Of a stretch of DNA of 64,000 nucleotides, positions 1 to 64,000 are shown in pieces. The position numbers and the translations under genes were made by a program. The stretch lies in assembly GCA_027262695.1 (NCBI GenBank), contig GCA_027262695.1_4722.1; one strand, given 5' to 3'. This stretch comes from a phage. The notes under the pieces are model-generated. The model ran no database searches and was not told the DNA's origin. It saw nothing but the letters and a program-made list of their open reading frames with translations. Numbering within the stretch: the stretch's first letter is position 1; each line of letters opens with the position of its first letter.

Positions 1-490
1 CAACTGGCCAGTTGAAAAGGATTGTTTTATTAAGACAAACAATTGGGGTAATTTCGCCGATACTCCGTATCTTGACTGAGGGGCAATTGCACACATACGG
101 AACAAAAACATCAATATCGTTGGTCGCTTCTTCAAGCATGCTAGCATACGCCATTGCTTCGGGACGATCGGTGAGATGAATAACAGCATAGACGATATCG
201 TCTTTTAACCACGCACGTTTCACTCGTCCTATAACACGATTGATGTCTACAATAACTCTCTGAGCTTTCATCTCCCATTTTACTGCATCAGTACCACCCG
301 CAACCACGTTCGGTTTATCCGTGTTTACACGATGAAGGAAACTATTGATTATTTCCTCATCGATCTGGATATCCTTTCTCGCAAAATTCAACAACGGAAT
401 AACGAACTCATTGTTACCGCACTTCTCTGCTCCGCGAATGATAGGAGTACACTTCTTGTTCTCATCTGATCCCCAGATAACTTTAGTCAT
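1..490 (-). CDS. hypothetical protein, N-terminal part only (gene runs off the window start)
   Basis: Hand translation from ATG at 490 is open through position 2 (MTKVIWGSDENKK...); not in ORF track because truncated by window edge. Confidence 0.5.
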   Translation of the reverse strand, partial: MTKVIWGSDENKKCTPIIRGAEKCGNNEFVIPLLNFARKDIQIDEEIINSFLHRVNTDKPNVVAGGTDAVKWEMKAQRVIVDINRVIGRVKRAWLKDDIVYAVIHLTDRPEAMAYASMLEEATNDIDVFVPYVCNCPSVKIRSIGEITPIVCLNKTILFNWPV

Positions 491-523
491 TTTCTGTTTC
501 CTTCTTGGGTTTTGCACAAGTTT

Positions 524-1138
524 CTAACGGCGTTTTGTACCGACCTTCCCATTTCGATGGTCATCAAGAATACGCCATTCTTCGAACAGGAGTTCGGCTG
601 CGAAATAACCTACAGCGATGCTGTCTATCGCATGCTCATCAAGATTCGCTAACACAACACCGTTTCTGGGTGTGATGTTCATGAGGTTCAACACTTTCTG
701 GCGAACATCGTCCTTACCAACACGGGACGTCATAATCCCAACAGCGCGTTTTGCGCTTCGGTTATCAACCCCTAAGAAAGACACCGTAGGGTCAAAATCG
801 ATAACCGTTGTCTGAATCGCTGAAAACAGCTCGCTGAGCGCCATACCGCTTTGCTTGAAACGACCGATGAATGGCGTCTCACAAGCGACCGCTTGCGGCT
901 GGTACTCTTGCAATAACGTTGTCAGCGAACGACGGTGTTCTTGGATACGTGCGGCACGATTACCGTATCCAAGCGCAATATCGCCATCGGGATCATATCG
1001 ACGTGAAGCGTGCCATGTCCCTGCATACAGCAGTTCAATATCTTCGACACGCACGTCCAAACGTAGTAACGACGCACCGAGTGTATCGGTGCCAGGGTCG
1101 ATTGCCAGAATATCGTAAGCGTATTCTGGTGGGATCAT
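524..1138 (-). CDS. RuvC-like Holliday junction resolvase
   Basis: N-terminal YDILAIDPGTDTLG resembles RuvC ILGIDPG catalytic motif; C-terminal DEHAIDSIAVGYF acidic motif; start at 1138 overlaps upstream stop as ATGA. Confidence 0.6.
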   Translation of the reverse strand: MIPPEYAYDILAIDPGTDTLGASLLRLDVRVEDIELLYAGTWHASRRYDPDGDIALGYGNRAARIQEHRRSLTTLLQEYQPQAVACETPFIGRFKQSGMALSELFSAIQTTVIDFDPTVSFLGVDNRSAKRAVGIMTSRVGKDDVRQKVLNLMNITPRNGVVLANLDEHAIDSIAVGYFAAELLFEEWRILDDHRNGKVGTKRR

Positions 1139-1950
1139 GGTGTTACAACAGCCTCTACTGACCATGGGAAGGTTTTCGCAACAACACCTTCCAGGAAGCG
1201 TTCAACTTCCGATTGCTCATACACCGAAAGCTTTTCGAACGGCGTTTGGTCTTCGGTTAAACCTACCGCATGAATAGGACCCAGGTCTTTAACCAGAGTG
1301 ACTTCGCCTTTAACGCCTTCGCGTTTAACGATGATCGCATGATCATTAACCTTGGGATCATACAGCACGCGCATCATGGTTACCGCGTCATCCGGTTCAT
1401 GACCGAAATCGATGGCAACACGAGCATTCGTCCCTTCATCATCCAGAAGCTTGCTCAGCGCTTTACAACGGTCTTCAATCCAATCCAACGCAACCACGGT
1501 TTCTTGGCGTAGCTGAACCTCAACTTCTTTTCCTTGTTCGTCGATACGTTTCACAGTAACAAAATCGTGTAATAGGCGGTCAGGAAGGAGGGAAGCAATA
1601 AGCTCAATGTTGGGTTCAGGTTTTTCGTTTTCCAGAATGATGGTCGCTTGTGCGTCCAGATGTTCTTTAAAACGGATGTAGCGCGTTAATCGCAGAACCT
1701 CGTCTTGGGATTTTGCGTCTTCGGGAATAATCTCCGTCATGACGTTATAAATCTTTTCAGCGAACGTCGGAATTACGGTGATTGTAATTCGTGCTGGTGT
1801 ACCGCGCTCCTGATACTCATCGGCTAACTTCTTGGCCATCCCGTTAAAATAGGTCTGGAGAAACGGTTGTTGTGTTAAAAACATTTTCTCCAGATCGGAA
1901 TAGCGATGCTTGCGTGCATGGCCTAGCTTCTTCATAGGCTTTTTCATCAA
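1135..1950 (-). CDS. hypothetical protein, between SbcC-like ATPase and resolvase; no metallophosphatase motifs seen
   Basis: 271 aa ORF, translationally coupled to downstream resolvase. Confidence 0.5.
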   Translation of the reverse strand: MMKKPMKKLGHARKHRYSDLEKMFLTQQPFLQTYFNGMAKKLADEYQERGTPARITITVIPTFAEKIYNVMTEIIPEDAKSQDEVLRLTRYIRFKEHLDAQATIILENEKPEPNIELIASLLPDRLLHDFVTVKRIDEQGKEVEVQLRQETVVALDWIEDRCKALSKLLDDEGTNARVAIDFGHEPDDAVTMMRVLYDPKVNDHAIIVKREGVKGEVTLVKDLGPIHAVGLTEDQTPFEKLSVYEQSEVERFLEGVVAKTFPWSVEAVVTP

Positions 1951-1968
1951 CAGAAATCCTTATTTGTC

Positions 1969-4425
1969 TTAAATTATCGTGACATGTTCGTTATACGTTT
2001 CGGGGAGAATGATGTTCGTTTTATCAAGAACCATACACTCGGCTTTACGGAATGATGCATGGTTAATAACATAGTGGCTGATGAACCACACTTGGCTTAC
2101 GCGGTGACCATCAACCAAACGACGAACAAAATCCATGGCATTAGATTGGTGCTGCGGATCAAATGTTGATGCGAATTCATCTAACATCAACGGATAATCC
2201 GTGAACCCTTTGTAATGCATCATCGCGATGATGAACGCGATATTGATAATTTCCTTTTGTCCCTTACTCCCATAAACAATATCTTTTCGCGGTGTCGGAT
2301 ACTTCTCGGTTAAAAGTGGAAAACGATAGTTCAATCCTTGCGCATCGATAGCACATGGGAGTATCTGAAGTTGGTATTCCCAAATACTCGCAATGATACC
2401 GTTCATGTACTCAACGAACGCGTTGATTGGACCAGCGATTGTTTCGGCAATCAGTCCGTTAGATGGACTTAACTCATCCAGAACAAGTTGTGCGTAACTG
2501 AGCTGTTCTTCCACCTCTTTTTGTGTCGTTTCCAACTGAACCAGAAGCTGCTGGTCGGTTTTAGCTTCCTGTAGTTGCTGTTCGACATGACTTATTCGGC
2601 GAACTGTATCAGACATCGCAGCACGTAACGATTTCGTGTAGAGGTGTTGCAGATACTCTAACCACAGTTGCGTTAACGCTTTATCGCTGTTATCAGAACG
2701 TACCTGATCTTCCATAATCGACGTAATGGTTTCCAATCTACCTTCCGTAGCTGTGATGGCTTGTGTTAACCGCTCAACGGTTGTTAACAACTCTGTCCTG
2801 TTCTTATAAAGCAATTCTCGACGTTGCTGTAACGGTTCAACATCAACCGCTTGTACCCGTTCGAGCATACCTTGAAGATGCTTCCGTTCCTGTTCGGCTT
2901 GTGTGTAACGCGCAAGTTTCTCAAACGCAAGCAACCAATCGTTAATGATTCCAATGCTGCGGAATCCTAAACCGTTTTTACGTCCTTCTTCCAACAGATT
3001 ATCCCACATGGGTTTAATGGCGTAATAATCCTTCGTCCAACGCGTTAACTGACGATGTTGTTCCATCCAAAGCGTATAGCGCTGCACCTTCTCATTAAGT
3101 TCGGCTAACGATTTCTCCTGTTCTTCAACCCAAGCACGACCCTTCTGAATACGTTGTTCAATACCCGCTTTGCTGGTCTTTTCTGTCTCACCAACATGAA
3201 AGCGATAATTGCATTTTGGACAGCTGGTCTGGGGTTGATGGTTAAGGTGGTCGAGGTGCGCTTCTAAATCGGCTAACGCATGTTTCGCGTTACGCAAACG
3301 CATTCTTGCTGCCTCTTCCTCCTTGATGTAAGCTTCAGCGTCGTAAACATGATAGGTGTTGTCGGTATCAATCCATTCTTGGAGTAATTCCGTTAACGGA
3401 GCCTGAACTTGTGTGAGCTGTTGTAAACAAACCGCGGCGTCCAGATTCATTGTTAAAAGCTCACCTGGATGATCTTGCTGAAGTTGTTCATCCAAACAGG
3501 CAAGGCGGGCTTTAATCTGATCGATATCGCCTTCTCCAGACTGTTTCAACTGGTCAAGGATATTATCGATACCCAACAGCTCGTCAACCTGACTTTCGAG
3601 TTTCGCATTCGCATTCGCGAGTTGCTCTCTTAGTTCAGCCAGATTCTGCTGTTCTTGTTGCGATGTTCCTCCTTGGTAACGAACAACCGCGCGAAGAAGT
3701 TCGCGATTAAAATGATGGGCACGTTGTGCGGATTCCAGAAGCTGTCGTTGATCAACGTCGCTATCGAATAACGGCAATCCCATCATCGCTTCGAGCGCTG
3801 AGCGTTGCTGCTTTAACTCTGCTTCCAATCCCTGGTGGTCGGTTCCGGTGTATTTCGCTTCAATACGCTGTGATGTTTCAACCAACTTATTCAGTGTATG
3901 CTCATTCACCGCTTTCAGTGAACGTACTTGTTGCTTAACAACCTGAAACAACTCGAGCGCATAATCGACGTTAACCGGACATATCTGTGTTAATCGTTCG
4001 CGGCGTTTCATCGGTCCCATTTCGGTGAACTGATAAGCCGTTTCGTAACCTAGCAACAAACGAATGGTGTCATCATTAAGTTCGAAATGTTCTTCAATCA
4101 GTTTCCATTGGGCCGGTTGTGTACCACCACCGTTCAGGTTCTCGCTGTCGTTAACGTAGAACTCATGCTTAAACCCTTTTTCTAAACGACTGATAAGACG
4201 GTATTGCTTATTACGGTGTTCGCAGCGGTACTCGTAATACCCGTCTTTATCAAAATCAGCACGCTCAGGAACGGTCGGATACAGCAAAGGCAATAGACTA
4301 CTCTTACCGGAACCATTACTGCCTAAAATGAGTTGTACGGGATTATCTGGCCGGATGACCAGCTCCCGAATCATCCCGGTATCAAAACGATTGAATCCAC
4401 GTAAGTGGAGATAGGTGCATCGCAT
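1969..4425 (-). CDS. SbcC/Rad50-like ABC-type ATPase with long coiled coil (recombination/repair)
   Basis: Walker A GSNGSGKSS near N-terminus, long Q/E/L-rich middle, C-terminal signature-like GSKGQKEI, Walker B YPLMLDEF, H-loop FISHY; start placed at ATG 4425 (AAGGA upstream), ORF extends to 4488. Confidence 0.65.
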   Translation of the reverse strand: MRCTYLHLRGFNRFDTGMIRELVIRPDNPVQLILGSNGSGKSSLLPLLYPTVPERADFDKDGYYEYRCEHRNKQYRLISRLEKGFKHEFYVNDSENLNGGGTQPAQWKLIEEHFELNDDTIRLLLGYETAYQFTEMGPMKRRERLTQICPVNVDYALELFQVVKQQVRSLKAVNEHTLNKLVETSQRIEAKYTGTDHQGLEAELKQQRSALEAMMGLPLFDSDVDQRQLLESAQRAHHFNRELLRAVVRYQGGTSQQEQQNLAELREQLANANAKLESQVDELLGIDNILDQLKQSGEGDIDQIKARLACLDEQLQQDHPGELLTMNLDAAVCLQQLTQVQAPLTELLQEWIDTDNTYHVYDAEAYIKEEEAARMRLRNAKHALADLEAHLDHLNHQPQTSCPKCNYRFHVGETEKTSKAGIEQRIQKGRAWVEEQEKSLAELNEKVQRYTLWMEQHRQLTRWTKDYYAIKPMWDNLLEEGRKNGLGFRSIGIINDWLLAFEKLARYTQAEQERKHLQGMLERVQAVDVEPLQQRRELLYKNRTELLTTVERLTQAITATEGRLETITSIMEDQVRSDNSDKALTQLWLEYLQHLYTKSLRAAMSDTVRRISHVEQQLQEAKTDQQLLVQLETTQKEVEEQLSYAQLVLDELSPSNGLIAETIAGPINAFVEYMNGIIASIWEYQLQILPCAIDAQGLNYRFPLLTEKYPTPRKDIVYGSKGQKEIINIAFIIAMMHYKGFTDYPLMLDEFASTFDPQHQSNAMDFVRRLVDGHRVSQVWFISHYVINHASFRKAECMVLDKTNIILPETYNEHVTII

Positions 4426-4539
4426 GCTATGATAATCCTTCTTCGATACCTTCTGAACCACGGGTTCAGAATGCGAAGCTGAAGCCATACTTCAGCGTTA
4501 TTTTCTATATCGTTATTTAAATCAGTAGGAGATTACAGC

Positions 4540-5628
4540 ATGAGCGACCTGGCAACAGACAATCGCACAAAAGGGAGTCAGCTAGCTCCAGACAACAACG
4601 TAAGCGTTTTCCGTATCTATGCCTTGGGTACTGTTGCTGCCGACTTTTCCAATAAAAGTCTGGAGGAAGATCCTAACCAAACGCTGGAGGTCTTTCTTGA
4701 TGAGATGATGTCAGGCGCTGATGGGAAAGTTGAAGCGGCGGGAAGCGTTAAAGAAGTCAGTGCAACAGACGCTCAAGGGAACAGTTATACGGCGAAAGCG
4801 GCAACAACAACCAGCGTACAGTGTTACTGGTTACCTTTCGGTAGTAACCGGATGACAGCACCTAACTTGAGGAAAGGTCAGCGTGTGGTGGTCTGGCGTA
4901 CTGCTGATGAAGAACAACTCTATTGGCAGCCCAAAGGAGGGGATAGTGAGCTGATGACCATGGAATCGGTTATCCTCACCGTCAGCGCACGTCCTAGCGC
5001 TAAGAAGGACCGTAAATCGATTTCAACGGAAGACTGCTATTACCTAATGGTTGATACCTTTCTTAAGAAAGCGGTTATCGGTACAAGCGCACAGCTTGGT
5101 GAAGTTACCCAAGTCTACATGGAACTTAATCTGGACGAGGGTTACCTACAGGTTGCGGACAGCGTCCATCAAAATCTGCTGTTACTCCATTTCGTTGAAC
5201 ATATGCTGCGTTATCAAAACCAGGACGACAGCATCATCGACGTGACAAAAAAGAACATCACATTCCAGTGCGAGGATACGCTCAAAGCCATCGCTAAGAA
5301 CGATATCCGAATGAAAGCAAAAAACATTTATACCGAATGTGAGAACTTCGAGCGTACCAGCAAAACAGAAAGCGTTACGAGTCAGAATGTTTCTTTGAAG
5401 TGTGACCGCTACACCGCGCAAGTATCAGGACAAACCACGTTCAAATGTCCTAATACGGTATTCACCGGAGCTGTAAGCTTCACAGGTGAGGACGGAAACA
5501 CGATGACGTTGAATGGGAACTTCGTACATGTTGCGGGCTCTTGGCGTTCACCAACCGGAACAAACGTATACACCCACGATCATGGTGGTGTAGATCGTGG
5601 TAGCGGTCGTACAGACCCGTTCCAATAA
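4540..5628 (+). CDS. hypothetical protein, possible virion protein
   Basis: 362 aa ORF with GGAG-type RBS (gtaGGAGattacagcATG), divergent from SbcC-like gene. Confidence 0.55.
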   Translation: MSDLATDNRTKGSQLAPDNNVSVFRIYALGTVAADFSNKSLEEDPNQTLEVFLDEMMSGADGKVEAAGSVKEVSATDAQGNSYTAKAATTTSVQCYWLPFGSNRMTAPNLRKGQRVVVWRTADEEQLYWQPKGGDSELMTMESVILTVSARPSAKKDRKSISTEDCYYLMVDTFLKKAVIGTSAQLGEVTQVYMELNLDEGYLQVADSVHQNLLLLHFVEHMLRYQNQDDSIIDVTKKNITFQCEDTLKAIAKNDIRMKAKNIYTECENFERTSKTESVTSQNVSLKCDRYTAQVSGQTTFKCPNTVFTGAVSFTGEDGNTMTLNGNFVHVAGSWRSPTGTNVYTHDHGGVDRGSGRTDPFQ

Positions 5629-5650
5629 ACAAAAAAGAAATGCAACACAA

Positions 5651-5684
5651 CCTCCTTCCCCGGCCTGATGGCTAGGGAAGGAGG
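5651..5684. terminator. GC-rich hairpin, CCTCCTTCCC / GGGAAGGAGG stem, at convergent gene ends
   Basis: 10-bp inverted repeat read directly; member of recurrent hairpin family. Confidence 0.5.
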
Positions 5685-5699
5685 ATTATGGTTTATTTA

Positions 5700-6089
5700 T
5701 TAACGGATTGCGTTTTGGATGATTTCTTTTCCGATCGTAATCAAAGCAGGTATCTGTACTGCGGTTGCGCCTTGATGACGAAACGCGGTCGTTAATGCGG
5801 TATCGATGCTCACAGCACGTCCGTGAAGACGATCGAAATAGACTTGAGTGATAGCAGCGGCATACTCTTTTCGCTGTTTCTTGGTTTGGTTTACCATCGT
5901 CGCACTACTACCGACGATGAAATAAGCGATTAAGAAGAATGCGGCTGACCGTGAGCCGGGTAGAAAGCCTTGGCGTTTAGGAAGCATTTCACAATCACGA
6001 ACAGTAATACTGTTCGTGAGCTTTTCCATGTCGACATGGCATAATTTTGCATAGGTGTGAAGATGATGGGTAAAAGTTGAATTTAACAT
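5700..6089 (-). CDS. hypothetical small protein with one hydrophobic segment
   Basis: 129 aa ORF; AAFFLIAYFIVGSSATMV looks like a transmembrane helix. Confidence 0.4.
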   Translation of the reverse strand: MLNSTFTHHLHTYAKLCHVDMEKLTNSITVRDCEMLPKRQGFLPGSRSAAFFLIAYFIVGSSATMVNQTKKQRKEYAAAITQVYFDRLHGRAVSIDTALTTAFRHQGATAVQIPALITIGKEIIQNAIR

Positions 6090-6193
6090 TTCTTTCCTCG
6101 GTTACAATGAGTTCAATGTATGGCGTAAACGTCACAGAACGACGTATAACAGTTTGTTTTGATTTCTAAGGTGTTTCCCTATCTAAGAGTGAA

Positions 6194-6556
6194 TTAAAGC
6201 GTTCTGAAGAGTTCTGTGGCGTTCTCAGCACGTAAACATGCTTCGTTCAACAACTCCGCTAACAACTTCGATCTAACTTCAACGAATGTCCTGGTACGAT
6301 GCTCCCAGTCTAAACGGATGGTGTAAGTATCATCCATGTTTCTGTGGTCAACAACAGATGTTGAACAACGTGTTTCTTGTTTATTCACAGCACTCCAGAC
6401 ATCACGGATAATCGTCATGCCTTTCTTGGTGCACGTAAACGTCAAGATACAACGATTATTCGCTGCTTCTTCACAAACGTGAATAAATTCGCTTCGTAGC
6501 GATGAGGTCTTGGTCAATCGATCGATAGCAAGCGATAACCCAATACGTTGTTGCAT
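6194..6556 (-). CDS. hypothetical protein
   Basis: 120 aa ORF in same-strand gene array. Confidence 0.45.
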   Translation of the reverse strand: MQQRIGLSLAIDRLTKTSSLRSEFIHVCEEAANNRCILTFTCTKKGMTIIRDVWSAVNKQETRCSTSVVDHRNMDDTYTIRLDWEHRTRTFVEVRSKLLAELLNEACLRAENATELFRTL

Positions 6557-6557
6557 A

Positions 6558-6971
6558 TCAAATTCCTTCTTTCAAAATCTCATTAAGGCCGTCTGCAACC
6601 GCGTCCAAATGGGCATCCATATCCGTTACGGTGTCAGCGGTAACTGTCCAGACGTGCTGTATTAATGTCTCACCATTCGTACATTTTACCATTTCCATCG
6701 CCAACTTTGTTTGTCCTGACGATGGTGAGATCTCATTGCTCCGCCAAAACGCAGCCTCGAGTAATGTTTTACCTAACGCTGTACACACAAAAGTAAATTC
6801 TACTTGACCAATACCTACCACCGAAGCGGATAACGGTTGGATATGTTCGCGCAGCTTATCATCTTCACGTAGGAGCAGCAGTGTACGATGTAAGTGTGTA
6901 CGGTGGGTAACAATAGCGTCGTAATGACCGATGCGTACATCGGCTACTGATTCAGGCCAGTTAATTTTCAT
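6558..6971 (-). CDS. hypothetical protein, paralog of 6987-7430
   Basis: Shared motif ALGKTLLEAAFWRSNE vs QTGKDVLENIFWSAEH. Confidence 0.5.
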   Translation of the reverse strand: MKINWPESVADVRIGHYDAIVTHRTHLHRTLLLLREDDKLREHIQPLSASVVGIGQVEFTFVCTALGKTLLEAAFWRSNEISPSSGQTKLAMEMVKCTNGETLIQHVWTVTADTVTDMDAHLDAVADGLNEILKEGI

Positions 6972-6986
6972 GTTCGATTCCTCGTA

Positions 6987-7430
6987 TTAACACTGTGTTC
7001 CATTCGATAAGCGGGTGGTATCAAAACGATCCAGTTGGTGTACAATGCTATTAGCAACACGATGCAAATAGTGTATTTTGTCCATTCGTGAAATCGCAGA
7101 AATCGTCCAGCAAGCCTCTGACGTCCAATAGGTGCCGTCTTCACTAAGGCTAACGTTATAAACTAACTTCGTCATCACATTTCTCGCCTTATGCTCAGCA
7201 GACCAGAATATGTTTTCTAACACATCCTTCCCCGTTTGTGAAAACACGAACCCAAGCTTCACGTCGAGGTCGGATGCTTCAAGATTAACGAAGTGAAGAT
7301 GATTCTCCAAAGGCGCAAAAGAGGCTAAACGTTCCAGCGCGTTTTGCAGCGTGGGATGATCGAGCTTTTCGAGATCATCCACAGGTTGTTCAGGTACAAT
7401 CGCGATCGATTTACAGAATTTAATTTCCAT
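6987..7430 (-). CDS. hypothetical protein, paralog of 6558-6971
   Basis: 147 aa ORF; tandem duplicate. Confidence 0.5.
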   Translation of the reverse strand: MEIKFCKSIAIVPEQPVDDLEKLDHPTLQNALERLASFAPLENHLHFVNLEASDLDVKLGFVFSQTGKDVLENIFWSAEHKARNVMTKLVYNVSLSEDGTYWTSEACWTISAISRMDKIHYLHRVANSIVHQLDRFDTTRLSNGTQC

Positions 7431-7460
7431 GGTAGGTTCCTCTTGATAGATGGTAGTAAC

Positions 7461-7480
7461 GGGGATACCGCGGTATCCCC
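7461..7480. promoter_or_regulatory. perfect 20-bp palindrome GGGGATACCGCGGTATCCCC (terminator or operator)
   Basis: Read directly; intergenic between 7488-7958 and 6987-7430; GGATACC/GGTATCC core recurs at 23135-23152. Confidence 0.4.
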
Positions 7481-7487
7481 TAAGTCT

Positions 7488-7958
7488 TTATAACACGCCC
7501 CAAGCCATATTGGGTACAGGCTCGTTACGTTCGATGTAATACATCAAGCGTTCTTTAAGTTTGGTTAACGCCTCAGCAACGATGTTCTCCATGGCAATCA
7601 CCTTTCCAATGTAATCCATGGTATCCTGCCACGTAAACCATTCGACGGTATTGACGATGTAAAGGGTTTCATCGTCGTCGGTCATGACCTTGGCATTTTC
7701 ACGATGATCGCGGGTCGCGTATAACGGTGTTTTTAGATTCGCTCTGATACGTACCCAGAGCTTCTCCAGGAAATCGCTCGGTTGACTATCTGTCGTGATG
7801 ATAAGTTCACTCCGTACTGAACGCTCTCCACGCTTTTCAATAACAAGTAAACCATCGTAAGTGATGTTCATCAAGTTACGAAGGTCATCATTGCTATTCC
7901 AGTCTTTTACAACAGCAGGAAGTTGGCTATTGTACTCTTCAGGTAATCTCTTAAGCAT
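7488..7958 (-). CDS. hypothetical protein
   Basis: 156 aa ORF, 8-nt overlap with upstream gene. Confidence 0.5.
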   Translation of the reverse strand: MLKRLPEEYNSQLPAVVKDWNSNDDLRNLMNITYDGLLVIEKRGERSVRSELIITTDSQPSDFLEKLWVRIRANLKTPLYATRDHRENAKVMTDDDETLYIVNTVEWFTWQDTMDYIGKVIAMENIVAEALTKLKERLMYYIERNEPVPNMAWGVL

Positions 7959-8403
7959 CGGTTTCTGCTCCTATATCACGTTTGAGTTCGGCGACCAGTT
8001 TGTCGTAATGGTCTTTTATCACATTCGCCATAACGAATTGCGCTTTTCTCACTAGCTGCTCATTGGCATCACTGAATGTAAAATACTCTCGCACTTCAAC
8101 CGGATGTGATACGCCACCGATATCGTAGGCTTTATTCGATGTGCGTTGAGCGATCACTGGGAGCGGTTTCGCGGCGTTCAGCGCAGTACAGATTTCCGTA
8201 ACGAGTTCTTGAATTTGGCTTTTCCCTTCGATGATAACGCTGCAACGATAAACATCCACCTCGTTAAGTTGTTCAACAACATCCGCCTTGATTTTGAATT
8301 GACCTACAAGCGCGCTTACTAAAGTGCGGTGCCAATTGTTCACCACTCCAACCAGCAATGGATGATTCTCAAGATCTCTTCTGTTCATTTCTGAGCTCCT
8401 CAA
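7951..8403 (-). CDS. hypothetical protein
   Basis: 150 aa ORF; GAGGAG RBS upstream. Confidence 0.5.
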   Translation of the reverse strand: MRSSEMNRRDLENHPLLVGVVNNWHRTLVSALVGQFKIKADVVEQLNEVDVYRCSVIIEGKSQIQELVTEICTALNAAKPLPVIAQRTSNKAYDIGGVSHPVEVREYFTFSDANEQLVRKAQFVMANVIKDHYDKLVAELKRDIGAETDA

Positions 8404-8425
8404 TCGCTCTATAACAAACTTTTAG

Positions 8426-8450
8426 AGGAAGGGAAACATATTCCCTTCCT
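8426..8450. terminator. hairpin AGGAAGGGAA-acata-TTCCCTTCCT
   Basis: 10-bp perfect inverted repeat between same-strand genes. Confidence 0.45.
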
Positions 8451-8467
8451 TGAGTTAGTTTATTGCG

Positions 8468-8743
8468 TTATACGTCTTTTCTGTGCGCGTAGAACGCCTT
8501 CGTTCCGTTGTTGATCGCCTCAACCACATCCGGGGTTAACACAACGGCGATATCGCTTCGAGATGACGGTGCGTAATACCCTTCACCGTTCTCGGTAATC
8601 AGGCGATAACGGACTAAGCCTATGTTCGGTTCAACGCGTACCACTCTTTCGAGTTTGTACTTGATGATCTTCGTCAGGCCGATAGTCTCTGATGCGTAGA
8701 TGGCTTTATAAACTTTGTTCTTTGCTGTCGTTTTCATCAACAT
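8468..8743 (-). CDS. hypothetical small protein downstream of paralog A
   Basis: Start chosen at ATG 8743 (AAGGA 10 nt upstream); ORF track extends to 8812, overlapping the upstream gene. Confidence 0.4.
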   Translation of the reverse strand: MLMKTTAKNKVYKAIYASETIGLTKIIKYKLERVVRVEPNIGLVRYRLITENGEGYYAPSSRSDIAVVLTPDVVEAINNGTKAFYAHRKDV

Positions 8744-9599
8744 GGTTTCTGTTTTCCTTGGTTTGTTGTGGTCCCAGGTCGGAGATATCCCAACGGATAT
8801 AACCAACATCACGGATTCGCTCGGCTGTTTCTTCGGATTGTGGATTACGACTGATAACCGGTAGCCATTCCCCTTCTCGGGTTATCTTAACTTCGGTGAT
8901 CTGTAAGCTCATGTTCCAACGAACGTCATAAACCAGCGCGTAACCAAGAGGATGAACAAGCCCATCTTGGTTATACATCTTCAAAAGACCTCTTACATCT
9001 TCGCTACGAAGTGATTTCATGGCTGGACGTACGCGTTGAAGTCTCTTTGTGATATCGTATCCCAACTTAATATCCTTCCAACCCGTCATGACGTAAGGAA
9101 CAACGTTGCGGCGACGGAGTTGATGGTTGTGAGTGGTTTCTTCGGCGGTAAGATGTACCCAACCGAGATCGCTGTACGCCACGAACCGCGCTCCTTCTCC
9201 ATCGAGCACTGTGTGCTCATCTAACGCTGCTGCAACACCATGGCCTGCGTAATACGACGGAAGAACGTTCAGCATTTTAATACGGCTTTCTTGACCGGTA
9301 TGGTCAGGGTCGATATGCGCGTAGTAATAATTACGGCTTACCGGACGACCTTCCGCCATACATCCACGGAAGACAGGGTCCTGCATTCCAAGCGGATGGT
9401 AATACGCGAGCTGTTGCTCGTCACCTTCCCCGATGACCAACAAACGATCTTCACGACTTGGTGTGCTAGGATCTTTCACCGTGATGTAGGTAACAATCAC
9501 TTTCAGATTGTCTAAAATGTCCTGTGGAAGTTTCTCTAAATCCCGTGCGTCGTAAATACGATTAACAACAACGTTTGCAATGTGTTTTGGTAAGCTCAT
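8706..9599 (-). CDS. hypothetical protein, tandem paralog A (YYHPxGMQ / DLGWxHL / GYxRWDISDL family)
   Basis: 297 aa; shares YYHPLGMQ, SDLGWVHL, RRNVVPYVM, HPLGY, GYIRWDISDL with the two neighbouring ORFs. Confidence 0.6.
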   Translation of the reverse strand: MSLPKHIANVVVNRIYDARDLEKLPQDILDNLKVIVTYITVKDPSTPSREDRLLVIGEGDEQQLAYYHPLGMQDPVFRGCMAEGRPVSRNYYYAHIDPDHTGQESRIKMLNVLPSYYAGHGVAAALDEHTVLDGEGARFVAYSDLGWVHLTAEETTHNHQLRRRNVVPYVMTGWKDIKLGYDITKRLQRVRPAMKSLRSEDVRGLLKMYNQDGLVHPLGYALVYDVRWNMSLQITEVKITREGEWLPVISRNPQSEETAERIRDVGYIRWDISDLGPQQTKENRNHVDENDSKEQSL

Positions 9600-9679
9600 T
9601 TTAGATCTCTCTTTGTTATCGGTAAAATAAATAACGGCATAAATGGGACATAACTGTCCCCGTGTTAAATATCAACTGT

Positions 9680-10522
9680 TCACGCTTTCAAGTCTGAAAT
9701 ATCCCAACGTACGTAACCTGTACGCTCAATGTCGTCAACCAGTCGCTCGGTTTGATTTTCAACGCCAACGACGGGCACCCAATTTAAACGCCAGCGTCCA
9801 CCGACATTAACCTCAACACGCTGCAGATCTTCATTCCAACAAACCCCATTCGGTCTCAAAAAGCCCATCGGATGGATGTAGTCCTCATCGTAATCTTTCA
9901 ATAGCGCGAGAATATCGCTTCGGCTATAAGTCTTCACGCTTGCTAGATGTACGCTTTGTAGCTTATCACGCAGACCCCAACCGTACTCACTATCACGCCA
10001 TTCAGGCATGACAACCGGCAGTACATTCCGATGACGGATGTATTTTGCCGCTTCAGCAATATCAGCTGGGAGATGTATCCAACCTAAATCGCTGTTAGCG
10101 ACAAAATCAGGACTATCCATTTCATGGATGTAACGATCGTAAAGCGTAGCAGCGAGTCCTTCAGCAAGCACGTTTGTTGGAAGGAGGCAGTTGGCGCTTA
10201 TCTTGAAATCGAATACATCGGCATCAGGATCCACGTATGCGTAAAACCCGCGCGCAAAAGCACCGCCATGCTCTTTGAAGTAGTATTGGAACACAGCGTT
10301 TTGCATTCCGATGGGGTGGTAGTAAGCCAACACACGTTGTTCGCCGTCCGTGATTTCAATGAGCCGATCTTTCGGCTTCGGCCAGGTGATCTTCTCAACA
10401 TCGCAAACGCTGACGATCTTTCGTAGATTCACCTTGATATGTTCCGGGAGATGCCCGATTTCATTTTCATGATAAACACGGGTGATGACGTGATGAATAA
10501 CAGATTGTGGTTTAGCTGTCAT
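9680..10522 (-). CDS. hypothetical protein, tandem paralog B
   Basis: 280 aa; YYHPIGMQ, SDLGWIHL, HRNVLPVVM, HPMGF, GYVRWDISDL. Confidence 0.6.
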   Translation of the reverse strand: MTAKPQSVIHHVITRVYHENEIGHLPEHIKVNLRKIVSVCDVEKITWPKPKDRLIEITDGEQRVLAYYHPIGMQNAVFQYYFKEHGGAFARGFYAYVDPDADVFDFKISANCLLPTNVLAEGLAATLYDRYIHEMDSPDFVANSDLGWIHLPADIAEAAKYIRHRNVLPVVMPEWRDSEYGWGLRDKLQSVHLASVKTYSRSDILALLKDYDEDYIHPMGFLRPNGVCWNEDLQRVEVNVGGRWRLNWVPVVGVENQTERLVDDIERTGYVRWDISDLKA

Positions 10523-10554
10523 TTGACGTCTCCTTTTCGTTTGTTGGTGATGGT

Positions 10555-10854
10555 TTAGGGTTTAGGTTCCGTTTTGTATTGTGCGAGTAATGCGTTGATC
10601 TGCTCCCGTTGTTCTTTTAAGCATGTGGGAAGCTGGTCTTCCCGTACCGTTCCGATTTCCAACGTGATGTACCAACGTTGTTCGGAAGCCTGCCATTGAA
10701 AACTGCTCTGTAACCGAAGGATGTTGGGATCGCGTACCTTGCTTGCGCTGTAGCGATCGAACCAATCCAGATAAGCGGCTTTTCCTTCCTCGTCGGCAAC
10801 GTAACGCTGCACGCTGTTCTTGCCTTTGTTCTCGTATCCCGTGATGCGGATCAT
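10555..10854 (-). CDS. hypothetical small protein coupled to paralog C
   Basis: Start at ATG 10854 forms ATGA overlap with stop of 10851-11627. Confidence 0.4.
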   Translation of the reverse strand: MIRITGYENKGKNSVQRYVADEEGKAAYLDWFDRYSASKVRDPNILRLQSSFQWQASEQRWYITLEIGTVREDQLPTCLKEQREQINALLAQYKTEPKP

Positions 10855-11627
10855 GCGAACGTTTCTCCTGTAACGTGTTGCGGATAGCGTAGCATGGTAA
10901 CATCCCATTGTACGAATCCCTGCTGTTGGAGTTGTTGCATAACCGCTTCAACGTCTTGTCCTGGATGCGCAACCGGCAACCAACGTGTATCCAGCACCTT
11001 CGCTTCAAGGCGGGCTTTGCGCTTGTTCCAACGTACCTCGCTGATCCATGCGAAGCCAAGCGGATGCACCACCTGCGGGTAATGCACGCGCAGCAGGTTC
11101 TTCATCCGGCGAAGGATTGCAAGCCTGGCGTCAAGCGCGTATGGTTTCACCTGGTTAAGCTTGCGGGTGTAATACGTTCCCACGGTTTGGTTCGCCCAAC
11201 CAGGAAGCGCATGATGGGACCCAGCCTGCAATGTATTGTCCCCGTTCGTCTTCAACCAACCGTATTGCCCTGCCGCACGTCCTTTCTCATGTTCAACTTG
11301 TACCAGCTGATCGATGAACGAAGCATCAACGATACCGTGATCCACCTCATCCAACGCATAGCGCACCACCAACCCGCTCGCGCTCATCCGTGCGGGATGC
11401 TGGCTCCGATGCGCGTACCAAACCCTATTAACATGCAGCCGAGAAGGATACGTGTGTGCGCCACGCCAAAACACTTTTCCGAGAACACGTTCTCCACAGT
11501 ACACCATCACCCCTTTGTGATCGATTAGGTAATCCAACACCTTCATGCATTCCGCTTTGATGCTATCCGGTAATGCTAAGTATTCCTCTTCGGTGAACAC
11601 GGTATCAAAAATGATTTCATCGCTCAT
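10851..11627 (-). CDS. hypothetical protein, tandem paralog C (more divergent)
   Basis: 258 aa; HPLGFAWISEVRWN and GFVQWDVTML correspond to motifs in A and B. Confidence 0.55.
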   Translation of the reverse strand: MSDEIIFDTVFTEEEYLALPDSIKAECMKVLDYLIDHKGVMVYCGERVLGKVFWRGAHTYPSRLHVNRVWYAHRSQHPARMSASGLVVRYALDEVDHGIVDASFIDQLVQVEHEKGRAAGQYGWLKTNGDNTLQAGSHHALPGWANQTVGTYYTRKLNQVKPYALDARLAILRRMKNLLRVHYPQVVHPLGFAWISEVRWNKRKARLEAKVLDTRWLPVAHPGQDVEAVMQQLQQQGFVQWDVTMLRYPQHVTGETFA

Positions 11628-11677
11628 GGATAAAGTTCCTTGTTTTCACGTTGTTTGATTAACGTATTGATTTCTGA

Positions 11678-11712
11678 TGATGATAACATCGATATGTTTG
11701 CTGTTATCAAGA
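11678..11712 (-). promoter_or_regulatory. candidate sigma70-like promoter for the minus-strand early gene array
   Basis: On minus strand TTGATA, about 17 nt spacer, then GTTATCAT about 50 nt upstream of the 11627 start; by eye only. Confidence 0.25.
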
Positions 11713-11879
11713 AGGTAATATAGCCGTGAAAGGATTTGTATTACAGAAAGGATATTTGTTTTTAAGAAGGGACGATGGTTATCAGGAAGGAGGTTATCGG
11801 TAGGTGTAGGAGAGGGGATTTCAAGGAAGGTTTAAGAGGATAGTTATGTTGTTTAGTTGAGAGTTTGCTAAAATAGCTT

Positions 11880-12070
11880 TATCGTTATCTTAGTTTATCT
11901 GTGTATTCGTTAGGTATCTTGATTTATCTTCTTAATGATCTTTTCAAAAGTGTTATCATGGTTATCTTAGGTTATGTCTTAATTGTTTTATCTTGGTATG
12001 TTTAAGTTGTTTTAAGTTATCTGTTTATCTATCTTGTTATCTTGTTTAAGTTGTTAATGGCTTATCTTCA
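11880..12070. repeat. iteron-like cluster: at least 9 copies of TTATCT plus two copies of GTTTAAGTTGTT
   Basis: Direct repeats read from sequence inside a roughly 950-bp ORF-poor AT-rich island (11628-12584). Confidence 0.55.
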
Positions 12071-12073
12071 AAA

Positions 12074-12130
12074 CAATGGATAACATGTGTTTACTACGCT
12101 CGTTGAGTTATAACTCAACGGTAACACATG
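12074..12130. repeat. nested palindrome ACATGTGTT...CGTTGAGTTATAACTCAACG...AACACATGT
   Basis: Perfect 20-bp palindrome CGTTGAGTTA/TAACTCAACG flanked by 9-bp outer inverted repeat. Confidence 0.5.
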
Positions 12131-12536
12131 TCATCTGTGCATTACACTACGTTACATGCTTATCAACGTTTTGTGAAGACAAAACGTTCAACTCTAAAAA
12201 ACCATTTGTGATACTCTTCTTCACGTTGTTCATCAGAGTATCTCGTCTATCCTCACTGCGTTCGCATACGACATCACCGTTATACGCTAACGCTACGCTT
12301 ATAGCTTATAACTCTAAGGATAAAAACATAAACTCGCTTCGCTCGTTTAGTTTTTCTTTTTCTTAGAGTTATCATGTTGCTCGTCTCTAAAGGACTTCGC
12401 TCCTCCCCCGTCCCCCGAAGGGGCCGAGGTCGTGGAAATTTTACTTTCCAAATACATTTACAACGTCTGTAAACTTTTACCGACACATACCTAATCTTAT
12501 ATTTAAAATTAGAAAAAGAGAAAATACGAACATAAC

Positions 12537-12566
12537 CCTCCTCCAACCCGGAAGGGAAGGAGGAGG
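12537..12566. terminator. hairpin CCTCCTCC-AA-CCC-GGAA-GGG-AA-GGAGGAGG (canonical family member)
   Basis: Read directly; immediately downstream of stop of 12585-13478. Confidence 0.55.
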
Positions 12567-12584
12567 TGATAACAGTCTATTTAA

Positions 12585-13478
12585 TTAATCGGAAGTGTTA
12601 TAACCGAATACTGCTTTACCGTAGGTGTGAGTACCATCACTGAGTGACAATACTAATACGTGGTTATACGCATCGTTAACACCCTTGTCGGTAGAATCGG
12701 TGGTAACACCGTTGTAGACAAAGGTAGCTGATTGCAGATTGGTTTTCAGTTCATTGATGATATCATCACTTACACCAGTCTGCTCTTTAATCAGAGTAGT
12801 CAGGTTACCTGCTAAGCTTGCGTCGAGATTTACTTCGTTGCCAGTAATAGCTTGTAAACCTGAAGCGTAAGTACTGAAGTCTAACGGATAGGTTAACAGA
12901 CGTGCTGACGTTTTGGTACCATTGCCTTCATCAACGTAGGTTAAGTTACCCAGGTTGGTAACCTTGATAATGTTAGACAGATCCAGCGTTGTGTTATAAA
13001 CTTTAACTTGAACAGAACCATACCAAGCCAACGAATCTTCTTTGGCTTCCAGGGTAACGGTTTGGATACCTGACTGATCAAAGGTAACGGGATTAGATAA
13101 CGTTTCAGCTTTGATGTCTTTTGTTTTATCCAGGAACTTCTCGCCGGAAGGCGTAACCATACCGTAGCGTTGAGCTACGAGGTCGACCACGTCACCGATG
13201 GTGGTGTTTGCTTCAACACTAACGCGCACCGCGATCTTCTGGAACCATTTAGCCAGATCCAGACGATGATAGGTGACATCGCGGGTATTGAAGTACGGTG
13301 TACCATCACCCGGACTGAGTGTTAATGTTGCTGCACTATCAGAATCGCTTTTGGATTTAAGAACGTATTTGAGATCAGTGTATTTGAAACTGGCTCCCGT
13401 ATCGGCGTTAAGCTGGTTGATCTCATCAACGATAAGTTGCCACGGTGTTTTCAAAGTAAGTGATACTCGACTTGACAT
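12585..13478 (-). CDS. putative tail/baseplate-associated structural protein, member of 4-copy paralog family
   Basis: 297 aa; shares Y-x-R-[IL]-D-L and LAW-[YT]-GSV motifs with 24541-25446, 26363-27214, 27225-28160. Confidence 0.55.
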   Translation of the reverse strand: MSSRVSLTLKTPWQLIVDEINQLNADTGASFKYTDLKYVLKSKSDSDSAATLTLSPGDGTPYFNTRDVTYHRLDLAKWFQKIAVRVSVEANTTIGDVVDLVAQRYGMVTPSGEKFLDKTKDIKAETLSNPVTFDQSGIQTVTLEAKEDSLAWYGSVQVKVYNTTLDLSNIIKVTNLGNLTYVDEGNGTKTSARLLTYPLDFSTYASGLQAITGNEVNLDASLAGNLTTLIKEQTGVSDDIINELKTNLQSATFVYNGVTTDSTDKGVNDAYNHVLVLSLSDGTHTYGKAVFGYNTSD

Positions 13479-13620
13479 TTTTTTACCTCGATGGTTGTTA
13501 CATCACTCTCAAAAGATGTAAATGTTTACAGAAAATAATATATTTTATATTTAATGTAAATGATATGGAGAACGACTCCGAATCTCCTTTTCGACCATCA
13601 AAATCAGAGGACACACAGTC
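13479..13620. promoter_or_regulatory. AT-rich divergent intergenic region, likely divergent promoters
   Basis: 142 bp between divergently oriented starts; contains TATATTTTATATTTAATG. Confidence 0.3.
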
Positions 13621-14163
13621 ATGGCCTTAGACTTTAACAAAGCAGCGAAATCCCTTCTGCTCGATCTTATCAACACCAAAGCAACTCGCACACTGACCGA
13701 AGAAGAACTGCAGTTCGGTACTCCGGGGGCATCTTCCGAACATTCTAAGAACACCGTTATTCAGCTGGATGCTGCGGATGAAGCAGAAAACCTGCAGGGT
13801 ACTCAGCAGTTCTACTACGATCGTCTGGCTCTATCTGACGTTTTCGCTGATGTAACCGGCGATGTTACTTTCGAACTGCCGCACGGTACTGAAAGCATCC
13901 AGGCTTCCGAGCTGGTAAGCAAGCTGGTCACCAAATTCGGCCTGGCTTCCCTGACCGGTGAAATCAAAGAAGAAACCTTCCAGCTGTCTGCAGGTACTGT
14001 TGGTCAGGTAACTCTGAGCGCGATCGAGAACGGTCTGGTATATACCGGCACTCTGCAGGTTGCTCTGACCTATGCAGCAGCACCGAAAGACGAACTGGCA
14101 ACCGTTCTGGCGAATAACGTAGCTGAAGGTTTCGTGAAACCTGAAGTAGCTGTCGTTGGCTAA
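13621..14163 (+). CDS. abundant small virion protein (decoration or tube-like; function not resolved)
   Basis: 180 aa ORF with strongly host-optimal codon choice (CTG, CGT, GGT, GAA, AAA) unlike neighbours. Confidence 0.55.
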   Translation: MALDFNKAAKSLLLDLINTKATRTLTEEELQFGTPGASSEHSKNTVIQLDAADEAENLQGTQQFYYDRLALSDVFADVTGDVTFELPHGTESIQASELVSKLVTKFGLASLTGEIKEETFQLSAGTVGQVTLSAIENGLVYTGTLQVALTYAAAPKDELATVLANNVAEGFVKPEVAVVG

Positions 14164-14362
14164 TAAGCACGTAGAGCAATAGTATGGGTTTTGTACAGCT
14201 CGGCTATTGCTCTTCTACAATTTGGTTGTAACAATCTGCGTGGTTGCACGCTTATCTTTCTCATTGAACGCTTCGTATGATGCGTGGTGTTGAAAGGGTT
14301 GTGGATCTCCTCAAGCGGCCAGGGACCCAGACCAACCTGAATAAACACAAACACATGTTAAG

Positions 14363-14394
14363 CCCCTCCTCATCCGTTATTGGGTGGGGAGGGG
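14363..14394. terminator. hairpin CCCCTCCTCATCC / GGGTGGGGAGGGG
   Basis: 13-bp stem with two G-U pairs at convergent ends of 13621-14163 and 14458-15093. Confidence 0.45.
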
Positions 14395-14457
14395 TCTTAT
14401 ACGTCTTTATGCGTTCCGTTCGTTCTGGAGCGTTTTAGAACGGTTTACGACAGGGTT

Positions 14458-15093
14458 TTATTCAGCACTGAAACCGTTCAAACGGATAGCTTCGTAACGT
14501 TTACGTTCACGACGTTTACGCGCCTGCCAACCGTAAATGAACTTCTCGTCTTTCTCACGACGTTCAGCTAATTCGATGTAATACATGCTCTGCATATCCA
14601 GCATCGCGTCGATAAGGTAATCTTTACCTTGCTCGCCACGTTTTGCGATATAAGCGTCCAACGCACCTAAGGTTTTAGGTCCCATCCCACCATCAGCGTC
14701 AATATCTTTCCAGTAAGTTTGACGGTTGTTCATGACGTTGAGGTAACGCTGGAGGTTCTTAACGGCAACGGATTTGCCTGCATTGATACCCAGATCAAAG
14801 AGACGGTCAGCTAAGAACACGGAACGCTTCATGACGTCATCAAGCTTCATCTTATCCCAGAAGTGGGTTTTGTAGATGAAGAACGCCATGTCGTAGGTCA
14901 GATTGCGCATATTACCATTCCAACCGAATTTCGTTTTCAGCGTGGTTTTGTATTGATCGGCGAGCGCTTTCGTAATTCCCATCATGGTTTCATTACCGCT
15001 GTCATCTGGGTCGTTGACGTATCCCGCCTCGATGTTGGTTTTATCACGAATGATGAATTCGCAGGTAAAATCTTTTTCAGTAATCTTGGTCAT
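14458..15093 (-). CDS. endolysin, GH108-type N-acetylmuramidase with C-terminal peptidoglycan-binding region
   Basis: N-terminal EAGYVNDPDDSGNETMMGIT matches GH108 signature EGGYxxDPxDxGGxTxxGIT. Confidence 0.7.
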   Translation of the reverse strand: MTKITEKDFTCEFIIRDKTNIEAGYVNDPDDSGNETMMGITKALADQYKTTLKTKFGWNGNMRNLTYDMAFFIYKTHFWDKMKLDDVMKRSVFLADRLFDLGINAGKSVAVKNLQRYLNVMNNRQTYWKDIDADGGMGPKTLGALDAYIAKRGEQGKDYLIDAMLDMQSMYYIELAERREKDEKFIYGWQARKRRERKRYEAIRLNGFSAE

Positions 15094-15195
15094 TAGAACT
15101 CCTCGTTTAGATAACGATTTAGAGGAACAGGAAGGCCCTAGAACGCGATAAACGATTTAAACCAGGCAAACCCTAGATTAAACTTTTCGAAGCGT

Positions 15196-15209
15196 TAGAA
15201 CGCGTTCTA
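15196..15209. promoter_or_regulatory. palindrome TAGAACGCGTTCTA upstream of endolysin, with additional CTAGAACGCG half-site at 15136-15145
   Basis: Read directly; located 100-130 bp upstream of the endolysin start. Confidence 0.35.
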
Positions 15210-15219
15210 GAGCGTGAAA

Positions 15220-17268
15220 TTAAATACCCTTGGTTCCTTTCACGCGGTGCGCAATTTCTTCAACCATTGCACGCAAGGCACGAAGCTGTTGGTCGTGTTC
15301 GTACCAACCGCCTAACAGAACCCCGCTATACACCATGGTGTCCAGACTTAACAGTCCTTTATCTGATACGTTGATCATTTCAGGGAACTGTTCTTGTACA
15401 CGTTGTGCGATAACACCGATCTTCTCAACATCAGGATCGTAGTCGTGACGGAAACGGGCAAGCCCGGTGTATGCCATTTCACGTAAACGATCACTGAAAG
15501 ATTCTGGATGGTCTTTCAGATAACGGATGTCGTGTTTACTACGCTCATCTGAACGGATGTATGCGTTAGGAACATCGATGTTGCTGTTGAAGTACAACGC
15601 GCTACCACCACCTGCAGAGTTACCCCAATAGAAGCTAGTAAGAATGCTACCGCCATTACCTGTAACATGCACGGTGCTTCCCACCCTCGTTCCACCGCTA
15701 CCATCAACGAAGACCAGTTTGTTTCCGCTGTAAGAACCCCAGAACAGACGACTATCGATGATGTTGGTTGCGGCGAGGCGGGCGTTACGTGGTGTAGAAT
15801 AGACGGTGTTGATATCTTGCTGCGCCTGTGCGTCAGAAGCGATACCGTAGTTCTGCACATTACCTAAACCTACTTGGGCTTTTGTAACAGCGTGAGGGTT
15901 GTCTCGACGGTTAGCGTGATTGTTAACCAGATCGCCCGCCAATTTCTGAATTGCCCAGTTGGTAGACTGTGGCGTCATGTAACGGTTAGTTGCAGAACCA
16001 CCTTGCGCCTCAGCTTGGTTAGCGGTTGGGTAGTTCTCAACGCTTCCTAACCCTACTTGTGCCTTAGACACTTGGTGCGGGTTATTCTTGTCGGCAATAT
16101 GTGCATTAAGCGGAACTAACGCGAAGGTCTCGATGGACGCTTTGGTTGTGTTCGGTGCCATTAATCGGTTAGCTGCAACCCCAGCACGTGCTTCATCCTC
16201 CGAAGCCATCGGATAGTCTTGCACATTACCTAATCCTACCTGCGCTTTGGTCACCTTGTGCGGGTTGTTGTAATCGGTTTTATGTGCGTTAAGCGGAATC
16301 AATGCGAATTGTTCAATCGCTGCAACGGTACGTAGCGGCGTCATGAATCGGTTATTCGCTGTTCCGTCCTTCGCCTCGCTATCCGAAGCGGTCGGGAAGT
16401 TATCAACGTTCCCAAGGTTAACCTGTGCTTTGGTAACGCTATGTGGGTTATCTTTACGATTAGCGTGAGCGTCGACTAGATCCCCACCCAGTTTAGCAAT
16501 CGCCCATCCAACCGTTTGTGCGGTCATGTATCGGTCAGGTGCTGTACCGGCTTCTGCCTCCGCCTTGTTTGCGGTAGGATAGTTCTGTACATTACCTAAA
16601 CCTACTTGGGCTTTTGTGGTTTCGTGCGGGTTATCGGTACGGTTAGCATGCGCGTAATGCAGATCGGTAAGGTCTTTATCCGCCGCTTGCATGTCTTTAC
16701 GTAGCTGATCGATTGCCGCCCAGAGACGGTTATCGGACGCAGCATCACCGATAAGTATTGCGGCTTTCAGCGAATAGATCGCTAAGCAAAGATGTTCGGT
16801 ACCGTAGATAGCACTAACATGGTGGATGTGTGGTTCAGGCGGATAAAGTTCCGGTTTGTTCTTGATGTCGTCCCAGTTGATCGGACGATCGTCAAGTTTG
16901 AGTTCTTCGATAGCCTGATATAACGCGTCAATAAGACTTACGTAAACACCACCGATGATACGATAGTCGTTAATTAACGTCCCCTCGATATCATCGTTGA
17001 TGATGGCGATCGCCGCACAGATTTCTTTACCTGCGTAAAGCGTCGCATCCTGATACAAGAAGATGGGTTTATAATCCACGCCTCGTACCAGTGTCTTACC
17101 GGTAAGCTTTTCAGTGATGACCAGACTTTCGGTAAAGAACGGTCCGCCATCAAGGGCGTAACATTTATTCTCGGTTCGTGGAACGGTATGCTCTTCACCA
17201 ACGATGTGGTTGCTGGCGAGTGTACCGGTCCAGTCCTCGGGGTACTTCAGGGTAATTGGTGTCGACAT
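15220..17268 (-). CDS. tail fibre protein with five NPH-x-VTKAQVGLGNV repeats and C-terminal S74-type intramolecular chaperone domain
   Basis: Repeats DNPHETTKAQVGLGNVQNY etc.; C-terminal IRSDERSKHDIRYL matches S-D-x-R-x-K auto-cleavage motif. Confidence 0.7.
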   Translation of the reverse strand: MSTPITLKYPEDWTGTLASNHIVGEEHTVPRTENKCYALDGGPFFTESLVITEKLTGKTLVRGVDYKPIFLYQDATLYAGKEICAAIAIINDDIEGTLINDYRIIGGVYVSLIDALYQAIEELKLDDRPINWDDIKNKPELYPPEPHIHHVSAIYGTEHLCLAIYSLKAAILIGDAASDNRLWAAIDQLRKDMQAADKDLTDLHYAHANRTDNPHETTKAQVGLGNVQNYPTANKAEAEAGTAPDRYMTAQTVGWAIAKLGGDLVDAHANRKDNPHSVTKAQVNLGNVDNFPTASDSEAKDGTANNRFMTPLRTVAAIEQFALIPLNAHKTDYNNPHKVTKAQVGLGNVQDYPMASEDEARAGVAANRLMAPNTTKASIETFALVPLNAHIADKNNPHQVSKAQVGLGSVENYPTANQAEAQGGSATNRYMTPQSTNWAIQKLAGDLVNNHANRRDNPHAVTKAQVGLGNVQNYGIASDAQAQQDINTVYSTPRNARLAATNIIDSRLFWGSYSGNKLVFVDGSGGTRVGSTVHVTGNGGSILTSFYWGNSAGGGSALYFNSNIDVPNAYIRSDERSKHDIRYLKDHPESFSDRLREMAYTGLARFRHDYDPDVEKIGVIAQRVQEQFPEMINVSDKGLLSLDTMVYSGVLLGGWYEHDQQLRALRAMVEEIAHRVKGTKGI

Positions 17269-17281
17269 AACCTGGAGGTCC

Positions 17282-19879
17282 TTATAACGTGACTGTACCT
17301 AATTTGGTTGTCTTATTGAGATTAATGACAGAGATCTGGGTATCGCTGGTCGTAATCGTTCCGATATTAACGCGCTGTCCTTTATCATCTTCTTGCTTGT
17401 AGATGGTTAACTCCAGTTCTAACTGGTCGCCATTAGGAACAACGGAAACGTACCATGTTTTATTACCTGGTGAACTATTATAGTCTTTTAGGTTATAATG
17501 GCCTTTAGGTAAGGTCATGGCCTTACCGGCAAACAAACATGAAATGTCCTCGTTGATATAAACGTCGAAACCGGAAGAAGCGATGACTGTTGAGGCCATT
17601 ATTCGAGACGCGACGATACCACGATTATAGTCGTCGATTGTGGTACCTATGACATTGAATACTTGCCCCCCGTTACCCATAATGGTCGATTCGCTAGTGT
17701 TTACGTAGCCGATACCCCAAGTCGGATGAATGTTCCAGCGGTACCCACTGTTTTGTAAATATGTATACATGTCCTCATAGGCCGCATTCACCCAACTACC
17801 ATCACTTTTTCGTCCAGCCCTAAATTGGAATGTGTTGCTATTTCCAGATGTCCCTCGGCCAAGCGGGACATGTCCCGCTACTAACCAACCATCCGTACTT
17901 TGCATATATGCGAACGAACCGTACGCTCTGTTATCAGCCCAAATATTCACGGTATCAACACGCTCAACGTAGGCGATTACCTTTTGTACGCCAGTTATAG
18001 CGATTGAACCCTTGCGTGCCGACAAATTAACTTCTGCGATTACAACACCCATTTTACGCTGGCTGCCACTAAACCCCAATACAACCATTAAACACGGTGC
18101 GTTTGTTGCTTCAGGAGGGATTGTTATCGATTGTTTCCAGTCGGTGATTCCGTTGAGTTTTGTTCCAGTGTATGCGTTCCAGACGGTTTGTCCAGCCGAT
18201 TTCAGATTCTGTTCAGAAATAGAAATGCTATCGCCCTCAGGGATTAACGTGTCGTAATTAAGACCGATGTTACTGGATAGACGATTGTCATTTAAGTAAG
18301 ATCCACTGAGTGTGACGTTATTGTTACGATATATTGTCAAGAATGGCGCAGCCAGAGCGTCTAATACCGTAAAGTTACTTGATGGCATGAAACCATAGAC
18401 ATCGATACCATTACCGTGGTAATGGTAGTTTGTCCAACTACCTTGATAACTTACGGTACGCCCATCGTAGTGACCTTGTTCACCGCCACTGCTAGACAAC
18501 GTGTATATCTTGGTTGCTGATAGAAATGCGAGATACCCATGAGCCGCCAAAGCTCCAACAACCCTGTCTTTTATCTTTAACCAATCTGAAGTATATAACG
18601 TACTGTCGGGATTCATTTTGGCTATTTCATCGTAAGCTGTGCCTGCGAAGTTTCCGATAGTGTACGTACGTATATCCGGCTGTCCGTTATTGTCGTTCTG
18701 TACAGCAATTACTTGCCCAGAATCATTGATATCGATATTACCGATACAGTTGTGAGGCCCCCACACCCAATATCCATCTTTATAATTGGATTCTCCTTGT
18801 GTGAATGTTGATGGTCCTCGCCACGCGATGCCGTTCGATTCGGCGTAGTAGGTCGCTTGCCCCGATCCGGGATTCATGGCGTATTTGTTATTGGTTGGGT
18901 CAAAATCGATGTAAAAATGATGCATTCCTTGACGTTGATGATTGTTCTGATCATTTGTCCACCACGATGAACCGACCAGAATTCGCGCTTTACCATTTTT
19001 TACAGTGGACCATAAACGTATTGCAGCGCGCCAGATGATTTGACCGATCCCGTTAGACGGGAAACTATTCGCACTTATACGGTTACAGACTATGAGTTCG
19101 CTGCTATTGTTTACTTGAGTCCCTTCAATTGTGACACCGTTTATGTTAGTGATCAGTGTTGCCGATACACTACCCCCTGTAGGGGCGATAGAGGAACGTT
19201 GAACGGTGTAAATTTTTAGTGATAATTTATAGCCGTCCCTAACAGCAATCCCAATGTAAATAGTCCCGTTAATTTCCCAACAACAAACATCGGGCATCGT
19301 TTCTTTGAAATCGGATAAAGCACCATCGATATACATTGCAACGTGTTTACTGGCATCGAATGTACCATCCGTTAACGCGATGAACATTTTGGCGTTATTA
19401 CCGTTGATATCAGCCGCTAATCCGAGTAGTATGTTGTTCTGATGACAGTAGATGGCTTTAGGTGCTAGATCCAACATAGCCGGTTGGTACTGTCGGCTTG
19501 TCGGTATTACGCTAGTAACTGCACCATTTTGATCCGTTTTACAAATAACGTAATATACGCCATGTATGATGCTGTTTGTCGCCGACCTTAGTAGGACAAT
19601 CGTCCCGTCAGATTCACGACATATACCGTAATGACGATAGTCGGTGATTAAGCCGATAGCACCATCAGCAGAGCCTTCAATTGCCAGAGGAAAATAACTT
19701 TGGTCCCCAACCTGTTCGATATCGGTTGCGCCAATATCGATGTATTTTTCCATCTCAGTGTTGAACTCAGCGGTACTGTAGGCACCGAGATCGCTCGCCT
19801 TTAGTCCCGTTGGGTTGTCGCGACTGGCGATACGCGTAGTAACGCTACTCACCAGTTCGCTGAACTTTTTCATTGCCAT
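17282..19879 (-). CDS. putative tail fibre / tailspike protein
   Basis: 865 aa, Gly/Ser/Thr/Asn-rich; N-terminus RDNPTGLKASDLG resembles the fibre repeat; in tail-fibre operon. Confidence 0.5.
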   Translation of the reverse strand: MAMKKFSELVSSVTTRIASRDNPTGLKASDLGAYSTAEFNTEMEKYIDIGATDIEQVGDQSYFPLAIEGSADGAIGLITDYRHYGICRESDGTIVLLRSATNSIIHGVYYVICKTDQNGAVTSVIPTSRQYQPAMLDLAPKAIYCHQNNILLGLAADINGNNAKMFIALTDGTFDASKHVAMYIDGALSDFKETMPDVCCWEINGTIYIGIAVRDGYKLSLKIYTVQRSSIAPTGGSVSATLITNINGVTIEGTQVNNSSELIVCNRISANSFPSNGIGQIIWRAAIRLWSTVKNGKARILVGSSWWTNDQNNHQRQGMHHFYIDFDPTNNKYAMNPGSGQATYYAESNGIAWRGPSTFTQGESNYKDGYWVWGPHNCIGNIDINDSGQVIAVQNDNNGQPDIRTYTIGNFAGTAYDEIAKMNPDSTLYTSDWLKIKDRVVGALAAHGYLAFLSATKIYTLSSSGGEQGHYDGRTVSYQGSWTNYHYHGNGIDVYGFMPSSNFTVLDALAAPFLTIYRNNNVTLSGSYLNDNRLSSNIGLNYDTLIPEGDSISISEQNLKSAGQTVWNAYTGTKLNGITDWKQSITIPPEATNAPCLMVVLGFSGSQRKMGVVIAEVNLSARKGSIAITGVQKVIAYVERVDTVNIWADNRAYGSFAYMQSTDGWLVAGHVPLGRGTSGNSNTFQFRAGRKSDGSWVNAAYEDMYTYLQNSGYRWNIHPTWGIGYVNTSESTIMGNGGQVFNVIGTTIDDYNRGIVASRIMASTVIASSGFDVYINEDISCLFAGKAMTLPKGHYNLKDYNSSPGNKTWYVSVVPNGDQLELELTIYKQEDDKGQRVNIGTITTSDTQISVINLNKTTKLGTVTL

Positions 19880-19891
19880 TATTCACCTCGA

Positions 19892-20377
19892 TTAAATAGG
19901 CGAGTCGGGTAGCTGACCATCATCGATCTCGATGGTGGCCACCTTACGTGTTGCAGCAAGATGTGATGTACCCTGGATTTTGTTCCAGGTGCCGATACGC
20001 ATGGCGTTTTTGTAGCTGCTATCGCTATCGTTCAGCGTGTAAACAAAACCGCTATCGGTTACGGCAAGATAGATCCAGCCTACAGACTCACTGATGCCTG
20101 ACACGTCCAAAGTTGCTGCTGGCACCGTCCCTACCACCGTGTTGTATTCCGCTGTACCTTGACCAATGCTGATCCGTCCGTTGCTGTAACTGGCTGCTGG
20201 AAGCGTTTTATTTCGACTGAAGAAAAGAAACGGAAGGTAACGCTGGGTAACAAGCGGTGCAAGTTTAGGAGCCACTTCGGTCTTAACGTAGACATCTGTT
20301 TGTGCTGGCGTTACCTCGTGAGGGTTCTTTTGGGTAAGATACGTCCCCCATTCAGAAAGCAGTGTTGATAGCTTCAT
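19892..20377 (-). CDS. small tail-fibre-associated protein
   Basis: 161 aa; N-terminus QKNPHEVTPAQTDV is a single copy of the fibre repeat. Confidence 0.45.
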   Translation of the reverse strand: MKLSTLLSEWGTYLTQKNPHEVTPAQTDVYVKTEVAPKLAPLVTQRYLPFLFFSRNKTLPAASYSNGRISIGQGTAEYNTVVGTVPAATLDVSGISESVGWIYLAVTDSGFVYTLNDSDSSYKNAMRIGTWNKIQGTSHLAATRKVATIEIDDGQLPDSPI

Positions 20378-20381
20378 GCGG

Positions 20382-20897
20382 TTACCCCATGTAACGTTTT
20401 TGGCCGAGGATGAAGACTTTGTTAAATACCACCGAAGTGATTCCTGTTGCGTTACAGCTCACCTGCCCGACGCGAATTGCTGTTGACGTATCGACCCCAG
20501 CACTACTCTGCCAGATCCAATCGATCGATCCGTCTTTCTGACGAATGAAAAGATAACCGGTTTTGTTCGCCCAGTCGGAAGTAAGTTTTTTGATGTCTAG
20601 CGTTCCCTTCGCCAGAATATAGTCGGTACCGGCGATCATGACGGGTATTTCAGGATACGAGATTACCGTACCGCTGGCAGTAACGTTGCTGATGCGTTCG
20701 CTACGAATATCGGTACAGTCACCGAAATACGCTACGGGGAGTATCCCCTTAGGGAGCTTTTTGCCGATTCTCGTATCGATCGTGTTTTTATCGGGTGCGT
20801 CGATTTGCGCTGCGGTGACTTGGTTAGGGTTATCCTTCCTTGCGTACCATGTCGTCATGCGAGCACCCAATTCACTCATTTTTGTGCCCATTTTCAC
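20382..20897 (-). CDS. small tail-fibre-associated protein
   Basis: 171 aa; N-terminus RKDNPNQVTAAQIDA is a single copy of the fibre repeat. Confidence 0.45.
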   Translation of the reverse strand: MKMGTKMSELGARMTTWYARKDNPNQVTAAQIDAPDKNTIDTRIGKKLPKGILPVAYFGDCTDIRSERISNVTASGTVISYPEIPVMIAGTDYILAKGTLDIKKLTSDWANKTGYLFIRQKDGSIDWIWQSSAGVDTSTAIRVGQVSCNATGITSVVFNKVFILGQKRYMG

Positions 20898-20948
20898 ATC
20901 CTATCGAAAAATAAAAAGAAGGAAAGGTGGGTAGAACCCACCCATCCG

Positions 20949-23102
20949 TTATAACGTTTCGAAGTCGGTTGCTTTGATAACCGCGTTGAAGTTGGCAAGG
21001 AATTCCTTAAGCAACGCTTGGAAGACATCACGGAACGCCGTGTTCGTCTTCAAACTGGTTAAATAATCGTTCTTAAGGTAATCGCTCAGCTTACCGATCT
21101 TCTGCATCTTCTCGCCGTCTTCGTTCTCTCCAGGTTCTTGGCTGTTGATGTTAACCCATTTGATCCCTTCGAGATCGCCATCGGCAAGGAAGTTAGCGGG
21201 CGTCTCATCGTCGTTCAGGATTTTAATTGTGTCGCTGGATTCAATGCCACCGTAAGCTTCCAGAAGCTGGTTGACTGTTAGCGTGTTGGTGTTGATTGAA
21301 CCATTGACACCATCAATACCGATGCCTGCACCTGTGATGGATGTCGCCGAAAGATCGATCGGCCCGGTTAACTTACCACCGTTGATCGGTAACGCACCAA
21401 CTTGCTCTGCGGTGTGTGTGTGGTTGGCTAACGCCGCAAACGCCGCGATAGACTTATATGTCGAATACGGCGTCATGTACGCTGATTGGTTGGTGTTGTC
21501 AGCGGCTTCAGTATCGGTAGCGACATTAAAGTTCTGCACGTTGCTGAGACCGACCTGCGCCTTCGTTACTTCATGCGGGTTGCTCTTATCGACAACGTGT
21601 GCTGCAAAACCGTCACCGGCTAAAGCGGTGATTGCTGCTTTTGTCGCAGCCGGTGTCATATAGCGGTTGGTTGCTTCACCTGCCTGTGCTTCCGCATCAG
21701 AAGCAACAGGATAGTTCTCAACGCTCCCCAAACCGACCTGAGATTTTGTTACTTGGTGTGGGTTTTCGGTATTCGCGATATGGCTACTGAATCCTTGACC
21801 AGCCAGTTGCTCGATTGCGTAACGAACAAGTATTGGCGTCATGTACTTGTTGTTAACCTGACCATCGATGGCTTCTTGGGTGGTGGCAACCCCGAAGTTT
21901 TGCACGCTCCCCAACCCAACTTGCGCTTTCGTAACAGCGTGGGGGTTATTGGTGTTACCGATGTGATCGGTAACCGTTGGGGTGATTAATCCTGCGATAG
22001 CGGCTGCCGTGGTCGCAGGGGTCATGTATTTATCGTTAGCAACACCCGCAGCAGCTTCTACGTTAGATGCTACACCGTAGTTCAATACATTTCCTAACCC
22101 AACCTGCGCCTTGGTTACCCCGTGGGGGTTGTTCTTGTCTCCGGTATGGGTTGTCAACGTAGCGTTAACGTTATCGATACGCGTGCTTAAGCTATCAGTG
22201 ATTGCTTTGATTGCGGCTCGTACACCCGCTGGTGTTGTGTACAGATCTGTGGCCGTACCGGTAATGGTTGTATTACTATCGGCTACACCGTAGTTCTCAA
22301 CGTTTCCGAGTCCCACCTGGGCTTTCGTTACCTTGTGTGGGTTGTTGTAGTTGCTGATGTGCGCAGCAGCACTATCACCACTCAGGTTAGCGATCATCTT
22401 ACGCGTCATCGCCAACGTCATGTACAGATTTTCACCGATGGTTTCCAGATCGCTCTCGGTCGCCGTTGTGAAGTTCTGCACATTCCCCAATCCAACTTGA
22501 GCCTTGGTTACCCCATGGGGATTATCGCGACGATTCTCGTGCTGCAGCAATGCGGTCATTGCTTTATTGAACCCTTCTTCAAGCGGTTCTTTCAATGATT
22601 CGATTGCAGCCACCACATCGTCCCACGTCATTGTGTCGGTTTCGACATTATGCTGGTGGTTGATTGGCGGGAATACGGAAGGAACGTCGGCAACCTTTTC
22701 CCAGAACGTAACGCGGGGATCGTAAAGGTTGTTGGCTAAAACGTTAAGAATTTGTTGTTGATCAAGTGTAAACTCACCCCCCAGTGAATAGTAGTTCAGT
22801 TGCAACTGTCCACTGAATGCGGTGTCCAACAGCATGATGGAACCGTATAATTCCAGGCCGGTCAGCGCAGCCATGGCACGGAAGGGGTGAGTGCATAAAA
22901 AGTCAACGCCTTCTTCCAGATACGCGTTTGTTTCCGGGTTGTAGATCTTTAATCCATTACGAAAATATGGCGCGTATTTAGGAACGAGAAAGTTAAATCC
23001 GGTCCCCGTGGAAGGACGGACAGTGACGAGTTCTTCTGGAACCCATGCGCCATCCAAATTCCCCTGCGGGTTATACGGAAGGCGTTTAATTTCATCTGTC
23101 AT
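20949..23102 (-). CDS. tail fibre protein with six NPH-x-VTKAQVGLGNV repeats
   Basis: 717 aa; repeats about 45-50 aa apart; C-terminal HTHTAEQVGALPINGGKLTG. Confidence 0.65.
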   Translation of the reverse strand: MTDEIKRLPYNPQGNLDGAWVPEELVTVRPSTGTGFNFLVPKYAPYFRNGLKIYNPETNAYLEEGVDFLCTHPFRAMAALTGLELYGSIMLLDTAFSGQLQLNYYSLGGEFTLDQQQILNVLANNLYDPRVTFWEKVADVPSVFPPINHQHNVETDTMTWDDVVAAIESLKEPLEEGFNKAMTALLQHENRRDNPHGVTKAQVGLGNVQNFTTATESDLETIGENLYMTLAMTRKMIANLSGDSAAAHISNYNNPHKVTKAQVGLGNVENYGVADSNTTITGTATDLYTTPAGVRAAIKAITDSLSTRIDNVNATLTTHTGDKNNPHGVTKAQVGLGNVLNYGVASNVEAAAGVANDKYMTPATTAAAIAGLITPTVTDHIGNTNNPHAVTKAQVGLGSVQNFGVATTQEAIDGQVNNKYMTPILVRYAIEQLAGQGFSSHIANTENPHQVTKSQVGLGSVENYPVASDAEAQAGEATNRYMTPAATKAAITALAGDGFAAHVVDKSNPHEVTKAQVGLSNVQNFNVATDTEAADNTNQSAYMTPYSTYKSIAAFAALANHTHTAEQVGALPINGGKLTGPIDLSATSITGAGIGIDGVNGSINTNTLTVNQLLEAYGGIESSDTIKILNDDETPANFLADGDLEGIKWVNINSQEPGENEDGEKMQKIGKLSDYLKNDYLTSLKTNTAFRDVFQALLKEFLANFNAVIKATDFETL

Positions 23103-23134
23103 GATGCGCCCTTTACAAGTTGTTAGTAAGTGTG

Positions 23135-23152
23135 GGATACCCTGGGGTATCC
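23135..23152. promoter_or_regulatory. inverted repeat GGATACC-ctgg-GGTATCC in divergent promoter region
   Basis: Same core as palindrome at 7461-7480; followed by CTATAAAATA at 23181-23190 (T4 late-promoter-like TATAAATA) upstream of 23207. Confidence 0.35.
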
Positions 23153-23206
23153 TGTGTTAACAGCGGTAAAATATTACTGTAACTATAAAATAAGGGGGCC
23201 TCTCCC

Positions 23207-24484
23207 ATGTATACATTGGTAAAAACTTACGGATTACCCGTAGGTTCCGGCACGGCCTGGACAGCACTTGAAGCGGGTGAAAGCGTCCTGAGCACGTTGT
23301 TCGCAACGTATCAAAAACTCAATATCCAGGTCCATGAAAGTTATACTGACCAGCAGCAGGTTATCGATCTTTATACGTTTCAATCCGAGCTTCAAAACAG
23401 CAGCGATACGCTTAATGCTTGGCTGAAGGCGAAGTCGGATGCCCACACCAACCTTCGTGGTCAACCGGGTGAACTCTCGATTAAAGCCCACAAGCTCTAT
23501 TGTCACGACGTTATCACGGTAGGCTTTCTTCCTAAAGTCGGTAATAGTGGATATCATCCAAGCAACGCGATTCCTGAATCGGAACGTACCGATATTCTCC
23601 TAACAAAAGCGAACACGAATTACGAGAACATCGGCAAGCACTGCTTGTTCACGGTAGGGGGTTACGTACACCCTCACGTTTACGGTAAGGATGTTGGTGT
23701 TTATATCCAGGGTGGATTCAAGACAGCCCAACGCAGCCAGGAAAACGATATCGGGATGATCGATTTCAGCTGTATCGGAAGTTTGGAGATTCATGCGATC
23801 ACAGAAGACATGATTGCGGATTCCACGAAGCTTTTACCGTACAAAGATGAGATGTATCTGCGCTTACCCCGTAAAGTCGCGGAAGATGAAACGGTCGCAT
23901 TAGTGTTCGGAGGTTACTTACATCTCCTCGATGACTGTTACACGATCGTTAGTGATACGACAGCAAAAATAAACTGCATTAACATGTTCTTGTACGAAAG
24001 GTATTTTCGTTCTCGTGAATATCTTGACTTAACCTCCCTCGGTATTCTCTTGGACGAAGAAAACCCACAATCGGATATTGTTGCGAACCGTTTGCTGTCC
24101 GATAAAGCCTTGAAAGCTTGGGTGACCCATCCATGCAGCTTTTGGGTTTATATCAAAGCAACCTCGATTCAAGTTACGCAAGAACCGCTACCGCGCAGTG
24201 GTGTGCCAGGACAGTATTTCTTAGGCAAGAAACCGGAAGGATTAATTCGCGCGGATCTTGGAGAACTACCTGCGTACGTACAGACTTACGAGAAACCACT
24301 GTGGGTACTTCATTCACGATGGGGACTTCGTAAGAACATGCTGTTTGAAAACACGTTATACAAACACACACGTGTTAAACGCCTCAATGATACACCGTAT
24401 CTCCATCAGGTATGGTTGGAAACGCATGCGACGTTACAAACCGTACACAAGCTGGAACTGATCGATTCCAGTCAGAAAAAATAA
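23207..24484 (+). CDS. hypothetical protein
   Basis: 425 aa ORF, divergent from tail-fibre operon. Confidence 0.55.
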   Translation: MYTLVKTYGLPVGSGTAWTALEAGESVLSTLFATYQKLNIQVHESYTDQQQVIDLYTFQSELQNSSDTLNAWLKAKSDAHTNLRGQPGELSIKAHKLYCHDVITVGFLPKVGNSGYHPSNAIPESERTDILLTKANTNYENIGKHCLFTVGGYVHPHVYGKDVGVYIQGGFKTAQRSQENDIGMIDFSCIGSLEIHAITEDMIADSTKLLPYKDEMYLRLPRKVAEDETVALVFGGYLHLLDDCYTIVSDTTAKINCINMFLYERYFRSREYLDLTSLGILLDEENPQSDIVANRLLSDKALKAWVTHPCSFWVYIKATSIQVTQEPLPRSGVPGQYFLGKKPEGLIRADLGELPAYVQTYEKPLWVLHSRWGLRKNMLFENTLYKHTRVKRLNDTPYLHQVWLETHATLQTVHKLELIDSSQKK

Positions 24485-24499
24485 ACACGGCAAACATAA

Positions 24500-24531
24500 C
24501 CCTCCTCCAACCCATCAGGGAAGGAGGAGGG
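24500..24531. terminator. hairpin CCCTCCTCC-AA-CCC-ATCA-GGG-AA-GGAGGAGGG
   Basis: Family member at convergent gene ends. Confidence 0.55.
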
Positions 24532-24540
24532 CATATGCCG

Positions 24541-25446
24541 TCAGGCTACGTATAACGTTAGATAACCTTCAATGAGGGTGTTCATTACACTGAGTTGGAG
24601 AACGACAGCTTTACTAACATCCGTACGCACCCCGAACGGTAGCGTTTTGAAGTGCTCTGGATCCGTAATAACTTTCGCGTTTTGTAGGTTAAGCGATCCT
24701 GGTATCGCTGACAATACCCAACGATCGTTAACCGTCAGACCAACGATCTCTTCAGAAAGTCCTAACTTCAGAGTGTTCATTTCTGCAATCAGGGCTTCTG
24801 AATGCGCATCGCCCGATGTTAACGTGTAACCATCGGTTAACGCCGTCAACACCGCATCCGATACGAACCAGTTGTACGATACGATCGCACCTGGTAGCTT
24901 ATCGCTATCCCGATCGATGATGTAGTTAAGACCAGCTAACATGTTGTTACGGATGAGGTTGTTCAGGTCGTTATGACCTGATGTCAACTCAACAAGCAGT
25001 TGACCGACCCAGACTTGGTTACCGGGTTTCGGTGTTATTACAACCTGTATCGGCTGTCGGGATTTGTCCAGATCAGCATCAACGATTTCGGTTTTATTCA
25101 GCAGGATACCGTACGTTGAGGCTAAGACAGGCAATACCTCAGAAACCTTGGTCAGTGTATCTAAGGTTTCGATTTCTATCGGCCAACGATGTTGCCCACC
25201 AGACCAAATACCGAGTTTGCTAAGATCGATACGGTTGTAATAGATGTCGACGGAGTTCACGAGCCCGGAACCCGGTTGTGGGTGCACGGTCAACATACTG
25301 TTGCGTTTGTATCCCGTGCTTTCAGAAGCCTCACCGATAACCAGCTTATCCAGCGTCACACCCCGAGCATCGAAATCGCTATGTTTTCGAATCAGTCGGA
25401 AGAGAATTTCCTTTGATTCTAGCCCCAGGATTTCACTGTACTCCAT
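24541..25446 (-). CDS. structural paralog family member
   Basis: 301 aa; YYNRIDLSKL and QVWVGQL motifs shared with 12585, 26363, 27225 genes. Confidence 0.55.
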   Translation of the reverse strand: MEYSEILGLESKEILFRLIRKHSDFDARGVTLDKLVIGEASESTGYKRNSMLTVHPQPGSGLVNSVDIYYNRIDLSKLGIWSGGQHRWPIEIETLDTLTKVSEVLPVLASTYGILLNKTEIVDADLDKSRQPIQVVITPKPGNQVWVGQLLVELTSGHNDLNNLIRNNMLAGLNYIIDRDSDKLPGAIVSYNWFVSDAVLTALTDGYTLTSGDAHSEALIAEMNTLKLGLSEEIVGLTVNDRWVLSAIPGSLNLQNAKVITDPEHFKTLPFGVRTDVSKAVVLQLSVMNTLIEGYLTLYVA

Positions 25447-25461
25447 TTAACACCCCTTAGG

Positions 25462-26346
25462 TTACGGTAGGATTTCTGCACCGGTTGGACCTGCCTTACG
25501 GGCTTCCAACGCACCAAGGTCGTATTTCAACGTTAACGTATCGTTGGTGGTGTAGAGGTTGTGGTACGTTGAAATCAGGTCGGTAACTTGAGCTCCTACG
25601 ATTTCGTTCATATCGAAGTTGGAACCTTGACCGTCATCAGCACGAACGATTTTATCGCCCGCAGAGACTATTCCAATTTCAGAAATAACCGCGTACTCTT
25701 CACCACCCTCGGTGAGCTTAGCCACATTGCGGTATTCGTTAATATCCCACGGTGTCCAAACCAGAGACACCTTGCAGCTGTAATCGTAATACTCACCTGT
25801 CGCCACTAAAATTCCGGTGGTCGGAATATCCGGTCGTGGCGGGTTGAGGTTCACATCGGTGGGATGCCATTCGATGGTCTGAGCAACACCATCAATGTAT
25901 TTGGTATAACGCATGGAGCGGACAACGTTATCGAAATCGATGCGGCGACCGTAATAACAGATGTACTTTTTACCGCTTTCCAGCGTCTCGATACGCCGTA
26001 ACCCAAATTTAGCACGTTCGTCCGTGGTTAAATCGTTACCCACTTCACGCATTACAAATGGCTTGATCTTCCACGGTGAAAGATTGCTTGCTTCATGGGC
26101 GATCGGCATCGAGGAAGGGATACCGTTCGCATTACGGATGAATTCATGACCCAGGTTACCGATACAGAAGTAACGTACGGCAGGATTACCTTCAGGGTAG
26201 ATCTTCGCTTGGATCTGAAGTTTTTCGTTCAGGGTGCTATGTTCTTCCCACGCGTGAGGAAGTCCCAACGTCAGGTTGGTTTGTACTTGACCACCGATAA
26301 TCGTACGAACGATACGATCGGTAGCACGGATTTGTGTAGAAGCCAT
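25462..26346 (-). CDS. hypothetical structural protein
   Basis: 294 aa ORF inside paralog cluster but not visibly related to it. Confidence 0.5.
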   Translation of the reverse strand: MASTQIRATDRIVRTIIGGQVQTNLTLGLPHAWEEHSTLNEKLQIQAKIYPEGNPAVRYFCIGNLGHEFIRNANGIPSSMPIAHEASNLSPWKIKPFVMREVGNDLTTDERAKFGLRRIETLESGKKYICYYGRRIDFDNVVRSMRYTKYIDGVAQTIEWHPTDVNLNPPRPDIPTTGILVATGEYYDYSCKVSLVWTPWDINEYRNVAKLTEGGEEYAVISEIGIVSAGDKIVRADDGQGSNFDMNEIVGAQVTDLISTYHNLYTTNDTLTLKYDLGALEARKAGPTGAEILP

Positions 26347-26362
26347 GTCTTTTCCTATTTAA

Positions 26363-27214
26363 TCAGTTATATTGCATCAACAGGATACCGCCGTAGTTCG
26401 TGCAGTAATCTTGACTTAGTGTAACGATAACCGCATTAGCGAATGCTGGGTTAACCGGATAGCCCTGGGCGATAAGGTCGGTTGTTTTACCTGTTGCGAG
26501 CACGGTTGCCCCATACAGGTTGTTTTCGTCCTCACGACCGTTATAAACCCAAGGGGTTGGTGCAACGTTGTTGAATAAACTCACCAGTGCGCTTAAGTTA
26601 CTACCAACCTTTAATCCAGCAAGATCGGAACGGATGGCTGTACAATCAATAGCGTAACTGTAAACCAATGCCTGGATACGATTTGCGGTGTAGTACGGGA
26701 AATTGAGGCCGGTCATCACCGTGGTCTTCATCATCCCTGCAATATCGCGTGCGCTATCGAGAAGATAAAATTTAACACTCCCTGTCCAGGCTAATCCGGT
26801 TGTTTTCAATTCTACGACATGAGGGAACGGATATTCATCACCTCGAACAATCGGAGAATCAACGCAGCTTTCCTGATCGATAACGATTCCGTACGTTGAT
26901 TGGATCAGCGGGATAAGATCGTGCGTGGTTTTAACACCGGCATCGATTGCAAGCTTCGGCTCCATTCCCAAGAAGAAATCCTGGATTGGAATACGATCGT
27001 ACCATACGTAGCTGCTTTCACGGTACTGCGCTGGTGTTACGGTTGCCGAAGGCGATACTTTAGCGCGGGTATTTCGATTATACGCGTGGTTTCCGTTTTC
27101 AGCAACATCCGTGATATCAAGTGCATCGAAGTTAAAGTCGAAGTCAGGATTGGCTACCTGAATAAGTTCGGCGACCAGTACTTTAGGACTTTTGTTTAAC
27201 AATTTCTGACTCAT
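26363..27214 (-). CDS. structural paralog family member
   Basis: 283 aa; YVWYDRIPIQDF and LAWTGSVKFYL. Confidence 0.55.
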   Translation of the reverse strand: MSQKLLNKSPKVLVAELIQVANPDFDFNFDALDITDVAENGNHAYNRNTRAKVSPSATVTPAQYRESSYVWYDRIPIQDFFLGMEPKLAIDAGVKTTHDLIPLIQSTYGIVIDQESCVDSPIVRGDEYPFPHVVELKTTGLAWTGSVKFYLLDSARDIAGMMKTTVMTGLNFPYYTANRIQALVYSYAIDCTAIRSDLAGLKVGSNLSALVSLFNNVAPTPWVYNGREDENNLYGATVLATGKTTDLIAQGYPVNPAFANAVIVTLSQDYCTNYGGILLMQYN

Positions 27215-27224
27215 TGTTTATTCC

Positions 27225-28160
27225 TTAGCCTTGTTCTTTCGGGGAACGGCCCTGAAGGCTTGCGGTATGCCCGTCGACATTATAATAGAAAATCAACGGA
27301 CCGCCAACAGCAGTACAGTAGTTTTCATCCAGACTGATTTCGATGCCGTATTGGTAACCTGCGCGAGCCGGGATACGTTCGCCTAACTCACCGTTGAAAT
27401 CCACCTTCGCGTTATACAGGTTGTATGGCGCTGTGTTATCGGTTAATACCCAACGATCGGTGGTCATTTCAGCCAGAAGGTCAGCAACCATCACATCGCT
27501 AACAACGGTACCTGTTACCAGCGAAGCCAAAAGCTCACCGTACTCAGACGTATCGCGACTGTAACTGTAGATTTCACCGCTTGCACGTACACCCTGTCCA
27601 AAGAACTTAAGACCGTCCAGCTCTTTGATCGCGATGATATCATCAAGATTCGGTACACGCGATTTCATCAGGATACGAACGCTCCCCGTCCAAGCCAGGC
27701 AACTAGATACGACGCGAAGCAACTGTCCGTTAACGGTATCCCAGTTAAGTTCATCGTTGACGATTTCTTCAGCTGTAAGGCCAAGACCGAAACGTTCCTT
27801 GATGATAGGCCAGATATCACGCATCTTGGTGGCGTCTGGCGCATCAATAAGAATAGGCGCTACGTTACGCAGATACGCGCCGATATTAATACGATCGTAA
27901 TACAGCGTCGTCGAACCTTCATAATCGTCTAACTCAGTAAGCTTAGCGGTTGCCGTTGCCGTAATCTGGGTGTCGCGCTCGTAGGCGCTTTGGTTAGTGG
28001 TTGGTGTTCCTAAAACCAATAATTCAGGTGTCAGGACGTGTTCTCCGTTCTGAGGTGGGTTATCGTGGTTGATAAGACCGTACACGAGATCGGATGAAGG
28101 TAAAGAGACGTCAACCGGGTAAAGTTCGGTGCCGTCAGTAGTTGTTACCGTATCACTCAC
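27225..28160 (-). CDS. structural paralog family member
   Basis: 311 aa; LYYDRINIGAYL and CLAWTGSVRILM. Confidence 0.55.
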   Translation of the reverse strand: MSDTVTTTDGTELYPVDVSLPSSDLVYGLINHDNPPQNGEHVLTPELLVLGTPTTNQSAYERDTQITATATAKLTELDDYEGSTTLYYDRINIGAYLRNVAPILIDAPDATKMRDIWPIIKERFGLGLTAEEIVNDELNWDTVNGQLLRVVSSCLAWTGSVRILMKSRVPNLDDIIAIKELDGLKFFGQGVRASGEIYSYSRDTSEYGELLASLVTGTVVSDVMVADLLAEMTTDRWVLTDNTAPYNLYNAKVDFNGELGERIPARAGYQYGIEISLDENYCTAVGGPLIFYYNVDGHTASLQGRSPKEQG

Positions 28161-28219
28161 GGTGGCCTCCTCGCCAGAAATTAGTTAAAAAAGAGTTTGC
28201 GATATGCTGCGCTATCACG

Positions 28220-30511
28220 TTAAGCATCCTCGGTAGGTAATGGTTTCACAATCAAACGATTGAGCGGATTCGATAGGCGCATACTGATAGGCTTATACGC
28301 AGCATGATTCGTTTCGCTCAATACAGCGGATCGGAAGCGACCTTCAACACGTTTATAGATTGGGTTTATCCAAAGACCCTGAAGACCCGGTTGACGGAAA
28401 CGTTGTTCGATAGGTTTAATCGGTTTCACGGTCAAACCACGTACCGCTTCTGACGGTATACGTTCGCTGATGTCGCGAGGCGCTCGACCTGGGAATGGAG
28501 CCAACCAGAGACCATCCAGCGGGTTCTTACGGAAACGCAACGAGATAGGATCGCTGATAACCTGCGCCCAGTATTGCGTGCTGAACCGTACCGTCTGGGT
28601 ATTCTCGTAACCGCTGCAATCGCACCAGGTGGGTTTCGGCGGGGCTTCTAAGCTCTCAACCGCGGATTCACGCCAGTTCGTCATTGGATTGTTATCATGG
28701 ACGAATTTGATAACTTCCGTAGCCTGGTTATCCGTATCGTGAACGTTTGCTTGTGCCCAGTCCTCCCACAGTTCTTCACTGCCGCTTACCAAACTTGAAC
28801 CGAGTCGAACGGCAATTTTGTTCAGTGGTTTGATCGGATCACTGTTGATTGTCTGGATAAAATGGATGGTGTAACTGCTCAGTGTCTTAAGCAGCTGTAG
28901 CATCCCGTATTGAATATCCTTAAGACTGGTAACGTCTTCCAAGTCTTGACCGGTGGCCTTCGTGAAGATATCGAGAGCCAGAATCCCTGCTTCTTCTTGA
29001 CTGATTGCGTCAAGTTCCCAATCCATCGCTAAGAACCATTCCTTGTAAAGCTGTCCAATACCGAAATCAACCCCAACGTCCATGTAGAAGTTTTCAACGA
29101 TCGCTTCAGCCATACCTCGAGCCTGGTAATGCTCCTGGAGCTGATACATGAACTGATGACGACGCCAACCCTGGTAAATTTCGGTAACGATGTTAAGAAA
29201 TTCCTCAGTACTGACGATAGGACGTAATGTCACCTGTTTATCTAAACACCACCAGATCAGTTTGTCAGGAATGATAACCGGATCGGTAATGCTACGAAGA
29301 TGCTCGAATGTCGGTAACGTTAAAACGCGGACGTGGTTAGCATGGATCTTAGGCACTTCAATCAGCGTCATACCCATCGAATAGTTCAGCAAATACAAGA
29401 ATAGCTTGTAGGCATCTTTCATCGACATGGTCATGGTATCACCCGTCACCGGGTTGGTGGTGGTTAACCGTGACTGATACATGCCGATGGAACTCAGATG
29501 GATCCATTCGTTGAGCAAGAAATCGTATTTCGGGTATAACTCACTGTCGGTAAGATCTTCCGCTTCACTTTCCAATACCTTGGTTGTTAAGGTATTATTG
29601 TCATGCATCGACATCTTCTCTATTGTGCGGTTAAGCTCGGTATAATACTCCGCTTCGTTATCCCGCGCTAGAGGGAACTGTTGTTGCATTACGGTGGTGA
29701 CCTTACGACGTACCGTCCCGTTACCAACGATCTCTTGAAGGTTAAGCGGTTTACGTTCCATGTAAACAGTGGGTTTTAACGTCTGAGGTATTTCGGAAGC
29801 GTCTTGTTTGATCGAAAACGCACCGATTGGAATGCCACGATCGGTTAATACCTTTTGAATGAGCTTATCGTAGTTTTCCGTTCTACCCATGTTCCTTTCG
29901 ACGTAAGCGATGTTACGATAGAACCAGAGCATTTGGGATTCTGTCATGTATCGCTTGAATCGATCAAGACCTTGATGGCTTGCCAGATAACTCCAGATAT
30001 GGAAGCTATGGGCATAATGGGTATGACAGTTTTCCCAACGAATACCTTTTATCATCTCAGGTATTTGTGTGAATAGAATAGCATATAACGCAGGCCAATG
30101 AAGCATATCGACGCTTTCATATGCCGGATGTTCCCAGCGTCTGAAGTAGTCGTCGATTTCTTGCTGTAATCGTGGAATAAGGTTGGCTTCGCGTGATTCA
30201 ACCTCACGGGTATCGTACCAGAGAATCTCGTGATTGCGTGCAGCAATGGCTTTCTCGATATCGATGGGGTTAAGGATACCCAAGATCAACATACGTTGTT
30301 CCGGGTACCGTGCAATTAGACGATTGAAATAATCTCCGCCGTACGCGTATTCCCTTGCGGTCATGCGGTGCCGTAGCATGTTTTCCTTGGTGAACTCGAT
30401 CTCTTCGAGCGTATCCAGGGAATTGACGGTCATCATTGTCTGACAAGGATGATACTCGCCAGCGAGATTCATGTAGTATAACCACGTGCGTGGGTCGTCC
30501 CCGACGGCCAT
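28220..30511 (-). CDS. hypothetical large protein with C-terminal tandem R-F-R / NPL / GLW repeats
   Basis: ORF track extends to 30700 but would overlap the divergent gene start at 30659; internal ATG 30511 used; start uncertain. Confidence 0.5.
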   Translation of the reverse strand: MAVGDDPRTWLYYMNLAGEYHPCQTMMTVNSLDTLEEIEFTKENMLRHRMTAREYAYGGDYFNRLIARYPEQRMLILGILNPIDIEKAIAARNHEILWYDTREVESREANLIPRLQQEIDDYFRRWEHPAYESVDMLHWPALYAILFTQIPEMIKGIRWENCHTHYAHSFHIWSYLASHQGLDRFKRYMTESQMLWFYRNIAYVERNMGRTENYDKLIQKVLTDRGIPIGAFSIKQDASEIPQTLKPTVYMERKPLNLQEIVGNGTVRRKVTTVMQQQFPLARDNEAEYYTELNRTIEKMSMHDNNTLTTKVLESEAEDLTDSELYPKYDFLLNEWIHLSSIGMYQSRLTTTNPVTGDTMTMSMKDAYKLFLYLLNYSMGMTLIEVPKIHANHVRVLTLPTFEHLRSITDPVIIPDKLIWWCLDKQVTLRPIVSTEEFLNIVTEIYQGWRRHQFMYQLQEHYQARGMAEAIVENFYMDVGVDFGIGQLYKEWFLAMDWELDAISQEEAGILALDIFTKATGQDLEDVTSLKDIQYGMLQLLKTLSSYTIHFIQTINSDPIKPLNKIAVRLGSSLVSGSEELWEDWAQANVHDTDNQATEVIKFVHDNNPMTNWRESAVESLEAPPKPTWCDCSGYENTQTVRFSTQYWAQVISDPISLRFRKNPLDGLWLAPFPGRAPRDISERIPSEAVRGLTVKPIKPIEQRFRQPGLQGLWINPIYKRVEGRFRSAVLSETNHAAYKPISMRLSNPLNRLIVKPLPTEDA

Positions 30512-30658
30512 CTGGTAGACTTCGGAAACCTTGAGGTTTAACCGTTCTGCCGTGATGTCGCTTTTAATAATCAGGGTGTCCGTTAGACGCTGCACGCTTT
30601 CCGAATAAAGCTGATAGTCAGTGTTGGACACGATCGGTCCTCCAAGGAGCCAGTGTAA

Positions 30659-33577
30659 ATGAACGATATAAATAAAGGGCGCGTCGCCCTCGAACGTCAA
30701 ATGAGCAATAATGACGTTGCGAAGGCACTCATGAACAAATTTGTCGCTCCTGCTCCGCAGTCACGTCTTTATAACACACGTGAAGCGGAAGGAGCGAGCG
30801 GTCGTTTCGGGTTAGTTGTTCCCGACCAGATGACGATGAACACGGTGACGCGTGCGACCGCAACAAACGTCGAGGATAATAAAAACATCCTCGAGTTGTT
30901 CCCTGAACTTAAACGCGTGATGCAGATCTATGTTGCCGCGTTGACGAACCCTAACGATCTTAAGACGGTCGAGATGTTCATCGACAGCGAAGATTTCCCC
31001 GGCAGAGTCGCAGAAATCGTTCAGCCGATGATCGATACCATCGACACGCATTTTAAGAATATCTATAAAATAAAGACGCTTATCCCTCGTATCATCGAAG
31101 ATGTCTTCTTTATCAAGGGCAGCTATAACTTCGTTGTTCTGCCTGAAAGCACGCTCGATCGTGCTATTAACGGCAACGGCCAACTGAAACTCGAAGAATA
31201 CGGATTTAAAAACAATCATTTCGCCAGCTGGGGGCTGCTGGGGAATGACAGCCGTATACGCAGTCAACATCAGTTACCGACAACGGTTTCGATGGAAGAT
31301 TATTTTTCAGGCGTTAACGAAACCATCCCGTACGATCCGGTTGTCCGTATCGATAGCATCAAGTTTACCAACACGATGCTCCGTGATAAAGACGGTAAAT
31401 TCATTGAAGCGAAGGTCGATATTCCGGATATGGTTACGGTTGTTGATAACCCAGACATCCTTCGCATGCCGATTTTACACCAACGTCGTGCGTCAACAGC
31501 CGTGCAACGTGCATTACGTGCAAACACCTTAGGCGGTAACGGCCTGGTGACGTTATCAGGCGATCCGACGCAAACCGCGAATCGACGTGAGCTGACACAA
31601 GAGCAAGTTAATGAGATCTGGAATAAACTAAACATCCAACGTCATACCAAGGTATCGCCTGTGTACGCACTAGCAACCCCGGATACCCTTGACCGTCAAA
31701 GTGTCGGTCATCCTGGTGTGATGCACGTACCACCTGAGTCATTAGAACCGGTTCATGCGCCTGGCGATCCAGAGAACCATATCGGTTATCTCGTCCAGCT
31801 GGATGAATTCGGTTACCCAGTACGTTTGGTTGAAGATGCTGCGTATTACAAACAGCTGGAAGGTCGACTGTCGAAGATCACGGCGGATATTGCCGGTACA
31901 TCAAGCAACGGAATGGCGAGTGAGATGATCGGGGCAGCGAAGAACATGGTTCAAGGTACGTCGTGTAACCAAGTCGATATGTCAGCGTTTGTCTCGTCGT
32001 ACGAATCACTGATGCAACGTTATATCGTTGAACGTATCGTTAACGGTTACCTCGGCAGTGCGGTAGAAATCGGTGCAACGTCGTCGTTCTATCTGTCGAT
32101 GCTTGCCCGCAGTCTTGCTCACAAGCAAACCCGTGTTTTGTTTATTCCTCGTGAGATGGTGACATACATCGCCTACGAATACAACAAATACGGGATTGGA
32201 CGTTCCTTGCTTGAAAGTACGAAGATGATCTCTTCGCAACGCGCGATGCTCATGGTTCAGGAACTGATGGCGAAAATCAAAAGTTCGTTGAACTATACGA
32301 CGCTGAGCGTGATGCTCGAAGACACCGATAGAAACCCGGTTGATACCGTTGAGCAGGCATTGCACAGTTTTGCTCGTGTTTATCAATCTGGTTTCCCGTT
32401 GGGTGAAACCAACCCAATGGATATCATCAATGCATACGAACGAAGCTCGATTCGATTGAAGGTTGAAGGGAACAACCCACGCTTCCCGAAACTGAACACC
32501 GACGTTAGCGTTGAACAACGTAACTACCAATCCCCGGATGATGAGCTGATGGATCGTTACCGTCGTGATCATTTCATGGGTCTGGGTGTTTCTCCAGAGA
32601 TCGTTGATACGTCCTATCAATCTGAATTCGCGGCGTCGGTGATTACGGCTAACGCGATGCAAGAGAAACAGTTCACGGTTTGTCGTGAGGTCGTCACGAA
32701 TGGCTTAACTGATCACATCAAGAAGTATACGGCTTACAGTCCTGTGCTTCTGACGTCGTTACGCAATACCGTTCGCGCGAATATGTCAAAGCTCTCTCAA
32801 GCGCAGCTGCAACAGCTCTTTGGTAGCGACTTCGAAAACGGTGTTATTCGTAACGTGAACGCGTATCAGGAGATTGATGATCGATCGGTGACAATGGATC
32901 TGGATTACACCAAACCGGAAGTCCAGGAAGTGATTGCCGACGCTTATGTCTCCATGTTCTTAAACAGCTTGCAGGTACGTTTACCGGATAGCAACGCGCG
33001 TCGCCTTGAAGATCAGGTACGTGAATATAATCAGTACAAGGAAGCGATTACAGCACAACTTGATGATTATTTAACACCGGATTATGTCATGGGTCTGGGT
33101 GGGGTCGATGAAACAACCCTGCAGATGATTCGAGCGTGCATCATTGGTACGGCGATGAGGACATGGGCGAAAGAAAACAACTTCAATCAGGAGCTGGCTG
33201 ATCTCTTTAGTCTCGACGATAAGAAGAATGCCGTCCAGGATTGGAAACGTGCATCCATGGAGCATATTGAAATCATGGGTAAATGCATGGGTGATTTCGC
33301 ACTCTATATCCAAAACCTGACGAAGCAAATCGAAGAGAAGATGGGCGACCAAGCACAAGACGGTAGCGTTTCATCTGACGGCTCATGGTCATCGGATTCC
33401 GGTTCGGATAGCGGTTCTTCCGATGATTTCGGTGGTGGTGATGACTTTGGTGGCGACGACGATTTCGGAATGGAAGAAACCGAAGAATCCACCGAGGAAA
33501 CCACTACGGAAGAAACAACCGATGAAACTGGTGATAATGCCGCATCAGAAGACGATACCGCAGGTGATATTGTCTAA
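30659..33577 (+). CDS. portal-like protein with acidic low-complexity C-terminal tail (call from size and context only)
   Basis: 972 aa; AGGAG RBS 9 nt upstream; C-terminal DDFGGGDDFGGDDDFGMEETEESTEE. Confidence 0.35.
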   Translation: MNDINKGRVALERQMSNNDVAKALMNKFVAPAPQSRLYNTREAEGASGRFGLVVPDQMTMNTVTRATATNVEDNKNILELFPELKRVMQIYVAALTNPNDLKTVEMFIDSEDFPGRVAEIVQPMIDTIDTHFKNIYKIKTLIPRIIEDVFFIKGSYNFVVLPESTLDRAINGNGQLKLEEYGFKNNHFASWGLLGNDSRIRSQHQLPTTVSMEDYFSGVNETIPYDPVVRIDSIKFTNTMLRDKDGKFIEAKVDIPDMVTVVDNPDILRMPILHQRRASTAVQRALRANTLGGNGLVTLSGDPTQTANRRELTQEQVNEIWNKLNIQRHTKVSPVYALATPDTLDRQSVGHPGVMHVPPESLEPVHAPGDPENHIGYLVQLDEFGYPVRLVEDAAYYKQLEGRLSKITADIAGTSSNGMASEMIGAAKNMVQGTSCNQVDMSAFVSSYESLMQRYIVERIVNGYLGSAVEIGATSSFYLSMLARSLAHKQTRVLFIPREMVTYIAYEYNKYGIGRSLLESTKMISSQRAMLMVQELMAKIKSSLNYTTLSVMLEDTDRNPVDTVEQALHSFARVYQSGFPLGETNPMDIINAYERSSIRLKVEGNNPRFPKLNTDVSVEQRNYQSPDDELMDRYRRDHFMGLGVSPEIVDTSYQSEFAASVITANAMQEKQFTVCREVVTNGLTDHIKKYTAYSPVLLTSLRNTVRANMSKLSQAQLQQLFGSDFENGVIRNVNAYQEIDDRSVTMDLDYTKPEVQEVIADAYVSMFLNSLQVRLPDSNARRLEDQVREYNQYKEAITAQLDDYLTPDYVMGLGGVDETTLQMIRACIIGTAMRTWAKENNFNQELADLFSLDDKKNAVQDWKRASMEHIEIMGKCMGDFALYIQNLTKQIEEKMGDQAQDGSVSSDGSWSSDSGSDSGSSDDFGGGDDFGGDDDFGMEETEESTEETTTEETTDETGDNAASEDDTAGDIV

Positions 33578-33611
33578 CCGTTCGTAAAAAAAAAAAATAA
33601 CACATAGTTAA

Positions 33612-33645
33612 CCTTCTCCCCAACCCGGAAGGGAAGGGGAGAAGG
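33612..33645. terminator. hairpin CCTTCTCCCC-AA-CCC-GGAA-GGG-AA-GGGGAGAAGG, preceded by A11 run
   Basis: Same core as canonical copy with compensatory stem changes; A-run at 33586-33596. Confidence 0.55.
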
Positions 33646-33662
33646 GCTATGCGCTATTTAAC

Positions 33663-33938
33663 TTATCTCGAGTTTAACCACGATTCAATTGTGGTGAGGT
33701 TGCTTCGCAATACGCGCCAACTAGGGTGTGGTGGGATCACAGCACCTTTGTCGATTACGGTTAGCTGAGCCTGGTACTTCTGTTTCATACGGGCTACCGT
33801 AGCGCTTACCGAAAGGAAAAGCTGGTAACGTTCGTACACCGTCAGTTCATCTTCCCGTCGAACTGCTCCTGTTGCTAACGTAATTTCGCGTAAGTCCTTT
33901 GCGTCCATCGGGACAGTAATGAGTTTATAATGACTCAT
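33663..33938 (-). CDS. hypothetical small protein
   Basis: 91 aa ORF. Confidence 0.4.
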   Translation of the reverse strand: MSHYKLITVPMDAKDLREITLATGAVRREDELTVYERYQLFLSVSATVARMKQKYQAQLTVIDKGAVIPPHPSWRVLRSNLTTIESWLNSR

Positions 33939-33988
33939 AGGGGTTTCCTTATCAACCAGGGTATTGCGTTAACAATACCCATCGTCAA

Positions 33989-36580
33989 TTACTGTTCGTC
34001 GCGTTCCAACAGGTACTCGGAAGCCGTAACACCGTTTACAGTACGGATGGCTTTCAGACGTGTATCATCGTTCAGAATCACGGTAACAGACTGCAGACCT
34101 TTTACCTTGGTTTCGAAGGTTTTGAATACCTGGTCTAACATACGTGCGATGCTTGGGTTGGTGGCAGCTGATGCGTGGGTATACCCACTCTGATTAAGTT
34201 TCAGAATCTTCGCGTTGGTTGGTACACGAACGATAACATGCGGACGCATAGCGAACACGCTGTGGTTGAACCAGTACGCATCCGGGCTGTCTTCATCGGT
34301 CACGAGGTCTGGATGGGTCTGCATATCTTCAGCTGCAGCATCCGCCAAACGACGTTCGATTTCGTCAGCATCCAGAGAACCATCTTTCTCCAGCTCGGCA
34401 CGATACTCATCCATGATTGCTGCACGACGCTCTTGATTTGCGACCATCTTATCATGAGCCGCATTCAGGTAGTCGTTCATGCTGTAAAGCTCTGCCATGG
34501 AAAGACGGATGTTCCACTGACCACCACCGTCACGATTGCAGTAGAGGCATTTCAACATATTGCCCCAGGTGTGATAGCAACGGGTGAACTCGTCTTCGAT
34601 GAACTTCTGATCCATTTTAAGTTCGTTGATCAGCCAGCTATACAGCTCACCGACATCATCTACGAAGCTTGCAATGGTGGTTTCAGAGAAGTTCTTAGGT
34701 ACAACACGCTTGATCCATTTGTTGATGTCTTTGGTCATGCTGTCGTTCAGGAAATGCCAGATACGCAGAGGGATAACCTCTCTGTGTTGTTGCATGACCT
34801 GACGATAGGCTGACACACCTTCAATATGACCTTTATCAATAGACAGGGCATCCAGGAATTCCTGGATAGCATCAAGCTGTTTATCGGTGTAGGTTCCCAG
34901 GTAGGAATTGACTGTGGTCAGGAACGCCAAAGCATCGTTCTGGTTGACGTCGGTATTGGTCTGCTGGATGATCGCAACCGTCGCTTTGGTTTCAGCGTCT
35001 TCGATGCTGGATGCCGGAACCATGTCAGTGACAGTGAACAGTTTCATCTCACGCTGTTCGCCAACAACAATCGGTTCACGTCTAACCGGTTTGTTCAGGC
35101 TAACACGCACAACTTCTGCTTGCGCGATACGATCCCATTCTGCCATTTCCAGCTCCGCCATACGACGTGCGGTTGGATCTGTTTCAAGTTGAATGTATTC
35201 CATTTCTTCCACCGTAAGTGAGGTAATATCAACAATGGTTTCATGAAGAATTCCATTTTCGTCGATGCGAGCACGACGAGCGAATTGCCTGAAGTCATAC
35301 GCGGTTGGCCAACGGCTATCAGGTGCGTAGTCTTTGGCTTTCAGACGCATTTGCATGAATTCTTCATGGTGAACAACACGACCGTATTGCTTCGCATCTT
35401 CGGTCGCATCAAGAGGGTCAACCGTTTTGGTTACCGTTGCAGGACGTACGCTACGTACCGGCTCAGGTTTTACCTTCACGGTTTCAGGTTGAGTAGGCGC
35501 TTTCTGCTCAGCCTTAACATGCCATTTCGGTTCTTCGTACTGCTCAGCGAATTGCTCAGCTACCGCAAAGATATCGTTGATACCGCCGATATCTCCATCC
35601 GGATGGGTTGAGTAAATACGCGTTTGTGGTGCTTCCCGACGTGTTGCTGCCGGAGCAGGTTTATCGTCAACTGGGTCATCATCACCAACATCGTACAAAC
35701 GGTTGAACGCACACTCCTTCGAATCCATATACGAAGGTGCTTGCTGCTGAACAACCGTTGGTCGAGGTTGTGTGCCGTATCCTGGCATTGTCGGAGCCAT
35801 ACCACGCATAACCGCTGGATTAGGTTGGTACTGCGGCTGAGGATAAGCTCCACCGTACGTGTTATACACAGGTTGTTGAGGTTGACCGTATCCGGCGTTG
35901 ACCATCGCGTTTGCTTGCGGTCCGCGATAGGTCATTCCCAACTGCGTTACCTGCGCTTTTAACGCACGTGTCTTCTGCGCGATTTGATTCAGAGTCCCAC
36001 CTTGATTCAGTTGTGTATACTTATTCGCTGCTTCCGGGTTAATGCGCGTTAATTCCTTTGCACGATAATACTCAGGATATTGATTGGCCTCAAAGAGCCA
36101 CTGTACAAGATGCATAAGTATCGTTGTACGTACCGCGGTGTCGATAATCTGATCGACTGAAGCATTCTGAGGCGCTGGGTTGATGTAAGAGAATACGTTC
36201 CAGCAGCAGTCTTCAACAAGTGACTCCATCGCCTCGTTGTTATTGGCGTAACGTGCCACGAACTGTGTTTGAATATCGTCTTGCTGGGCATGCTCTTTCA
36301 GGATAACAAAGATAGCCTGACGGATTTTGACGATATTTCCTTCGTTGGTGATGAACTGGTAGTTCTGCTGATATGCTGGATTAGGTTGGTATTGCGGTGG
36401 TTGTTGGTAACCGCCCCCGTATTGTGGATAAGCCGGTTGCTGGGGTTGGTACGGAGGTTGTTGATATTGCGGTTGCTGGTACTGTTGTTGACGCACCTGG
36501 TCAGCTGCAAATCGAACCGTGCTTGCGTACGGGTTCTCGCTATAGCCCATTTGTTGGTAAATGTTGTTACCGTTATACAT
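33989..36580 (-). CDS. hypothetical head-module protein with Q/P/Y-rich low-complexity N-terminus
   Basis: 863 aa; N-terminal QQQYQQPQYQQPPYQPQQPAYPQYGGGYQQPPQYQPNPAYQQNYQ. Confidence 0.55.
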   Translation of the reverse strand: MYNGNNIYQQMGYSENPYASTVRFAADQVRQQQYQQPQYQQPPYQPQQPAYPQYGGGYQQPPQYQPNPAYQQNYQFITNEGNIVKIRQAIFVILKEHAQQDDIQTQFVARYANNNEAMESLVEDCCWNVFSYINPAPQNASVDQIIDTAVRTTILMHLVQWLFEANQYPEYYRAKELTRINPEAANKYTQLNQGGTLNQIAQKTRALKAQVTQLGMTYRGPQANAMVNAGYGQPQQPVYNTYGGAYPQPQYQPNPAVMRGMAPTMPGYGTQPRPTVVQQQAPSYMDSKECAFNRLYDVGDDDPVDDKPAPAATRREAPQTRIYSTHPDGDIGGINDIFAVAEQFAEQYEEPKWHVKAEQKAPTQPETVKVKPEPVRSVRPATVTKTVDPLDATEDAKQYGRVVHHEEFMQMRLKAKDYAPDSRWPTAYDFRQFARRARIDENGILHETIVDITSLTVEEMEYIQLETDPTARRMAELEMAEWDRIAQAEVVRVSLNKPVRREPIVVGEQREMKLFTVTDMVPASSIEDAETKATVAIIQQTNTDVNQNDALAFLTTVNSYLGTYTDKQLDAIQEFLDALSIDKGHIEGVSAYRQVMQQHREVIPLRIWHFLNDSMTKDINKWIKRVVPKNFSETTIASFVDDVGELYSWLINELKMDQKFIEDEFTRCYHTWGNMLKCLYCNRDGGGQWNIRLSMAELYSMNDYLNAAHDKMVANQERRAAIMDEYRAELEKDGSLDADEIERRLADAAAEDMQTHPDLVTDEDSPDAYWFNHSVFAMRPHVIVRVPTNAKILKLNQSGYTHASAATNPSIARMLDQVFKTFETKVKGLQSVTVILNDDTRLKAIRTVNGVTASEYLLERDEQ

Positions 36581-36614
36581 CTTCTTACAATCCTTTTATT
36601 TATTCGATTAGGTG

Positions 36615-38414
36615 TCAATCGATTATGTCACGATCGTTAATTTCTACAATTTCTTCATCGAATCGACCGACGTCTTTCTTCAAGCCTGCGTTTGTTGCTG
36701 CAACGTCATTTGCGATTTGTGGGGTAACGATTAACCGACCACGATCGTCAATCGGTGCGTACATACTGAACTTCTGGCGTCCGGTTGGTTCGGAGTGCGG
36801 AAGATTCAGATAGCTCGCGCAGAACGGGATGGAACCGCTCACCAAACGACTCTCGTCAGCCAATGCGGCACCGCCCGCATTTTGACTCTGGAGAACAACA
36901 TGTGTACTTACTTTGAACAGCATGCAGTCACCAGGTGATTGAATCGAGGTTGCCACTTTCTCGCGTTTATCACGATTGCTCTGGATGTTGAGAATCGCTT
37001 CTGTTGCAACTTGATTGCGTAACGCTTTTTGTACATCGCGATTGGTCATCTCTTTCCGGTTGTTCTGTCGTTTACCACGTTCAGTGGTTTTAAGATGGAA
37101 CCCCAGTTTAAAGATGCTCTTACGCACATCCTCCATGACGTATTCCAACACCATCAGTTCCTTACCGAACATCGTCGTGGTGTCGACACGACTCATTTCG
37201 ATAGTGACGTTATCAATCAAATACGCCATGAATTCGTAGAAGTCGTCGCACGGAATATTTTCCTGTTTGAACTTCTTCTGTTGAATTTCGTCAACGTAAA
37301 GATCGAGGCTGTCGATGTGGTGGTTTACATCACGCAACAAACGCGCATCCGCGTTGTTGTTATTAAAGATAATCAAACCGAGTAGCGTACGCCAGTGGTC
37401 TGGCGCATTCGCGAACTCTTCAACCGGATAGTCTTCTGGAAAACGATCGTAATAACGGTCGATGAGATAGAGGAACGCACCGACAAGACCGAGCACAATA
37501 CGTTCCGTGCCGCCACGTCTTACCGCGATTTGAATATCAGGATGTTTATAACGTACCGCGCTAACGCTACGACTCTTACCGCTTTTGCTAATACTAAAGC
37601 CTTTAGGAATAACGCCCATGGTGCGATAGATTACCCATTGGTCGCGCGGAAAATCACGTTCAGCGAGATTCCGTCCGGTTATTGCTTCGACGCCTGCAAA
37701 ACGCCGGAAACATTCACCCACGCCATATTTCGCAAAGAGATAATGGCCCAACGTGGTTACGCTGGTGTGGTTGATGTTGTCCCCGTTCACCTTGCTTTGT
37801 TTGGTAAGGTGATAGATTTGCGACCAGGGCAATGACAAGTAATGTCGATAATCATTACCGGTTGGTGTATCATTGCTCAGGAACTGATACGGCGTACGCT
37901 TAACGGTGATTTTGTCACGCGGAAGCATGATGAACGCCATGTCTTTCGTGTAACTGATTACCGGGTCAGCAAGCACCGCACTGAGAATGAAGTTCGCACC
38001 ACGTAGACGCATCTTGCCACCCTGACCTACCGCAGGCAATAGGAGAGGATGCCGGATGATGCAGTAATCCTTGCCGGGTTCACGACGGTCACCTGCTTCC
38101 ATCGCGCCATACCAGCGGAATTCCAGCATCACCATGAACACATCGGAAGGCGCAAGGTCGAACGTCAGCTTACCGCTATCCTTCCCTTTGGTTTTCTTTC
38201 CTCCGCTTAAGTAGTGAAACTGTTCGCGGGCCATACAACGACGTAGGCCATGATACACCAGATCCTTAGGTAAACTATCTTTGCTGTTCCGCCAAAGACG
38301 ATCGACGTAGGACTCAACATCTTGCATCTTATCGACAACGATGTTGCGTGCTATCTTCTCGTTCATCTTCGGTGCAAGCTCAGCGACAGCTTTGCAGAAT
38401 CTAGGATCCATCAC
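36615..38414 (-). CDS. hypothetical head-module protein
   Basis: 599 aa ORF. Confidence 0.5.
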   Translation of the reverse strand: MMDPRFCKAVAELAPKMNEKIARNIVVDKMQDVESYVDRLWRNSKDSLPKDLVYHGLRRCMAREQFHYLSGGKKTKGKDSGKLTFDLAPSDVFMVMLEFRWYGAMEAGDRREPGKDYCIIRHPLLLPAVGQGGKMRLRGANFILSAVLADPVISYTKDMAFIMLPRDKITVKRTPYQFLSNDTPTGNDYRHYLSLPWSQIYHLTKQSKVNGDNINHTSVTTLGHYLFAKYGVGECFRRFAGVEAITGRNLAERDFPRDQWVIYRTMGVIPKGFSISKSGKSRSVSAVRYKHPDIQIAVRRGGTERIVLGLVGAFLYLIDRYYDRFPEDYPVEEFANAPDHWRTLLGLIIFNNNNADARLLRDVNHHIDSLDLYVDEIQQKKFKQENIPCDDFYEFMAYLIDNVTIEMSRVDTTTMFGKELMVLEYVMEDVRKSIFKLGFHLKTTERGKRQNNRKEMTNRDVQKALRNQVATEAILNIQSNRDKREKVATSIQSPGDCMLFKVSTHVVLQSQNAGGAALADESRLVSGSIPFCASYLNLPHSEPTGRQKFSMYAPIDDRGRLIVTPQIANDVAATNAGLKKDVGRFDEEIVEINDRDIID

Positions 38415-38450
38415 ACACTCCTTACAGAAAGTTGCTTAAGCAGATTAAAG

Positions 38451-39833
38451 TTATTTCTTCGATGACGCCTTCTCAAGAATCTTGAAAAAGGTCATACCTA
38501 TACCGACAACGGCTGCGGTGATGCTTGCTGCAGCTTTCCAGACATCGACGTTACGTTGACGTCGTGCTTCTTCCGCCTCACGTTGTCTTTTTGCCTCTTC
38601 ATCACGTCGGCGTATTTCAGCAGCGAATTCCTCATGCTTACGTTTCGCGTCTTCGTCTCGGCGACGCATTTCAGCGATAAGTTCATCGTGCTTACGTTTC
38701 GCGTCTTCATCGCGACGTTTGAGTTCAGCCAGATGGTCATCTTGCATTTGTCGCCGAAGTTCGTCCTGACGTTTTATTTCGGCTCTATGCTGCTCATCAC
38801 GCAGTTTTGCTTCAGCGCGATGGGTCTCTTGCATCCGTTCGATGACGTCTTTATGTTCATCCGCCATACGTCGCATTTCAGCCATCACCCCTTTAAGGGT
38901 TTCTTCTGATGACTTACGTTCGTAGCTACGCTGGTCGAAATCATTTTTGTAGGCTTCCTTCTGGATGGGATCGCGCCAATGCAATGCCGATTCGCGGGTT
39001 GGAAAAACATTGTATTTCCACATTTCTTTTTCCAAATCTTCTACCGGTACGAAGACGGAATCATTATTCCCGAAGGTAACCAACATCCCTGGAGCACCTG
39101 CCCCGTTCGTTGGTTTTATTTCGAACGCTTTCCCCAAGACGTTAACCCATAAGCTGTACGGATTATGGAAGTCTGGTGGCGTCCAATGGATGGTGAGCTG
39201 TGTTCCGAGAATCCGGAACCCCTCTGGTTTTCCTGTTAAACTTCGCGCACATGTTGCGATATAGGGGTGATCAATCCCTTTCGTAACATGGTCAGCGCTT
39301 TTGTATTCTCCTTTAACTTTTACGATTGCCACGTTAATTTGCGCGACATACACAGGTTGATTAAAATTTAAGGCTGTTAGGTCTATTCGACATATCTCGT
39401 CCAAGGTGTCGTACCAATCTTCCTGGTCGAGCAACCTGGGTTTTCTCTCGACGCACGTAATGCGTCGGATATGGGGTTTTCTTACCGCATAACCGCTTCG
39501 GTTTTTAACGCCCAGTATATCCCGTCGTCTACCGTCGTAGACGAAGTTCTTGAACGCGCCATTCGCATTAGATATGTCATGGCTGTCAACTATTACAGGA
39601 CTACGAAATTTTGAACGTCGTACGATCCTGAATGTGTTACCCTCTTCGACCCTACCTGGAATGTATTGGAACATATTGTCGGATGTAATGACCAATACCG
39701 TATGCCCAGACTCATTAATACAACCCCACCCTAACTCTAAGTCATATAACGGTTCCTGGTATCCGTCGATGCTATACGTGCCTGTGCCATCCCACGGCTC
39801 AAACGGCGTATCGCAAACCGGCATAGAGGACAT
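38451..39833 (-). CDS. hypothetical protein: globular N-domain, E/R/K-rich repeat helix, C-terminal hydrophobic anchor
   Basis: 460 aa; repeats RRDEDAKRKHDELIAEMRRRDEDAKRKHEEFAAEIRRRDEEAKRQ then AAASITAAVVGIGMTFF. Confidence 0.55.
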   Translation of the reverse strand: MSSMPVCDTPFEPWDGTGTYSIDGYQEPLYDLELGWGCINESGHTVLVITSDNMFQYIPGRVEEGNTFRIVRRSKFRSPVIVDSHDISNANGAFKNFVYDGRRRDILGVKNRSGYAVRKPHIRRITCVERKPRLLDQEDWYDTLDEICRIDLTALNFNQPVYVAQINVAIVKVKGEYKSADHVTKGIDHPYIATCARSLTGKPEGFRILGTQLTIHWTPPDFHNPYSLWVNVLGKAFEIKPTNGAGAPGMLVTFGNNDSVFVPVEDLEKEMWKYNVFPTRESALHWRDPIQKEAYKNDFDQRSYERKSSEETLKGVMAEMRRMADEHKDVIERMQETHRAEAKLRDEQHRAEIKRQDELRRQMQDDHLAELKRRDEDAKRKHDELIAEMRRRDEDAKRKHEEFAAEIRRRDEEAKRQREAEEARRQRNVDVWKAAASITAAVVGIGMTFFKILEKASSKK

Positions 39834-40045
39834 TGATTATCCTCCCTCAAACAGACAACATACATGCATAATGCACGTCCCTTTTCTTGTTATCATCACA
39901 ACGACAGTCGACGGTTTCAGCATCATTCTTAGCGCGAGAACGACCTTACGTGTTGTCTATGCCTTTTTTCATTGAAGGCTTCTGTCACCTAGGTAATGTA
40001 AGCGTCAAATTTTTTCTAATCTAACCCAGCATAACAGCATAATAA

Positions 40046-40074
40046 CCTCCCTCAGCCCGTAAGGACCGAGGGAG
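40046..40074. terminator. hairpin CCTCCCTC...GAGGGAGG downstream of putative capsid gene
   Basis: 8-bp outer stem with inner CCGTAAGG. Confidence 0.45.
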
Positions 40075-40174
40075 GTTGACTTATGTATCACGGTGCCGGA
40101 TGAATGTCCGGTGTAATGAAACCATCCGCAACGTTGTTTTCAAGAACTTCATCCAACGAAGCAGCTCCGGTATT

Positions 40175-42397
40175 TCAGTTAGTCTGAACCGGCAGCTTGA
40201 TGTTTTCAGTGTAGACCTTACGCAGGTTCACAACGTTGATCAGACCCAGCAGCGGGCAGTTGTTCACGAAACGGCAGCGCGGCTGAACCATGGTTTCTTT
40301 AGAAACCTGACCGTTACGAGTAACCTGAGCAACGGATACCAGTTCCGGTACGTACAGGAACATACCGAAGGTCAGCGGATCCGGAGAACCCTGGATACCA
40401 CGAGACAGGGTCACGAAGATCTTGTCGCGCAACATGACGTTCGGGTTGTCTACAACCACGAAGTTGAAGCTTACACCCACGGTGCGGAAGTCACCGTCGG
40501 TCTGCAGGAACTGCGGGATGTAGTTGTCGGTTGCTACTACGCAACGCGGTTTCTCATCAGCGTTGGAAGACAGCAGCTGCAGAGCTGGCTGATAACCAGA
40601 CTCGGAGTACATGCGGTACGCCATTTCACGAATCACGTTCATGATCGCAGCGGATACTTCAGCACGACGTTCTGCAGTGGTGGTACCCTGAACGGATTTC
40701 TCCAGGTCCAGATCGATTTCTTCGAACCACGGACGAATCAGGTAACGACCGAAACCTTCGATCTGAATGTCACCGAACTGACGGAAGCGAGAAGTTGCAA
40801 CCGCTTTCAGGGCGTCTTTGTAGCTGAACAGTTTCTCAACCATCAGGTTGTCGAAACGTGCGTTAGCTGCTTGGATCAGAACATCCAGGTCAGCAGCGTT
40901 TTCTTCCCAATCCAGCGGACGAGGAATGGAGAACGGAGCCAGCAGGCCGATTGCGTAACGTTCTTGCTTCATGTTGAAGTCAAGATGTTTACCGCGTTCA
41001 CGACGGTTGCTGTTGTTACGACGGATACGCAGTTCGTAACCCACCAGTTTGAAGCTCAGGTCTTCAGCCAGATCTTTGAATTCCTGGCTCTTACGCGGTT
41101 GTTCGATGTTGTCCTGGTCAACCAGACGATACAGTTCAGCGGTAGCGCCATTAACACGCAGACCCGCTTTCTCTACGTTGGAAGAACCGTAAACTTCGAT
41201 CGCCAGCTGAGCAGCAGATTTCGCATCGATGATGTCCTGCAGCGCTTCAGCTTTCGCACCTTTAACGTCAACGGTGTTCTCATCAACGAAGATGGAGTGG
41301 GTGTCGAACGCCAGGGTCATTTTGCGGAAGTCGCCTTCCAGGGATTTCTGGAAACCGTTGGTGATCAGACCGGATACGTCGAACGGAACGTAAGAGGTTT
41401 TGCTGTGCTTGGTGGATTTAATTTCCACCAGGATTTTGGTCAGCGTGATCTGAGCATCCAGCGCGTCAGTGTTGTCGCTGTAACCGTTAGCCAGAATGCT
41501 ATCGTCTTCAGCGATACCGATCATGTCGATCAGTTTATCAACCGCCAGGTAAGACGTTTTGTAAGTAACGCCTTTGATTTCGATGTCGCGCGGAGCAACG
41601 ATGGTTTTATCAACGAAGTACTGCGCGTTAGCATCGTCAGCACGGTAGATCGGATGCAGATCGGTCACGTCGTTGGACAGAACGTCGTTGTACATGAACG
41701 CATCCAGCAGCGGACGACGTACCCAATCAGCCGGAGTACCATCACCGTTACGACGCAGGTGGTTGAACACCAGCGGACGACGGAAGGAAACGTCATAACC
41801 GATCTGGTTCGGAGCCAGAACGATGGTGTTGTACAGTTCGTTACCCATGCGGCTCAGACGAGACGCCTTCACGTTGAACACAACGGAGTACGGCATCATG
41901 TCACGCAGTTCTTTCTGGTCGTAGGACAGCTGAACCAGTTCTTCAGATTCACAACCGCAGGAATCCGCAGCCATCATGACGAAGTTAGCGCTGTCAACAT
42001 CACGGCCGGACGGCGAGGTGCTGATGTTCATGGAACGTGCTTGTTTAGCATATTCCACCGGGTTGCCATGTGCCAGCATGATCAGCGCTGCAGCGCGAGC
42101 CTGCTGTGCGTTCATGGTGAACAGCTGTTCTTCAATACGTTGCTTCTCTTCCGGAGTTGTGGTTTCGAAGCCCAGCATGGACAGAACCGGTTCTTCAGCT
42201 TTACGGATGTCGCTGCTGAAGCTCTTAACATCCATTTCGTTAACCAGTTTGTCCATGGATTTGAAATCAACCTTAGAAGCAGATTCCATAGACAGGAAGG
42301 TGTTTTCCAGACCTTTGTCTGCTGGTTTGCTACCATTAGCGGTCAGGAACTGGCGAGTGGCCGCGACCTGTTGGCTAAGAAGGGTTTTATCATTCAT
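40175..42397 (-). CDS. putative major capsid protein (large HK97-fold type, by size and codon usage)
   Basis: 740 aa; strongest host-optimal codon bias in window, producing a 774-codon stop-free antisense ORF; AAGGA RBS. Confidence 0.45.
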   Translation of the reverse strand: MNDKTLLSQQVAATRQFLTANGSKPADKGLENTFLSMESASKVDFKSMDKLVNEMDVKSFSSDIRKAEEPVLSMLGFETTTPEEKQRIEEQLFTMNAQQARAAALIMLAHGNPVEYAKQARSMNISTSPSGRDVDSANFVMMAADSCGCESEELVQLSYDQKELRDMMPYSVVFNVKASRLSRMGNELYNTIVLAPNQIGYDVSFRRPLVFNHLRRNGDGTPADWVRRPLLDAFMYNDVLSNDVTDLHPIYRADDANAQYFVDKTIVAPRDIEIKGVTYKTSYLAVDKLIDMIGIAEDDSILANGYSDNTDALDAQITLTKILVEIKSTKHSKTSYVPFDVSGLITNGFQKSLEGDFRKMTLAFDTHSIFVDENTVDVKGAKAEALQDIIDAKSAAQLAIEVYGSSNVEKAGLRVNGATAELYRLVDQDNIEQPRKSQEFKDLAEDLSFKLVGYELRIRRNNSNRRERGKHLDFNMKQERYAIGLLAPFSIPRPLDWEENAADLDVLIQAANARFDNLMVEKLFSYKDALKAVATSRFRQFGDIQIEGFGRYLIRPWFEEIDLDLEKSVQGTTTAERRAEVSAAIMNVIREMAYRMYSESGYQPALQLLSSNADEKPRCVVATDNYIPQFLQTDGDFRTVGVSFNFVVVDNPNVMLRDKIFVTLSRGIQGSPDPLTFGMFLYVPELVSVAQVTRNGQVSKETMVQPRCRFVNNCPLLGLINVVNLRKVYTENIKLPVQTN

Positions 42398-42546
42398 TGA
42401 AAGTATCCTTTACAGATTTAACTTATATAAGTCGGTCGATAGACCATAGCGTACACGCGTGCATGCGCCACTATAGTATCAGTAAACACTTACCGTTATT
42501 GAGGTTGTGATACAACACTAAAAATGCCGCATAACTTTTCCCTACG
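42398..42546 (-). promoter_or_regulatory. upstream region of putative capsid gene with TTATATAAGT motif
   Basis: Minus-strand TTATATAAGT about 25 nt upstream of start; late-promoter-like by analogy only. Confidence 0.25.
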
Positions 42547-43167
42547 TCACAAACGACGCAGGCGATAATGGATGGAACGATTGGTGCAATATGAACGGAA
42601 CAGCGGTAATTGCGCAACTTCCGCAAGACTCATATTAATTCGCAGATGTTCGATAACCGCGCTGTAGTTATCGGCGATACGATCGCTCAGTAACTCTTCT
42701 GCCAATAAAGGAAGACAATCGACAACGATGGCGATCACATCCTCATTAACATAACGCACCCGAACATTGAGTGGACGTTTGTCTGGGCCGTAAGTTGGAT
42801 CCGCCAAACGACGTTCAATATCGCGTGGATAGCTCGTCAGTAAATGGTAATAACCATTGTCATAACGATTGATGTACTCACACAGCACATCAACATTCTT
42901 CTCTGGCGGCAAACCTGTTTCGTCATAGTGATACGCAAACATACCACCAAGCAGGTTGTTAAGATGAACAGCCGCATTCGTTTGTTCGTGTTCTTTCGTA
43001 ATGAAGAAAGGCACGTTCTGAGCTGCGAAATAAAAACCTACATCATTGGGCGATAGTATGCCGAAAAGACTTTTAGGATCCAACAGCACCTGTAAGTCAT
43101 CACGCGCATTTCGCATAATCGCGTGTTCTACCCAATTCGGAACGACGAGATATCGGAGTTCCTTCAT
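42547..43167 (-). CDS. hypothetical protein
   Basis: 206 aa ORF divergent from 43207 gene. Confidence 0.5.
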   Translation of the reverse strand: MKELRYLVVPNWVEHAIMRNARDDLQVLLDPKSLFGILSPNDVGFYFAAQNVPFFITKEHEQTNAAVHLNNLLGGMFAYHYDETGLPPEKNVDVLCEYINRYDNGYYHLLTSYPRDIERRLADPTYGPDKRPLNVRVRYVNEDVIAIVVDCLPLLAEELLSDRIADNYSAVIEHLRINMSLAEVAQLPLFRSYCTNRSIHYRLRRL

Positions 43168-43206
43168 TATGATTACCTCTTTGTAAGTATCGAAAGGATT
43201 GAGTCG

Positions 43207-44817
43207 ATGGACCCAAAACAGATAGCCATTAAGATTATTACGTTACTGTTTCGTAATGCACAATTGAACCATCCCGATCCCAGTACGATCGAACATGTTA
43301 AATCCGTCTTAGATAAAATCGAACCCCCGAAAAACCATCTCACCGTTGATGTGGATAGAGAGGTTTTCAACAACCTGATGAACACCATTCATTGGATGTT
43401 GGAACAACCGTTATCGGAACCTTTCGATAAACAACAGTTGCTACAAAGGATACGTTTAGATTGCCTGGAACAAAGCCACGTTTACGAAATTCTCGCCGAC
43501 GGATTGTACGATATCGAAGACGATGCTCATATCAGTAAGGTCTGTTCGCTTTACTACAATGAATTACGTAATCTGATTACCCGTCGTCGTGTATTTGAAA
43601 CCTTTAAAAACACGTACATGGATATCAGTAACGGCCGCCTTGGGGACAAAGAATTTTTCGACGCGATGGCGAATTTGAAACTATCGCTAGATACCATCGA
43701 AATGGATACTGAAAACCCCGAAGAAATGTCCTGTATGATTGACGGCTTCATCGCTGATAGTGAAGACGATATTGAAAAAGTCGAACGTATGTTCGTTAAG
43801 GCGATGGAGCGTAACAGTCCTGAAGGGGGATTTGTCACCGGCTGGCAGGGGTTTAATAAAATGTTGGGGTCGGTCGGCGTATTACGTCGTGGTACTCTAG
43901 GATTGATTGGTGCGATGCAACACCGTAATAAATCAGGGGTGTTATTAAAACTTTTCACCCACCTGGCGTTGTACAATAAACCCCATTTCTTTTTTCCGGA
44001 GCGCGCAAAGAAAGCCTTATTGATTCATCTCTCAACAGAGAACGAAGTTGAAGAAAACACGCTTCAAATCTACAAGAACATGCGAGAACAGGAAACAGGT
44101 GAATATGTCGATATTCGTAAGATTGACCCACGTGAAGCTTCACGCTATGTACTGAACGTTTTCAATAATGCGGGGTTCTCTGTCTGCATGCGTCGTGTTG
44201 ATGGAATGAGCTATAAACAACTTGCTAACCTTATCGACCATTTTGAACGTATGGGTTATGAAGTTATGGCTTTGTTCATCGACTATCTAAAAATGTTCTC
44301 GTCAGAAGGATTAGATAGGAATGGGCCTACGGGCGCTTGGCTGCAAGAACTCTTCAACAAAGTACGTAACCTCTGTAGCGTTAAACGTATTTTAGGTATG
44401 ACCGTACACCAGTTGTCTTCTGATGCGAAGATGCGGGCACGTGATGGTAACGATGAAGAATTTGTTGACCAAGTCGCCGGTTTAAGTTACTGGGATGGAT
44501 GTAAAGGGATTGACCGTGAGATTGACCTTGAGGTAATTGTTGATATCGTTAAGGAACCTGGCAAACGTCAAAGCTGGCAGGTCTTTGCGCTAGGGAAAGA
44601 CCGTCAACCGGATAACGGCTCAACAAAACCTGAAGATAAACATTTTGCGATGCCGTTCCAAACCATCGGGATGCTTCCTGACGATTACGGTAAGAAAGCG
44701 GTGTATTGCCGCAAGGTTGGCGGACAACCGGTCTCTGAAGGAGGCAAAGGTCCGTGGAACAAGTTTGATGAACATGCCGCACCGAGTAATGAACTACAAT
44801 TTGATTTAGAATTCTAA
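43207..44817 (+). CDS. hypothetical protein with degenerate P-loop-like segment
   Basis: Start moved to ATG 43207 (AAGGA 9 nt upstream); ORF track start 43123 is GTG and overlaps the divergent gene. Confidence 0.5.
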   Translation: MDPKQIAIKIITLLFRNAQLNHPDPSTIEHVKSVLDKIEPPKNHLTVDVDREVFNNLMNTIHWMLEQPLSEPFDKQQLLQRIRLDCLEQSHVYEILADGLYDIEDDAHISKVCSLYYNELRNLITRRRVFETFKNTYMDISNGRLGDKEFFDAMANLKLSLDTIEMDTENPEEMSCMIDGFIADSEDDIEKVERMFVKAMERNSPEGGFVTGWQGFNKMLGSVGVLRRGTLGLIGAMQHRNKSGVLLKLFTHLALYNKPHFFFPERAKKALLIHLSTENEVEENTLQIYKNMREQETGEYVDIRKIDPREASRYVLNVFNNAGFSVCMRRVDGMSYKQLANLIDHFERMGYEVMALFIDYLKMFSSEGLDRNGPTGAWLQELFNKVRNLCSVKRILGMTVHQLSSDAKMRARDGNDEEFVDQVAGLSYWDGCKGIDREIDLEVIVDIVKEPGKRQSWQVFALGKDRQPDNGSTKPEDKHFAMPFQTIGMLPDDYGKKAVYCRKVGGQPVSEGGKGPWNKFDEHAAPSNELQFDLEF

Positions 44818-44843
44818 AACGCAAAAAAAAAAATCGTACGGTT

Positions 44844-44874
44844 CCCTCCTCCAACCCGGAAGGGAAGGAGGAGG
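44844..44874. terminator. hairpin CCCTCCTCC-AA-CCC-GGAA-GGG-AA-GGAGGAGGG, preceded by A11 run
   Basis: Canonical copy; A-run 44823-44833 gives a U-run after the hairpin for minus-strand transcripts. Confidence 0.6.
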
Positions 44875-44892
44875 GTTATGACCGTTATGGTG

Positions 44893-45219
44893 TTAACTTA
44901 TCGTCATGAATTCCGTAGGTGAGAATTTCCAACCGTTTTCATTGAGAAGCGTGTTAAGTTTCGCTGCAACGATAAGCCATGCGTGCATGGCTGTCACATC
45001 GTATTGGCGATTAACACGGCGTTGGTTTTCGATATCGATTTGCTCCCGTTCGGTGATGTTTGGGTAGAGCGCGACGGCGCTGGGCTTCCCTAACGCATCA
45101 CTCATTACCGCCTGACATTCACTGATGATGTTATTGAGATGATAATTGTAAACCGTTCCACGCATAACACGATGACGGCATTCAATAATAGCGTCGTAAA
45201 TAATTTCTCTTGTTGTCAT
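44893..45219 (-). CDS. hypothetical protein
   Basis: 108 aa ORF. Confidence 0.45.
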   Translation of the reverse strand: MTTREIIYDAIIECRHRVMRGTVYNYHLNNIISECQAVMSDALGKPSAVALYPNITEREQIDIENQRRVNRQYDVTAMHAWLIVAAKLNTLLNENGWKFSPTEFMTIS

Positions 45220-45225
45220 GATCGA

Positions 45226-45627
45226 TTAAAACACACGTTCGTTTTTAGCACGGGCATCCATAACCAAATCGTAGATACCAGCTGTTCGTAAACATTCTTC
45301 GTAATAACGGTGCGTACCTTCCTCCGCCATCCACGATAACCCACGACTATCGGCAACAATAACCAGTTTGTTATTGTTGAATGCGCATACCACACGGTAA
45401 GTCGCATTGTTGTTTGGATCACGTGTAATCAGTTCGTAAACACCATTAACCGGTTTACTGAATTCACCGTTCAGCGGAATAAGTTCCGTTGTACCTTCAG
45501 CAAACGTTACATTGATTGATGCTGGCTCTTTAGCAATGACGGTGTATTCCACGTTGTGTTCTTTACTGGTCATGATACCGAAATAAGAACTTACTGGAGA
45601 ACGTGGTACACTAAGAATATTAAACAT
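45226..45627 (-). CDS. hypothetical protein
   Basis: 133 aa ORF. Confidence 0.45.
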   Translation of the reverse strand: MFNILSVPRSPVSSYFGIMTSKEHNVEYTVIAKEPASINVTFAEGTTELIPLNGEFSKPVNGVYELITRDPNNNATYRVVCAFNNNKLVIVADSRGLSWMAEEGTHRYYEECLRTAGIYDLVMDARAKNERVF

Positions 45628-45690
45628 GAATGTTGTCCTCTTAATTGGATATAGATTGTTGGTATGTATTTGAATAAGGTTGGTTTACTT

Positions 45691-46260
45691 TTAGACGATG
45701 AGCGTCCAGGTGGTCAGTACACCGCTTGCGAATTCAAGCTTAAGACGTTTACCAATAAGCTGTTGTTGGATCATCTTTTCCGTGATCCGACGATCGTGTT
45801 GAACGGCTTTATCGAATGCCTCTTTTGCTTCGGCTTGATAAAAGTTCGTTTCTTCGTTCTCGTCGATATCTTCGAATGCATCATCGTCGATATCAGCAAG
45901 TTTTACACGGCCGTTTTCATCGGGTTGTTCGGCCGGTTCGTTGTCGTAAGGCGTGTCTTTTGTCGGTGCGACACGGTGCTGTAGTTCAACCTGGGTTAGC
46001 ATCACTTCCATCTCACCGTCGATAGGGATGATGTCATCAGCACTACCGTTTTCGGTTAGCTCTCGACTTTCCAGTAACGTCGTAGTAACAGTGAACACCT
46101 CCTCGACAGGAACCTCATCATCGTCGATGGTGTTAACCGTATCGCTGGTCACTTCGGCAACAACCATCAAATCGAATGCGTGAGGGTCGCCGGGCATTTT
46201 GATCCCAGGAAGTTTGTTGAGATACCAAGGATCAAGAATCATGATTTCGGGATTAAACAT
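45691..46260 (-). CDS. hypothetical strongly acidic protein
   Basis: 189 aa, D/E-rich (DDDEVPVEE, DIDDDAFEDIDENEE). Confidence 0.5.
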   Translation of the reverse strand: MFNPEIMILDPWYLNKLPGIKMPGDPHAFDLMVVAEVTSDTVNTIDDDEVPVEEVFTVTTTLLESRELTENGSADDIIPIDGEMEVMLTQVELQHRVAPTKDTPYDNEPAEQPDENGRVKLADIDDDAFEDIDENEETNFYQAEAKEAFDKAVQHDRRITEKMIQQQLIGKRLKLEFASGVLTTWTLIV

Positions 46261-46335
46261 CGTATTTACCTTTTTATGTTAGGTGGGTTGCGGATAGAAG
46301 AATCAATGCATAGTCTGATTTAAGTTTGTTAAGAC

Positions 46336-47169
46336 TTACTTAGCTTTCGGATTATACGGACTAACATGTTGCTGCATTCGTTGGATTGTTTCGTAGTACG
46401 GGTTATAATGAGTGAACATATTGTTGTATGGATGGTAGCCGTAAAGCGCATTTTGCCTTGCCGGTGAGAAACCTTTTTGAGAAGGACGATTTGAATTTAC
46501 TGCGAGCACGTAGTAAACCAAATTTTGATGGTCGAATGTTCCTTCGTTTTTGAAGGTGTCAGCATAGGCGCTTACCGCAGGAGCAAGTCTATCACCATCG
46601 GTTGTAATGATCGTACCATCCGGGTAAACTTCTCGAACGATACACCATGTTCCGATGAGAACATCTTCGGGTGTCTTATTACTGTATCCGACTGTAACGG
46701 TAAGGTAAGTATCGAATCCTCCTGAGCACTGCGGATGTCGATAAATTGGGCCAGTCGTTTCTGCTTTATCGGTTACGGTTTTTTCGTAAGGACACTTCTT
46801 GATTGCTTTGATGTAAATATCGGGAATCTCTAATACCGCCTTATCAGGATGAATTCTAAAATGATTCTTGAGTAAGCCCAAAAGGTTGGTTGCTACCACG
46901 TCGTGAGGTAGTACCCAATAACTGGTAGGGGAGTCATCGCCGTCTCTCTTGGAGAAGATGACTGCCTTGTTATCGTCGTCTGGTAGACTGAAGAAAACGA
47001 TTGACTCAATAGGCATAGCCAGCTCACCACAACAGGGGTCAGCGGATAACACCCAATTGTATTTGTTGTCCGTTTCGTATAAATGTTCTGTTCTGTCGAT
47101 ACTACGATCCTTCAATTGGATGTAGCGTTCACGTTGTTTCTTGGTTAATTTACGGTAGATAGTGGTCAT
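46336..47169 (-). CDS. hypothetical protein, paralog of 47255-48028
   Basis: YRHPQCSGGFDTYLTVTVGY...VREVYPDGTIITTDG vs YVHPECHTTYDRYLTITGGV...IREIYPDGRITTF. Confidence 0.55.
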   Translation of the reverse strand: MTTIYRKLTKKQRERYIQLKDRSIDRTEHLYETDNKYNWVLSADPCCGELAMPIESIVFFSLPDDDNKAVIFSKRDGDDSPTSYWVLPHDVVATNLLGLLKNHFRIHPDKAVLEIPDIYIKAIKKCPYEKTVTDKAETTGPIYRHPQCSGGFDTYLTVTVGYSNKTPEDVLIGTWCIVREVYPDGTIITTDGDRLAPAVSAYADTFKNEGTFDHQNLVYYVLAVNSNRPSQKGFSPARQNALYGYHPYNNMFTHYNPYYETIQRMQQHVSPYNPKAK

Positions 47170-47254
47170 GTTAAGCTCCTTGATTACGGTAAGGATGATT
47201 TCGGTTTTGTGATGATGGTAGGACCACTTTGTTTAGGATCCTACCAGTACGGGA

Positions 47255-48028
47255 TTATTCATGATCAGTGTAGAAATGGTGAGGATAGCCGGAGTACGAT
47301 CCTGCGTTACCGGCTATGGATTCTTTCTGGGAATCGACGACGAGCGCGTAGAACTGTCGGGAATTTGTTAACGTTGAGAAATAAGAGGAAAGGACTTTTT
47401 CGTTCAACGCATCGCACGGTAGACAGGTACGCCCACAGAACGTCGTAATACGGCCATCCGGATAGATCTCACGGATCATACGCCATTCACCGATATCAAC
47501 CGGCGATGGCGCTGCTACACCACCTGTTATCGTTAAATAACGATCATACGTGGTATGACATTCTGGATGTACGTAAATTGGCTTATTGGCCTCAACTTCT
47601 TCAGGAGCATAGCGTCGACCGAGAAGTTCAATAACCTCCAGATAGATTGTAGGCAGATCGCAAAGAACCCCTTCCTCTTTACGTTTCTTCGTGATTCGAG
47701 GACGAACCTCATTGATAACGTAGGCGAGTTCATTCAGCGCTTCTTGCGCTGGTAGCACGAATAAACGGTCCGGTTTGTCGGACAAGTCTTCATTTACGTA
47801 AACGTAACAAACATCGTCTTTAGGCGCGTAGAAGAAGCGAGAGACCTTAAAGGTTTCCGTAGTACGATAACCGAGACGCGTTTGGTCCTGCACCAGAGAA
47901 AATATCCAGCGACGTCCTTCGTCCTGTTCAATGATATCATTGAACATCTTTGTTTGATCAGGAAGTTGATATTCTTCCTGTAATTTAGCAAGTGCTTCAT
48001 TATCCAGTTTGGTGTAAACATCAGTCAT
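47255..48028 (-). CDS. hypothetical protein, paralog of 46336-47169
   Basis: 257 aa; motifs as above. Confidence 0.55.
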   Translation of the reverse strand: MTDVYTKLDNEALAKLQEEYQLPDQTKMFNDIIEQDEGRRWIFSLVQDQTRLGYRTTETFKVSRFFYAPKDDVCYVYVNEDLSDKPDRLFVLPAQEALNELAYVINEVRPRITKKRKEEGVLCDLPTIYLEVIELLGRRYAPEEVEANKPIYVHPECHTTYDRYLTITGGVAAPSPVDIGEWRMIREIYPDGRITTFCGRTCLPCDALNEKVLSSYFSTLTNSRQFYALVVDSQKESIAGNAGSYSGYPHHFYTDHE

Positions 48029-48055
48029 GATAGTATCCTCGATTAGTAAGGTTGG

Positions 48056-48460
48056 CTAGTCTATCTTAAGCCAGATTGATGGTAAATGGAAATAGACACC
48101 GTCGTCTATTTGTTTTTGTGTTAACGGGGTTGGAAGTTTAGTGATGATGTTGTCGATCGATTCCTCAATGTCACTTGTTAGAACGTCGATGTGGTAATAG
48201 CGAGCGATGCGTCCGTTACGTTCTAGCCAAAACAGACGAACGAAATCACTATTTTTATTAATCGCATTCATAAACACGATTTGATGAAGCAGGATCATTC
48301 TTGACGAGGGGTAATCGTCAGGACGCGGAGTCATCACCAGTTCCCAACGTTTCCGTCGCACGCCTTTTTTGAATTGACTCGTTACATTTGAACCACTTTT
48401 ACCTAAGTTTATAACAAATTGCTTTAGACGATACGGTGTATTTCTGTAAATATCGGTCAT
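48056..48460 (-). CDS. hypothetical protein, possibly truncated relative of the 46336/47255 family
   Basis: 134 aa; C-terminal DDGVYFHLPSIWLKID resembles family N-terminal region. Confidence 0.4.
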   Translation of the reverse strand: MTDIYRNTPYRLKQFVINLGKSGSNVTSQFKKGVRRKRWELVMTPRPDDYPSSRMILLHQIVFMNAINKNSDFVRLFWLERNGRIARYYHIDVLTSDIEESIDNIITKLPTPLTQKQIDDGVYFHLPSIWLKID

Positions 48461-48544
48461 TGATTATAGCTCCAGGTTATTATCACTAAGGTAATATAGT
48501 CGTGAAATAAACTGGAGTAATAGAAATAATAAGACGGCATAAGA

Positions 48545-48575
48545 CCCTCTCCCAACCCGTAAGGGAAGGGAGAGG
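48545..48575. terminator. hairpin CCCTCTCCC-AA-CCC-GTAA-GGG-AA-GGGAGAGG
   Basis: Family member with GTAA tetraloop and compensatory stem variant. Confidence 0.55.
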
Positions 48576-48580
48576 AAGTA

Positions 48581-49948
48581 TTAAACGGTTGGACGAACGG
48601 TGTTGTCTTTTTCCGGTGCAAGCCAGAGTGTGACGGTACCGTGGCAGGTCCATTGGGGTTCACGTACAGAAGAACCCGCCATCGTAACAGCGCAATCGGT
48701 ACGCATAACAACGCCGTAAGCTTCGCAAAGGTTATTGTCTTGCATCCAAACAACTTTAGCAGGCATGCCAGGATACAGTAAATCCATGTTGGCATGTTCC
48801 CATACCAACTGCATCGTTCGACCGCGTAACCCAGCAGTATTACTTAATTCCCGCCAACGGTTATCCGTTACCCGGCCCATCCCTTTTGCTACCTTCACGT
48901 TATCACTACGTTCTTCCGTCACATACTCGCTTACGTTCACGGTACGACTGATGATCGTATCACCGCCCTTCGATAACGTCATTCCCTGGCTCATCTGACT
49001 CGCTGAAACAAAGCGTCCACCCGCATTACCTAACAATGAAGCTGCGTTGCTGATATCGCTGACCGACGCACCTCGTGTACACGCGATCTCCACGTATTTG
49101 TCACGATTGATCCAGGTATTTTCCATGCCGGGAAACATATCGGCCGGATAATTGTAAAAAATCGCCGTACGTCGACCGTCGGAGAAACGGGTTTCGTCAT
49201 ACAGAGGGTAGATATACAAATACGGTGATTGGTAATAGCAACCAACGTCCGCTGAATAAATACCGACCTGGTTCTGGATCTTATCAACAAGATCCATCGC
49301 GTTGGTACCATGAGGAAGAATCAATAACTTGAACAAATCATTGTTATTCGGTGCGACAATATCAACACCCTGCATTTTGAAGCCGGTATCCGCTTCAACA
49401 GCAGAAAGGATTTTACTGAATTCGAGTCGCAGTACATCCAGAACTTTCGATCCAGTATAGTTCTCACCGGTTTCTGACTGCATGAAGCTTTCAAGAACAG
49501 GATCGAACAACTGGAATTGAAGATCGACCATCTGCTCGTAATCTTTCTTCGCAGAATCGGTTGCAGTACGTTCATCGGTTGCGGACATACGACTGTCTAC
49601 GGTGGTTAAACAAACTGCCCGATAGACATAAGCTTGTGCGGCATCGTCTACGGTTTGGCGTTGTCCACGCATCAGACTGTACGCCTGCACGATGACGCGC
49701 ATTTTAAGTTGTTGCTGGTACGGTAAAATGTATTTTCCGTAACTGCCCGGAGGGAACTTTACAGAGATATAAAGTTCATCTCCTGCGTTACGTTCATAGT
49801 CTCGATACGTGTGGACTTGAGTCACTAAAGGAACAGACACCGTCATTGACGGCGTGATTAATTCCGCGGTGACTTTATACGCAACAGCAACTGCTTCCTG
49901 CGCAAATGTACCGATATACCGTCCTAACGGCGTCTGTTTGTAATCCAT
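48581..49948 (-). CDS. hypothetical structural protein
   Basis: 455 aa; first gene of a tightly coupled minus-strand block. Confidence 0.5.
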   Translation of the reverse strand: MDYKQTPLGRYIGTFAQEAVAVAYKVTAELITPSMTVSVPLVTQVHTYRDYERNAGDELYISVKFPPGSYGKYILPYQQQLKMRVIVQAYSLMRGQRQTVDDAAQAYVYRAVCLTTVDSRMSATDERTATDSAKKDYEQMVDLQFQLFDPVLESFMQSETGENYTGSKVLDVLRLEFSKILSAVEADTGFKMQGVDIVAPNNNDLFKLLILPHGTNAMDLVDKIQNQVGIYSADVGCYYQSPYLYIYPLYDETRFSDGRRTAIFYNYPADMFPGMENTWINRDKYVEIACTRGASVSDISNAASLLGNAGGRFVSASQMSQGMTLSKGGDTIISRTVNVSEYVTEERSDNVKVAKGMGRVTDNRWRELSNTAGLRGRTMQLVWEHANMDLLYPGMPAKVVWMQDNNLCEAYGVVMRTDCAVTMAGSSVREPQWTCHGTVTLWLAPEKDNTVRPTV

Positions 49949-49950
49949 GG

Positions 49951-50556
49951 TTAACGGCCTCGTTGTTGCTGCTGAATGATAAACTCTTCGATTTTAGTTC
50001 CTTTGAACTCGCTATGGCGTACGGCTTGCAGCTGTTCTTCAACCGTCGGACCCGCATTGAGACCGCCGCGACGTGCACGGTGGATACCGATTTTACGTCG
50101 CTGACCGATTTCACGTAAACGTGAGGTTAACCCGCTCATTTCCGTCGGATCTTTAATACGTCCACGTGCAACGTTCCATAGACCACCCATGAACTCTTCG
50201 AGGATACGACTTGCTTCAAGCGAAGGCGCACGCGCGTTAGGATCGTTTTCAAGATTGTACTTTACATACTCCGTGTGCTCCAGAAGAAGCGTGAACATTT
50301 TCATCGCGTTGACATCAGGATTAGCGATACGCATCGGAACACCACGAGAGTGTTTTTCAGCGGCTTGTGGGATGGTAAGCTGTGCCGGTACCTCTTCGTT
50401 CATCGTCATATCGTCGATTTCTGCAACCCCTGACGAGTAGACACCACTGACTTCGTTGGTATAGTTATCCACCATGAATTTACGGGGGATCCAGAATTCG
50501 AATTTACGTTCGAAAAGACGTTTGGTTGGGGTATCTTTAACGTGTTGTAGACTCAT
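49951..50556 (-). CDS. hypothetical protein
   Basis: 201 aa; ATGA overlap with upstream stop at 50553. Confidence 0.5.
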   Translation of the reverse strand: MSLQHVKDTPTKRLFERKFEFWIPRKFMVDNYTNEVSGVYSSGVAEIDDMTMNEEVPAQLTIPQAAEKHSRGVPMRIANPDVNAMKMFTLLLEHTEYVKYNLENDPNARAPSLEASRILEEFMGGLWNVARGRIKDPTEMSGLTSRLREIGQRRKIGIHRARRGGLNAGPTVEEQLQAVRHSEFKGTKIEEFIIQQQQRGR

Positions 50557-51869
50557 GGTTCAATAGCTCCTGCTCGTAACAGCATAATAACGAACGGTGT
50601 GAAATAATAACGATCTAACGGAGAAAGCAGTGGTATAGCGTCAACCATCTGCTTCAGTGCCGGATGACTGATTGCCTTTTCATCAATCATGTCGCGCACC
50701 ATACTTTCAATAATCGTCATTGGCGCTTGGTTGCGATAGAACGCCTCGGTGAAAACATAGTACGGATCATCTACTACTGATGGAAACAACGGAACGCCGT
50801 CATACTCCATCGATGTAAGGTTGGTCACCAACGGATTTGTCGGTGGTGTGCTTTCAGGTACCGCCAACTCTTTACCGACGTCTTCACCGAGCGACGTGGT
50901 CACAGGCCACATACAGAACCGCGCACCACTAAAACGAATCCCGCCTGCAGCCGGGTATTGGTAGAAACGCTTTGTTGACAACAGTGTGAATTTCACCGTC
51001 AACCGTGCTTCGTCTTCCCGACGTCCGTCCATGACCCATTCAAAGACAGAAATCGCATTCGCTTCCTGGTTATCGTCTACGTTAAGGCGTCCAAAGTTCC
51101 ATGATGGCTTTCCTTCAAGCGACGACCATAATTTCGTAAACGCATTAACACACCAGGGATCGTAGGTTGCCGCATCCTGACCAGGAACAAGTAGTGTGTT
51201 TAATTCACGGCTGTAAAATTCGTGGTAATACGCGTGACAAAGTCCCAGTGCACGACGGAGATAATCGTACTTACGATTGTATTTCTCCGTTGCCATTACG
51301 GGATGTTTTCCGTGCTTTAACTGGTCTTGGTCGTATAGCGTATCCTCAACGATTTTCGCTTCCAGTTCGATAAGCTGTTTTTCGTCAAGAATACGTTGGA
51401 AGGAAATGTCGCATTCGTAAGCCGGTGCTAAGCTGATGTTCTTCGGCGTGATTCGGGTGATTGTGTACACCGCGATACGATGATCGAGACCGGAGATTAA
51501 CAGCATGTTACCTAAAAGAGGAACCGATACCGCCGGAAGTATACACGTACCCTCTGATTGAAAACGTGCGGTACCGTTGTCGTACGACGGCGTCAATGAC
51601 GACATTAACTTGATAGGGTAATGTCTGATGCGACGGTACTGCTGTTCAGCGATATCGCGGTTAGCTTGAAAACTGCTTTGTTCATCATCGCGACCGAGAA
51701 TCTGTTCGTAATAATCACATTCTACGGAATAACCGGATGCGTAATTCACTAACCCGATTTGACTATTGTATTGCTCATCCACCACCGCAGAACGATAAAC
51801 ATCGTCGCGAGCCTTCGCGGGTTGTTGGGGGTTGATGATGGGTTTCGCGGGCTTCTTAGCGAGCGCCAT
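50553..51869 (-). CDS. hypothetical structural protein
   Basis: 438 aa. Confidence 0.5.
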   Translation of the reverse strand: MALAKKPAKPIINPQQPAKARDDVYRSAVVDEQYNSQIGLVNYASGYSVECDYYEQILGRDDEQSSFQANRDIAEQQYRRIRHYPIKLMSSLTPSYDNGTARFQSEGTCILPAVSVPLLGNMLLISGLDHRIAVYTITRITPKNISLAPAYECDISFQRILDEKQLIELEAKIVEDTLYDQDQLKHGKHPVMATEKYNRKYDYLRRALGLCHAYYHEFYSRELNTLLVPGQDAATYDPWCVNAFTKLWSSLEGKPSWNFGRLNVDDNQEANAISVFEWVMDGRREDEARLTVKFTLLSTKRFYQYPAAGGIRFSGARFCMWPVTTSLGEDVGKELAVPESTPPTNPLVTNLTSMEYDGVPLFPSVVDDPYYVFTEAFYRNQAPMTIIESMVRDMIDEKAISHPALKQMVDAIPLLSPLDRYYFTPFVIMLLRAGAIEP

Positions 51870-53448
51870 AGCGTTTCACTCCTACGATGGTACCGACAAG
51901 AATTCTCGGTACGAATAAACTACGATGTTTGAACCACGAAGCGGTTGTCGGGATACGTTTGATGGCTTCGATAAGCCCGATTAGCGTATAGCACCCCCGA
52001 CTGTTCTTCTTAGGCCAGTACTTTTTATCTAGACCTAATACTGCAAACAGCTCATCCACCAGATTGGGATAACAACACAATGCTTCAAGTGTTTCAACCT
52101 GTAACTGACTTAAATCTAACAGTATCGCCAGACGAACGTGGTAATCACTCCGTAGGTCTAATGGATCTTTCGCTTCAAGATCGCCAACGTCGGTTAATGT
52201 CCACGCGTCTCTTGCGTAGCGGTATTTGCCCTTCCAAACTTCAAGGAAAAAAGGAGACTGGTAATGGCATTTTGACCATTCCGGGTACTCACGGAACCAC
52301 CGAACAAGATCGGGATGGAATTCACCTTCTTCGGCTAACGAGTCCAACGTCACCAACAGGTTAGGTTGTTCAGGATCGATAGCGAGCAGCGCGGTGAAAA
52401 GCGTGCTTGATGGAAGCTCGGTCTCTACGCTCGATGGAGGCAGCCATTCATCCAAATCGGGATACCGATACGCTTGAATCGACGCACCCTGTTCCGGCAA
52501 GAACGAATCACGAAGAATGTCCTGATACTGCACCACCATACCACCACGACGCGCACGGGATTTATCACGCACCGAAAGGCTCGGTTTGTAAAGGTACTCT
52601 TCGGGGAGTATCTGTTGGTGTACTTGAACAGGATACCGCGCTACGATGTGTGTTGGCGTGTCGTATGTGTAACGGTAAGAGAAGGTTGCGTTGTACGAAG
52701 AACTGTTCTCATTCTTCTCGGGTTTCGGAGCGTCGGTGAAATCAAATTGACCAGAGATCTCTTCTTGCATTTCCCTGATAACCAATTTAACGCTCTTACC
52801 GTCACCTGCAACCGTCGTCATGGTGGTTGCGCGGTTGTCGAACCCGTCTCTAAGGTATTCGCTGAACTTATCCCCGTAACCCGCTATTGCTTCCCGGTGT
52901 GTATGAATAACTTTTAACAACATGAGAAACTGTGTTGGGATCGCATAGCTGTATTCGGCGCTAAGGAAGGCAGCGACGTGCTGACTTGTCAGCAAACGTT
53001 TCATGTCGTACCACCAACGTTCGGCGGTGACCTGATCCTCGAACCGTTTGGTGATCTGCATGGTCGCAACCATCGTACTGTAAACAGGTACTAGCGATAC
53101 GCCAAGGTTACGGTCTTCAAATACGGGAAGACTGTTTCGTTTGTAAACGGTATCGTACATAGAGGCCTGTTCTTCAGGGACAATGTTAAGCTCAATTTGG
53201 ATAAACCCGTCAGCAGGCCCCTTTACATCCTGATCAACAACTTGCGGCGGTTGCTCGTTCGCAGCACTCATTTTAGCGTGAAGAGCTTCCCCTCGAAAAA
53301 GAATGTTCTCCCGACTATAATCCCACCCGCAAAGCTCGCTGATCTGCCGTAACACCGCGATTGCAACCGGACGTGTTACCGTCGCGTATACGTCATTGAT
53401 TTTTCGATCAAGTTTAGGCATCGGTGTCGTCCTCGCTAATTTCCCCAC
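51856..53448 (-). CDS. hypothetical structural protein
   Basis: 530 aa. Confidence 0.5.
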   Translation of the reverse strand: MGKLARTTPMPKLDRKINDVYATVTRPVAIAVLRQISELCGWDYSRENILFRGEALHAKMSAANEQPPQVVDQDVKGPADGFIQIELNIVPEEQASMYDTVYKRNSLPVFEDRNLGVSLVPVYSTMVATMQITKRFEDQVTAERWWYDMKRLLTSQHVAAFLSAEYSYAIPTQFLMLLKVIHTHREAIAGYGDKFSEYLRDGFDNRATTMTTVAGDGKSVKLVIREMQEEISGQFDFTDAPKPEKNENSSSYNATFSYRYTYDTPTHIVARYPVQVHQQILPEEYLYKPSLSVRDKSRARRGGMVVQYQDILRDSFLPEQGASIQAYRYPDLDEWLPPSSVETELPSSTLFTALLAIDPEQPNLLVTLDSLAEEGEFHPDLVRWFREYPEWSKCHYQSPFFLEVWKGKYRYARDAWTLTDVGDLEAKDPLDLRSDYHVRLAILLDLSQLQVETLEALCCYPNLVDELFAVLGLDKKYWPKKNSRGCYTLIGLIEAIKRIPTTASWFKHRSLFVPRILVGTIVGVKRYGAR

Positions 53449-53797
53449 CTCCTTGTTGTCGATATCCGGTATAATGAATCAGACTGCTCTGTAGAAGCTC
53501 TTTAACGAGCCCTAGACGCGTTTTATCTGTTTCATTGGACGTTTCCATTAATGTTTCTATTTCATTGTTTAAAACAGCGTATAGCGCTTCTAACGGCAAT
53601 CCTTGGATGATTGGTTTGATGGTACCTTCCGGTAGTGCCGCAACAGGAATCTGCACGACGGTTTCGTGTGCGGTATGTGGGTTAATACGGCAAATATACA
53701 TACCGGGTACTGAATGTCGCGGGCACGCCGCTACCAAGCATGTCTGTTGCTGCGCACCGTTAAGTGCGAGTGAAAGAAATTTTGCTTCACGTGTCAT
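53414..53797 (-). CDS. hypothetical small protein
   Basis: 127 aa ORF. Confidence 0.4.
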   Translation of the reverse strand: MTREAKFLSLALNGAQQQTCLVAACPRHSVPGMYICRINPHTAHETVVQIPVAALPEGTIKPIIQGLPLEALYAVLNNEIETLMETSNETDKTRLGLVKELLQSSLIHYTGYRQQGGGEISEDDTDA

Positions 53798-53885
53798 CGC
53801 AGATTCCTGTTTGAAAGATAAGATATCACATGATGGTCGACAGCATAAAGCCCACCCCGAAGGGCGGGCTGTTTATGCGTACGGA

Positions 53886-56800
53886 TTACTTGTAGGCACC
53901 GCAATGGGCTTTGATGAGGAAAAGCACCGCTTGCATCGGTTTATTGAACTGTTGCCATAACGTCAATGCCGGATGGAACAGCCAATCTTCCAGGCCAAGA
54001 ACAATACCGTAGTTAACGACATTATTAACATCATTCTCAACGTTGAGTTCACTGTCCAGGAATTTGTCGATGGAACGCAGGGTCTGCATGGCGTTATCAG
54101 CGATAAGCCAAGCTTCATGCGCTTCCCGAGCTGCACGCAGCAGTGCTTCCAGTTCGCTGGTGCTGGCAACCGGCAACTCTTCGCTGATGAGATCATCGGA
54201 CACCGTGAAGCTACGGTTGATACCGGTATAGATCCACTGCATCAGTTTCGCTGCTTCCTCGTTCGGGTTGTTGCGCGTTGTCGCATAGGTCGCGCTCATC
54301 TTCACGATATGCGTTTCACCAAGATACGCTTTGGACCCAACGCCTTTACGATCGCTGTCTTTCCACGGTTGTACGGCAGCAACCATAAGCTTATCCCATT
54401 TCTGAATAGGAATACGCTTCAGACCAACAACCGATCCGGCGGATGTTTCGGACTGGTTGCTCTTCCGCACGTCGCTGAGTTCACGATCGATAGCAACGAT
54501 TAATTCACGCGTCATGTTACCAAGCATTTTGATTTCACCCAACGCAGCGATGAGCTTCTTCACATCGGTAACAGGTTCACCACCGATGGTAAGATGACGG
54601 ATGAAACGTTTCAGAATAATCCGTTCTGCTGCTGGGTTGCCGCGACGCGCTTTAGCCAATGCTTGCTGCGTTTCGGCGAACAGCTTATCCCATGGAGCCG
54701 TAGCGGCGGTATAGTAACGGTGGTTGGTTTCAATCCAGTTACCGATACGGTTGACCGCGCTCTTAACGGTATCCATGAATCCTTCCATCGCAATTTCGGT
54801 AGCTTCGACGTTACCCTGGAAGTTATCAGGACCGATCTCACGTGCCGCTACCAGAATACCTTCCACCGCGCTCACCGCATGACGACCGATAGCCAGATTT
54901 CGCTGCGCTTCTTCAGCACGCTCAACGAATTCCACTACCGCAGGATCGTCAACGATTTCCGCCTCAGCAACAACACGAGTACCAGCATCGCCTTCCAGTG
55001 TCTCGATGGTGACAACCGGATCGTTTTCACCGGCAACATCCTGATACTCTTCCTGTTTGAGATCACCGTTATCAGCCGCTGCGACAGCGGTGAGTATACG
55101 AACGGTGACATCGCCCAGTTCTTTTGCAGCGAATCCGTAAACAGTACATGCGGTCGTTGCAAAGTTCATCAGGGTGCGTGTGCGCTGCGTGGTGTAACGT
55201 GCGCCTGATTCGTTTTCCACTTTGTCGAGATCACGGAGTAACTGCTCAGCCGTCTCCTGAAGTTGAGTAGCTGCTTTCAGGAGGTCTTCGTCGAACAGTT
55301 TTGTTGACGCATCGATCAGCATTTCAACGCTAACGTTGGACGGTACAGCATCATCCTGTTGTTTCATGGTGCTAAGTTCGTCACGGAACTCACGAATACC
55401 GTTTAACGCATCGTCGATGGAATACCCGAACGCTTTCACACCCGCCATTCCAAGAGCCGCTTTCATTTCACCCGGATGCTGAACTTGCTCGCCTTCCTTG
55501 CTGTTCTTTAACTCATCGAAATATTTCTTCGACGCGTCCGCAATACGTTTACTGTCTTTGACCGCGTTTACGATCTTATCGACAGATTTAGCATCGTTTG
55601 CGAGCAGAGTATCCAGTTTATTCCACTCAACGTCAACCTTCTTGGCATCGCTTGGTGGTGGAAGCAGTTTCATCACTGGTGTTGTGCGTTGTTCTTTGGT
55701 GAGCTTATCGGCCTTCTCATCGATTTTCTTTTTACTAACACCGAAGAGTTTTCTTAGGCGTGCCACGATTGCTTTTAAGAACTTCGCGACCGCTTCGTAA
55801 ACCGATTTCAGAATCTGTTTAAAGCGACCTGGCTGCTTTTCCCCGTCTTCCAGATTGAGATCGCTATTCAGTGCGACATCAAGCTGTTTGTACGATTCCA
55901 TGATGTATTCGTCTTTGATTTCAGGACGAATCTCGAAGCTTTCCATCGGACCTTCAGCCGGACGGAATTCCATTTTCAGTTCGCCTTGCAGAGTAGGGTC
56001 GACAATGGCGATCGCTTCACCCTGACCATCAGCGTTAAAGCGTTCAGCGTAACGAGTACGACGAACAATAACACTCTTATCCCCCTCAAGACGACGGACC
56101 ACCATGGTGCCAGGAATGTACGGTTGTTCTGTTTCGATGACGGTTACATCTGCCTCACCTTCGCCGAGAATAACCGATGCACGCTGTTCAACAACAGGAA
56201 CATCTAATACGCCACGTGCTTCCAGCTCTTGATGAATTTCGAACGACTCTTGTTTCAGATCTTCATCTTCTTCGTTTTCGTCTTCATCACCGTCACCTTT
56301 GGTGTCTTCATTACCCTCGGTGGTTTTGGTGTCGGTAGCATCAGCGTCGGCGTCTGTGTTGGTAGGTTCTTCGGACGCGGGTTCGGTGGTGCTATCCTCG
56401 GTGGACGTTTCGTCGGCGTTATCGACGTCAACATCACCTTGCAGCTCCGTTTCTTGAGCAACGGCGTCGGCTTTCTGCTCACCAGTATTGCCGTCATTAG
56501 CGTCGACAACAGGTTGTTCGTCAGCGACGGTATCTTCAACCTTTTCTACTTTCTCCACAACACGTTTAATCACGGTGACTTTGATGGGTTCTTCCGTCGT
56601 TTTGGTTTCTGGCGTCGCCTCGGCTACCTCAGCTGCTGTTTCAGCAACAGGTTCTGCTTTTTCCGGTTCGACGACATTGCCTTTAACACCTTCGGTGGTT
56701 TCTGCAGGTTGCGTCGCCTGTTCGATTTGTGCCGGATTGGTTGGATCGATGGCGTTAGCCGCATCCTGAATCTTGTTCTTCAGGTTGTCACGGTCAGCGT

Positions 56801-57260
56801 TAACGGTCGGATCATTGGTCACTTTCGGTGCCGGTGTTTCGGTCGGTGCGTTTGCTGGATATGGGTTCTTCGGCTCTTCACCAGGTGCGGTCGGTACGGC
56901 GATCAGCACGAACGGCTGCACGTCGTTACCGTCTTCCATGGTAACGCCACCGTTGCTCGGTGTGAAACGAATTCGTAAACTACCATCGATAGGACGGGTC
57001 ACAATAACAGCACGTACGACATCCTCGCCGTTCTCATCCGTGCTACGAATTACGCGAACGGCATCATCAACAGTAGCCCCTTCCTCGAGCGTATCTGATT
57101 CGATCGTCGCTTCGATGCTGTCTGGCCGTGCCGCTGTAGGTAATGCGATCACCTGCTCTTCTTTATCAGTAGAAAGCGTTGCTTTGACTTCGATCGGTGT
57201 ATCGCCGCTTTCCAGGTTAAGATGCGACTTACGCATCAGATCAGCTAACGATTTTTTCAT
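53886..57260 (-). CDS. large head-module protein with internal acidic low-complexity segment
   Basis: 1124 aa; DADADATDTKTTEGNEDTKGDGDEDENEEDEDLKQ around 56255-56540. Confidence 0.55.
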   Translation of the reverse strand: MKKSLADLMRKSHLNLESGDTPIEVKATLSTDKEEQVIALPTAARPDSIEATIESDTLEEGATVDDAVRVIRSTDENGEDVVRAVIVTRPIDGSLRIRFTPSNGGVTMEDGNDVQPFVLIAVPTAPGEEPKNPYPANAPTETPAPKVTNDPTVNADRDNLKNKIQDAANAIDPTNPAQIEQATQPAETTEGVKGNVVEPEKAEPVAETAAEVAEATPETKTTEEPIKVTVIKRVVEKVEKVEDTVADEQPVVDANDGNTGEQKADAVAQETELQGDVDVDNADETSTEDSTTEPASEEPTNTDADADATDTKTTEGNEDTKGDGDEDENEEDEDLKQESFEIHQELEARGVLDVPVVEQRASVILGEGEADVTVIETEQPYIPGTMVVRRLEGDKSVIVRRTRYAERFNADGQGEAIAIVDPTLQGELKMEFRPAEGPMESFEIRPEIKDEYIMESYKQLDVALNSDLNLEDGEKQPGRFKQILKSVYEAVAKFLKAIVARLRKLFGVSKKKIDEKADKLTKEQRTTPVMKLLPPPSDAKKVDVEWNKLDTLLANDAKSVDKIVNAVKDSKRIADASKKYFDELKNSKEGEQVQHPGEMKAALGMAGVKAFGYSIDDALNGIREFRDELSTMKQQDDAVPSNVSVEMLIDASTKLFDEDLLKAATQLQETAEQLLRDLDKVENESGARYTTQRTRTLMNFATTACTVYGFAAKELGDVTVRILTAVAAADNGDLKQEEYQDVAGENDPVVTIETLEGDAGTRVVAEAEIVDDPAVVEFVERAEEAQRNLAIGRHAVSAVEGILVAAREIGPDNFQGNVEATEIAMEGFMDTVKSAVNRIGNWIETNHRYYTAATAPWDKLFAETQQALAKARRGNPAAERIILKRFIRHLTIGGEPVTDVKKLIAALGEIKMLGNMTRELIVAIDRELSDVRKSNQSETSAGSVVGLKRIPIQKWDKLMVAAVQPWKDSDRKGVGSKAYLGETHIVKMSATYATTRNNPNEEAAKLMQWIYTGINRSFTVSDDLISEELPVASTSELEALLRAAREAHEAWLIADNAMQTLRSIDKFLDSELNVENDVNNVVNYGIVLGLEDWLFHPALTLWQQFNKPMQAVLFLIKAHCGAYK

Positions 57261-57275
57261 AAAGCGTTATTCCTC

Positions 57276-58382
57276 TTAAAAGTAATATTTCAGCGCCTCG
57301 CGAGAGACATCAAGCATAGCCGCTGTTGAATTCGTAAAGAACTCGGCATAGCCCACAAGCGGCACCTTGATCCACGCGGTATACGCTGTAAGGTATCGAG
57401 AAAGGGCTACCATAGCATCATCAGAAGCAGTAGCAACTGACAACTGACCTTGTTGACGATAAACGTCGTTAAGTTTTGCTTGTAGATTCCCTGCGATTTC
57501 GAGTAACTCGTTGGCGTACTTTTTACGATGGTAACTAACCAGCAAATCAACACCCGTATTTACAGACTCGAGTAGCACACCAACTTGTTCTAATGTTGGC
57601 ATTGTAACCACCATATCCCGTTCAACTGACGGTATATCCTGGACTTCAAACCGTGCGGATTGAATGGCGAGGGACTGTTGAATTGAACCGGAACCTGAGG
57701 CGGTAACCTGATCGAGTCGCAGCATACGGTTGCCCAGTAACGTTACGTTGGCGAGTTTCGATTCGTTCAGCGTACTGTAGACTTTATGCAATAACGTATA
57801 CGCATCACGGTTAATCACATCGATTAATGCGGTATCCGTCTGTTTTAAGATAATGTCGAGCGCTCTATCTAACGTATTAGCGAACTGCTTGAAATCATCA
57901 CGGAACGACGAAGACAAGAGATATTCAGCGATCGCTAAATTCTGCTTGTATAACGTATTCCCGGTGGTGAAATCGAACCCAAAACTGTTCCCATACCGTA
58001 GGTGTGGGGCCAGCGTCGACGAAGCTTCGAAGCTTTGCGCGATAGGTTTACGACCAACGGCTTTTGTGTAATGGCGGCGGATGTTACTGAGTTCGAGTTG
58101 TAGTGCGCGACTACGATCGATAAACCGTGCGATAAACGCGGTAATGTTCCGCAACGTTGTCCAGATTGCATCGATGATGGCTTTGATGATTTTCATCGCA
58201 AGCTGATTGTACGATTCCATCGTGAGGAGATCAGCACTTTCTGTGGTATAACTGGTTGCCAGCATCCCGCCCGCTTGCTGATAAATAAGCTGGTGAATTT
58301 GTCGTTGCGTTGCTGTCTCTGGTACAGGTAATGTCTTTAACAAGCTTAACGCTTGAATCTGTCCGTCATAGGTCTGCAGCAT
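57276..58382 (-). CDS. hypothetical protein
   Basis: Start at ATG 58382 (GAGGA 8 nt upstream); ORF track extends to 58445. Confidence 0.5.
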   Translation of the reverse strand: MLQTYDGQIQALSLLKTLPVPETATQRQIHQLIYQQAGGMLATSYTTESADLLTMESYNQLAMKIIKAIIDAIWTTLRNITAFIARFIDRSRALQLELSNIRRHYTKAVGRKPIAQSFEASSTLAPHLRYGNSFGFDFTTGNTLYKQNLAIAEYLLSSSFRDDFKQFANTLDRALDIILKQTDTALIDVINRDAYTLLHKVYSTLNESKLANVTLLGNRMLRLDQVTASGSGSIQQSLAIQSARFEVQDIPSVERDMVVTMPTLEQVGVLLESVNTGVDLLVSYHRKKYANELLEIAGNLQAKLNDVYRQQGQLSVATASDDAMVALSRYLTAYTAWIKVPLVGYAEFFTNSTAAMLDVSREALKYYF

Positions 58383-59667
58383 TGCTGGTTTCCTCAAGTT
58401 CGAGATGCGCGTCAAGATAATCATTAAGACCATCGATGACGTCACAGACAGTTAACAGGAATCGGGCAAAAGCAACCGCCTGGAAGCCGACGACGTTACG
58501 CGCGATACCCACACGTTGAACGATAGCGGATGCTGCGGTATCGTTGTTGTCCATCTGTTGTAGCAAACGTTCATACGGTTGAATCCATTCGTCCTGGTCG
58601 GCAAGGCTTGCTTCAAGACAACGTTTAAATTCCAACTGTCGTAGCGTAGACCATAACGTACTTAATGCGCTGATGATCGCGTTGGTTCCGTCGATAACAT
58701 CGTTTAACGGCAAGAAACGGAATCCGTCTTTTGCTGATTGGAAAGGTACAGCTTCCCATACAACACTGAACTGCGTTCCTGATGCGTCTTCGATGTTGTG
58801 TAATTTAAGATAGGAAGCACCAACAGGTACGTCAACGACCAGATCGTCTGTTCCGGTAGGCGTTAACGGCTTCTCGCATAACGCCTCGTTGATGACCTCG
58901 AGAATATTCTCCCAACAGGCCTCGTTTTCCGCAGCGATACCTTCTTTGTTATCCGCTGATGGTGCTTTTAGTAGCTGCATTAATAACGGATCAAGTTGAC
59001 GATGCCATGCTGCGAGGATTCCTGTGTTCGTTACGATGTTTTCTGCGGTTTGTCGTAAATCAGCAATACTGCTTACCGCACCGCCTTTCGGATGAAGATA
59101 TCGCCAGTTGTAGGGAAAGTTCTCCCAGAATGCGTTATCTTCATCGACGTCGTATTCGGAAATATTTTTCAACGCAGCCGCTTTCTTTAATAGCGGCTTC
59201 ACCTGACGAACGAATCGACGATAACAACGATTACAGATATCGATCGCATAGCGATACAATTCGTTCATGTAAAGCCATAACGCCCGGGTTGCTTCTTTCG
59301 CGGTTTTGTCAAAACTTTCCATGTTTAGGCTCATTCCGTTGGAAGTTTCCTCTTCCATCCCATCGATGATCTGATTGGGATCCATTCCCATCCCAGCCGC
59401 TGCGGTTGAAGCGATATGTTTAATCGTGCTGATATCACGTTCTTCAACTTCGGTCATGTTAGGGACAATATCTAACCGGAGTTTATTTAATGTTTGAAGG
59501 TGCTGTTCACCTTCCTTCATGACGGCGTTCGTTTCATCGAGTGAGTGAAGCTGATTTTCGATATTACCGACATCGAGAATGTTTCCAGCGATACCGAATG
59601 ATTCTACAGGTTCATCATCTATCCCTTGAAACAACGCGGTCATGGGTTGTTGCAACACGTTTTCCAT
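58366..59667 (-). CDS. putative internal head / ejection-type protein, paralog family member
   Basis: 433 aa; IASTAAAGMGMDPNQ and RALWLYMNEL resemble 59823 and 61125 genes. Confidence 0.5.
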   Translation of the reverse strand: MENVLQQPMTALFQGIDDEPVESFGIAGNILDVGNIENQLHSLDETNAVMKEGEQHLQTLNKLRLDIVPNMTEVEERDISTIKHIASTAAAGMGMDPNQIIDGMEEETSNGMSLNMESFDKTAKEATRALWLYMNELYRYAIDICNRCYRRFVRQVKPLLKKAAALKNISEYDVDEDNAFWENFPYNWRYLHPKGGAVSSIADLRQTAENIVTNTGILAAWHRQLDPLLMQLLKAPSADNKEGIAAENEACWENILEVINEALCEKPLTPTGTDDLVVDVPVGASYLKLHNIEDASGTQFSVVWEAVPFQSAKDGFRFLPLNDVIDGTNAIISALSTLWSTLRQLEFKRCLEASLADQDEWIQPYERLLQQMDNNDTAASAIVQRVGIARNVVGFQAVAFARFLLTVCDVIDGLNDYLDAHLELEETSNAADL

Positions 59668-59782
59668 TTAGGACTCCTACGTAGGAAAGATCATGGTGGG
59701 TGATCATGTCCACCATTGTGCGTGGTATGAAGCGTGGCTTCATACCCAAGTCAAAAGATAACCGGTCATCAACACCATAAAA

Positions 59783-59814
59783 CCCTCCTCCAACCCATTA
59801 GGGAAGGAGGAGGG
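59783..59814. terminator. hairpin CCCTCCTCC-AA-CCC-ATTA-GGG-AA-GGAGGAGGG
   Basis: Family member between same-strand genes. Confidence 0.55.
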
Positions 59815-59822
59815 TGCTTATC

Positions 59823-61115
59823 TTATTTTGCTTTCTCGGTTACCGCGTCGAAGTATTTTGCGGCAGCGAAGACAGCTTCGGCGTACTGGCGCACCGACAG
59901 ACGAAGTATTTTCGTGGAGATGGTCATGCCTTGACGTGCCATTTCTGAAACCGCTGCGATGTACGGACGTATGGTCTCTCGATCCACTTCCGGCATTCTA
60001 TCGAGTATATCACCCCATTTTGATTTAATTTTCATGCCAACTAATTTCGCGGTGCGTTCTAGCGTATTTGCCAGCATTTCAACTTCGCTATGATAAGTCG
60101 GCGGTACCTTATAAAACACCCCGAGGTATCCTGTCAAGCCGGTTTCCAGATCCTTCTCATTTTTGAAAATGTTCGGATCGGTAATATCACCTGAACTGAC
60201 GTCGGCTAGTTCGATAGTAATCTGTTTCACCAATTCACAAGCCTTTATTGGGTCGCTTTCTTTTACGACCGCATCAATGCCTTTAACGACGATATGTTTC
60301 CCGGCACTTTCAGGCGCATCAAAACGTTTCAGCGAGACCCTGATGGCTTCGAGGTATTTTACCAGAATAGCATCAAGGGAAGAGATATTTGTCAGTTTTT
60401 CCAGTTCACCGTTCAGGATGGCGATATCGCTCAGGAAATCACTGGAGGAGACCGCCATCTGCGCAAGCTGGCCAATATGCACACCCATGATGTACGCGTT
60501 TGCTGATTTCGCGTTCGGGAACATCGTGAGCATGTTGTCGGTAGGCTTCTCGATTTGCTTCAGTTTACGTTTGCCGTCCTTCACGTCATCTGCAATATCG
60601 TGGATTTTATTGTAAGCATACATCAGATTCTTGAACAACATCTTGAAGAATTTGAAAAGCGCCTCGGCGATATTAGCGATAATAATCCATACCGCATAGA
60701 GCGCTTGCGCCGCACGTTCCTTAAACCCTTCCAGCACGATGGCTTGCCCTTCGACTAACTTGTCGTTAGCCTGGAACATGTCTTCATCAGACATACCCAG
60801 ATTAGCTGCCGATGTTGATGCGATTTGGCGGATAAGCGCAACGTCGCTGGCGCGGGCTTCTGTGATCGTTGGTGCAATTACATAGGCGGTGTCTTCCAAT
60901 GTTGCTGCAGTGCGCAAAGCGATTTCAGCCAGTTCGCTGTTCTCATCGATGCTGTCGTCGGTGTGACGAATCACCAGCTCAACTTCATCTTCCTCAATTT
61001 CTGCGTTAGGATCTTGTTGCTCGGGTGAAATCGATGCAAGAACATCTTCAGCGCTGAGTAAGGCGAGTTCGAAAGCGTTTTTATTGATGTTATCAAAAAG
61101 AGAAATCCGGGCCAT
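59823..61115 (-). CDS. putative internal head / ejection-type protein, paralog family member
   Basis: 430 aa; APTITEARASDVALIRQIASTSAANLGM and VLEGFKERAAQAL align with 61125 gene. Confidence 0.55.
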   Translation of the reverse strand: MARISLFDNINKNAFELALLSAEDVLASISPEQQDPNAEIEEDEVELVIRHTDDSIDENSELAEIALRTAATLEDTAYVIAPTITEARASDVALIRQIASTSAANLGMSDEDMFQANDKLVEGQAIVLEGFKERAAQALYAVWIIIANIAEALFKFFKMLFKNLMYAYNKIHDIADDVKDGKRKLKQIEKPTDNMLTMFPNAKSANAYIMGVHIGQLAQMAVSSSDFLSDIAILNGELEKLTNISSLDAILVKYLEAIRVSLKRFDAPESAGKHIVVKGIDAVVKESDPIKACELVKQITIELADVSSGDITDPNIFKNEKDLETGLTGYLGVFYKVPPTYHSEVEMLANTLERTAKLVGMKIKSKWGDILDRMPEVDRETIRPYIAAVSEMARQGMTISTKILRLSVRQYAEAVFAAAKYFDAVTEKAK

Positions 61116-61124
61116 ATGGGTTCC

Positions 61125-62468
61125 TTAACCTTTAGTGTAGGCTTTAACGAGGGTGTTAATAAAAGAAGTTAGTGCACGAAGGTACTGATAAGCGAATTGG
61201 TTTTCAATACGTTGCTCTTTACTGCAAAGCATGATCGCCCGTTTCACCAGTTTAGGATATATTTCAACGTACGGTTTATAACTGTCGTCGTATTGCTGCG
61301 TATCGAAATTTTTCATGGCTTCATACTGCAGCTTTTCCATCTGACGAACACGAGCACGATCGAAGATCTTGGAGAACGCACGTCCGCGTTGGGTGATTGC
61401 AATCAGATCTTTCGCTAATGAAAGCGGTTTAACGCTACGGAAATCATCCGGTGTGGGTAACGTGTAGTTTTCTGGATCGCTATTCCATTCGGTCACCGCA
61501 TCTTCAACCACAACATCCAATTTCAGATAATTTTCAATCGCAGCAAGAACGTTGTCTTTTGCTGCATTGAATTCTTTTAAGAACACAGCAGCATTAACAT
61601 AACGAATACGTTTACCAGAAACCGCCGGTGTAACTACGTCACTCCCGTCGACGGAACCTCTGTTCTCCAACGCGGTTTTCAATGTATCCAGAAACGACAT
61701 GTAGTCCACAGGAAGTTGGTCAACACGATCTAAACGAAAATCGAATGTCTTCACACCAAGACCGGTGGTAAGGTCGTAACGTGCACCGCCCGCCATGATT
61801 CGGTTGTAGTTCTCAAGGTTCTTCTTAATTTCGTCAACACCACCGACATGATTGCGATTGGAGAAGAGGATACGCCAACCGGCTTTAAACGGCACGGTAA
61901 CCGTTTCTTCTTTACCTTTCGGAAGGTTTTCTAGCGCTTTGATCGCATTCTGGAAATTGCGGGTTTCATCATAGATGATCCGTGTTAATCCTTCCAGGAC
62001 AGCAGCCAGTTGCAGAACAATATCAACAATGATATCCCAGATCTTTTTCAACGCTCGAACTACGGTGTCTTTGAACCCTTCAACAACCAACGCTTCGCCA
62101 ACGGCGATGTTGTCGGTAGGACGAAGCATCGCATCGGAAGGTAAACCTAAAGCAATTGAAGCGGATTCTTGAACGTTACGTACCAGTGCAACGTCACTGT
62201 AATTAGCCGTCTCAATCGTTGGTGCAACATCAAAACTGATTTCTCGTAATGCTTCAACAGCGGGGAAAGCACGATCGAGTGCCTCCTCATGTTCATCGAT
62301 GTTCGCTAAACGGAGTTCAACGCCATCGGCGTCAATGACTTCGGTGGTAGGTTCTACGGCAAGCGCCTCGGCAACGATGGGATCCTTCTCAAAAGCTTCA
62401 AGGCTGATATCACCTTGTGTAGCAAATAGTGGTATACGTACCATGTGATGTCTCCAGTAATAATTCAA
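61125..62468 (-). CDS. putative internal head / ejection-type protein, paralog family member
   Basis: 447 aa; APTIETANYSDVALVRNVQESASIALGL and VVEGFKDTVVRAL. Confidence 0.55.
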   Translation of the reverse strand: MNYYWRHHMVRIPLFATQGDISLEAFEKDPIVAEALAVEPTTEVIDADGVELRLANIDEHEEALDRAFPAVEALREISFDVAPTIETANYSDVALVRNVQESASIALGLPSDAMLRPTDNIAVGEALVVEGFKDTVVRALKKIWDIIVDIVLQLAAVLEGLTRIIYDETRNFQNAIKALENLPKGKEETVTVPFKAGWRILFSNRNHVGGVDEIKKNLENYNRIMAGGARYDLTTGLGVKTFDFRLDRVDQLPVDYMSFLDTLKTALENRGSVDGSDVVTPAVSGKRIRYVNAAVFLKEFNAAKDNVLAAIENYLKLDVVVEDAVTEWNSDPENYTLPTPDDFRSVKPLSLAKDLIAITQRGRAFSKIFDRARVRQMEKLQYEAMKNFDTQQYDDSYKPYVEIYPKLVKRAIMLCSKEQRIENQFAYQYLRALTSFINTLVKAYTKG

Positions 62469-62492
62469 AAGATAAATCAGAGCAGCATAGAA

Positions 62493-62523
62493 CCCTCTCC
62501 CTTCCCTGACGGGTTGGGAGAGG
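62493..62523. terminator. hairpin family member in inverted orientation (CCCTCTCCC-TT-CCC-TGAC-GGG-TTG-GGAGAGGG)
   Basis: Reverse complement gives the AA-CCC-loop-GGG-AA core. Confidence 0.5.
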
Positions 62524-62546
62524 GAATATGTCAGTTTGCTAACTGA

Positions 62547-63878
62547 TTATTTCTGTGCTGCGTCAGCCGGTTTTTCAGCCGCCTGGCCGCCGTACTCTTT
62601 CAGCATTTTAGCAACGCCGTCCAGTACTGCGTTACCCGCCTGAACACCGTACTTCATCAGGCTAACCTGCGGGTTGATGTAGCAAGAACGTGCGTCTTTC
62701 AGTGCAGACAGCACAGTTTTAACACGCTGTTTCTCTTGAGCAGAAACTTCGCCTTTCTTAGCCAGTTCAGCTTCCATATCGTCGCCGAATTTAACAGCGT
62801 CTTTGAAGCCCTGGGATTTCTTACCGATGTTACCTTTCGCAGCCAGCAGTTTATCGGCCAGCGCTTCAACGCTGTTGATCACCGCAGCCATCTGGTTCGG
62901 GGACAGTACATCGGCTTCCTGTTCCATCACGGTGATTGCGTTATTGCCGCGTTCCCAGGTCACTTTACCGTCGGTGGTTTTGAATCCCCAACCGTTCGGA
63001 CCTTTCACATCAGCGATCGCAGGCGCGTTCAGTTTGTCGGTGTACTCAGTATGTGATTTAGACTTAACGAGTTCAACGAATTTATCCGCACGATCGTCAG
63101 CCGCCTTCATTGCTTTCTCGAAGGTATCTGCGATTTTGCTTGATGCACCAGCGATATCGATATCGCCAATATAACCGGTAACAGTGGTGCCCAGTTTAAC
63201 TTTCGCGTTCTTCGGAGAGCCTTTACGTTTGGCGATCATTTCTTTCAGTTTAGCCGCACGTGCTTTCAGCTTGGTTGCACCGTCGAAGATACGATCGATG
63301 AACTTCACGAAGTTGTCCCAGGTGGATTTCAGGAAGTTCTTAATTGCAGTCCACAGTTTCTGCCACCATTTCTGTTCTTCCAGGAAGATCATGTTGGTTG
63401 CATCATAACGGGAAGCGGAACCGCCGAAGCTTTCGAAGGAAGGCATGGTTTCCGGCAGTTTGAAGCCGATAGTACCACACAGACGTTTCAGATTACGCAT
63501 GTGTTCTTGCGCGGTCTGTGCAGACATACCACCGTCTTTCAGATAGCTTTCGGTCGCAACAACGGTTTCCGTCATTTCGTCCATGGCTTCGTCCATGGCT
63601 TCAGCGGTTTCGTCGTCTTTTGCGATTTCGATAACAACAGCATCAACCTGCTCGATGTCACCACGGACTTCGATAGCCAGTTCGGTTTCAGCAGCGGTGT
63701 CTTCAGCGATTTCAGCACGTTCGGTCAGTTCAGCCACAACGGTTTCATCGCCTGCAGCAGCATCGGCTGCCGGTTCTGCTTCAACGGTTGCCGCAGCTTC
63801 CGGATCGATCTCAGCAGCCAGTTGAACCAGCTGTGCGTTAGATGGATTTGCGACAAGACGATCAAAAATAGAAGGCAT
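62547..63878 (-). CDS. hypothetical head-module protein, possibly distant member of the 58366-62468 family
   Basis: 443 aa; highly expressed-type codons; acidic Ala/Glu-rich N-terminus. Confidence 0.5.
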   Translation of the reverse strand: MPSIFDRLVANPSNAQLVQLAAEIDPEAAATVEAEPAADAAAGDETVVAELTERAEIAEDTAAETELAIEVRGDIEQVDAVVIEIAKDDETAEAMDEAMDEMTETVVATESYLKDGGMSAQTAQEHMRNLKRLCGTIGFKLPETMPSFESFGGSASRYDATNMIFLEEQKWWQKLWTAIKNFLKSTWDNFVKFIDRIFDGATKLKARAAKLKEMIAKRKGSPKNAKVKLGTTVTGYIGDIDIAGASSKIADTFEKAMKAADDRADKFVELVKSKSHTEYTDKLNAPAIADVKGPNGWGFKTTDGKVTWERGNNAITVMEQEADVLSPNQMAAVINSVEALADKLLAAKGNIGKKSQGFKDAVKFGDDMEAELAKKGEVSAQEKQRVKTVLSALKDARSCYINPQVSLMKYGVQAGNAVLDGVAKMLKEYGGQAAEKPADAAQK

Positions 63879-63903
63879 AATTTGTTTCCTTTACAATAAA
63901 TTG

Positions 63904-63946
63904 CACATTAGCTAATGCGGCTTAAGCAAGCTGTAATCTTGCTTAA
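63904..63946. promoter_or_regulatory. two adjacent palindromes upstream of 62547-63878
   Basis: CATTAGCTAATG (perfect 12-bp) then TTAAGCAAG-ctgtaat-CTTGCTTAA, 25-70 bp upstream of the minus-strand start. Confidence 0.35.
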
Positions 63947-64000
63947 AAGCCCTTAAAACCCGGTGCCATAGGTTGCCCAAACACCGCATTTAAAGTACAT

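Follow-up and report, generated by a model that had tools for sequence, protein, structure and literature searches.

The nucleus-forming phage considered here uses RNA polymerases of its own within a nucleus bounded by protein. Long imperfect hairpins that lie between cistrons, just past a stop codon, are exemplified by the RNase III hairpins of T7 and by the sib site of lambda. Among cell wall hydrolases, the Salmonella muramidases TtsA and Sen1395 are chromosomally encoded and serve toxin secretion rather than phage lysis.

How nucleus-forming phages lyse their hosts was resolved only in 2025-26, for phiKZ alone, in which the cassette comprises gp141, gp141.1, gp142, gp143, and gp144 (Manohar et al., Sci Rep 2026, PMC12894885). 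It sits between gp139, the counterpart of Goslar gp032 (4e-45), and the tail-fibre genes. The phiKZ endolysin gp144 is also a structural component of the virion, a neck wedge present in 6 copies (PMC13250141).

The window (the whole stretch of 64,000 nucleotides of phage DNA analysed here) is collinear at its muramidase locus with the giant E. coli phage Goslar, Escherichia phage vB_EcoM_Goslar, with ~91% DNA identity, and the sequence places the phage among the Goslar-like members of the Chimalliviridae, the nucleus-forming jumbo phages. The explanation favoured here, and a fairly probable one as a whole, is that a soluble muramidase is encoded in the fibre module, that its holin is encoded elsewhere, that the palindrome upstream of the gene is an arm of a conserved boundary hairpin, and that a repeat downstream of it is due to chance.

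The muramidase gene and its neighbours

The muramidase gene (14458-15093, minus strand) encodes 211 amino acids and is the ortholog of Goslar gp024 (YP_009820709.1, annotated "endolysin"), with which its product shares 90.5% amino-acid identity at equal length. Two Pfam domains are recognized, GH108 (PF05838; 68.7 bits, cut-off 21.2; residues 21-106) and PG_binding_3 (PF09374; 66.9 bits, cut-off 24.6; residues 110-192), and the protein matches PHROG 315 "endolysin" (6e-40). The nearest solved structures, those of Sen1395 (6V3Z, 2e-39) and TtsA (6V40, 2e-34), align over residues 20-191. The catalytic glutamate, E22 of an E[AG]GY motif that reads EAGY here, is invariant in 17 orthologs and aligns with the EGGY of both structures. 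The C-terminus carries a polybasic tail, RKRRERKRYEAI.LNGFS.E, that is invariant across 17 orthologs and missing from the SPN3US, Asesino, and PaBG homologs. The N-terminus is polar, the peak 19-residue hydropathy is 0.78, and a hydropathy scan finds no signal peptide, signal-anchor, or membrane segment. The predicted product belongs to the TtsA/Sen1395 type of muramidases, with GH108 and PG_binding_3 domains, and is soluble and cytoplasmic. The label "endolysin" is reasonable, and the ortholog is also found in purified virions.

An earlier reading, made from the sequence only, had described a stand-alone GH108 endolysin gene between structural genes. Both parts of this description hold. The two Pfam domains establish the enzyme, which has no membrane-protein neighbours, and it is flanked on one side by a Peptidase_S74 tail-fibre gene and on the other by two DUF7941 virion-protein genes. 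The tail-fibre-like gene (15220-17268, minus strand), assigned by Pfam, is the ortholog of Goslar gp025 and is itself preceded, on its own strand, by a closely spaced set of four genes (23102 down to 17282). The nearer DUF7941 gene (13621-14163, plus strand; 180 amino acids; Pfam 74.6 bits) is convergent with the muramidase gene and orthologous to Goslar gp023; the second, also assigned by Pfam, lies at 12585-13478 on the minus strand. Goslar gp023 is the second most abundant virion protein by mass spectrometry, with ~2140 copies per virion (bioRxiv 10.64898/2026.04.21.720040).

The muramidase gene is the last of a one-strand run of tail-fibre genes and is followed by a strong terminator hairpin. 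Spacing further upstream in the run is 4-51 nt, and the gap before the muramidase gene is always 126 nt, in the window as in the related loci. Gene order and family assignments place the gene in a fibre/DUF7941 module, likewise in Goslar, SPN3US, and Asesino.

Virion association of the muramidase

Published mass spectrometry of CsCl-purified Goslar virions detected gp024 with 10 peptides and 40.8% coverage, and the tabulated abundance is ~76 copies per virion (estimate 51-120). According to the same virion data, this is ~13 times the value for the soluble dTMP kinase (about 5.7) and near that of the tail fibre gp029. The GH108 protein could thus be mainly a virion-associated wall hydrolase, acting in entry or as a structural part, with lysis left to other genes such as gp098 together with gp100/gp101. 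This is a genuine possibility, albeit the less probable course. A virion-associated role would explain a gene in a structural operon without a holin, and the position of the gene suits co-transcription with the tail-fibre genes. The alternative lysis proteins gp098, gp100, and gp101 are not among the proteins in the portion of the Goslar virion table that was covered; gp098 starts with a signal peptide that looks cleavable, and gp101 is built like a class II holin or pinholin. The neck-wedge position of phiKZ gp144 provides a structural precedent (PMC13250141).

However, the Goslar virion preparation also held chimallin (126 copies), PhuZ (171), and ChmC (78), so co-purification at a level like that of gp024 does happen. 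In addition, gp024 is missing from the 28-protein cryoEM model of Goslar, which lacks the whisker ring of phiKZ, and it has no structural domain, fused or docked, but enzyme and wall-binding domains only. Goslar already possesses a tail lysozyme, gp204, at ~5 copies in the virion table. Finally, cells infected with phiKZ are protected from lysis when gp144 is knocked down, which means that a virion-located enzyme can still be an endolysin (PMC12571901). By analogy, a dual role as lysis enzyme and virion component is possible for the muramidase, and in this form a virion function can be accommodated within the favoured explanation, that of a soluble muramidase with a holin encoded elsewhere.

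A conserved hairpin upstream of the gene

Folding and conservation delimit a 79-nt hairpin on the gene strand (15135-15213, minus strand), the 5′ end of which lies 7 nt past the tail-fibre stop codon. The outer stem comprises 13 bp (15201-15213 with 15135-15147; 11 bp in Goslar) and the inner stems 4, 6, and 5 bp. In Goslar the element occupies 18377-18455. The outer arms form an inverted repeat of 13 nt, 53 nt apart and 92% complementary. The sense-strand fold has a dG of -33.8 (z -6.4) and accounts for 66% of the ensemble, compared with -20.1 (z -3.4) for the antisense strand.

The consensus of the relatives gives a matching fold, and 97.5% of cells are paired across 17 distinct sequences versus 33-51% when the partners are slid. 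All of the variable paired sites (7/7) change on one side only, each to a G·U pair that forms on the sense RNA alone (binomial p = 0.008). The L146 lineage, for one, has CGTG in place of CGCG in the 3′ arm, yielding a G·U pair. Columns vary less often where they are paired (11/74) than where they are unpaired (18/52; p = 0.009), a contrast that is not significant for the hairpin alone (p = 0.23). No pair changes on both sides, among sequences that are all at least about 90% alike and from which the structure itself was derived. Folding and comparison together support the structure of the predicted element and its conservation in the sense transcript.

The hairpin is single-copy in the window and in Goslar by covariance model, overlaps no Rfam match at E up to 1, and is not found in SPN3US or Asesino (best score 15 bits, E = 0.69). 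Its region is also the sole 80-nt stretch of the window with three copies of CTAG, a tetranucleotide that occurs 37 times in the window against an expectation of 247, a 6.7-fold depletion.

We read the hairpin as an intercistronic RNA element that follows the tail-fibre operon and precedes the gene for the muramidase, and infer its exact role. It would mark the point at which the tail-fibre message gives way to that of the muramidase, and may do so by halting part of the read-through, as a processing site of RNase III type, or as a stem that stabilises an RNA end. Each of these roles, whether partial stop, processing, or stabilisation, would set the amount of muramidase mRNA made or kept. A classical intrinsic terminator was considered and rejected: the stem is followed by CUUCCUGUUCC, which has no U run, and the terminator scan does not list the hairpin.

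Between the hairpin and the start codon lies a 41-nt leader (15094-15134, minus strand) with the Shine-Dalgarno sequence GAGGAG at 15099-15104. A weak hairpin in the leader may pair CCUC with GAGG, at a dG of -6.1 that is not significant (z -0.8). In one relative (L013), a 1.2-kb insertion that carries a 369-amino-acid gene on the opposite strand falls inside the leader and parts the hairpin from the muramidase gene, so adjacency to the gene is not strictly needed.

The 126-nt gap contains none of the early or late promoter motifs of Goslar type (TATATTAC; hairpin + TTTATGC), which were derived in this analysis from the Goslar sequence, and it may hold a promoter of an unrecognised type. One candidate is the hairpin itself, as a variant of the Goslar-type terminator-promoter unit (TTTATC for TTTATG) with a weak promoter of its own within the element. 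In Goslar gaps, TTTATGC(C/T)G often comes immediately after a hairpin, and the inner stem here ends in CGTT followed by TATCGCG. Upstream of phiKZ gp144, which has its own transcription start (PMC12676376), the sequence likewise runs from a hairpin into ...TATG.... However, every hairpin-linked example found in Goslar retains the G of TATG, which is a C here in 18/18 sequences, and the stems are not polypurine/polypyrimidine, unlike those of the other units. A promoter of this kind is unlikely.

As an intercistronic RNA element, the hairpin contains the sequences to which the sequence-only reading had drawn attention, a palindrome and a half-site at which lysis timing was suggested to be controlled. 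The 14-nt palindrome TAGAACGCGTTCTA (15196-15209) is exact in the window at 14/14 positions, the half-site CTAGAACGCG (15138-15147) is exact as well, and the inverted repeat is beyond chance. The real pairing differs, however, and is that of the 13-nt arms 53 nt apart. The left half of the palindrome (plus strand) falls in an internal loop of the hairpin and the right half in the 5′ arm of the outer stem, the 3′ arm of which (15135-15147) includes the half-site. One half of the palindrome reads GTTGTA in 9/18 distinct relatives, and the palindrome is imperfect in Goslar too (GTTGTA). The site equivalent to window position 15198, at which the 18 distinct sequences divide evenly between C (9) and G (9), is an unpaired loop position; the polymorphism that breaks the palindrome lies within the loop, outside the hairpin stems. 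We take the palindrome to be part of an arm of a putative RNA hairpin, not a DNA operator.

An operator would require a dimeric regulator that binds the palindrome and half-sites and times transcription of the muramidase gene. A perfect 14-nt palindrome does share one conserved 126-nt gap with a third copy of CGCGTTCTA 57 nt away, and no recognised promoter type explains expression. Nevertheless, this model is very unlikely. The half-site is GTTGTA in 9/18 relatives, but the long-range arms are invariant or changed by wobble only; arm substitutions still pair in the sense RNA, as G·U and in no other way, so the dyad symmetry of the DNA would break. The sense fold is far more stable than the antisense fold, and the "related" site downstream is not conserved. 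The element as a whole occurs once in the window and once in Goslar, and its 9-mer has no copies in other gaps, which argues against a regulon: the exact 9-mer occurs nowhere else in the window, and the two extra copies of CGCGTTCTA in Goslar are both within coding sequence. The nucleus-forming jumbo phage family is not known to have a repressor-type regulator of its RNA polymerases. The suggested control of lysis timing at this site is therefore not upheld, the palindrome being broken in 9/18 sequences and single-copy and its arms changing by wobble only.

The sequence-only reading had also proposed a GTTCT(A/G)GAGCG motif shared by both flanks of the gene. With one mismatch allowed, this pattern has 3 matches in the window against 1.67 expected, and TAGAACGCG has 17 against 16.95. 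These counts do not confirm a shared motif, and the downstream copy is unique to the window. Overall, the earlier observation of this locus is confirmed in part and its interpretation supported in part.

The downstream gap

Between the convergent muramidase and DUF7941 genes lies a strong, G+C-rich, conserved hairpin, GCCCCTCC...GGGGAGGGG (14360-14397). It is among the three most stable 80-nt folds of the window (-40.5), and its Goslar counterpart is an annotated terminator (-14.71). This hairpin probably ends the muramidase transcript.

The downstream repeat that had been described as related to the upstream one is an imperfect inverted repeat (14416-14443). Its 6-bp arms (14416-14421 and 14438-14443) are present in the window, but it is not conserved and shares no motif family with the upstream site: the GTTCT arm occurs in this window only, and the 17 other distinct sequences have TCCTA, CCCTA, or TCATA. 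It is best taken as a chance resemblance.

A nearly invariant non-coding core (14171-14353) lies between the DUF7941 gene and the muramidase gene, with 96% invariant columns in 4 genomes versus 76% for the muramidase gene. It contains a 64-amino-acid ORF that is not a gene, since a CAA codon is a TAA stop in the L146 lineage (18 distinct sequences compared), and the exact product of this ORF has no entry in the protein collection. The whole 294-nt downstream gap folds with z values of -4.8 and -4.1 on the two strands. Another nearly invariant non-coding island is present at 12219-12468.

Holin and spanin partners

Hydropathy scans of the window and of Goslar find no membrane ORF adjoining the muramidase gene. 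The nearest small ORF with even one weak hydrophobic segment is 8.4 kb away (5700-6089). The overlapping ORFs of at least 30 amino acids listed around the gene include no hydrophobic or lipobox ORF as judged by eye, and the ORFs examined at 5.7-11.6 kb have no lipobox. As for spanins, the gp027- and gp028-like ORFs both bear tail-fibre motifs, and neither contains a membrane segment.

The same arrangement is found among the relatives. In 29 further Goslar-like loci, for which genes were called by other, independent pipelines, no gene is called in either gap flanking the muramidase gene. The 12.5-kb loci of SPN3US and Asesino have no holin-like neighbour of the GH108 gene, only a lipoprotein gene ~1.5 kb away on the opposite strand. 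The claim that no holin or spanin lies beside the gene is thus borne out within ~8 kb here, as it is in Goslar, the 29 relatives, SPN3US, and Asesino. A phmmer search of all ORFs of the window and Goslar, which could miss very distant relatives, gives no match to phiKZ gp141, gp141.1, or gp142 at E up to 10.

The suggestion that the holin may lie elsewhere is supported by this locus without a membrane ORF and by Goslar candidates ~93 kb from gp024, outside the window. Goslar gp101 (63 amino acids) has two membrane segments and a basic tail, as a class II holin or pinholin would; gp100 has four membrane segments by eye; both are holin candidates by membrane topology, with no family match. gp098 is a predicted secreted, SleB-like hydrolase, and further candidates are gp085 and gp002-gp004. 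The muramidase, which has no export signal, would depend on a holin from another part of the genome to open a lesion in the membrane, and would reach the wall through that lesion.

That the muramidase instead crosses or disturbs the membrane by itself through its polybasic C-terminal tail is most improbable: although 17 orthologs share an unchanged tail (QARKRRERKRYEAI.LNGFS.E) that the SPN3US, Asesino, and PaBG homologs do not have, and no holin gene is adjacent, the tail is neither amphipathic (hydrophobic moment 0.15) nor hydrophobic, Goslar carries holin-like genes, and the phiKZ endolysin binds membranes in vitro, yet a holin proved to be required and present (PMC12894885).

Comparison with known systems

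The locus is mostly ordinary, and the hairpin is one small new detail. The ortholog was already annotated, its neighbour-free position is visible in the Goslar record, and the basic picture is unchanged. The hairpin offers a small, testable case of a possible post-transcriptional signal in nucleus-forming phages, and gp100 and gp101, with gp098, gp085, and gp002-gp004, are concrete lysis candidates in Goslar.

The closest counterpart is the gp024 locus of Goslar, which has the same neighbours, gaps of 126 and roughly 295 nt, and the hairpin. The genes differ in that their DNA identity is only 85.7% and that a loop near the active site varies (DSGNETMM versus DSGKCTNH). SPN3US_0156 and Asesino gp171 share 49-50% amino-acid identity with the muramidase and likewise follow DUF7941 fibre genes. 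However, neither the polybasic tail nor the 79-nt hairpin is present there. TtsA and Sen1395 (PDB 6V40, 6V3Z) have the same two-domain build of GH108 and PG_binding_3 and keep the motif glutamate. In contrast to these, the muramidase of the window adds a 19-residue N-terminal stretch and the polybasic C-terminal tail.

The upstream hairpin resembles those of T7 and the sib site of lambda in that it comprises ~28 bp in all, has internal loops, is intercistronic, and is stable on the sense strand only. It bears no sequence relation to them.

In phiKZ, as here, the hydrolase gene lies in a peripheral-baseplate/tail-fibre module beside a small DUF7941-like gene (gp143, 177 amino acids), a likeness scored at 18.3 bits, below the cut-off of 27, with no direct phmmer match between gp143 and the neighbour in the window. 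Both wall enzymes are soluble and both are virion-linked. The differences are that phiKZ has a full lysis cassette there, that the catalytic domains are non-homologous (transglycosylase versus GH108), and that relatives of the i-spanin, o-spanin, and class III holin are not found in the window or in Goslar. Moreover, the DUF7941 gene is convergent in the window phage and co-directional in phiKZ.

A broader reading of these likenesses, tentative and rather unlikely as a whole, is that across nucleus-forming jumbo phages the "endolysin" slot of the module generally holds a dual-use enzyme, both packaged and lytic. Unrelated catalytic domains would have been recruited to one slot beside the DUF7941 gene, with phiKZ packaging 6 copies of gp144 and Goslar perhaps gp024 in the tens. 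In the Goslar lineage, the slot would have lost its holin and spanin genes, the lineage-specific 79-nt hairpin would set the amount of enzyme post-transcriptionally, and the islands at 14171-14353 and 12219-12468 would be additional RNA elements of this module. More firmly, the Goslar and SPN3US groups use a different wall hydrolase from that of phiKZ, and at this locus the hydrolase gene stayed in the fibre module, whereas its membrane partners did not.

The Muramidase Gene and Its Phage

The ORF at 14458-15093(-) encodes a 211-aa protein that scores well over the Pfam cut-offs for GH108 and PG_binding_3 and matches PHROG 315 ('endolysin'). Among solved structures, the closest are 6V3Z and 6V40, muramidases of the TtsA type, and the catalytic glutamate is unchanged in 17 orthologs. 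The protein is the ortholog of gp024 of Escherichia phage vB_EcoM_Goslar (90.5% amino-acid identity), which is labelled 'endolysin' in the Goslar record. Goslar, a nucleus-forming jumbo phage (Chimalliviridae), is the sole match to window 13500-15300 in the phage collection, with 90.8% identity, and its 6.0-65.2 kb region is collinear with the whole window apart from a few insertions and divergent stretches. The base composition of the gene gives no sign of foreign origin; it is an ordinary ortholog of an already annotated muramidase.

The 90% cluster of the protein has 175 members, so many Goslar-like genomes can be compared. Contigs of 235-248 kb in public assemblies that carry the labels E. 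coli O157 and Salmonella Montevideo encode an identical protein, and a Salmonella Panama assembly carries a 99% identical variant. These occurrences suggest that Goslar-like phage genomes were sequenced along with the bacterial isolates.

Parts of the window depart from Goslar. A stretch of ~2.2 kb (46319-48480), harboring ORFs at 46336-47169, 47255-48028, and 48056-48460, has no counterpart at the collinear position. Three tandem paralogs on the minus strand (8706-9599, 9680-10522, and 10851-11627), with the common motifs HP(L/M)G...W(N)...(R/Q)WD(I/V), stand where Goslar has the single gene gp021, and a counterpart of 8760-10530 is absent from Goslar.

A Probable Conserved RNA Hairpin in the Upstream Gap

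A 126-nt gap separates the muramidase gene from the tail-fibre gene at 15220-17268(-). The 14-nt palindrome (15196-15209) and the half-site (15138-15147) described in the sequence-only reading are both present there. That reading assigned them to a GTTCT(A/G)GAGCG family flanking the gene, with a related repeat downstream, and raised two possibilities: a holin encoded elsewhere, or control of lysis timing at this operator-like site. Counts of the shared family are at chance level, as are those of a genome-wide GTTCTAGAGCG / TAGAACGCG motif, and k-mer enrichment in intergenic regions brings up other words. The downstream copy is confined to this window, its arm differing in the 17 other distinct sequences. 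The base that completes the palindrome is C in 9 and G in 9 of the 18 distinct sequences and sits in the internal loop of a hairpin. The operator reading does not hold; the palindrome is better explained by a conserved RNA hairpin on the sense strand.

This 79-nt hairpin (15135-15213) is closed by pairing of 15201-15213 with 15135-15147 on the gene strand. The sense strand folds with −33.8 kcal/mol (z −6.4), and the opposite strand with −20.1 kcal/mol (z −3.4). Conservation was assessed over 33 loci, drawn from IMG/VR, a single metagenome contig, and contigs encoding members of the protein cluster; these loci yield 18 distinct sequences of the gap, each exactly 126 nt long. Paired cells make up 97.5% of the stems. 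Seven paired sites vary, on one side each, and in all seven the change turns the sense-strand pair into G·U. An A·C pair, expected in half of the cases without strand-specific constraint, does not occur (p = 0.008). Variable columns are likewise fewer among paired (11 of 74) than unpaired (18 of 52) positions of the gap (p = 0.009). Because two-sided changes are absent from these 18 distinct sequences, which are close to each other, the pattern is suggestive of a conserved RNA structure rather than proof of one.

With a covariance model, the hairpin is detected once in each genome and not at all in the SPN3US, Asesino, PaBG, or phiKZ loci, and Rfam has no match to it. A 16-mer scan of metagenomes employed too short a pattern, returning one real relative among more than 120 matching stretches. 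A separate hairpin sequestering the Shine-Dalgarno sequence was also considered; its fold is no better than that of shuffled sequence (z −0.8), and the claim was therefore dropped.

In one relative (IMGVR_UViG_3300045988_173921, 4880-5989), the 79-nt hairpin is separated from the ribosome-binding site of the muramidase gene by an inserted 369-aa ORF with an Stc1 domain, which runs on the opposite strand and carries a hairpin of its own. This ORF resembles a mobile insertion of the endonuclease type. CTAG is strongly avoided across the window (37 copies vs 247 expected from base composition, a 6.7-fold depletion), and the hairpin region of the upstream gap is the only 80-nt stretch of the window with three copies.

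Promoters and Operon Structure

Enrichment of k-mers upstream of Goslar genes yields two motifs, TTTCACGGCTATATTAC and TTTATGC(C/T)G preceded by a hairpin, which we take to be akin to the early and late promoters of phiKZ, respectively. The former recurs at ~11715-11732(-) of the window and upstream of Goslar gp004, gp105, gp159, gp182, and gp246, and probably serves the virion RNA polymerase as its early promoter. The latter, a recurrent unit with a polypurine/polypyrimidine hairpin, is probably a late promoter with a preceding terminator. Neither motif is found in the 126-nt gap; a canonical Goslar late promoter was rejected there, as TATC stands in place of the TATG of the late motif.

Upstream of the muramidase gene, five genes on the same strand are spaced 4-51 nt apart, and a strong hairpin lies downstream of it. 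On the simplest reading, the muramidase gene would close the tail-fibre operon as its last cistron, and the 79-nt hairpin would be a boundary element that may terminate, be cleaved, or stabilise an RNA end.

Conserved Non-Coding Regions

The 294-nt gap between the muramidase gene and its convergent neighbor is conserved above the level of either gene. Across four genomes, its core (14171-14353) has 96% invariant columns, vs 76% in the muramidase gene, and the core is nearly invariant over the 18 distinct sequences. The gap folds well on both strands and holds the terminator hairpins of both genes. The sole candidate there for an overlooked small gene, a 64-aa ORF at 14160-14354(-), has no membrane segment, is absent from the protein collection, and is interrupted by a stop codon in one lineage, and for this last reason it is not a membrane gene missed beside the muramidase. 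A 31-aa ATG ORF (14261-14356(-)) was also set aside, its start codon not being conserved.

A second island is found at 12219-12468, inside the 957-nt gap 11628-12584. Four Goslar-like genomes agree in 99% of its columns, and no other stretch in 12.6 kb is as well conserved. The island is preceded on the minus strand by a late-promoter-like unit consisting of a hairpin (~12535-12567) and TTATG (12531-12535). Its fold (z −4.0) includes a C(UUCG)G loop, and it is a candidate small RNA. It matches neither Rfam families nor tRNAs and has no relatives outside Goslar. No similarity between the two islands was found, and relatives of both are absent from other phage records. The same 957-nt gap harbors an A+T-rich stretch (11880-12070, G+C ~0.32) with many AGATAAC-like repeats.

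Lysis Partners

The claim that the muramidase gene lacks a membrane neighbor stands: no hydrophobic ORF adjoins it, and the nearest small ORF with even one weak hydrophobic segment lies 8.4 kb away. The gp027- and gp028-like ORFs (19892-20377 and 20382-20897) were considered as holin or spanin and rejected, as both lack a membrane segment and carry tail-fibre motifs; notes in the Goslar record liken their counterparts, gp028 included, to a 'membrane protein'. The absence of lysis partners beside the gene is real and typical of relatives. In SPN3US and Asesino, the GH108 gene likewise comes after DUF7941 fibre genes and has no holin-like neighbor in the 12.5-kb loci covered.

The holin may be encoded outside the window, where a possible second lysis cluster lies at 110508-112126 of Goslar (NC_048170). 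It comprises gp098, a SleB-like hydrolase that carries a signal peptide (...PFSQA/SV); gp100, with 123 aa and four membrane segments as judged by eye; and gp101, with 63 aa, two membrane segments, and a basic C-terminal tail. The secreted proteins gp103 and gp104 are encoded nearby. Further candidates are gp085, gp094, gp002-gp004, and the lipoprotein gp088. The membrane candidates match no family in Pfam or PHROGs.

Virion Association of gp024

According to the Goslar structure preprint (bioRxiv 10.64898/2026.04.21.720040), purified virions contain gp024 (10 peptides, 40.8% coverage) at ~51-120 copies, a level similar to that of the tail fibre gp029 and more than 10-fold that of dTMP kinase, taken as an example of a soluble enzyme. 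For the tail lysozyme gp204 the figure is ~5 copies, and the covered portion of the mass-spectrometry table has no entry for gp098, gp100, or gp101. The authors report that nuclear-shell and PhuZ assemblies co-purified with the virions, and gp024 is not included in the atomic model. The phiKZ protein gp144 forms a structural wedge of the neck, present 6 times in each virion (PMC13250141), but knocking it down nevertheless protects cells from lysis (PMC12571901). Given this precedent and the detection of gp024 in virions, a dual role in virion and lysis is plausible but unproven for gp024.

Comparison with the phiKZ Lysis Cassette

The recently defined phiKZ lysis cassette consists of the i-spanin gp141, the o-spanin gp141.1, the class III holin gp142, the regulator gp143, and the endolysin gp144 (PMC12894885). 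No relatives of gp141, gp141.1, gp142, or gp144 occur among the Goslar or window ORFs. A DUF7941 protein is encoded next to the muramidase gene in the window (13621-14163(+)); phiKZ gp143, encoded at 10693-11226 of the phiKZ locus, matches DUF7941 only weakly. Both gp142 and gp143 are labelled 'virion structural protein' in the phiKZ record. The published roles are in tension, as gp143 is described as a cytoplasmic lysis regulator (PMC12894885), whereas DUF7941 is a virion fibre protein in the Goslar structure preprint (bioRxiv 10.64898/2026.04.21.720040). The phiKZ cassette lies directly after gp139 and gp140, the only proteins of the compared set with relatives in the window and Goslar, and ahead of the tail-fibre genes. 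Goslar gp032 is the counterpart of phiKZ gp139; the hydrolase therefore resides in a module of the same kind in the two phages.

Follow-up and report, generated by a model that had tools for sequence, protein, structure and literature searches.

A probable baseplate-fibre gene cluster in a Goslar-like chimallivirus and its predicted 61-residue shaft repeat

The closest described counterparts of this locus are the fibre proteins of phage phiKZ. According to its structural atlas (PMC13250141), the N-terminal segments of gp131, gp133, gp134 and gp135 are docked under gp130, at a site made of six N-terminal domains and a six-helix bundle. In both published chimallivirus virion maps (phiKZ and Goslar), the fibres with their shafts are the part that was left unresolved. 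In the fibrous repeats of T4 gp34 and gp12, the elements follow in the order strand, short helix, loop, short strand, Ser/Thr-Pro cap and central helix, the latter in a three-helix bundle (Granell et al. 2017, PMC5537660). Systems with an S74 domain that were compared with the present locus are the K1F endosialidase, the GA-1 neck appendage (3gud), T5 pb1 (8hqz), S16 gp37 (6f45) and MyRF (7dc3). The Ser/Lys dyad of S74 domains is catalytic according to the endosialidase literature.

The DNA analysed here, a 64-kb stretch (64,000 nucleotides) called the window, is closely related to the Escherichia coli jumbo phage Goslar, with 92.6% nucleotide identity. Five adjacent genes on the minus strand, A to E, are orthologues of Goslar gp025 to gp029. 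Gene A (gp025; 15220-17268) is an ORF of 682 aa, 95% identical to gp025 at the amino acid level, with an anchor, a helix, five 61-aa repeats, a variable tip and an S74 domain. Gene B (gp026; 17282-19879, 865 aa) encodes a hypervariable fibre paralogue lacking the anchor, and genes C (gp027; 19892-20377, 161 aa) and D (gp028; 20382-20891, 169 aa from the ATG at 20891) encode small paralogues that also lack it. Gene E (gp029; 20949-23102, 717 aa) comprises an anchor, six repeats and a distal domain. All nine Goslar-like genomes keep E, D, C, B and A at fixed lengths (717, 169, 161, 864-867 and 682 aa). Divergently transcribed from these genes is an orthologue of Goslar gp030 (23207-24484, plus strand), whose product is 25% identical over 343 aa to phiKZ gp130, a peripheral-baseplate protein (E 8e-29); it has the same position and orientation relative to the fibre genes as gp130 has to gp131 in phiKZ. 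By sequence homology and gene order, the locus is best explained as the baseplate-fibre cluster of a chimallivirus akin to Goslar, and as the counterpart of phiKZ gp130-gp135. A scan for sigma-70 promoters was uninformative, with fewer sites than in shuffled sequence.

The fibre nature of these genes and the S74 assignment are not new: the GenBank note of Goslar gp025 already names an S74 chaperone domain, and both the NPH repeat and the S74 domain are ordinary features of phage fibres. The cluster as a whole probably encodes fibres with repeat-built shafts, anchors on A and E, a self-cleaving S74 domain on A, and distal modules supplied by B, C and D. Such a reading would assign the unmodelled 'extended region' to a defined 61-aa repeat and a role to each gene; these roles, together with B as the likely host-range determinant, would provide targets for fibre engineering and focused cryo-EM.

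The back-translated pattern NPH-x-x-[ST]-K-x-Q-V matches the window 11 times, always on the minus strand (0.00 matches in dinucleotide shuffles). Five copies lie in A (Asn of NPH at aa 213, 274, 335, 396 and 457) and six in E (aa 194, 254, 325, 386, 447 and 508), exactly as counted in an earlier, sequence-only reading of this DNA. The period of 45-50 aa given there was too short: the spacing is 61 aa (183 nt), apart from one of 60 and one of 71 aa, and 61 aa also prevails among 1,177 repeat instances taken from 150 diverse homologues. The units of A occupy 15748-16662 (minus strand, aa 203-507; profile domain scores 90-107 bits each) and share the consensus ..AH......NPH.VTKAQVGLGNV.NY..A...EA..G.....YMTP..T..AI..LA... 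Those of E occupy 21429-22553 (minus strand, aa 184-558); their NPH cores span 21537-22523, so that the sixth copy falls outside the interval 21692-22532 proposed earlier.

At a threshold of E<=1e-3, the repeat profile matches 16,347 protein clusters, and single proteins carry as many as 29 copies. A and E each match about 30 PHROG families, and among the functionally labelled ones most are tail or tail-fibre families. A search with phage fibre repeat profiles had been suggested as a check; no Pfam-A or NCBIfam family covers the repeat, in searches of whole proteins and of single repeat units, the latter giving nothing even at E<=10. A full-text literature search with the motif string yielded no relevant paper, and the repeat was not found in the fibre and gp131-135 passages of the phiKZ structural atlas (PMC13250141). 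A curated profile of a repeat present in more than 16,000 protein clusters without a Pfam-A or NCBIfam model would improve the annotation of phage fibre genes.

In the AlphaFold2 (AF2) monomer model of A (repeat pLDDT 56-86), each unit opens with about 23 aa in extended conformation, followed by a short helix and then by one of 20 aa. All five units display the same secondary structure: a bridge, a six-residue helix, a loop, a second bridge, and a helix starting after Thr-Pro. The second half of the modelled repeat thereby has the topology of the alpha-beta fibrous repeat of T4 gp34/gp12, with the same order of elements including the Thr-Pro helix cap and central helix, and with a similar motif, [VI]A[ST]..E...G.....TP. 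Foldseek matched the repeat model to T4 gp12 (5iv5_AI, E 2e-5; 5lye, E 0.016) and gp34 (5nxh, E 0.013), with TM-scores that are low because the repeat models are extended. Positions 30-52 of the repeat profile give five collinear weak matches to the T4 gp34 repeats, with a non-significant whole-sequence E of 4.7, and this was the only match of the profile in a sequence search of the PDB. Sequence similarity to T4 is thus below significance. The unit also differs from the T4 repeats in its length of 61 aa, its predicted central helix of about 20 residues, and an additional, highly conserved H-x7-NPH-x-VTKAQVGLGNV segment, for which the PDB search found no solved structure.

From the monomer model and the T4 gp34/gp12 repeat, we infer that the 61-aa repeat is the structural unit of a trimeric fibre shaft. 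The 20-residue helices of three chains would form a short three-helix bundle, and the H-x7-NPH-x-VTKAQVGLGNV-x-NY stretch, together with a small strand-helix-strand element, would form a knot between successive bundles; five or six units would then build a segmented rod. As a separate, speculative possibility, the two near-invariant histidines of each repeat (H-x7-NPH) might form metal sites on the trimer axis.

The N-terminal beta-domain of A (16894-17268, minus strand, aa 1-125) is the predicted baseplate anchor, and long helices connect it to the first repeat (16645-16818, minus strand, aa 151-208; AF2 helices at 151-173 and 176-208). The anchor of E lies at its N-terminus (about 22728-23102, minus strand); its distal domain (20952-21428, minus strand) has no S74 domain and opens with a partial repeat, HTHTAEQVGA. 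A is similar to phiKZ gp135 (E 3e-31), gp131 (8e-30), gp134 (2e-23) and gp133 (4e-20), and aa 4-334 of E to aa 5-330 of gp131 (E 4e-43). Judged by position, the helices of A (aa 151-208) would be the counterpart of the helical-bundle segment of phiKZ. The N-terminal beta-domain and helix are therefore predicted, from homology to the docked phiKZ segments, to be the attachment piece through which A and E each dock on the gp130 homologue, with the repeats as shaft. The repeat had been suggested to be an attachment or interdigitation module shared by the whole operon; this does not fit A and E, where the repeats would form the shaft, but may apply to B, C and D, which lack an anchor.

The two fibre clusters share a homologous N-terminal domain (E up to 4e-43), an equal order of fibre genes beside a divergently transcribed gp130 homologue, and NPH repeats that follow the helix (in phiKZ, gp131 has two full copies and gp132-135 have a single one, in addition to a partial copy at the end). 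Both encode a paralogue family with differing distal domains, one of them a beta-propeller. However, the window contains only two anchored paralogues, with five or six repeats each instead of one or two, and three paralogues without an anchor, a type for which the 110-aa gp132 is the sole phiKZ example. In addition, no sequence similarity links the distal domains of the window to their phiKZ counterparts, and an S74 chaperone terminates one of the window's fibres.

Sequence comparison identifies B, C and D as paralogues without the anchor domain. hhalign aligns aa 2-131 of C with aa 4-144 of D (probability 96.7%, E 4e-10) and aa 72-164 of D with aa 767-861 of B (probability 94%, E 1e-7), and BLASTP links B to D and to aa 178-252 of E (each E 1e-3). 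A word-indexed homologue search with D retrieved only close relatives, 79-96% identical. The three proteins begin with a short module: in B a helix and a degenerate repeat start, RIASRDNPTGLKASDLGAYS (19745-19879, minus strand, aa 1-45); in C a module with KNPHEVTPAQ (20252-20377, minus strand, aa 1-42); and in D one with KDNPNQVTAAQ (20757-20891, minus strand). Searched against the window translated in six frames, a profile built from the 11 repeats gave only two further matches, D (E 0.009) and C (E 0.037), at profile positions 6-20, and did not detect B. The converse search gave a stronger result: a profile built from residues 1-42 of the B, C and D orthologues matched nothing else in the window but E (7e-19, six stretches) and A (2e-14, five stretches), every repeat contributing a single stretch at its beginning. 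Thus, the degenerate N-terminal copies noted in the earlier reading are real in their resemblance, which is limited to the first third of the repeat unit. In phiKZ, this N-terminal profile best matches the incomplete repeats that close the repeat regions of gp131 (aa 308-339, E 2e-8), gp133, gp134 and gp135; aa 3-45 of B are similar to aa 28-70 of gp132 (E 5e-4). The NP of the B module is invariant in nine orthologues, and AF2 gives the N-terminus of B a pLDDT below 50 in the monomer.

Since B, C and D lack an anchor and have only the helix and partial repeat in common with A and E, this module is the most likely route of their incorporation. They would be distal modules that have lost anchor and shaft, and the module would let them trimerise and join the fibre. 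The D-C-B adjacency is kept even where gene A has moved, in a more distant relative (locus L009). Related proteins of Erwinia phage RAY (Agricanvirus), gp19 and gp20, combine the same B-type body with a D-type C-terminal domain and the NPH repeat; the body is fused to the same anchor domain and one repeat in gp19, and to a helix and one full repeat in gp20, whereas B of the window is a separate protein keeping only a third of a repeat. The N-terminus of B aligns to the start of a second repeat in gp20.

Orthologues of all five proteins, gp025-gp029, were detected in purified virions of Goslar, which is not the phage of the window, and the D peptide DNPNQVTAAQIGAPDK is among those observed (Table S4, 10.64898/2026.04.21.720040). 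The same table gives, with an error of about +/-50%, approximately 87 copies per virion of gp025 and 75 of gp029, and 12.8, 13.8 and 14.3 copies of gp026, gp027 and gp028, respectively; this error is too large to tell 12 from 18 copies. The counts for the A and E orthologues are about twice the 36 copies predicted by a phiKZ-like count. Neither gp025 nor gp029 is covered by the supplementary tables that accompany the Goslar genome paper. One tentative arrangement, which we consider unlikely, places B, C and D once each in every fibre (12 copies, 12 fibres) as a pseudo-threefold heterotrimer held by their N-terminal helices and partial repeats and bound non-covalently to the A/E shafts or to their helical base. 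A 3+1+1+1 base has been proposed for phiKZ, and this arrangement would be a parallel to it; if true, the receptor-binding end would be an exchangeable module of three paralogues with a single beta-propeller subunit.

The C-terminus of A resembles the S74 systems in its placement at the end of a putatively trimeric fibre, in its S-D-x-x-x-K motif and in its profile matches to solved domains. The last 110 of its 682 residues, beyond the shaft repeats and the tip, correspond to a Peptidase_S74 intramolecular chaperone domain (15223-15552, minus strand, aa 573-682). The SDERSK motif, pointed out earlier as an auto-cleavage site, lies at aa 573-578 (15535-15552), and the proposed search with the Peptidase_S74 model gave a match to PF13884 of 26.3 bits (gathering cut-off 22) over aa 573-631 and profile positions 1-56 of 58, a score that marks the domain as divergent among S74 systems. 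AF2 predicts strands followed by a long terminal helix for aa 570-680 (pLDDT about 77-87 over most of the region), and Foldseek relates this region to the MyRF ICA domain 7dc3 with an E-value of 0.15 and a probability of only 0.72. The domain is preceded by a short Gly-rich distal tip (15553-15747, minus strand, aa 508-572; pLDDT <40) without a recognised triple beta-helix, which distinguishes A from the compared systems. This tip is the least conserved stretch of A in Goslar-like phages, with conservation among nine phages dropping to 80% near aa 525-550. The chaperone is predicted to fold the tip and then to cut itself off before Ser573 by means of a Ser573/Lys578 dyad in which Lys578 would act as general base. 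The fragment set free would comprise 110 aa (12.8 kDa) instead of the roughly 120 residues forecast earlier, and the mature protein would be left with about 61.9 kDa.

It is very unlikely that the S74 domain is a non-cleaving remnant that stays on the mature fibre. Such a remnant would be in line with a PF13884 score only 4 bits over the cut-off, with precomputed S74 matches flagged as weak, and with the A-type fibre of the L009 relative, which has no S74 domain. However, the Ser, Asp and Lys(+5) of the motif are invariant in 14 of 14 homologues, and among solved structures the family profile finds S16 gp37 (E 2e-20) as well as five further chains (E<=5e-4). SDERSK is thereby paired with SDRRIK in S16 gp37 and with SDERHK in 3gud, the released chaperone of the GA-1 neck appendage, whose chain starts with this sequence. 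Among the Goslar virion peptides listed (initials up to about D), neither of the two testable chaperone-domain peptides occurs, a sample of two peptides only, but seven of the nine gp025 body peptides searched for in the same alphabetical range are present. The identity of the domain and its catalytic residues in A are thus supported at the sequence level. An even less probable proposal, to which we give almost no weight, concerns the repeats: they would serve mainly as DNA homology for recombination that changes shaft length or fuses E to downstream modules, as a host-range cassette system. Repeat numbers do vary from 4 to 29 among homologues, B, C and D start at a repeat boundary, and B alleles are exchanged between phages. 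Nevertheless, Tandem Repeats Finder detected no tandem DNA array, the copies share only 60-77% DNA identity with a longest common exact run of 29 nt, and in the 45-nt core 74% of the differences fall at third codon positions (70% nucleotide and 85% amino acid identity), which indicates that conservation acts on the peptide. Gene lengths are moreover fixed among the Goslar-like genomes, and the breakpoints of B exchange lie inside B rather than at the repeat. Programmed fusion or recombination of E with the downstream genes was set aside because of this low DNA identity and these fixed lengths.

For B, C and D, a somewhat doubtful alternative is that the partial repeat is only a relic, left when a full-length fibre gene was split or duplicated, and that other surfaces, for example the C-terminal beta-domain of B and D, hold the proteins in the virion. 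The fused forms in RAY are consistent with such an origin, as are the conservation of the D-type C-terminal domain in RAY and GAP32 homologues and that of the last ~100 aa of B, which equals that of its first ~75 aa across alleles. The histidines nearly invariant in true repeats are also mostly lost, B and D having neither and C only that of NPH. Yet the N-terminal module (invariant NP, helix and S-x-L) is conserved in orthologues only 33-41% identical overall, suggesting function rather than decay, and it is the only feature common to B, C, D, A and E. It is quite unlikely that C and D are instead assembly chaperones or tip adhesins like lambda/P2 Tfa or T-even gp38, serving E or B and staying at the fibre tip. 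Their small size (161 and 169 aa), their location directly downstream of fibre gene E and their low-copy presence in virions would suit this role. However, C and D match no chaperone family in Pfam, NCBIfam or PHROG, the PHROG matches of D being B-like structural families; both of their ends are paralogous to those of the fibre protein B, they contain the beginning of the fibre repeat, and they are roughly equimolar with B, not with an E trimer. Incorporation through the helix and partial repeat therefore remains the preferred reading for all three proteins.

The body of B is beta-rich and is predicted by AF2 and Foldseek to contain a beta-propeller (17780-19630, minus strand, aa 84-700; pLDDT 80-95 for aa 84-360 and >90 for aa 510-700). 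Foldseek matches include GH43, XusB, neuraminidase and CyRPA propellers, with probabilities up to 1.0; the phiKZ gp131 propeller is not among the best 50. Apart from the partial repeat at their N-termini, family profiles of B, C and D likewise matched nothing in phiKZ gp131-135, distal domains included. The body is followed by a C-terminal beta-domain (17297-17581, minus strand, aa 767-861) that hhalign and hmmsearch also identify in D and in B-like proteins of RAY and GAP32. B is predicted to be the receptor-binding unit, presenting a variable body with this putative propeller, and a likely host-range determinant. It is the only strongly diverging gene of the cluster and is exchanged independently of C and D. 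B is 65% identical to gp026, with ends 98-100% and a middle 40-55% identical, and its alleles fall into classes with 96/89/80, 65, 48 and 33% identity, all of them 864-867 aa long.

Over 82% of its length, the 7.9-kb segment 15220-23102 is 92.6% identical in nucleotide sequence to Escherichia phage vB_EcoM_Goslar, a nucleus-forming jumbo phage of 237 kb (Chimalliviridae). It holds five adjacent minus-strand fibre genes, A to E, orthologous in that order to Goslar gp025 to gp029: A (15220-17268, 682 aa), B (17282-19879, 865 aa), C (19892-20377, 161 aa), D (20382-20891 or 20382-20897, 169 or 171 aa) and E (20949-23102, 717 aa). Mechanical ORF calling puts the beginning of D at GTG 20897; because all D orthologues are 169 aa long and open with MGTKMSEL, the start is likely ATG 20891. 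The layout (717/169/161/864-867/682 aa) is invariant in nine Goslar-like genomes. As in phiKZ, where fibre paralogues adjoin the divergently transcribed gp130, the cluster lies next to a plus-strand gp130 homologue (23207-24484; E-value 8e-29). Protein E matches phiKZ gp131 (4e-43), and A matches gp135, gp131, gp134 and gp133 (3e-31 to 4e-20). In the phiKZ baseplate map the extended fibre region could not be built (PMC13250141), and the fibres are likewise unresolved in the Goslar cryo-EM preprint (10.64898/2026.04.21.720040). Mass spectrometry of Goslar virions gave about 87 copies of gp025 and 75 of gp029 per virion, as well as 12.8 of gp026, 13.8 of gp027 and 14.3 of gp028, each with a stated error of about +/-50% (10.64898/2026.04.21.720040).

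The NPH motif occurs five times in A and six times in E, as the sequence-only reading had counted: a degenerate DNA pattern for NPH-x-x-[ST]-K-x-Q-V yields 11 matches (0.00 in shuffles). The period is not the 45-50 aa proposed there but 61 codons (183 nt), with one spacing of 60 and one of 71. The consensus of the 11 copies is ...AH.....NPH.VTKAQVGLGNVQNY..A...EA..G.A.N.YMTP..T..AI..LA.., in which H5, N11, P12, H13, K17, Q19, V20, L22, V25 and A31 are invariant. As DNA, the copies are 60-77% identical, and third codon positions account for 542 of the 732 pairwise differences in the 45-nt core; conservation thus acts on the peptide. Tandem Repeats Finder saw no DNA array at the repeats. The unit is matched by no model in Pfam or NCBIfam, and a literature text search for the motif string found none in a phage context; through the repeat, A and E each hit about 30 PHROG families. 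When 1.84 billion cluster representatives were screened with a repeat profile, 16,347 proteins passed E<=1e-3 and 4,344 the stricter E<=1e-10; a single protein holds up to 29 copies. In a set of 150 diverse proteins with 1,177 instances, 61 aa is again the commonest spacing, and conservation is highest at H5 (89%), N11/P12/H13 (97%), G21 (96%) and L22 (94%). phiKZ gp131 also has the NPH repeat, as two full copies and a partial one, and gp132-135 carry it too.

AlphaFold2 models A as a monomer with a mean pLDDT of 71. In order, each unit is predicted to comprise about 23 extended residues (NPH...NY), which lead through a bridge into a helix of six residues (EA..G); a loop and a second bridge then connect to a helix of about 20 residues that begins after T-P. 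This is the element order published for the mixed alpha-beta fibrous repeat of T4 gp34 and gp12, where the central helices pack into a three-helix bundle (PMC5537660). The five best Foldseek matches of the model include T4 gp12 (E-value 2e-5; 5lye, 0.016) and gp34 (0.013), and profile positions 30-52 are collinear with five gp34 repeats, without statistical significance. We read the 61-aa unit as a relative of the gp34/gp12 repeat that has a long helix and an additional conserved element, H-x7-NPH-x-VTKAQVGLGNV, for which no counterpart was found among solved structures. In five large proteins from the profile search (P0039, P0051, P0057, P0083 and P0123) only profile positions 2-27 match, many times over; thus, the NPH...VGLGNV half can repeat without the gp34-like half.

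The two histidines of each unit, at positions 5 and 13, lie eight residues apart (for example, His207 and His215 of A) and are invariant in the 11 local copies and kept in 89% and 97% of the 1,177 copies. In a trimer they would total six per unit, an arrangement reminiscent of the metal sites in T4 gp37 and gp12. Both histidines are gone from B and D, and one remains in C. Between the N-terminal anchor domain and the helix, A (aa 131-150; 16819-16878) and E (aa ~124-142; ~22677-22733) carry a further fibre motif, W..(I/V)...P..(Y/F)PP..H.H. It weakly resembles the repeated W-D-D-I-x-x-K-P-x-x-F-x-P-S-x-H-x-H of PDB 9d93 ('tail collar fibers gp4'), and its region is modelled by AlphaFold2 at a confidence below 50.

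B, C and D have no anchor domain. The degenerate N-terminal motif copies proposed for all three were recovered by the repeat profile in C (E-value 0.037) and D (0.009), at positions 6-20 only, and missed in B. The reverse search bears out the likeness for the group: a profile built on the N-terminal 42 residues of the orthologues matches E (7e-19) and A (2e-14), the only proteins hit outside B, C and D, once per repeat start. The common N-terminal module (about 45-60 residues) consists of a helix followed by (K/R)-x-N-P-x-x-(V/L)-(T/K)-x-x-(Q/D) and is kept in orthologues of only 33-41% overall identity. By hhalign, the alignment of C with D spans 128 columns (probability 96.7%, E-value 4e-10), and D aa 72-164 align with B aa 767-861 (94%, 1e-7); at the sequence level, B, C and D are paralogues. 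In phiKZ, the N-terminal profile best matches the last, partial repeat of gp131 (aa 308-339, 2e-8), gp133, gp134 and gp135, which by its position would be the junction of shaft and distal domain. In Erwinia phage RAY, a B-type body is fused to an anchor and one repeat (gp19) or to a helix and one full repeat (gp20), and the N-terminus of B aligns with the start of a second repeat. A 101-kb Logan contig (SRR33371455) of a more distant relative carries, in this order at 4821-12595, E-like (724 aa), A-like (644 aa), D-like, C-like, B-like and endolysin genes; there the A-type gene has moved and ends in a different C-terminal domain, and D, C and B are still adjacent. C aa 88-158 show a sub-threshold Pfam likeness to the polysaccharide lyase family 8 super-sandwich domain (E-value 0.0011, 19 bits against a cut-off of 27).

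B is the only strongly diverging gene of the cluster. Its allele classes at nine related loci are 96/89/80, 65, 48 and 33% identical to the window copy, with the first ~75 and last ~100 residues conserved. At one locus (L003) a window-type B stands beside C and D genes from a different lineage; B is thus exchanged separately from those two. Its model has a confident beta-rich body, for which Foldseek returned beta-propellers of glycoside hydrolases, XusB, neuraminidases and CyRPA.

The predicted S74-type chaperone domain of A is matched by Pfam PF13884 at aa 573-631 (26.3 bits, cut-off 22), a domain already noted on gp025 in the Goslar record. The SDERSK motif is present (aa 573-578); the released fragment, put at about 120 residues in the sequence-only reading, would be 110 aa after the predicted cut. 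A single-sequence PDB search with A found the gp37 chaperone domain of Salmonella phage S16 (6f45, E-value 0.003). Ser, Asp and Lys at +5 are invariant in 14 homologues, whose profile matches six solved chains: 6f45 (2e-20), the MyRF ICA domain 7dc3 (2e-9), 8jov (4e-9), the released GA-1 neck appendage chaperone 3gud (1e-7), 9vvr (8e-5) and T5 pb1 8hqz (5e-4). The GA-1 chain opens with SDERHK, aligned on SDERSK of A. Among the matches listed, about one-sixth of A homologues carry PF13884 and the others have different C-terminal domains; the A-type gene of the distant relative also lacks it. The chaperone-bearing tip is thus one exchangeable ending among several. In the alphabetical part of the Goslar virion peptide table that was covered, up to about the letter D, the two testable chaperone-domain peptides (AMVEEIAHHVK and DHPESLSER) are absent, and seven of nine gp025 body peptides searched in the same range are present, a weak hint of the predicted cleavage.

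A and E are most probably anchored fibres with shafts of five or six stacked 61-aa units. The S74 domain would mature the variable Gly-rich tip of A and then, we infer, remove itself before Ser573. That the domain is inactive is quite unlikely, since its catalytic residues are conserved. B, C and D are probably distal modules split off as separate proteins at the last repeat boundary, with B supplying a variable receptor-binding body in which a beta-propeller is predicted. Their N-terminal helix and partial repeat probably serve as a trimerisation and attachment piece, in a trimer geometry that copy numbers of 13-14 each (+/-50%) leave compatible with either one B/C/D heterotrimer (12 each) or three homotrimers (18 each). 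Directly observed are the sequence relationships, the synteny and the catalytic residues, together with virion presence and stoichiometry in Goslar; the trimer geometry, the cleavage and where and how B, C and D attach are inferred.

A possible, if less probable, alternative is that this partial repeat is a relic and that the conserved C-terminal domain does the attaching. C and D are unlikely to be Tfa/gp38-like accessory proteins, a reading that lacks profile support and sits poorly with the paralogy of both to B. It is highly improbable that the repeats serve as recombination substrates, given their low DNA identity and the fixed gene lengths. The fibre nature of the five genes, the S74 domain and the gp131-135 paralogue family are already known, and the window is one more member. 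What appears to be new is that the 61-aa repeat is defined as a unit, uncurated and very widespread; that the chimallivirus fibre shaft, so far unmodelled, is assigned to it; and that three virion proteins start at a partial repeat. These three points serve annotation and the planning of structural work, and hold no surprise for the specialist.

The 51 nt between the E stop and the D start contain, at 20925-20943 (minus strand), a GC-rich hairpin and then a T-rich run. It may be an attenuator, which would fit the Goslar levels of E (~75 copies per virion) versus D, C and B (~14); the high level of A, further downstream, is left unexplained. Directly downstream of A is an endolysin gene (GH108 and PG_binding_3; 14458-15093, minus strand). 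Presence in the virion at some 76 copies is unusual for an endolysin. That number is reported for its Goslar orthologue, gp024, in purified virions (10.64898/2026.04.21.720040). DUF7941-family genes flank the fibre cluster on both sides (12585-13478, minus; 13621-14163, plus; 24541-25446, minus), and this family is proposed to form a filament cloud at the Goslar baseplate (10.64898/2026.04.21.720040).

Follow-up and report, generated by a model that had tools for sequence, protein, structure and literature searches.

Genomic context and domain organization

The 64,000-nucleotide stretch of DNA analysed here (the window) belongs to a Goslar-like, nucleus-forming jumbo phage of E. coli. One of its genes encodes an 863-residue protein with 80% amino acid identity to Goslar gp38 (Table 1). 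Upstream of this gene, on the same strand and separated from its start by 34 nt, lies a non-virion RNA polymerase (nvRNAP) subunit gene, which by tblastn matched phiKZ gp123 and 234 other records. The minus strand showed no terminator-like site in the interval separating the two, and a promoter and terminator scan around the 863-residue ORF, which is uninformative for phage-polymerase promoters, stayed at chance level. The 863-residue gene is the most diverged gene of its neighbourhood.

The locus runs from the major capsid protein (MCP) gene through a gp122-like gene, the gp123-like nvRNAP subunit, the 863-residue gene and one or more small ORFs to the portal gene on the opposite strand. Essentially the same order is found in the window, Goslar, Eowyn, PCH45, Ea35-70, RP12, FBKp24, Proteus phage 10, LucasX, Haymo and the P0006 contig. 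In phiKZ, 201phi2-1 and RSL2, the gene again comes next after the nvRNAP subunit, with other genes downstream. Altogether, the adjacency of the nvRNAP subunit and a gene in this position was found in the window and 12 other phages or contigs.

Table 1 Features of the 863-residue protein and its upstream neighbour
Feature	Coordinates	Strand	Basis or assignment
Whole ORF, 863 aa + stop codon	33989..36580	(-)	Ortholog of Goslar gp38; divergent member of the phiKZ gp124/JADA family by sequence comparison
N-terminal peptide, residues 1-30, MYNGNNIYQQMGYSENPYASTVRFAADQVR, Y/N-rich, moderately complex	36491..36580	(-)	Kept in Goslar-like phages
Core Q/P/Y low-complexity tract, residues 31-76	36353..36490	(-)	Composition; Tyr or Phe about every 5 residues
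Helical N-terminal domain, residues 77-224	35909..36352	(-)	Positional equivalent of the JADA N-domain
Second Q/P/Y/G patch, residues 225-285, start of inter-domain linker	35726..35908	(-)	Composition, conservation
Rest of predicted disordered linker, residues 286-389	35414..35725	(-)	Acidic and P/V/K/T-rich stretches
C-terminal domain, residues 390-863	33992..35413	(-)	Homologous to the JADA dimer domain by profile comparison
Non-virion RNA polymerase subunit gene (phiKZ gp123 homologue)	36615..38414	(-)	phrog_2943, E 4e-120

The full-length AlphaFold2 model had a mean pLDDT of 38.7 and was unusable overall. Values fell below 50 for residues 1-74 and 191-390, while the 10-residue means of 44-67 over residues 71-190 were the best of the N-terminal half. 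Low pLDDT is weak evidence of disorder here, because the models are poor overall (means of 38.7 for the full-length protein and 50.3 for a separate model of the C-terminal domain). In a charge-hydropathy plot, residues 31-76 lie far on the disordered side and residues 77-224 on the folded side, with predicted helices spanning residues 68-215; a further helix was modelled with low confidence at residues 19-34. Residues 228-390 have almost no predicted structure (pLDDT 22-31), and the C-terminal domain is predicted to be helical/beta. Composition and charge-hydropathy values are consistent with this layout. The N-terminal tail is probably intrinsically disordered. Within the distal part of the linker (residues 286-389), the L002 allele has a mosaic recombination switch point.

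Relationship to the JADA family

Pfam and PHROGs scans of the 863-residue protein returned no family, and tblastn against 50,697 phage records found Goslar alone. A word-indexed homologue search recovered four close relatives, and a scan of viral contigs three Goslar-like loci. An exhaustive phmmer search of 1.84 billion representatives yielded the Goslar cluster and one more distant relative, P0005, and nothing else; profile searches added only P0006-P0008 among the best 8000 candidates. Single-sequence searches failed to recover any relationship to JADA, the protein that occupies the equivalent position in phiKZ.

JADA (phiKZ gp124, Pa36 gp316) has been reported to be made early and abundantly, to be essential, to associate with the EPI vesicle and to be the trigger sensed by Avs5 immunity, with activation through its C-domain (PMC12931631). 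Upon infection it forms foci at EPI vesicles. Its helical N-domain is joined by a long disordered linker to a C-domain that forms a closed ring-like homodimer (9RP3); its invariant position directly downstream of the nvRNAP subunit is the published genomic signature of the gene (PMC12931631). The data on localisation, timing, abundance, essentiality and Avs5 activation come from the Pseudomonas phages Pa36 and phiKZ only (PMC12931631, PMC12571901), and the JADA paper names Goslar for a staining method only, never as a JADA carrier (PMC12931631).

Using hhalign, we compared a C-terminal domain profile built from the window protein, Goslar gp38 and P0005 with a profile of 11 positional homologues, which include phiKZ gp124, and obtained a match of 99.1% probability (E 1.6e-18, 374 columns). 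Against the single phiKZ sequence, the profile scored 67% (E 5e-5). The JADA structure 9rp3_A was the top match by sequence profile among 177,635 PDB sequences, at a value below significance (E 1.3). A model of the C-terminal domain (residues 385-863, 8 sequences), poor at a pLDDT of 50.3, was submitted to Foldseek, where 9rp3_A and B ranked first of 350,542 chains, again below significance (E 0.04, TM 0.16-0.19). The N-domain gave no significant similarity to that of JADA in hhalign (probability 14%). By eye, a loose N-x-[FY]-x-N ... [FY] motif is common to both N-domains.

Judged by its adjacency to the nvRNAP subunit, the homology of its C-domain and its N-domain/linker/C-domain plan, the last seen in models of low quality, the 863-residue protein is at the level of sequence a Goslar-lineage member of the JADA / phiKZ gp124 family.

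Composition, conservation and aromatic spacing of the tract

The segment at 36350-36580 corresponds to residues 1-76 of the 863-residue ORF, a stretch of about 75 residues that an earlier note on this DNA had described as almost only Q, P, Y, G and N. The description fits residues 31-76, where these five account for 43 of 46 positions, and does not fit residues 1-30, where they make up 47%. The core tract is uncharged (Q19 P10 Y9 G3 A2 N2 F1), with 41% Q, 22% P, 20% Y and only 4% Asn. Its 38 Q, P or Y residues (83%) compare with a mean maximum of 16.3 and a largest value of 23 per 46 residues in 5000 shuffles of the same protein, and the next-best ORF of the window reaches 18; the composition is unique in the window, in line with the rarity suspected in the earlier note. 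The tract is invisible to trypsin, since it contains neither Lys nor Arg. The second, shorter patch that had been pointed out is real, covering residues 229-285 (P 18%, Q 16%, G 11%, Y 11%). It shares the motif PQYQPNPA with the first tract and is highly conserved among Goslar-like phages (dN/dS 0.10), its QPQQP core being kept in P0005.

At the DNA level, the repetitiveness previously ascribed to the tract is slight. Tandem Repeats Finder reported nothing down to a score of 30, and a repeat search found two to three imperfect dispersed copies of 71-82% identity. Within the tract, GGTTGGTA and GGTTGCTGG each occur twice. The Gln, Pro and Tyr codons are mixed, and the tract is not a slippage-generated tandem-repeat array. 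Three overlapping ORFs (36269-36640 and 36397-36813 on the plus strand, 36298-36618 on the minus strand) were set aside as artefacts of composition; it is the annotated frame that the indels and dN/dS fit.

Absence or frame-shifting in close relatives had been named as what would speak against selection on the protein. All four close relatives retain the tract in frame, and the indels that separate it from its Goslar counterpart (9+3+1 codons) are all multiples of three. Its dN/dS against Goslar is 0.125 (~0.13), calculated at saturated dS, and the rest of the gene behaves alike. Its length differs by 13 residues between close relatives, and no other part of the gene has diverged more from Goslar than the N-terminal coding region (65.8% nucleotide identity). 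Residues 1-30 are better conserved, with 23 of 30 positions invariant across five sequences and a dN/dS of 0.09 against Goslar. Taken together, the sequence comparisons indicate that the tract is under protein-level selection acting on composition rather than on sequence. It is absent from the relatives P0005 and P0006, at 33-40% identity; being missing there, it is a lineage-specific add-on, and the tail is dispensable for the core function of the protein.

The tyrosines of the tract are regularly spaced and never adjacent. Across residues 1-76 of the window protein, the spacing of the 15 aromatics is more even than in 99.8% of shuffles. The fraction of shuffles at least as even was 0.24% for the window, 1.3% for Goslar, 2.2% for Eowyn, 2.3% for LucasX and 0.3% for FBKp24, in a test for which we chose the segment boundaries and tried several segments. 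Aromatics are scarce and not evenly spaced in the linkers of phiKZ and 201phi2-1, and the property is therefore not shared by all members. Nearly all members of the family have low-complexity regions in the linker, with spacers that differ between them (Q/P/Y, Q/P/M, G/R/Y/S or R/D/G/Y); these linkers thus vary in composition, often with evenly spaced aromatics. N-terminal tracts rich in Q, P and one of Y, F or M occur also in Ea35-70 gp4 and in Proteus phage 10. Even aromatic spacing would also be expected from a decayed five-residue repeat by descent alone.

Possible roles of the tail

Self-association or polyvalent binding, as first raised in the earlier note, is the most plausible role of the tract. 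Our preferred reading, held at somewhat less than even confidence, is that the protein is a JADA ortholog with a disordered sticker-and-spacer Q/P/Y tail that adds multivalent weak binding. The tail, preceded by the conserved 30-residue peptide, would be intrinsically disordered, its evenly spaced tyrosines acting as weak stickers in a Q/P spacer. Since the kind of uncharged Q/P/Y sequence found at the start of the linker (229-285) recurs as an extra N-terminal tail (31-76), each C-domain dimer would have four tracts of this type, two from the tails and two from the linkers. The ensuing multivalency may help the protein to gather, alone or together with partners, at the EPI vesicle or the nascent nucleus. 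The comparisons show the family assignment, the architecture, the composition, the selection and the recurrence of such tracts across the family; that the tail is disordered, that it associates with itself or with other molecules, and where it acts in the window phage are inferred.

A passive tether is the alternative that survives best, and we consider it possible, if rather unlikely. Here, a proline-stiffened spacer with non-associative tyrosines would present residues 1-30 as a docking peptide, and the partner might be, for example, the shell, the polymerase or the import machinery. The stronger conservation of residues 1-30, with a predicted helix at 19-34, agrees with a docking peptide, and the 13-residue length variation is as expected for a spacer. 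In the host, the FtsK linker has nearly the same Q/P/Y sequence (PQYQQPQYQQPQQPVA), and the disordered linker of E. coli SSB is a weak match to the second patch. A pure spacer, however, does not need evenly spaced aromatics, the similar internal Q/P/Y tract of the same protein presents no terminal peptide, and the tracts of Ea35-70 and Proteus phage 10 start at about residue 1, without a distinct leading peptide.

The preferred reading of the tail as a multivalent binding element could be extended to the whole family, with JADA proteins as condensate-forming scaffolds whose dimeric C-domains, together with low-complexity regions bearing evenly spaced aromatics, seed a hub with liquid-like properties at the EPI vesicle; we regard this extension as improbable. 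If it were true, the spacer chemistry (Q/P, G/R/S or R/D/G) would depend on the lineage, and the non-virion polymerase, transcripts or precursors of the shell would become concentrated in the hub as the vesicle gives way to the nucleus. The extra Q/P/Y tail of Goslar-like phages would then raise valency, and it may help an essential protein sensed by Avs5 to alter its exposed surface.

We give only a slim chance to the protein being a virion component, in the head or injected, with the tail as a capsid-targeting, scaffolding-like or protease-removed propeptide. Its gene does lie between the major capsid and portal genes, and Goslar gp038 was found in CsCl-purified virions with 26 peptides, at about 25 (17-39) copies, exceeding the 7-21 copies of the virion RNA polymerase subunits (10.64898/2026.04.21.720040 Table S4). 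The same preparation, however, holds chimallin (126), PhuZ (171), ChmC (78), thymidylate synthase (20) and a DEAD-box helicase (11). Since such co-purifying infected-cell proteins reach the level of gp038, its detection does not establish packaging. Furthermore, the 28 structural proteins that were modelled do not include gp38, and phiKZ gp124 and 201phi2-1 gp204 carry no virion note, whereas neighbouring genes do. The Churi homologue is listed as non-structural and expressed at 15 min (PMC11849849), and the phiKZ protein is early, its knockdown disturbing phage transcription (PMC12571901). The earlier note had taken the protein for a structural component of the head module, at odds with the description of its family as early, essential and EPI vesicle-associated (PMC12931631). 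A position within the head module does not make the product structural, and the structural label is likely a mis-annotation.

That the tract imitates the Q/P/Y-rich FtsK linker of E. coli, or other divisome or SSB linkers, and in this way engages the host proteins that bind them is in our judgement very unlikely. Against E. coli DNA, the tract gave its best matches, none of them significant, in ftsK, and the nine-residue string YQQPQYQQP is common to the tract and the FtsK linker. In Van den Bossche 2014, as cited in PMC11849849, phiKZ gp058, gp124 and gp287 are reported to bind host DnaX and FtsZ. As given in that citation, the binding concerns a Pseudomonas phage protein without the tract; moreover, the matches have E values of 0.1-6, short low-complexity identity is expected by chance, and the linker compositions of other family members differ widely irrespective of host. 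Acquisition of the tract from the host was considered separately and rejected, the ftsK matches having E values of 0.1 or worse.

Finally, we attach very little probability to a neutral, slippage-generated insertion without function or a strict amyloid-forming prion domain: the tract is indeed lineage-specific and variable in length, it lies in the most diverged part of the gene, and its Q/N/Y/G-rich class resembles yeast prion domains, but it has no tandem DNA repeat and mixed codons, its dN/dS is low at saturated dS with all indels in frame, analogous tracts recur in other genera, and proline throughout its length disfavours beta-rich amyloid.

JADA, the trigger for Avs5 immunity, is an essential protein that nucleus-forming jumbo phages conserve. 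What is new here is the placement of Goslar gp38 and the window protein in the family, a relationship missed by ordinary searches. The JADA family thereby reaches E. coli phages, where CRISPRi-ART genetics and cryo-ET are established. A further addition is the pattern kept by disordered regions of the family, in which aromatics recur regularly while the spacers between them are otherwise interchangeable. The Goslar lineage carries evenly spaced aromatics at the N-terminus too, beyond the linker, and the tract offers a concrete way to test how JADA accumulates at the early-infection vesicle.

Comparison with known systems

The window protein resembles JADA in its locus, being encoded on the same strand directly 3' of the gp123-like nvRNAP subunit, and in its plan of a helical N-domain, a long low-complexity linker and a C-domain of about 450 residues. 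It differs in sequence, with a pairwise identity of about 15-25% at which tblastn, PHROGs and Pfam miss the relationship, and in size (863 versus 721 residues). The added length includes a 76-residue N-terminal extension, a linker of about 165 rather than about 100 residues, and a C-domain insert of about 80 residues relative to phiKZ gp124 (roughly 692-771). The linker is Q/P/Y-rich in the window protein and G/Q/M/P-rich in JADA.

Also comparable in layout are Ea35-70 gp4 and an 892-residue protein of Proteus phage 10, which are encoded at the same locus and have an N-terminal Q/P tract, then a helical domain, and another Q/P tract inside the protein. The Proteus phage 10 sequence QPQFQQPQFQPQFQQPQFQQ is the Phe counterpart of QPQYQQPPYQPQQ in the window protein. 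Both proteins carry Met or Phe instead of Tyr, and their tracts begin almost at residue 1 and are unalignable, direct similarity to the window protein being not significant. In Proteus phage 10, Phe recurs every 4-5 residues in one run, with an overall evenness no better than shuffles; in Ea35-70, the aromatics are too few for the spacing test.

The FtsK and SSB linkers are regarded as flexible disordered connectors. The linker of FtsK, a protein of the host that this phage infects, draws on the same uncharged Q/P/Y vocabulary as the tract, and SSB's G/Q/P linker weakly matches the second patch. Neither has significant DNA or protein homology to the tract (E 0.1-6). FtsK has a clear tandem 13-mer repeat, whereas the phage tract is not tandem, and the phage tract is terminal rather than placed between domains.

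The label "prion-like", given to the tract in the earlier note, is apt as a composition class only and probably does not extend to the amyloid sense. In the PLAAC/PAPA sense, a prion-like domain is Q/N-rich, uncharged and about 60 residues or more in length, which the composition of the 46-residue core fits in part; such domains are also low in proline, whereas the core has 10 prolines in 46 residues (22%), distributed along the tract. High proline disfavours beta-rich amyloid or prion formation, and amyloid-type prion behaviour is unlikely at this content. Compared with eukaryotic prion-like or FUS-type domains, of which the Sup35 N domain with its PQGGYQQYN repeats is an example, the phage tract is much shorter (46-76 residues), richer in proline, poor in Asn and set in a bacterial virus. 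It shares with them an uncharged, Q/N/Y/G-rich composition and regularly spaced, non-adjacent tyrosines, the sticker-spacer pattern described for phase-separating domains.

Composition and conservation of the N-terminal tract

The low-complexity N-terminus described in the earlier note is real and selected. Residues 1-30 (MYNGNNIYQQMGYSENPYASTVRFAADQVR) have only a moderate composition bias, while in residues 31-76 (QQQYQQPQYQQPPYQPQQPAYPQYGGGYQQPPQYQPNPAYQQNYQF; Q 41%, P 22%, Y 20%) 43 of the 46 residues are Q, P, Y, G or N. A 46-residue stretch with 38 Q/P/Y residues occurred in 0 of 5000 shuffles of the window protein (shuffle maximum 23), and the richest such stretch among the other ORFs of the window has 18. 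A second low-complexity patch lies at residues 229-285. The description of the DNA as repetitive was overstated: the units named earlier occur twice each within the tract, and imperfect dispersed copies are common to the tract and the second patch, but Tandem Repeats Finder reported no repeat in the tract DNA, and Gln, Pro and Tyr codon usage is mixed.

Features of the gene cluster that includes the JADA-like gene
Feature	Coordinates	Strand	Remarks
Portal	30659-33577	+	Opposite strand to the window gene
Window protein	33989-36580	-	863-residue ORF
Flagged interval	36350-36580	-	Residues 1-76 of the window protein
Polymerase subunit	36615-38414		599 aa; phrog_2943
460-aa protein	38451-39833	-	phiKZ gp122 positional counterpart; between capsid and polymerase subunit genes
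Major capsid protein, phiKZ-type	40175-42397		Pfam PF25620, E 4.5e-217

Rather than being absent or frame-shifted in close relatives, the tract is in frame in 4/4. Compared with Goslar, an E. coli nucleus-forming jumbo phage, it carries indels of 9, 3 and 1 codons, and its dN/dS of 0.125 is indicative only, given 33 alignable codons, an ambiguous alignment and saturated dS; the remainder of the gene has a dN/dS of 0.09-0.15. The second patch is near-invariant among close relatives. More distant relatives among the matches listed were only P0005 and P0006 (33-40% identity), homologues from an uncultured phage contig with the same gene order as the window. They lack the tract, with a short G/N-rich start in its place, and of the second patch they retain the QPQQP core. 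Selection acts on the composition of the tract, which, because it is conserved in frame in close relatives and absent from P0005/P0006, is a selected yet lineage-specific addition.

In a charge-hydropathy plot residues 31-76 lie deep in the disordered region, and their pLDDT is below 50; of the N-terminal half, the N-domain is the better predicted part (10-residue means of 44-67 over residues 71-190). The 15 aromatics of residues 1-76 are regularly spaced, 2-10 apart and none adjacent, with a spacing SD of 1.83 versus 3.89 in shuffles, 0.24% of which were equally even (several tests were run, with segment boundaries chosen by the analyst). Shuffles as even made up 1.3% for Goslar, 2.2% for Eowyn, 2.3% for LucasX and 0.3% for FBKp24; Haymo was less even (7.8%), and phiKZ and 201phi2-1 showed no evenness. 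Even spacing is also expected by descent from a decayed short repeat.

Relationship to the JADA family

Pfam, PHROGs and ordinary sequence searches with the window protein assigned no family; the lead was synteny with the phiKZ gp123 homologue. The gene order is capsid, 460-aa protein, polymerase subunit, window gene, 91-aa ORF, portal, and in Goslar cryo-EM gp36 is the portal and gp41 the capsid protein (10.64898/2026.04.21.720040). An ORF of 690-890 aa comes next after the gp123 homologue in phiKZ (gp124), 201phi2-1 (gp204), Eowyn, PCH45, Ea35-70, RP12, RSL2, FBKp24, Proteus phage 10, LucasX and Haymo. The exception is PDCC-1, with small ORFs in the slot after the polymerase subunit. In this Photobacterium phage (Gorgonvirinae; locus L014), 5711-8087 holds several ORFs of 89-245 aa and no single 700-900-aa gene; A split, replacement or loss of JADA may account for this, at odds with an 'invariant' adjacency.

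phiKZ gp124 is an ortholog of JADA (Pa36 gp316), an essential, early and abundant protein whose N-domain (residues 1-170) is joined by a disordered linker to a C-domain (residues 270-721) with a ring-like dimeric structure (PDB 9RP3); JADA foci are found at early-infection (EPI) vesicles, and JADA activates the bacterial immunity system Avs5 via its C-domain (10.1101/2025.07.08.663546, PMC12931631). Goslar appears in the JADA paper for a staining method only (PMC12931631). At 30 min, phage transcription is strongly perturbed when phiKZ gp124 is knocked down (PMC12571901).

The window-family profile matched phiKZ gp124 alone collinearly at 67% (E 5e-5), and a profile of the window protein, Goslar gp38 and P0005 matched that of 11 positional homologues at 99.1% (E 1.6e-18) over 374 columns that cover the entire C-domain. 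The best PDB sequence match was 9rp3_A (E 1.3, not significant), and Foldseek with a poor C-domain model placed 9rp3_A and B first (E 0.04, TM 0.16-0.19, consistent though not significant alone). The N-domain had no significant match to that of JADA. From synteny and profile-profile homology we conclude that the window protein is a divergent JADA-family member with the three-part architecture and an extra N-terminal tail; the family thereby gains a representative in the E. coli/Goslar system.

Low-complexity tracts recur among the homologues and are a trait of the family. Eowyn has a Q/P/Y linker of ~100 residues, Ea35-70 gp4 an N-terminal Q/M/P tract and an internal Q/P tract, and Proteus phage 10 an N-terminal Q/P/F tract (QPQFQQPQFQPQFQQ) and internal Q/P tracts. 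The linker is G/R/Y/S in LucasX, rich in R/D/G(Y) in FBKp24, Centimanus, Haymo, PCH45 and RSL2, and G/Q/M/P or Q/S/T in phiKZ and 201phi2-1. The window tract makes for a variant of the JADA architecture that is specific to its lineage.

Virion association

In purified Goslar virions, gp038 was represented by 26 peptides and ~25 copies by label-free estimate; the same table lists chimallin at 126, PhuZ at 171, ChmC at 78, thymidylate synthase at 20, helicase at 11 and virion polymerase subunits at 7-21 (10.64898/2026.04.21.720040 Table S4). Clearly non-virion proteins (chimallin, PhuZ, ChmC, thymidylate synthase, DEAD-box helicase) stand at tens to hundreds of copies per virion, and low-copy 'virion-associated' calls in this table need independent confirmation. 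gp38 goes unmentioned in the main text of that study and hence is not one of the structural proteins it describes. Neither the phiKZ nor the 201phi2-1 homologue has a virion annotation, whereas their neighbours have one, and the Churi homologue is grouped with the non-structural proteins seen at 15 min (PMC11849849). Packaging of Goslar gp38 or the window protein is consequently unproven and on balance unlikely, and together with JADA-family membership this speaks against the earlier description as a head-module protein.

Divergence from Goslar

The window gene and Goslar gp38 share 81% DNA and 80% protein identity. Of the genes in 28220-43167, the JADA-like one has diverged most from Goslar, with parts at 66-83% nucleotide identity; the gp35-like protein, portal, polymerase subunit and capsid genes are at 87-96%, and the adjoining polymerase subunit has 98.8% protein identity. 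Because dN/dS is low, replacement of the allele by recombination seems a better reading of this divergence than positive selection, and the divergence is notable in a protein of a kind sensed by Avs5. The allele of a relative, L002 (10001-12589, IMGVR_UViG_3300011560_000001), is a mosaic: its 5' part, ~residues 1-285, differs little from the window (97.7-99.6% nucleotide identity over residues 1-224; dS 0.02-0.06), and its C-domain is closer to Goslar (dS 0.106, versus 0.855 to the window), with the switch point within the disordered linker (residues 286-389).

The C-terminal ~75 residues of the portal form an acidic S/D/G/E/T low-complexity tail (...SSDGSWSSDSGSDSGSSDDFGGGDDFGGDDDFGMEETEESTEETTTEETTDETGDN...), a second strongly biased tract in the cluster. 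The 460-aa protein, whose gene is relatively diverged from Goslar (82% nucleotide identity), has charged near-repeats (RRDEDAKRKHDELIAEMRRRDEDAKRKHEEFAAEIRRRDEEAKR) and, after them, a hydrophobic C-terminus that resembles a membrane anchor (VWKAAASITAAVVGIGMTFFKIL); phiKZ gp122 knockdown likewise disturbs phage transcription (PMC12571901).

Possible role of the tail

We infer that the N-terminal tail is a disordered sticker-and-spacer element. Tail and linker patch, on the two chains of each C-domain dimer, would give four weakly adhesive tracts per particle, which would favour self- or partner concentration at the EPI vesicle or nascent nucleus, a testable idea on JADA, an essential protein. 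The leading alternative is that of a passive Q/P tether presenting the conserved residues 1-30, and in its favour the FtsK linker of the E. coli host has nearly the same sequence (PQYQQPQYQQPQQPVA), such composition serving there as a flexible connector. Prion or amyloid behaviour in the strict sense is unlikely, since proline makes up 22% of the tract and high proline content disfavours it. Acquisition of the tract from the host is unsupported, because DNA matches to E. coli ftsK were not significant.

RG/RGG- and RD-rich linkers, of a composition typical of nucleic-acid-binding disordered regions, occur in the FBKp24, Centimanus, PCH45, Haymo, RSL2 and LucasX homologues (L010, P0007, P0008, L007, L015, L016, L012; e.g. 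DRRRYDDDRRGYSRDDRGRGGFGRG, GGRGYGNQSFQGGRSYGGNGGRTSYGG), in sharp contrast to the uncharged Q/P/Y type of Goslar-like phages.
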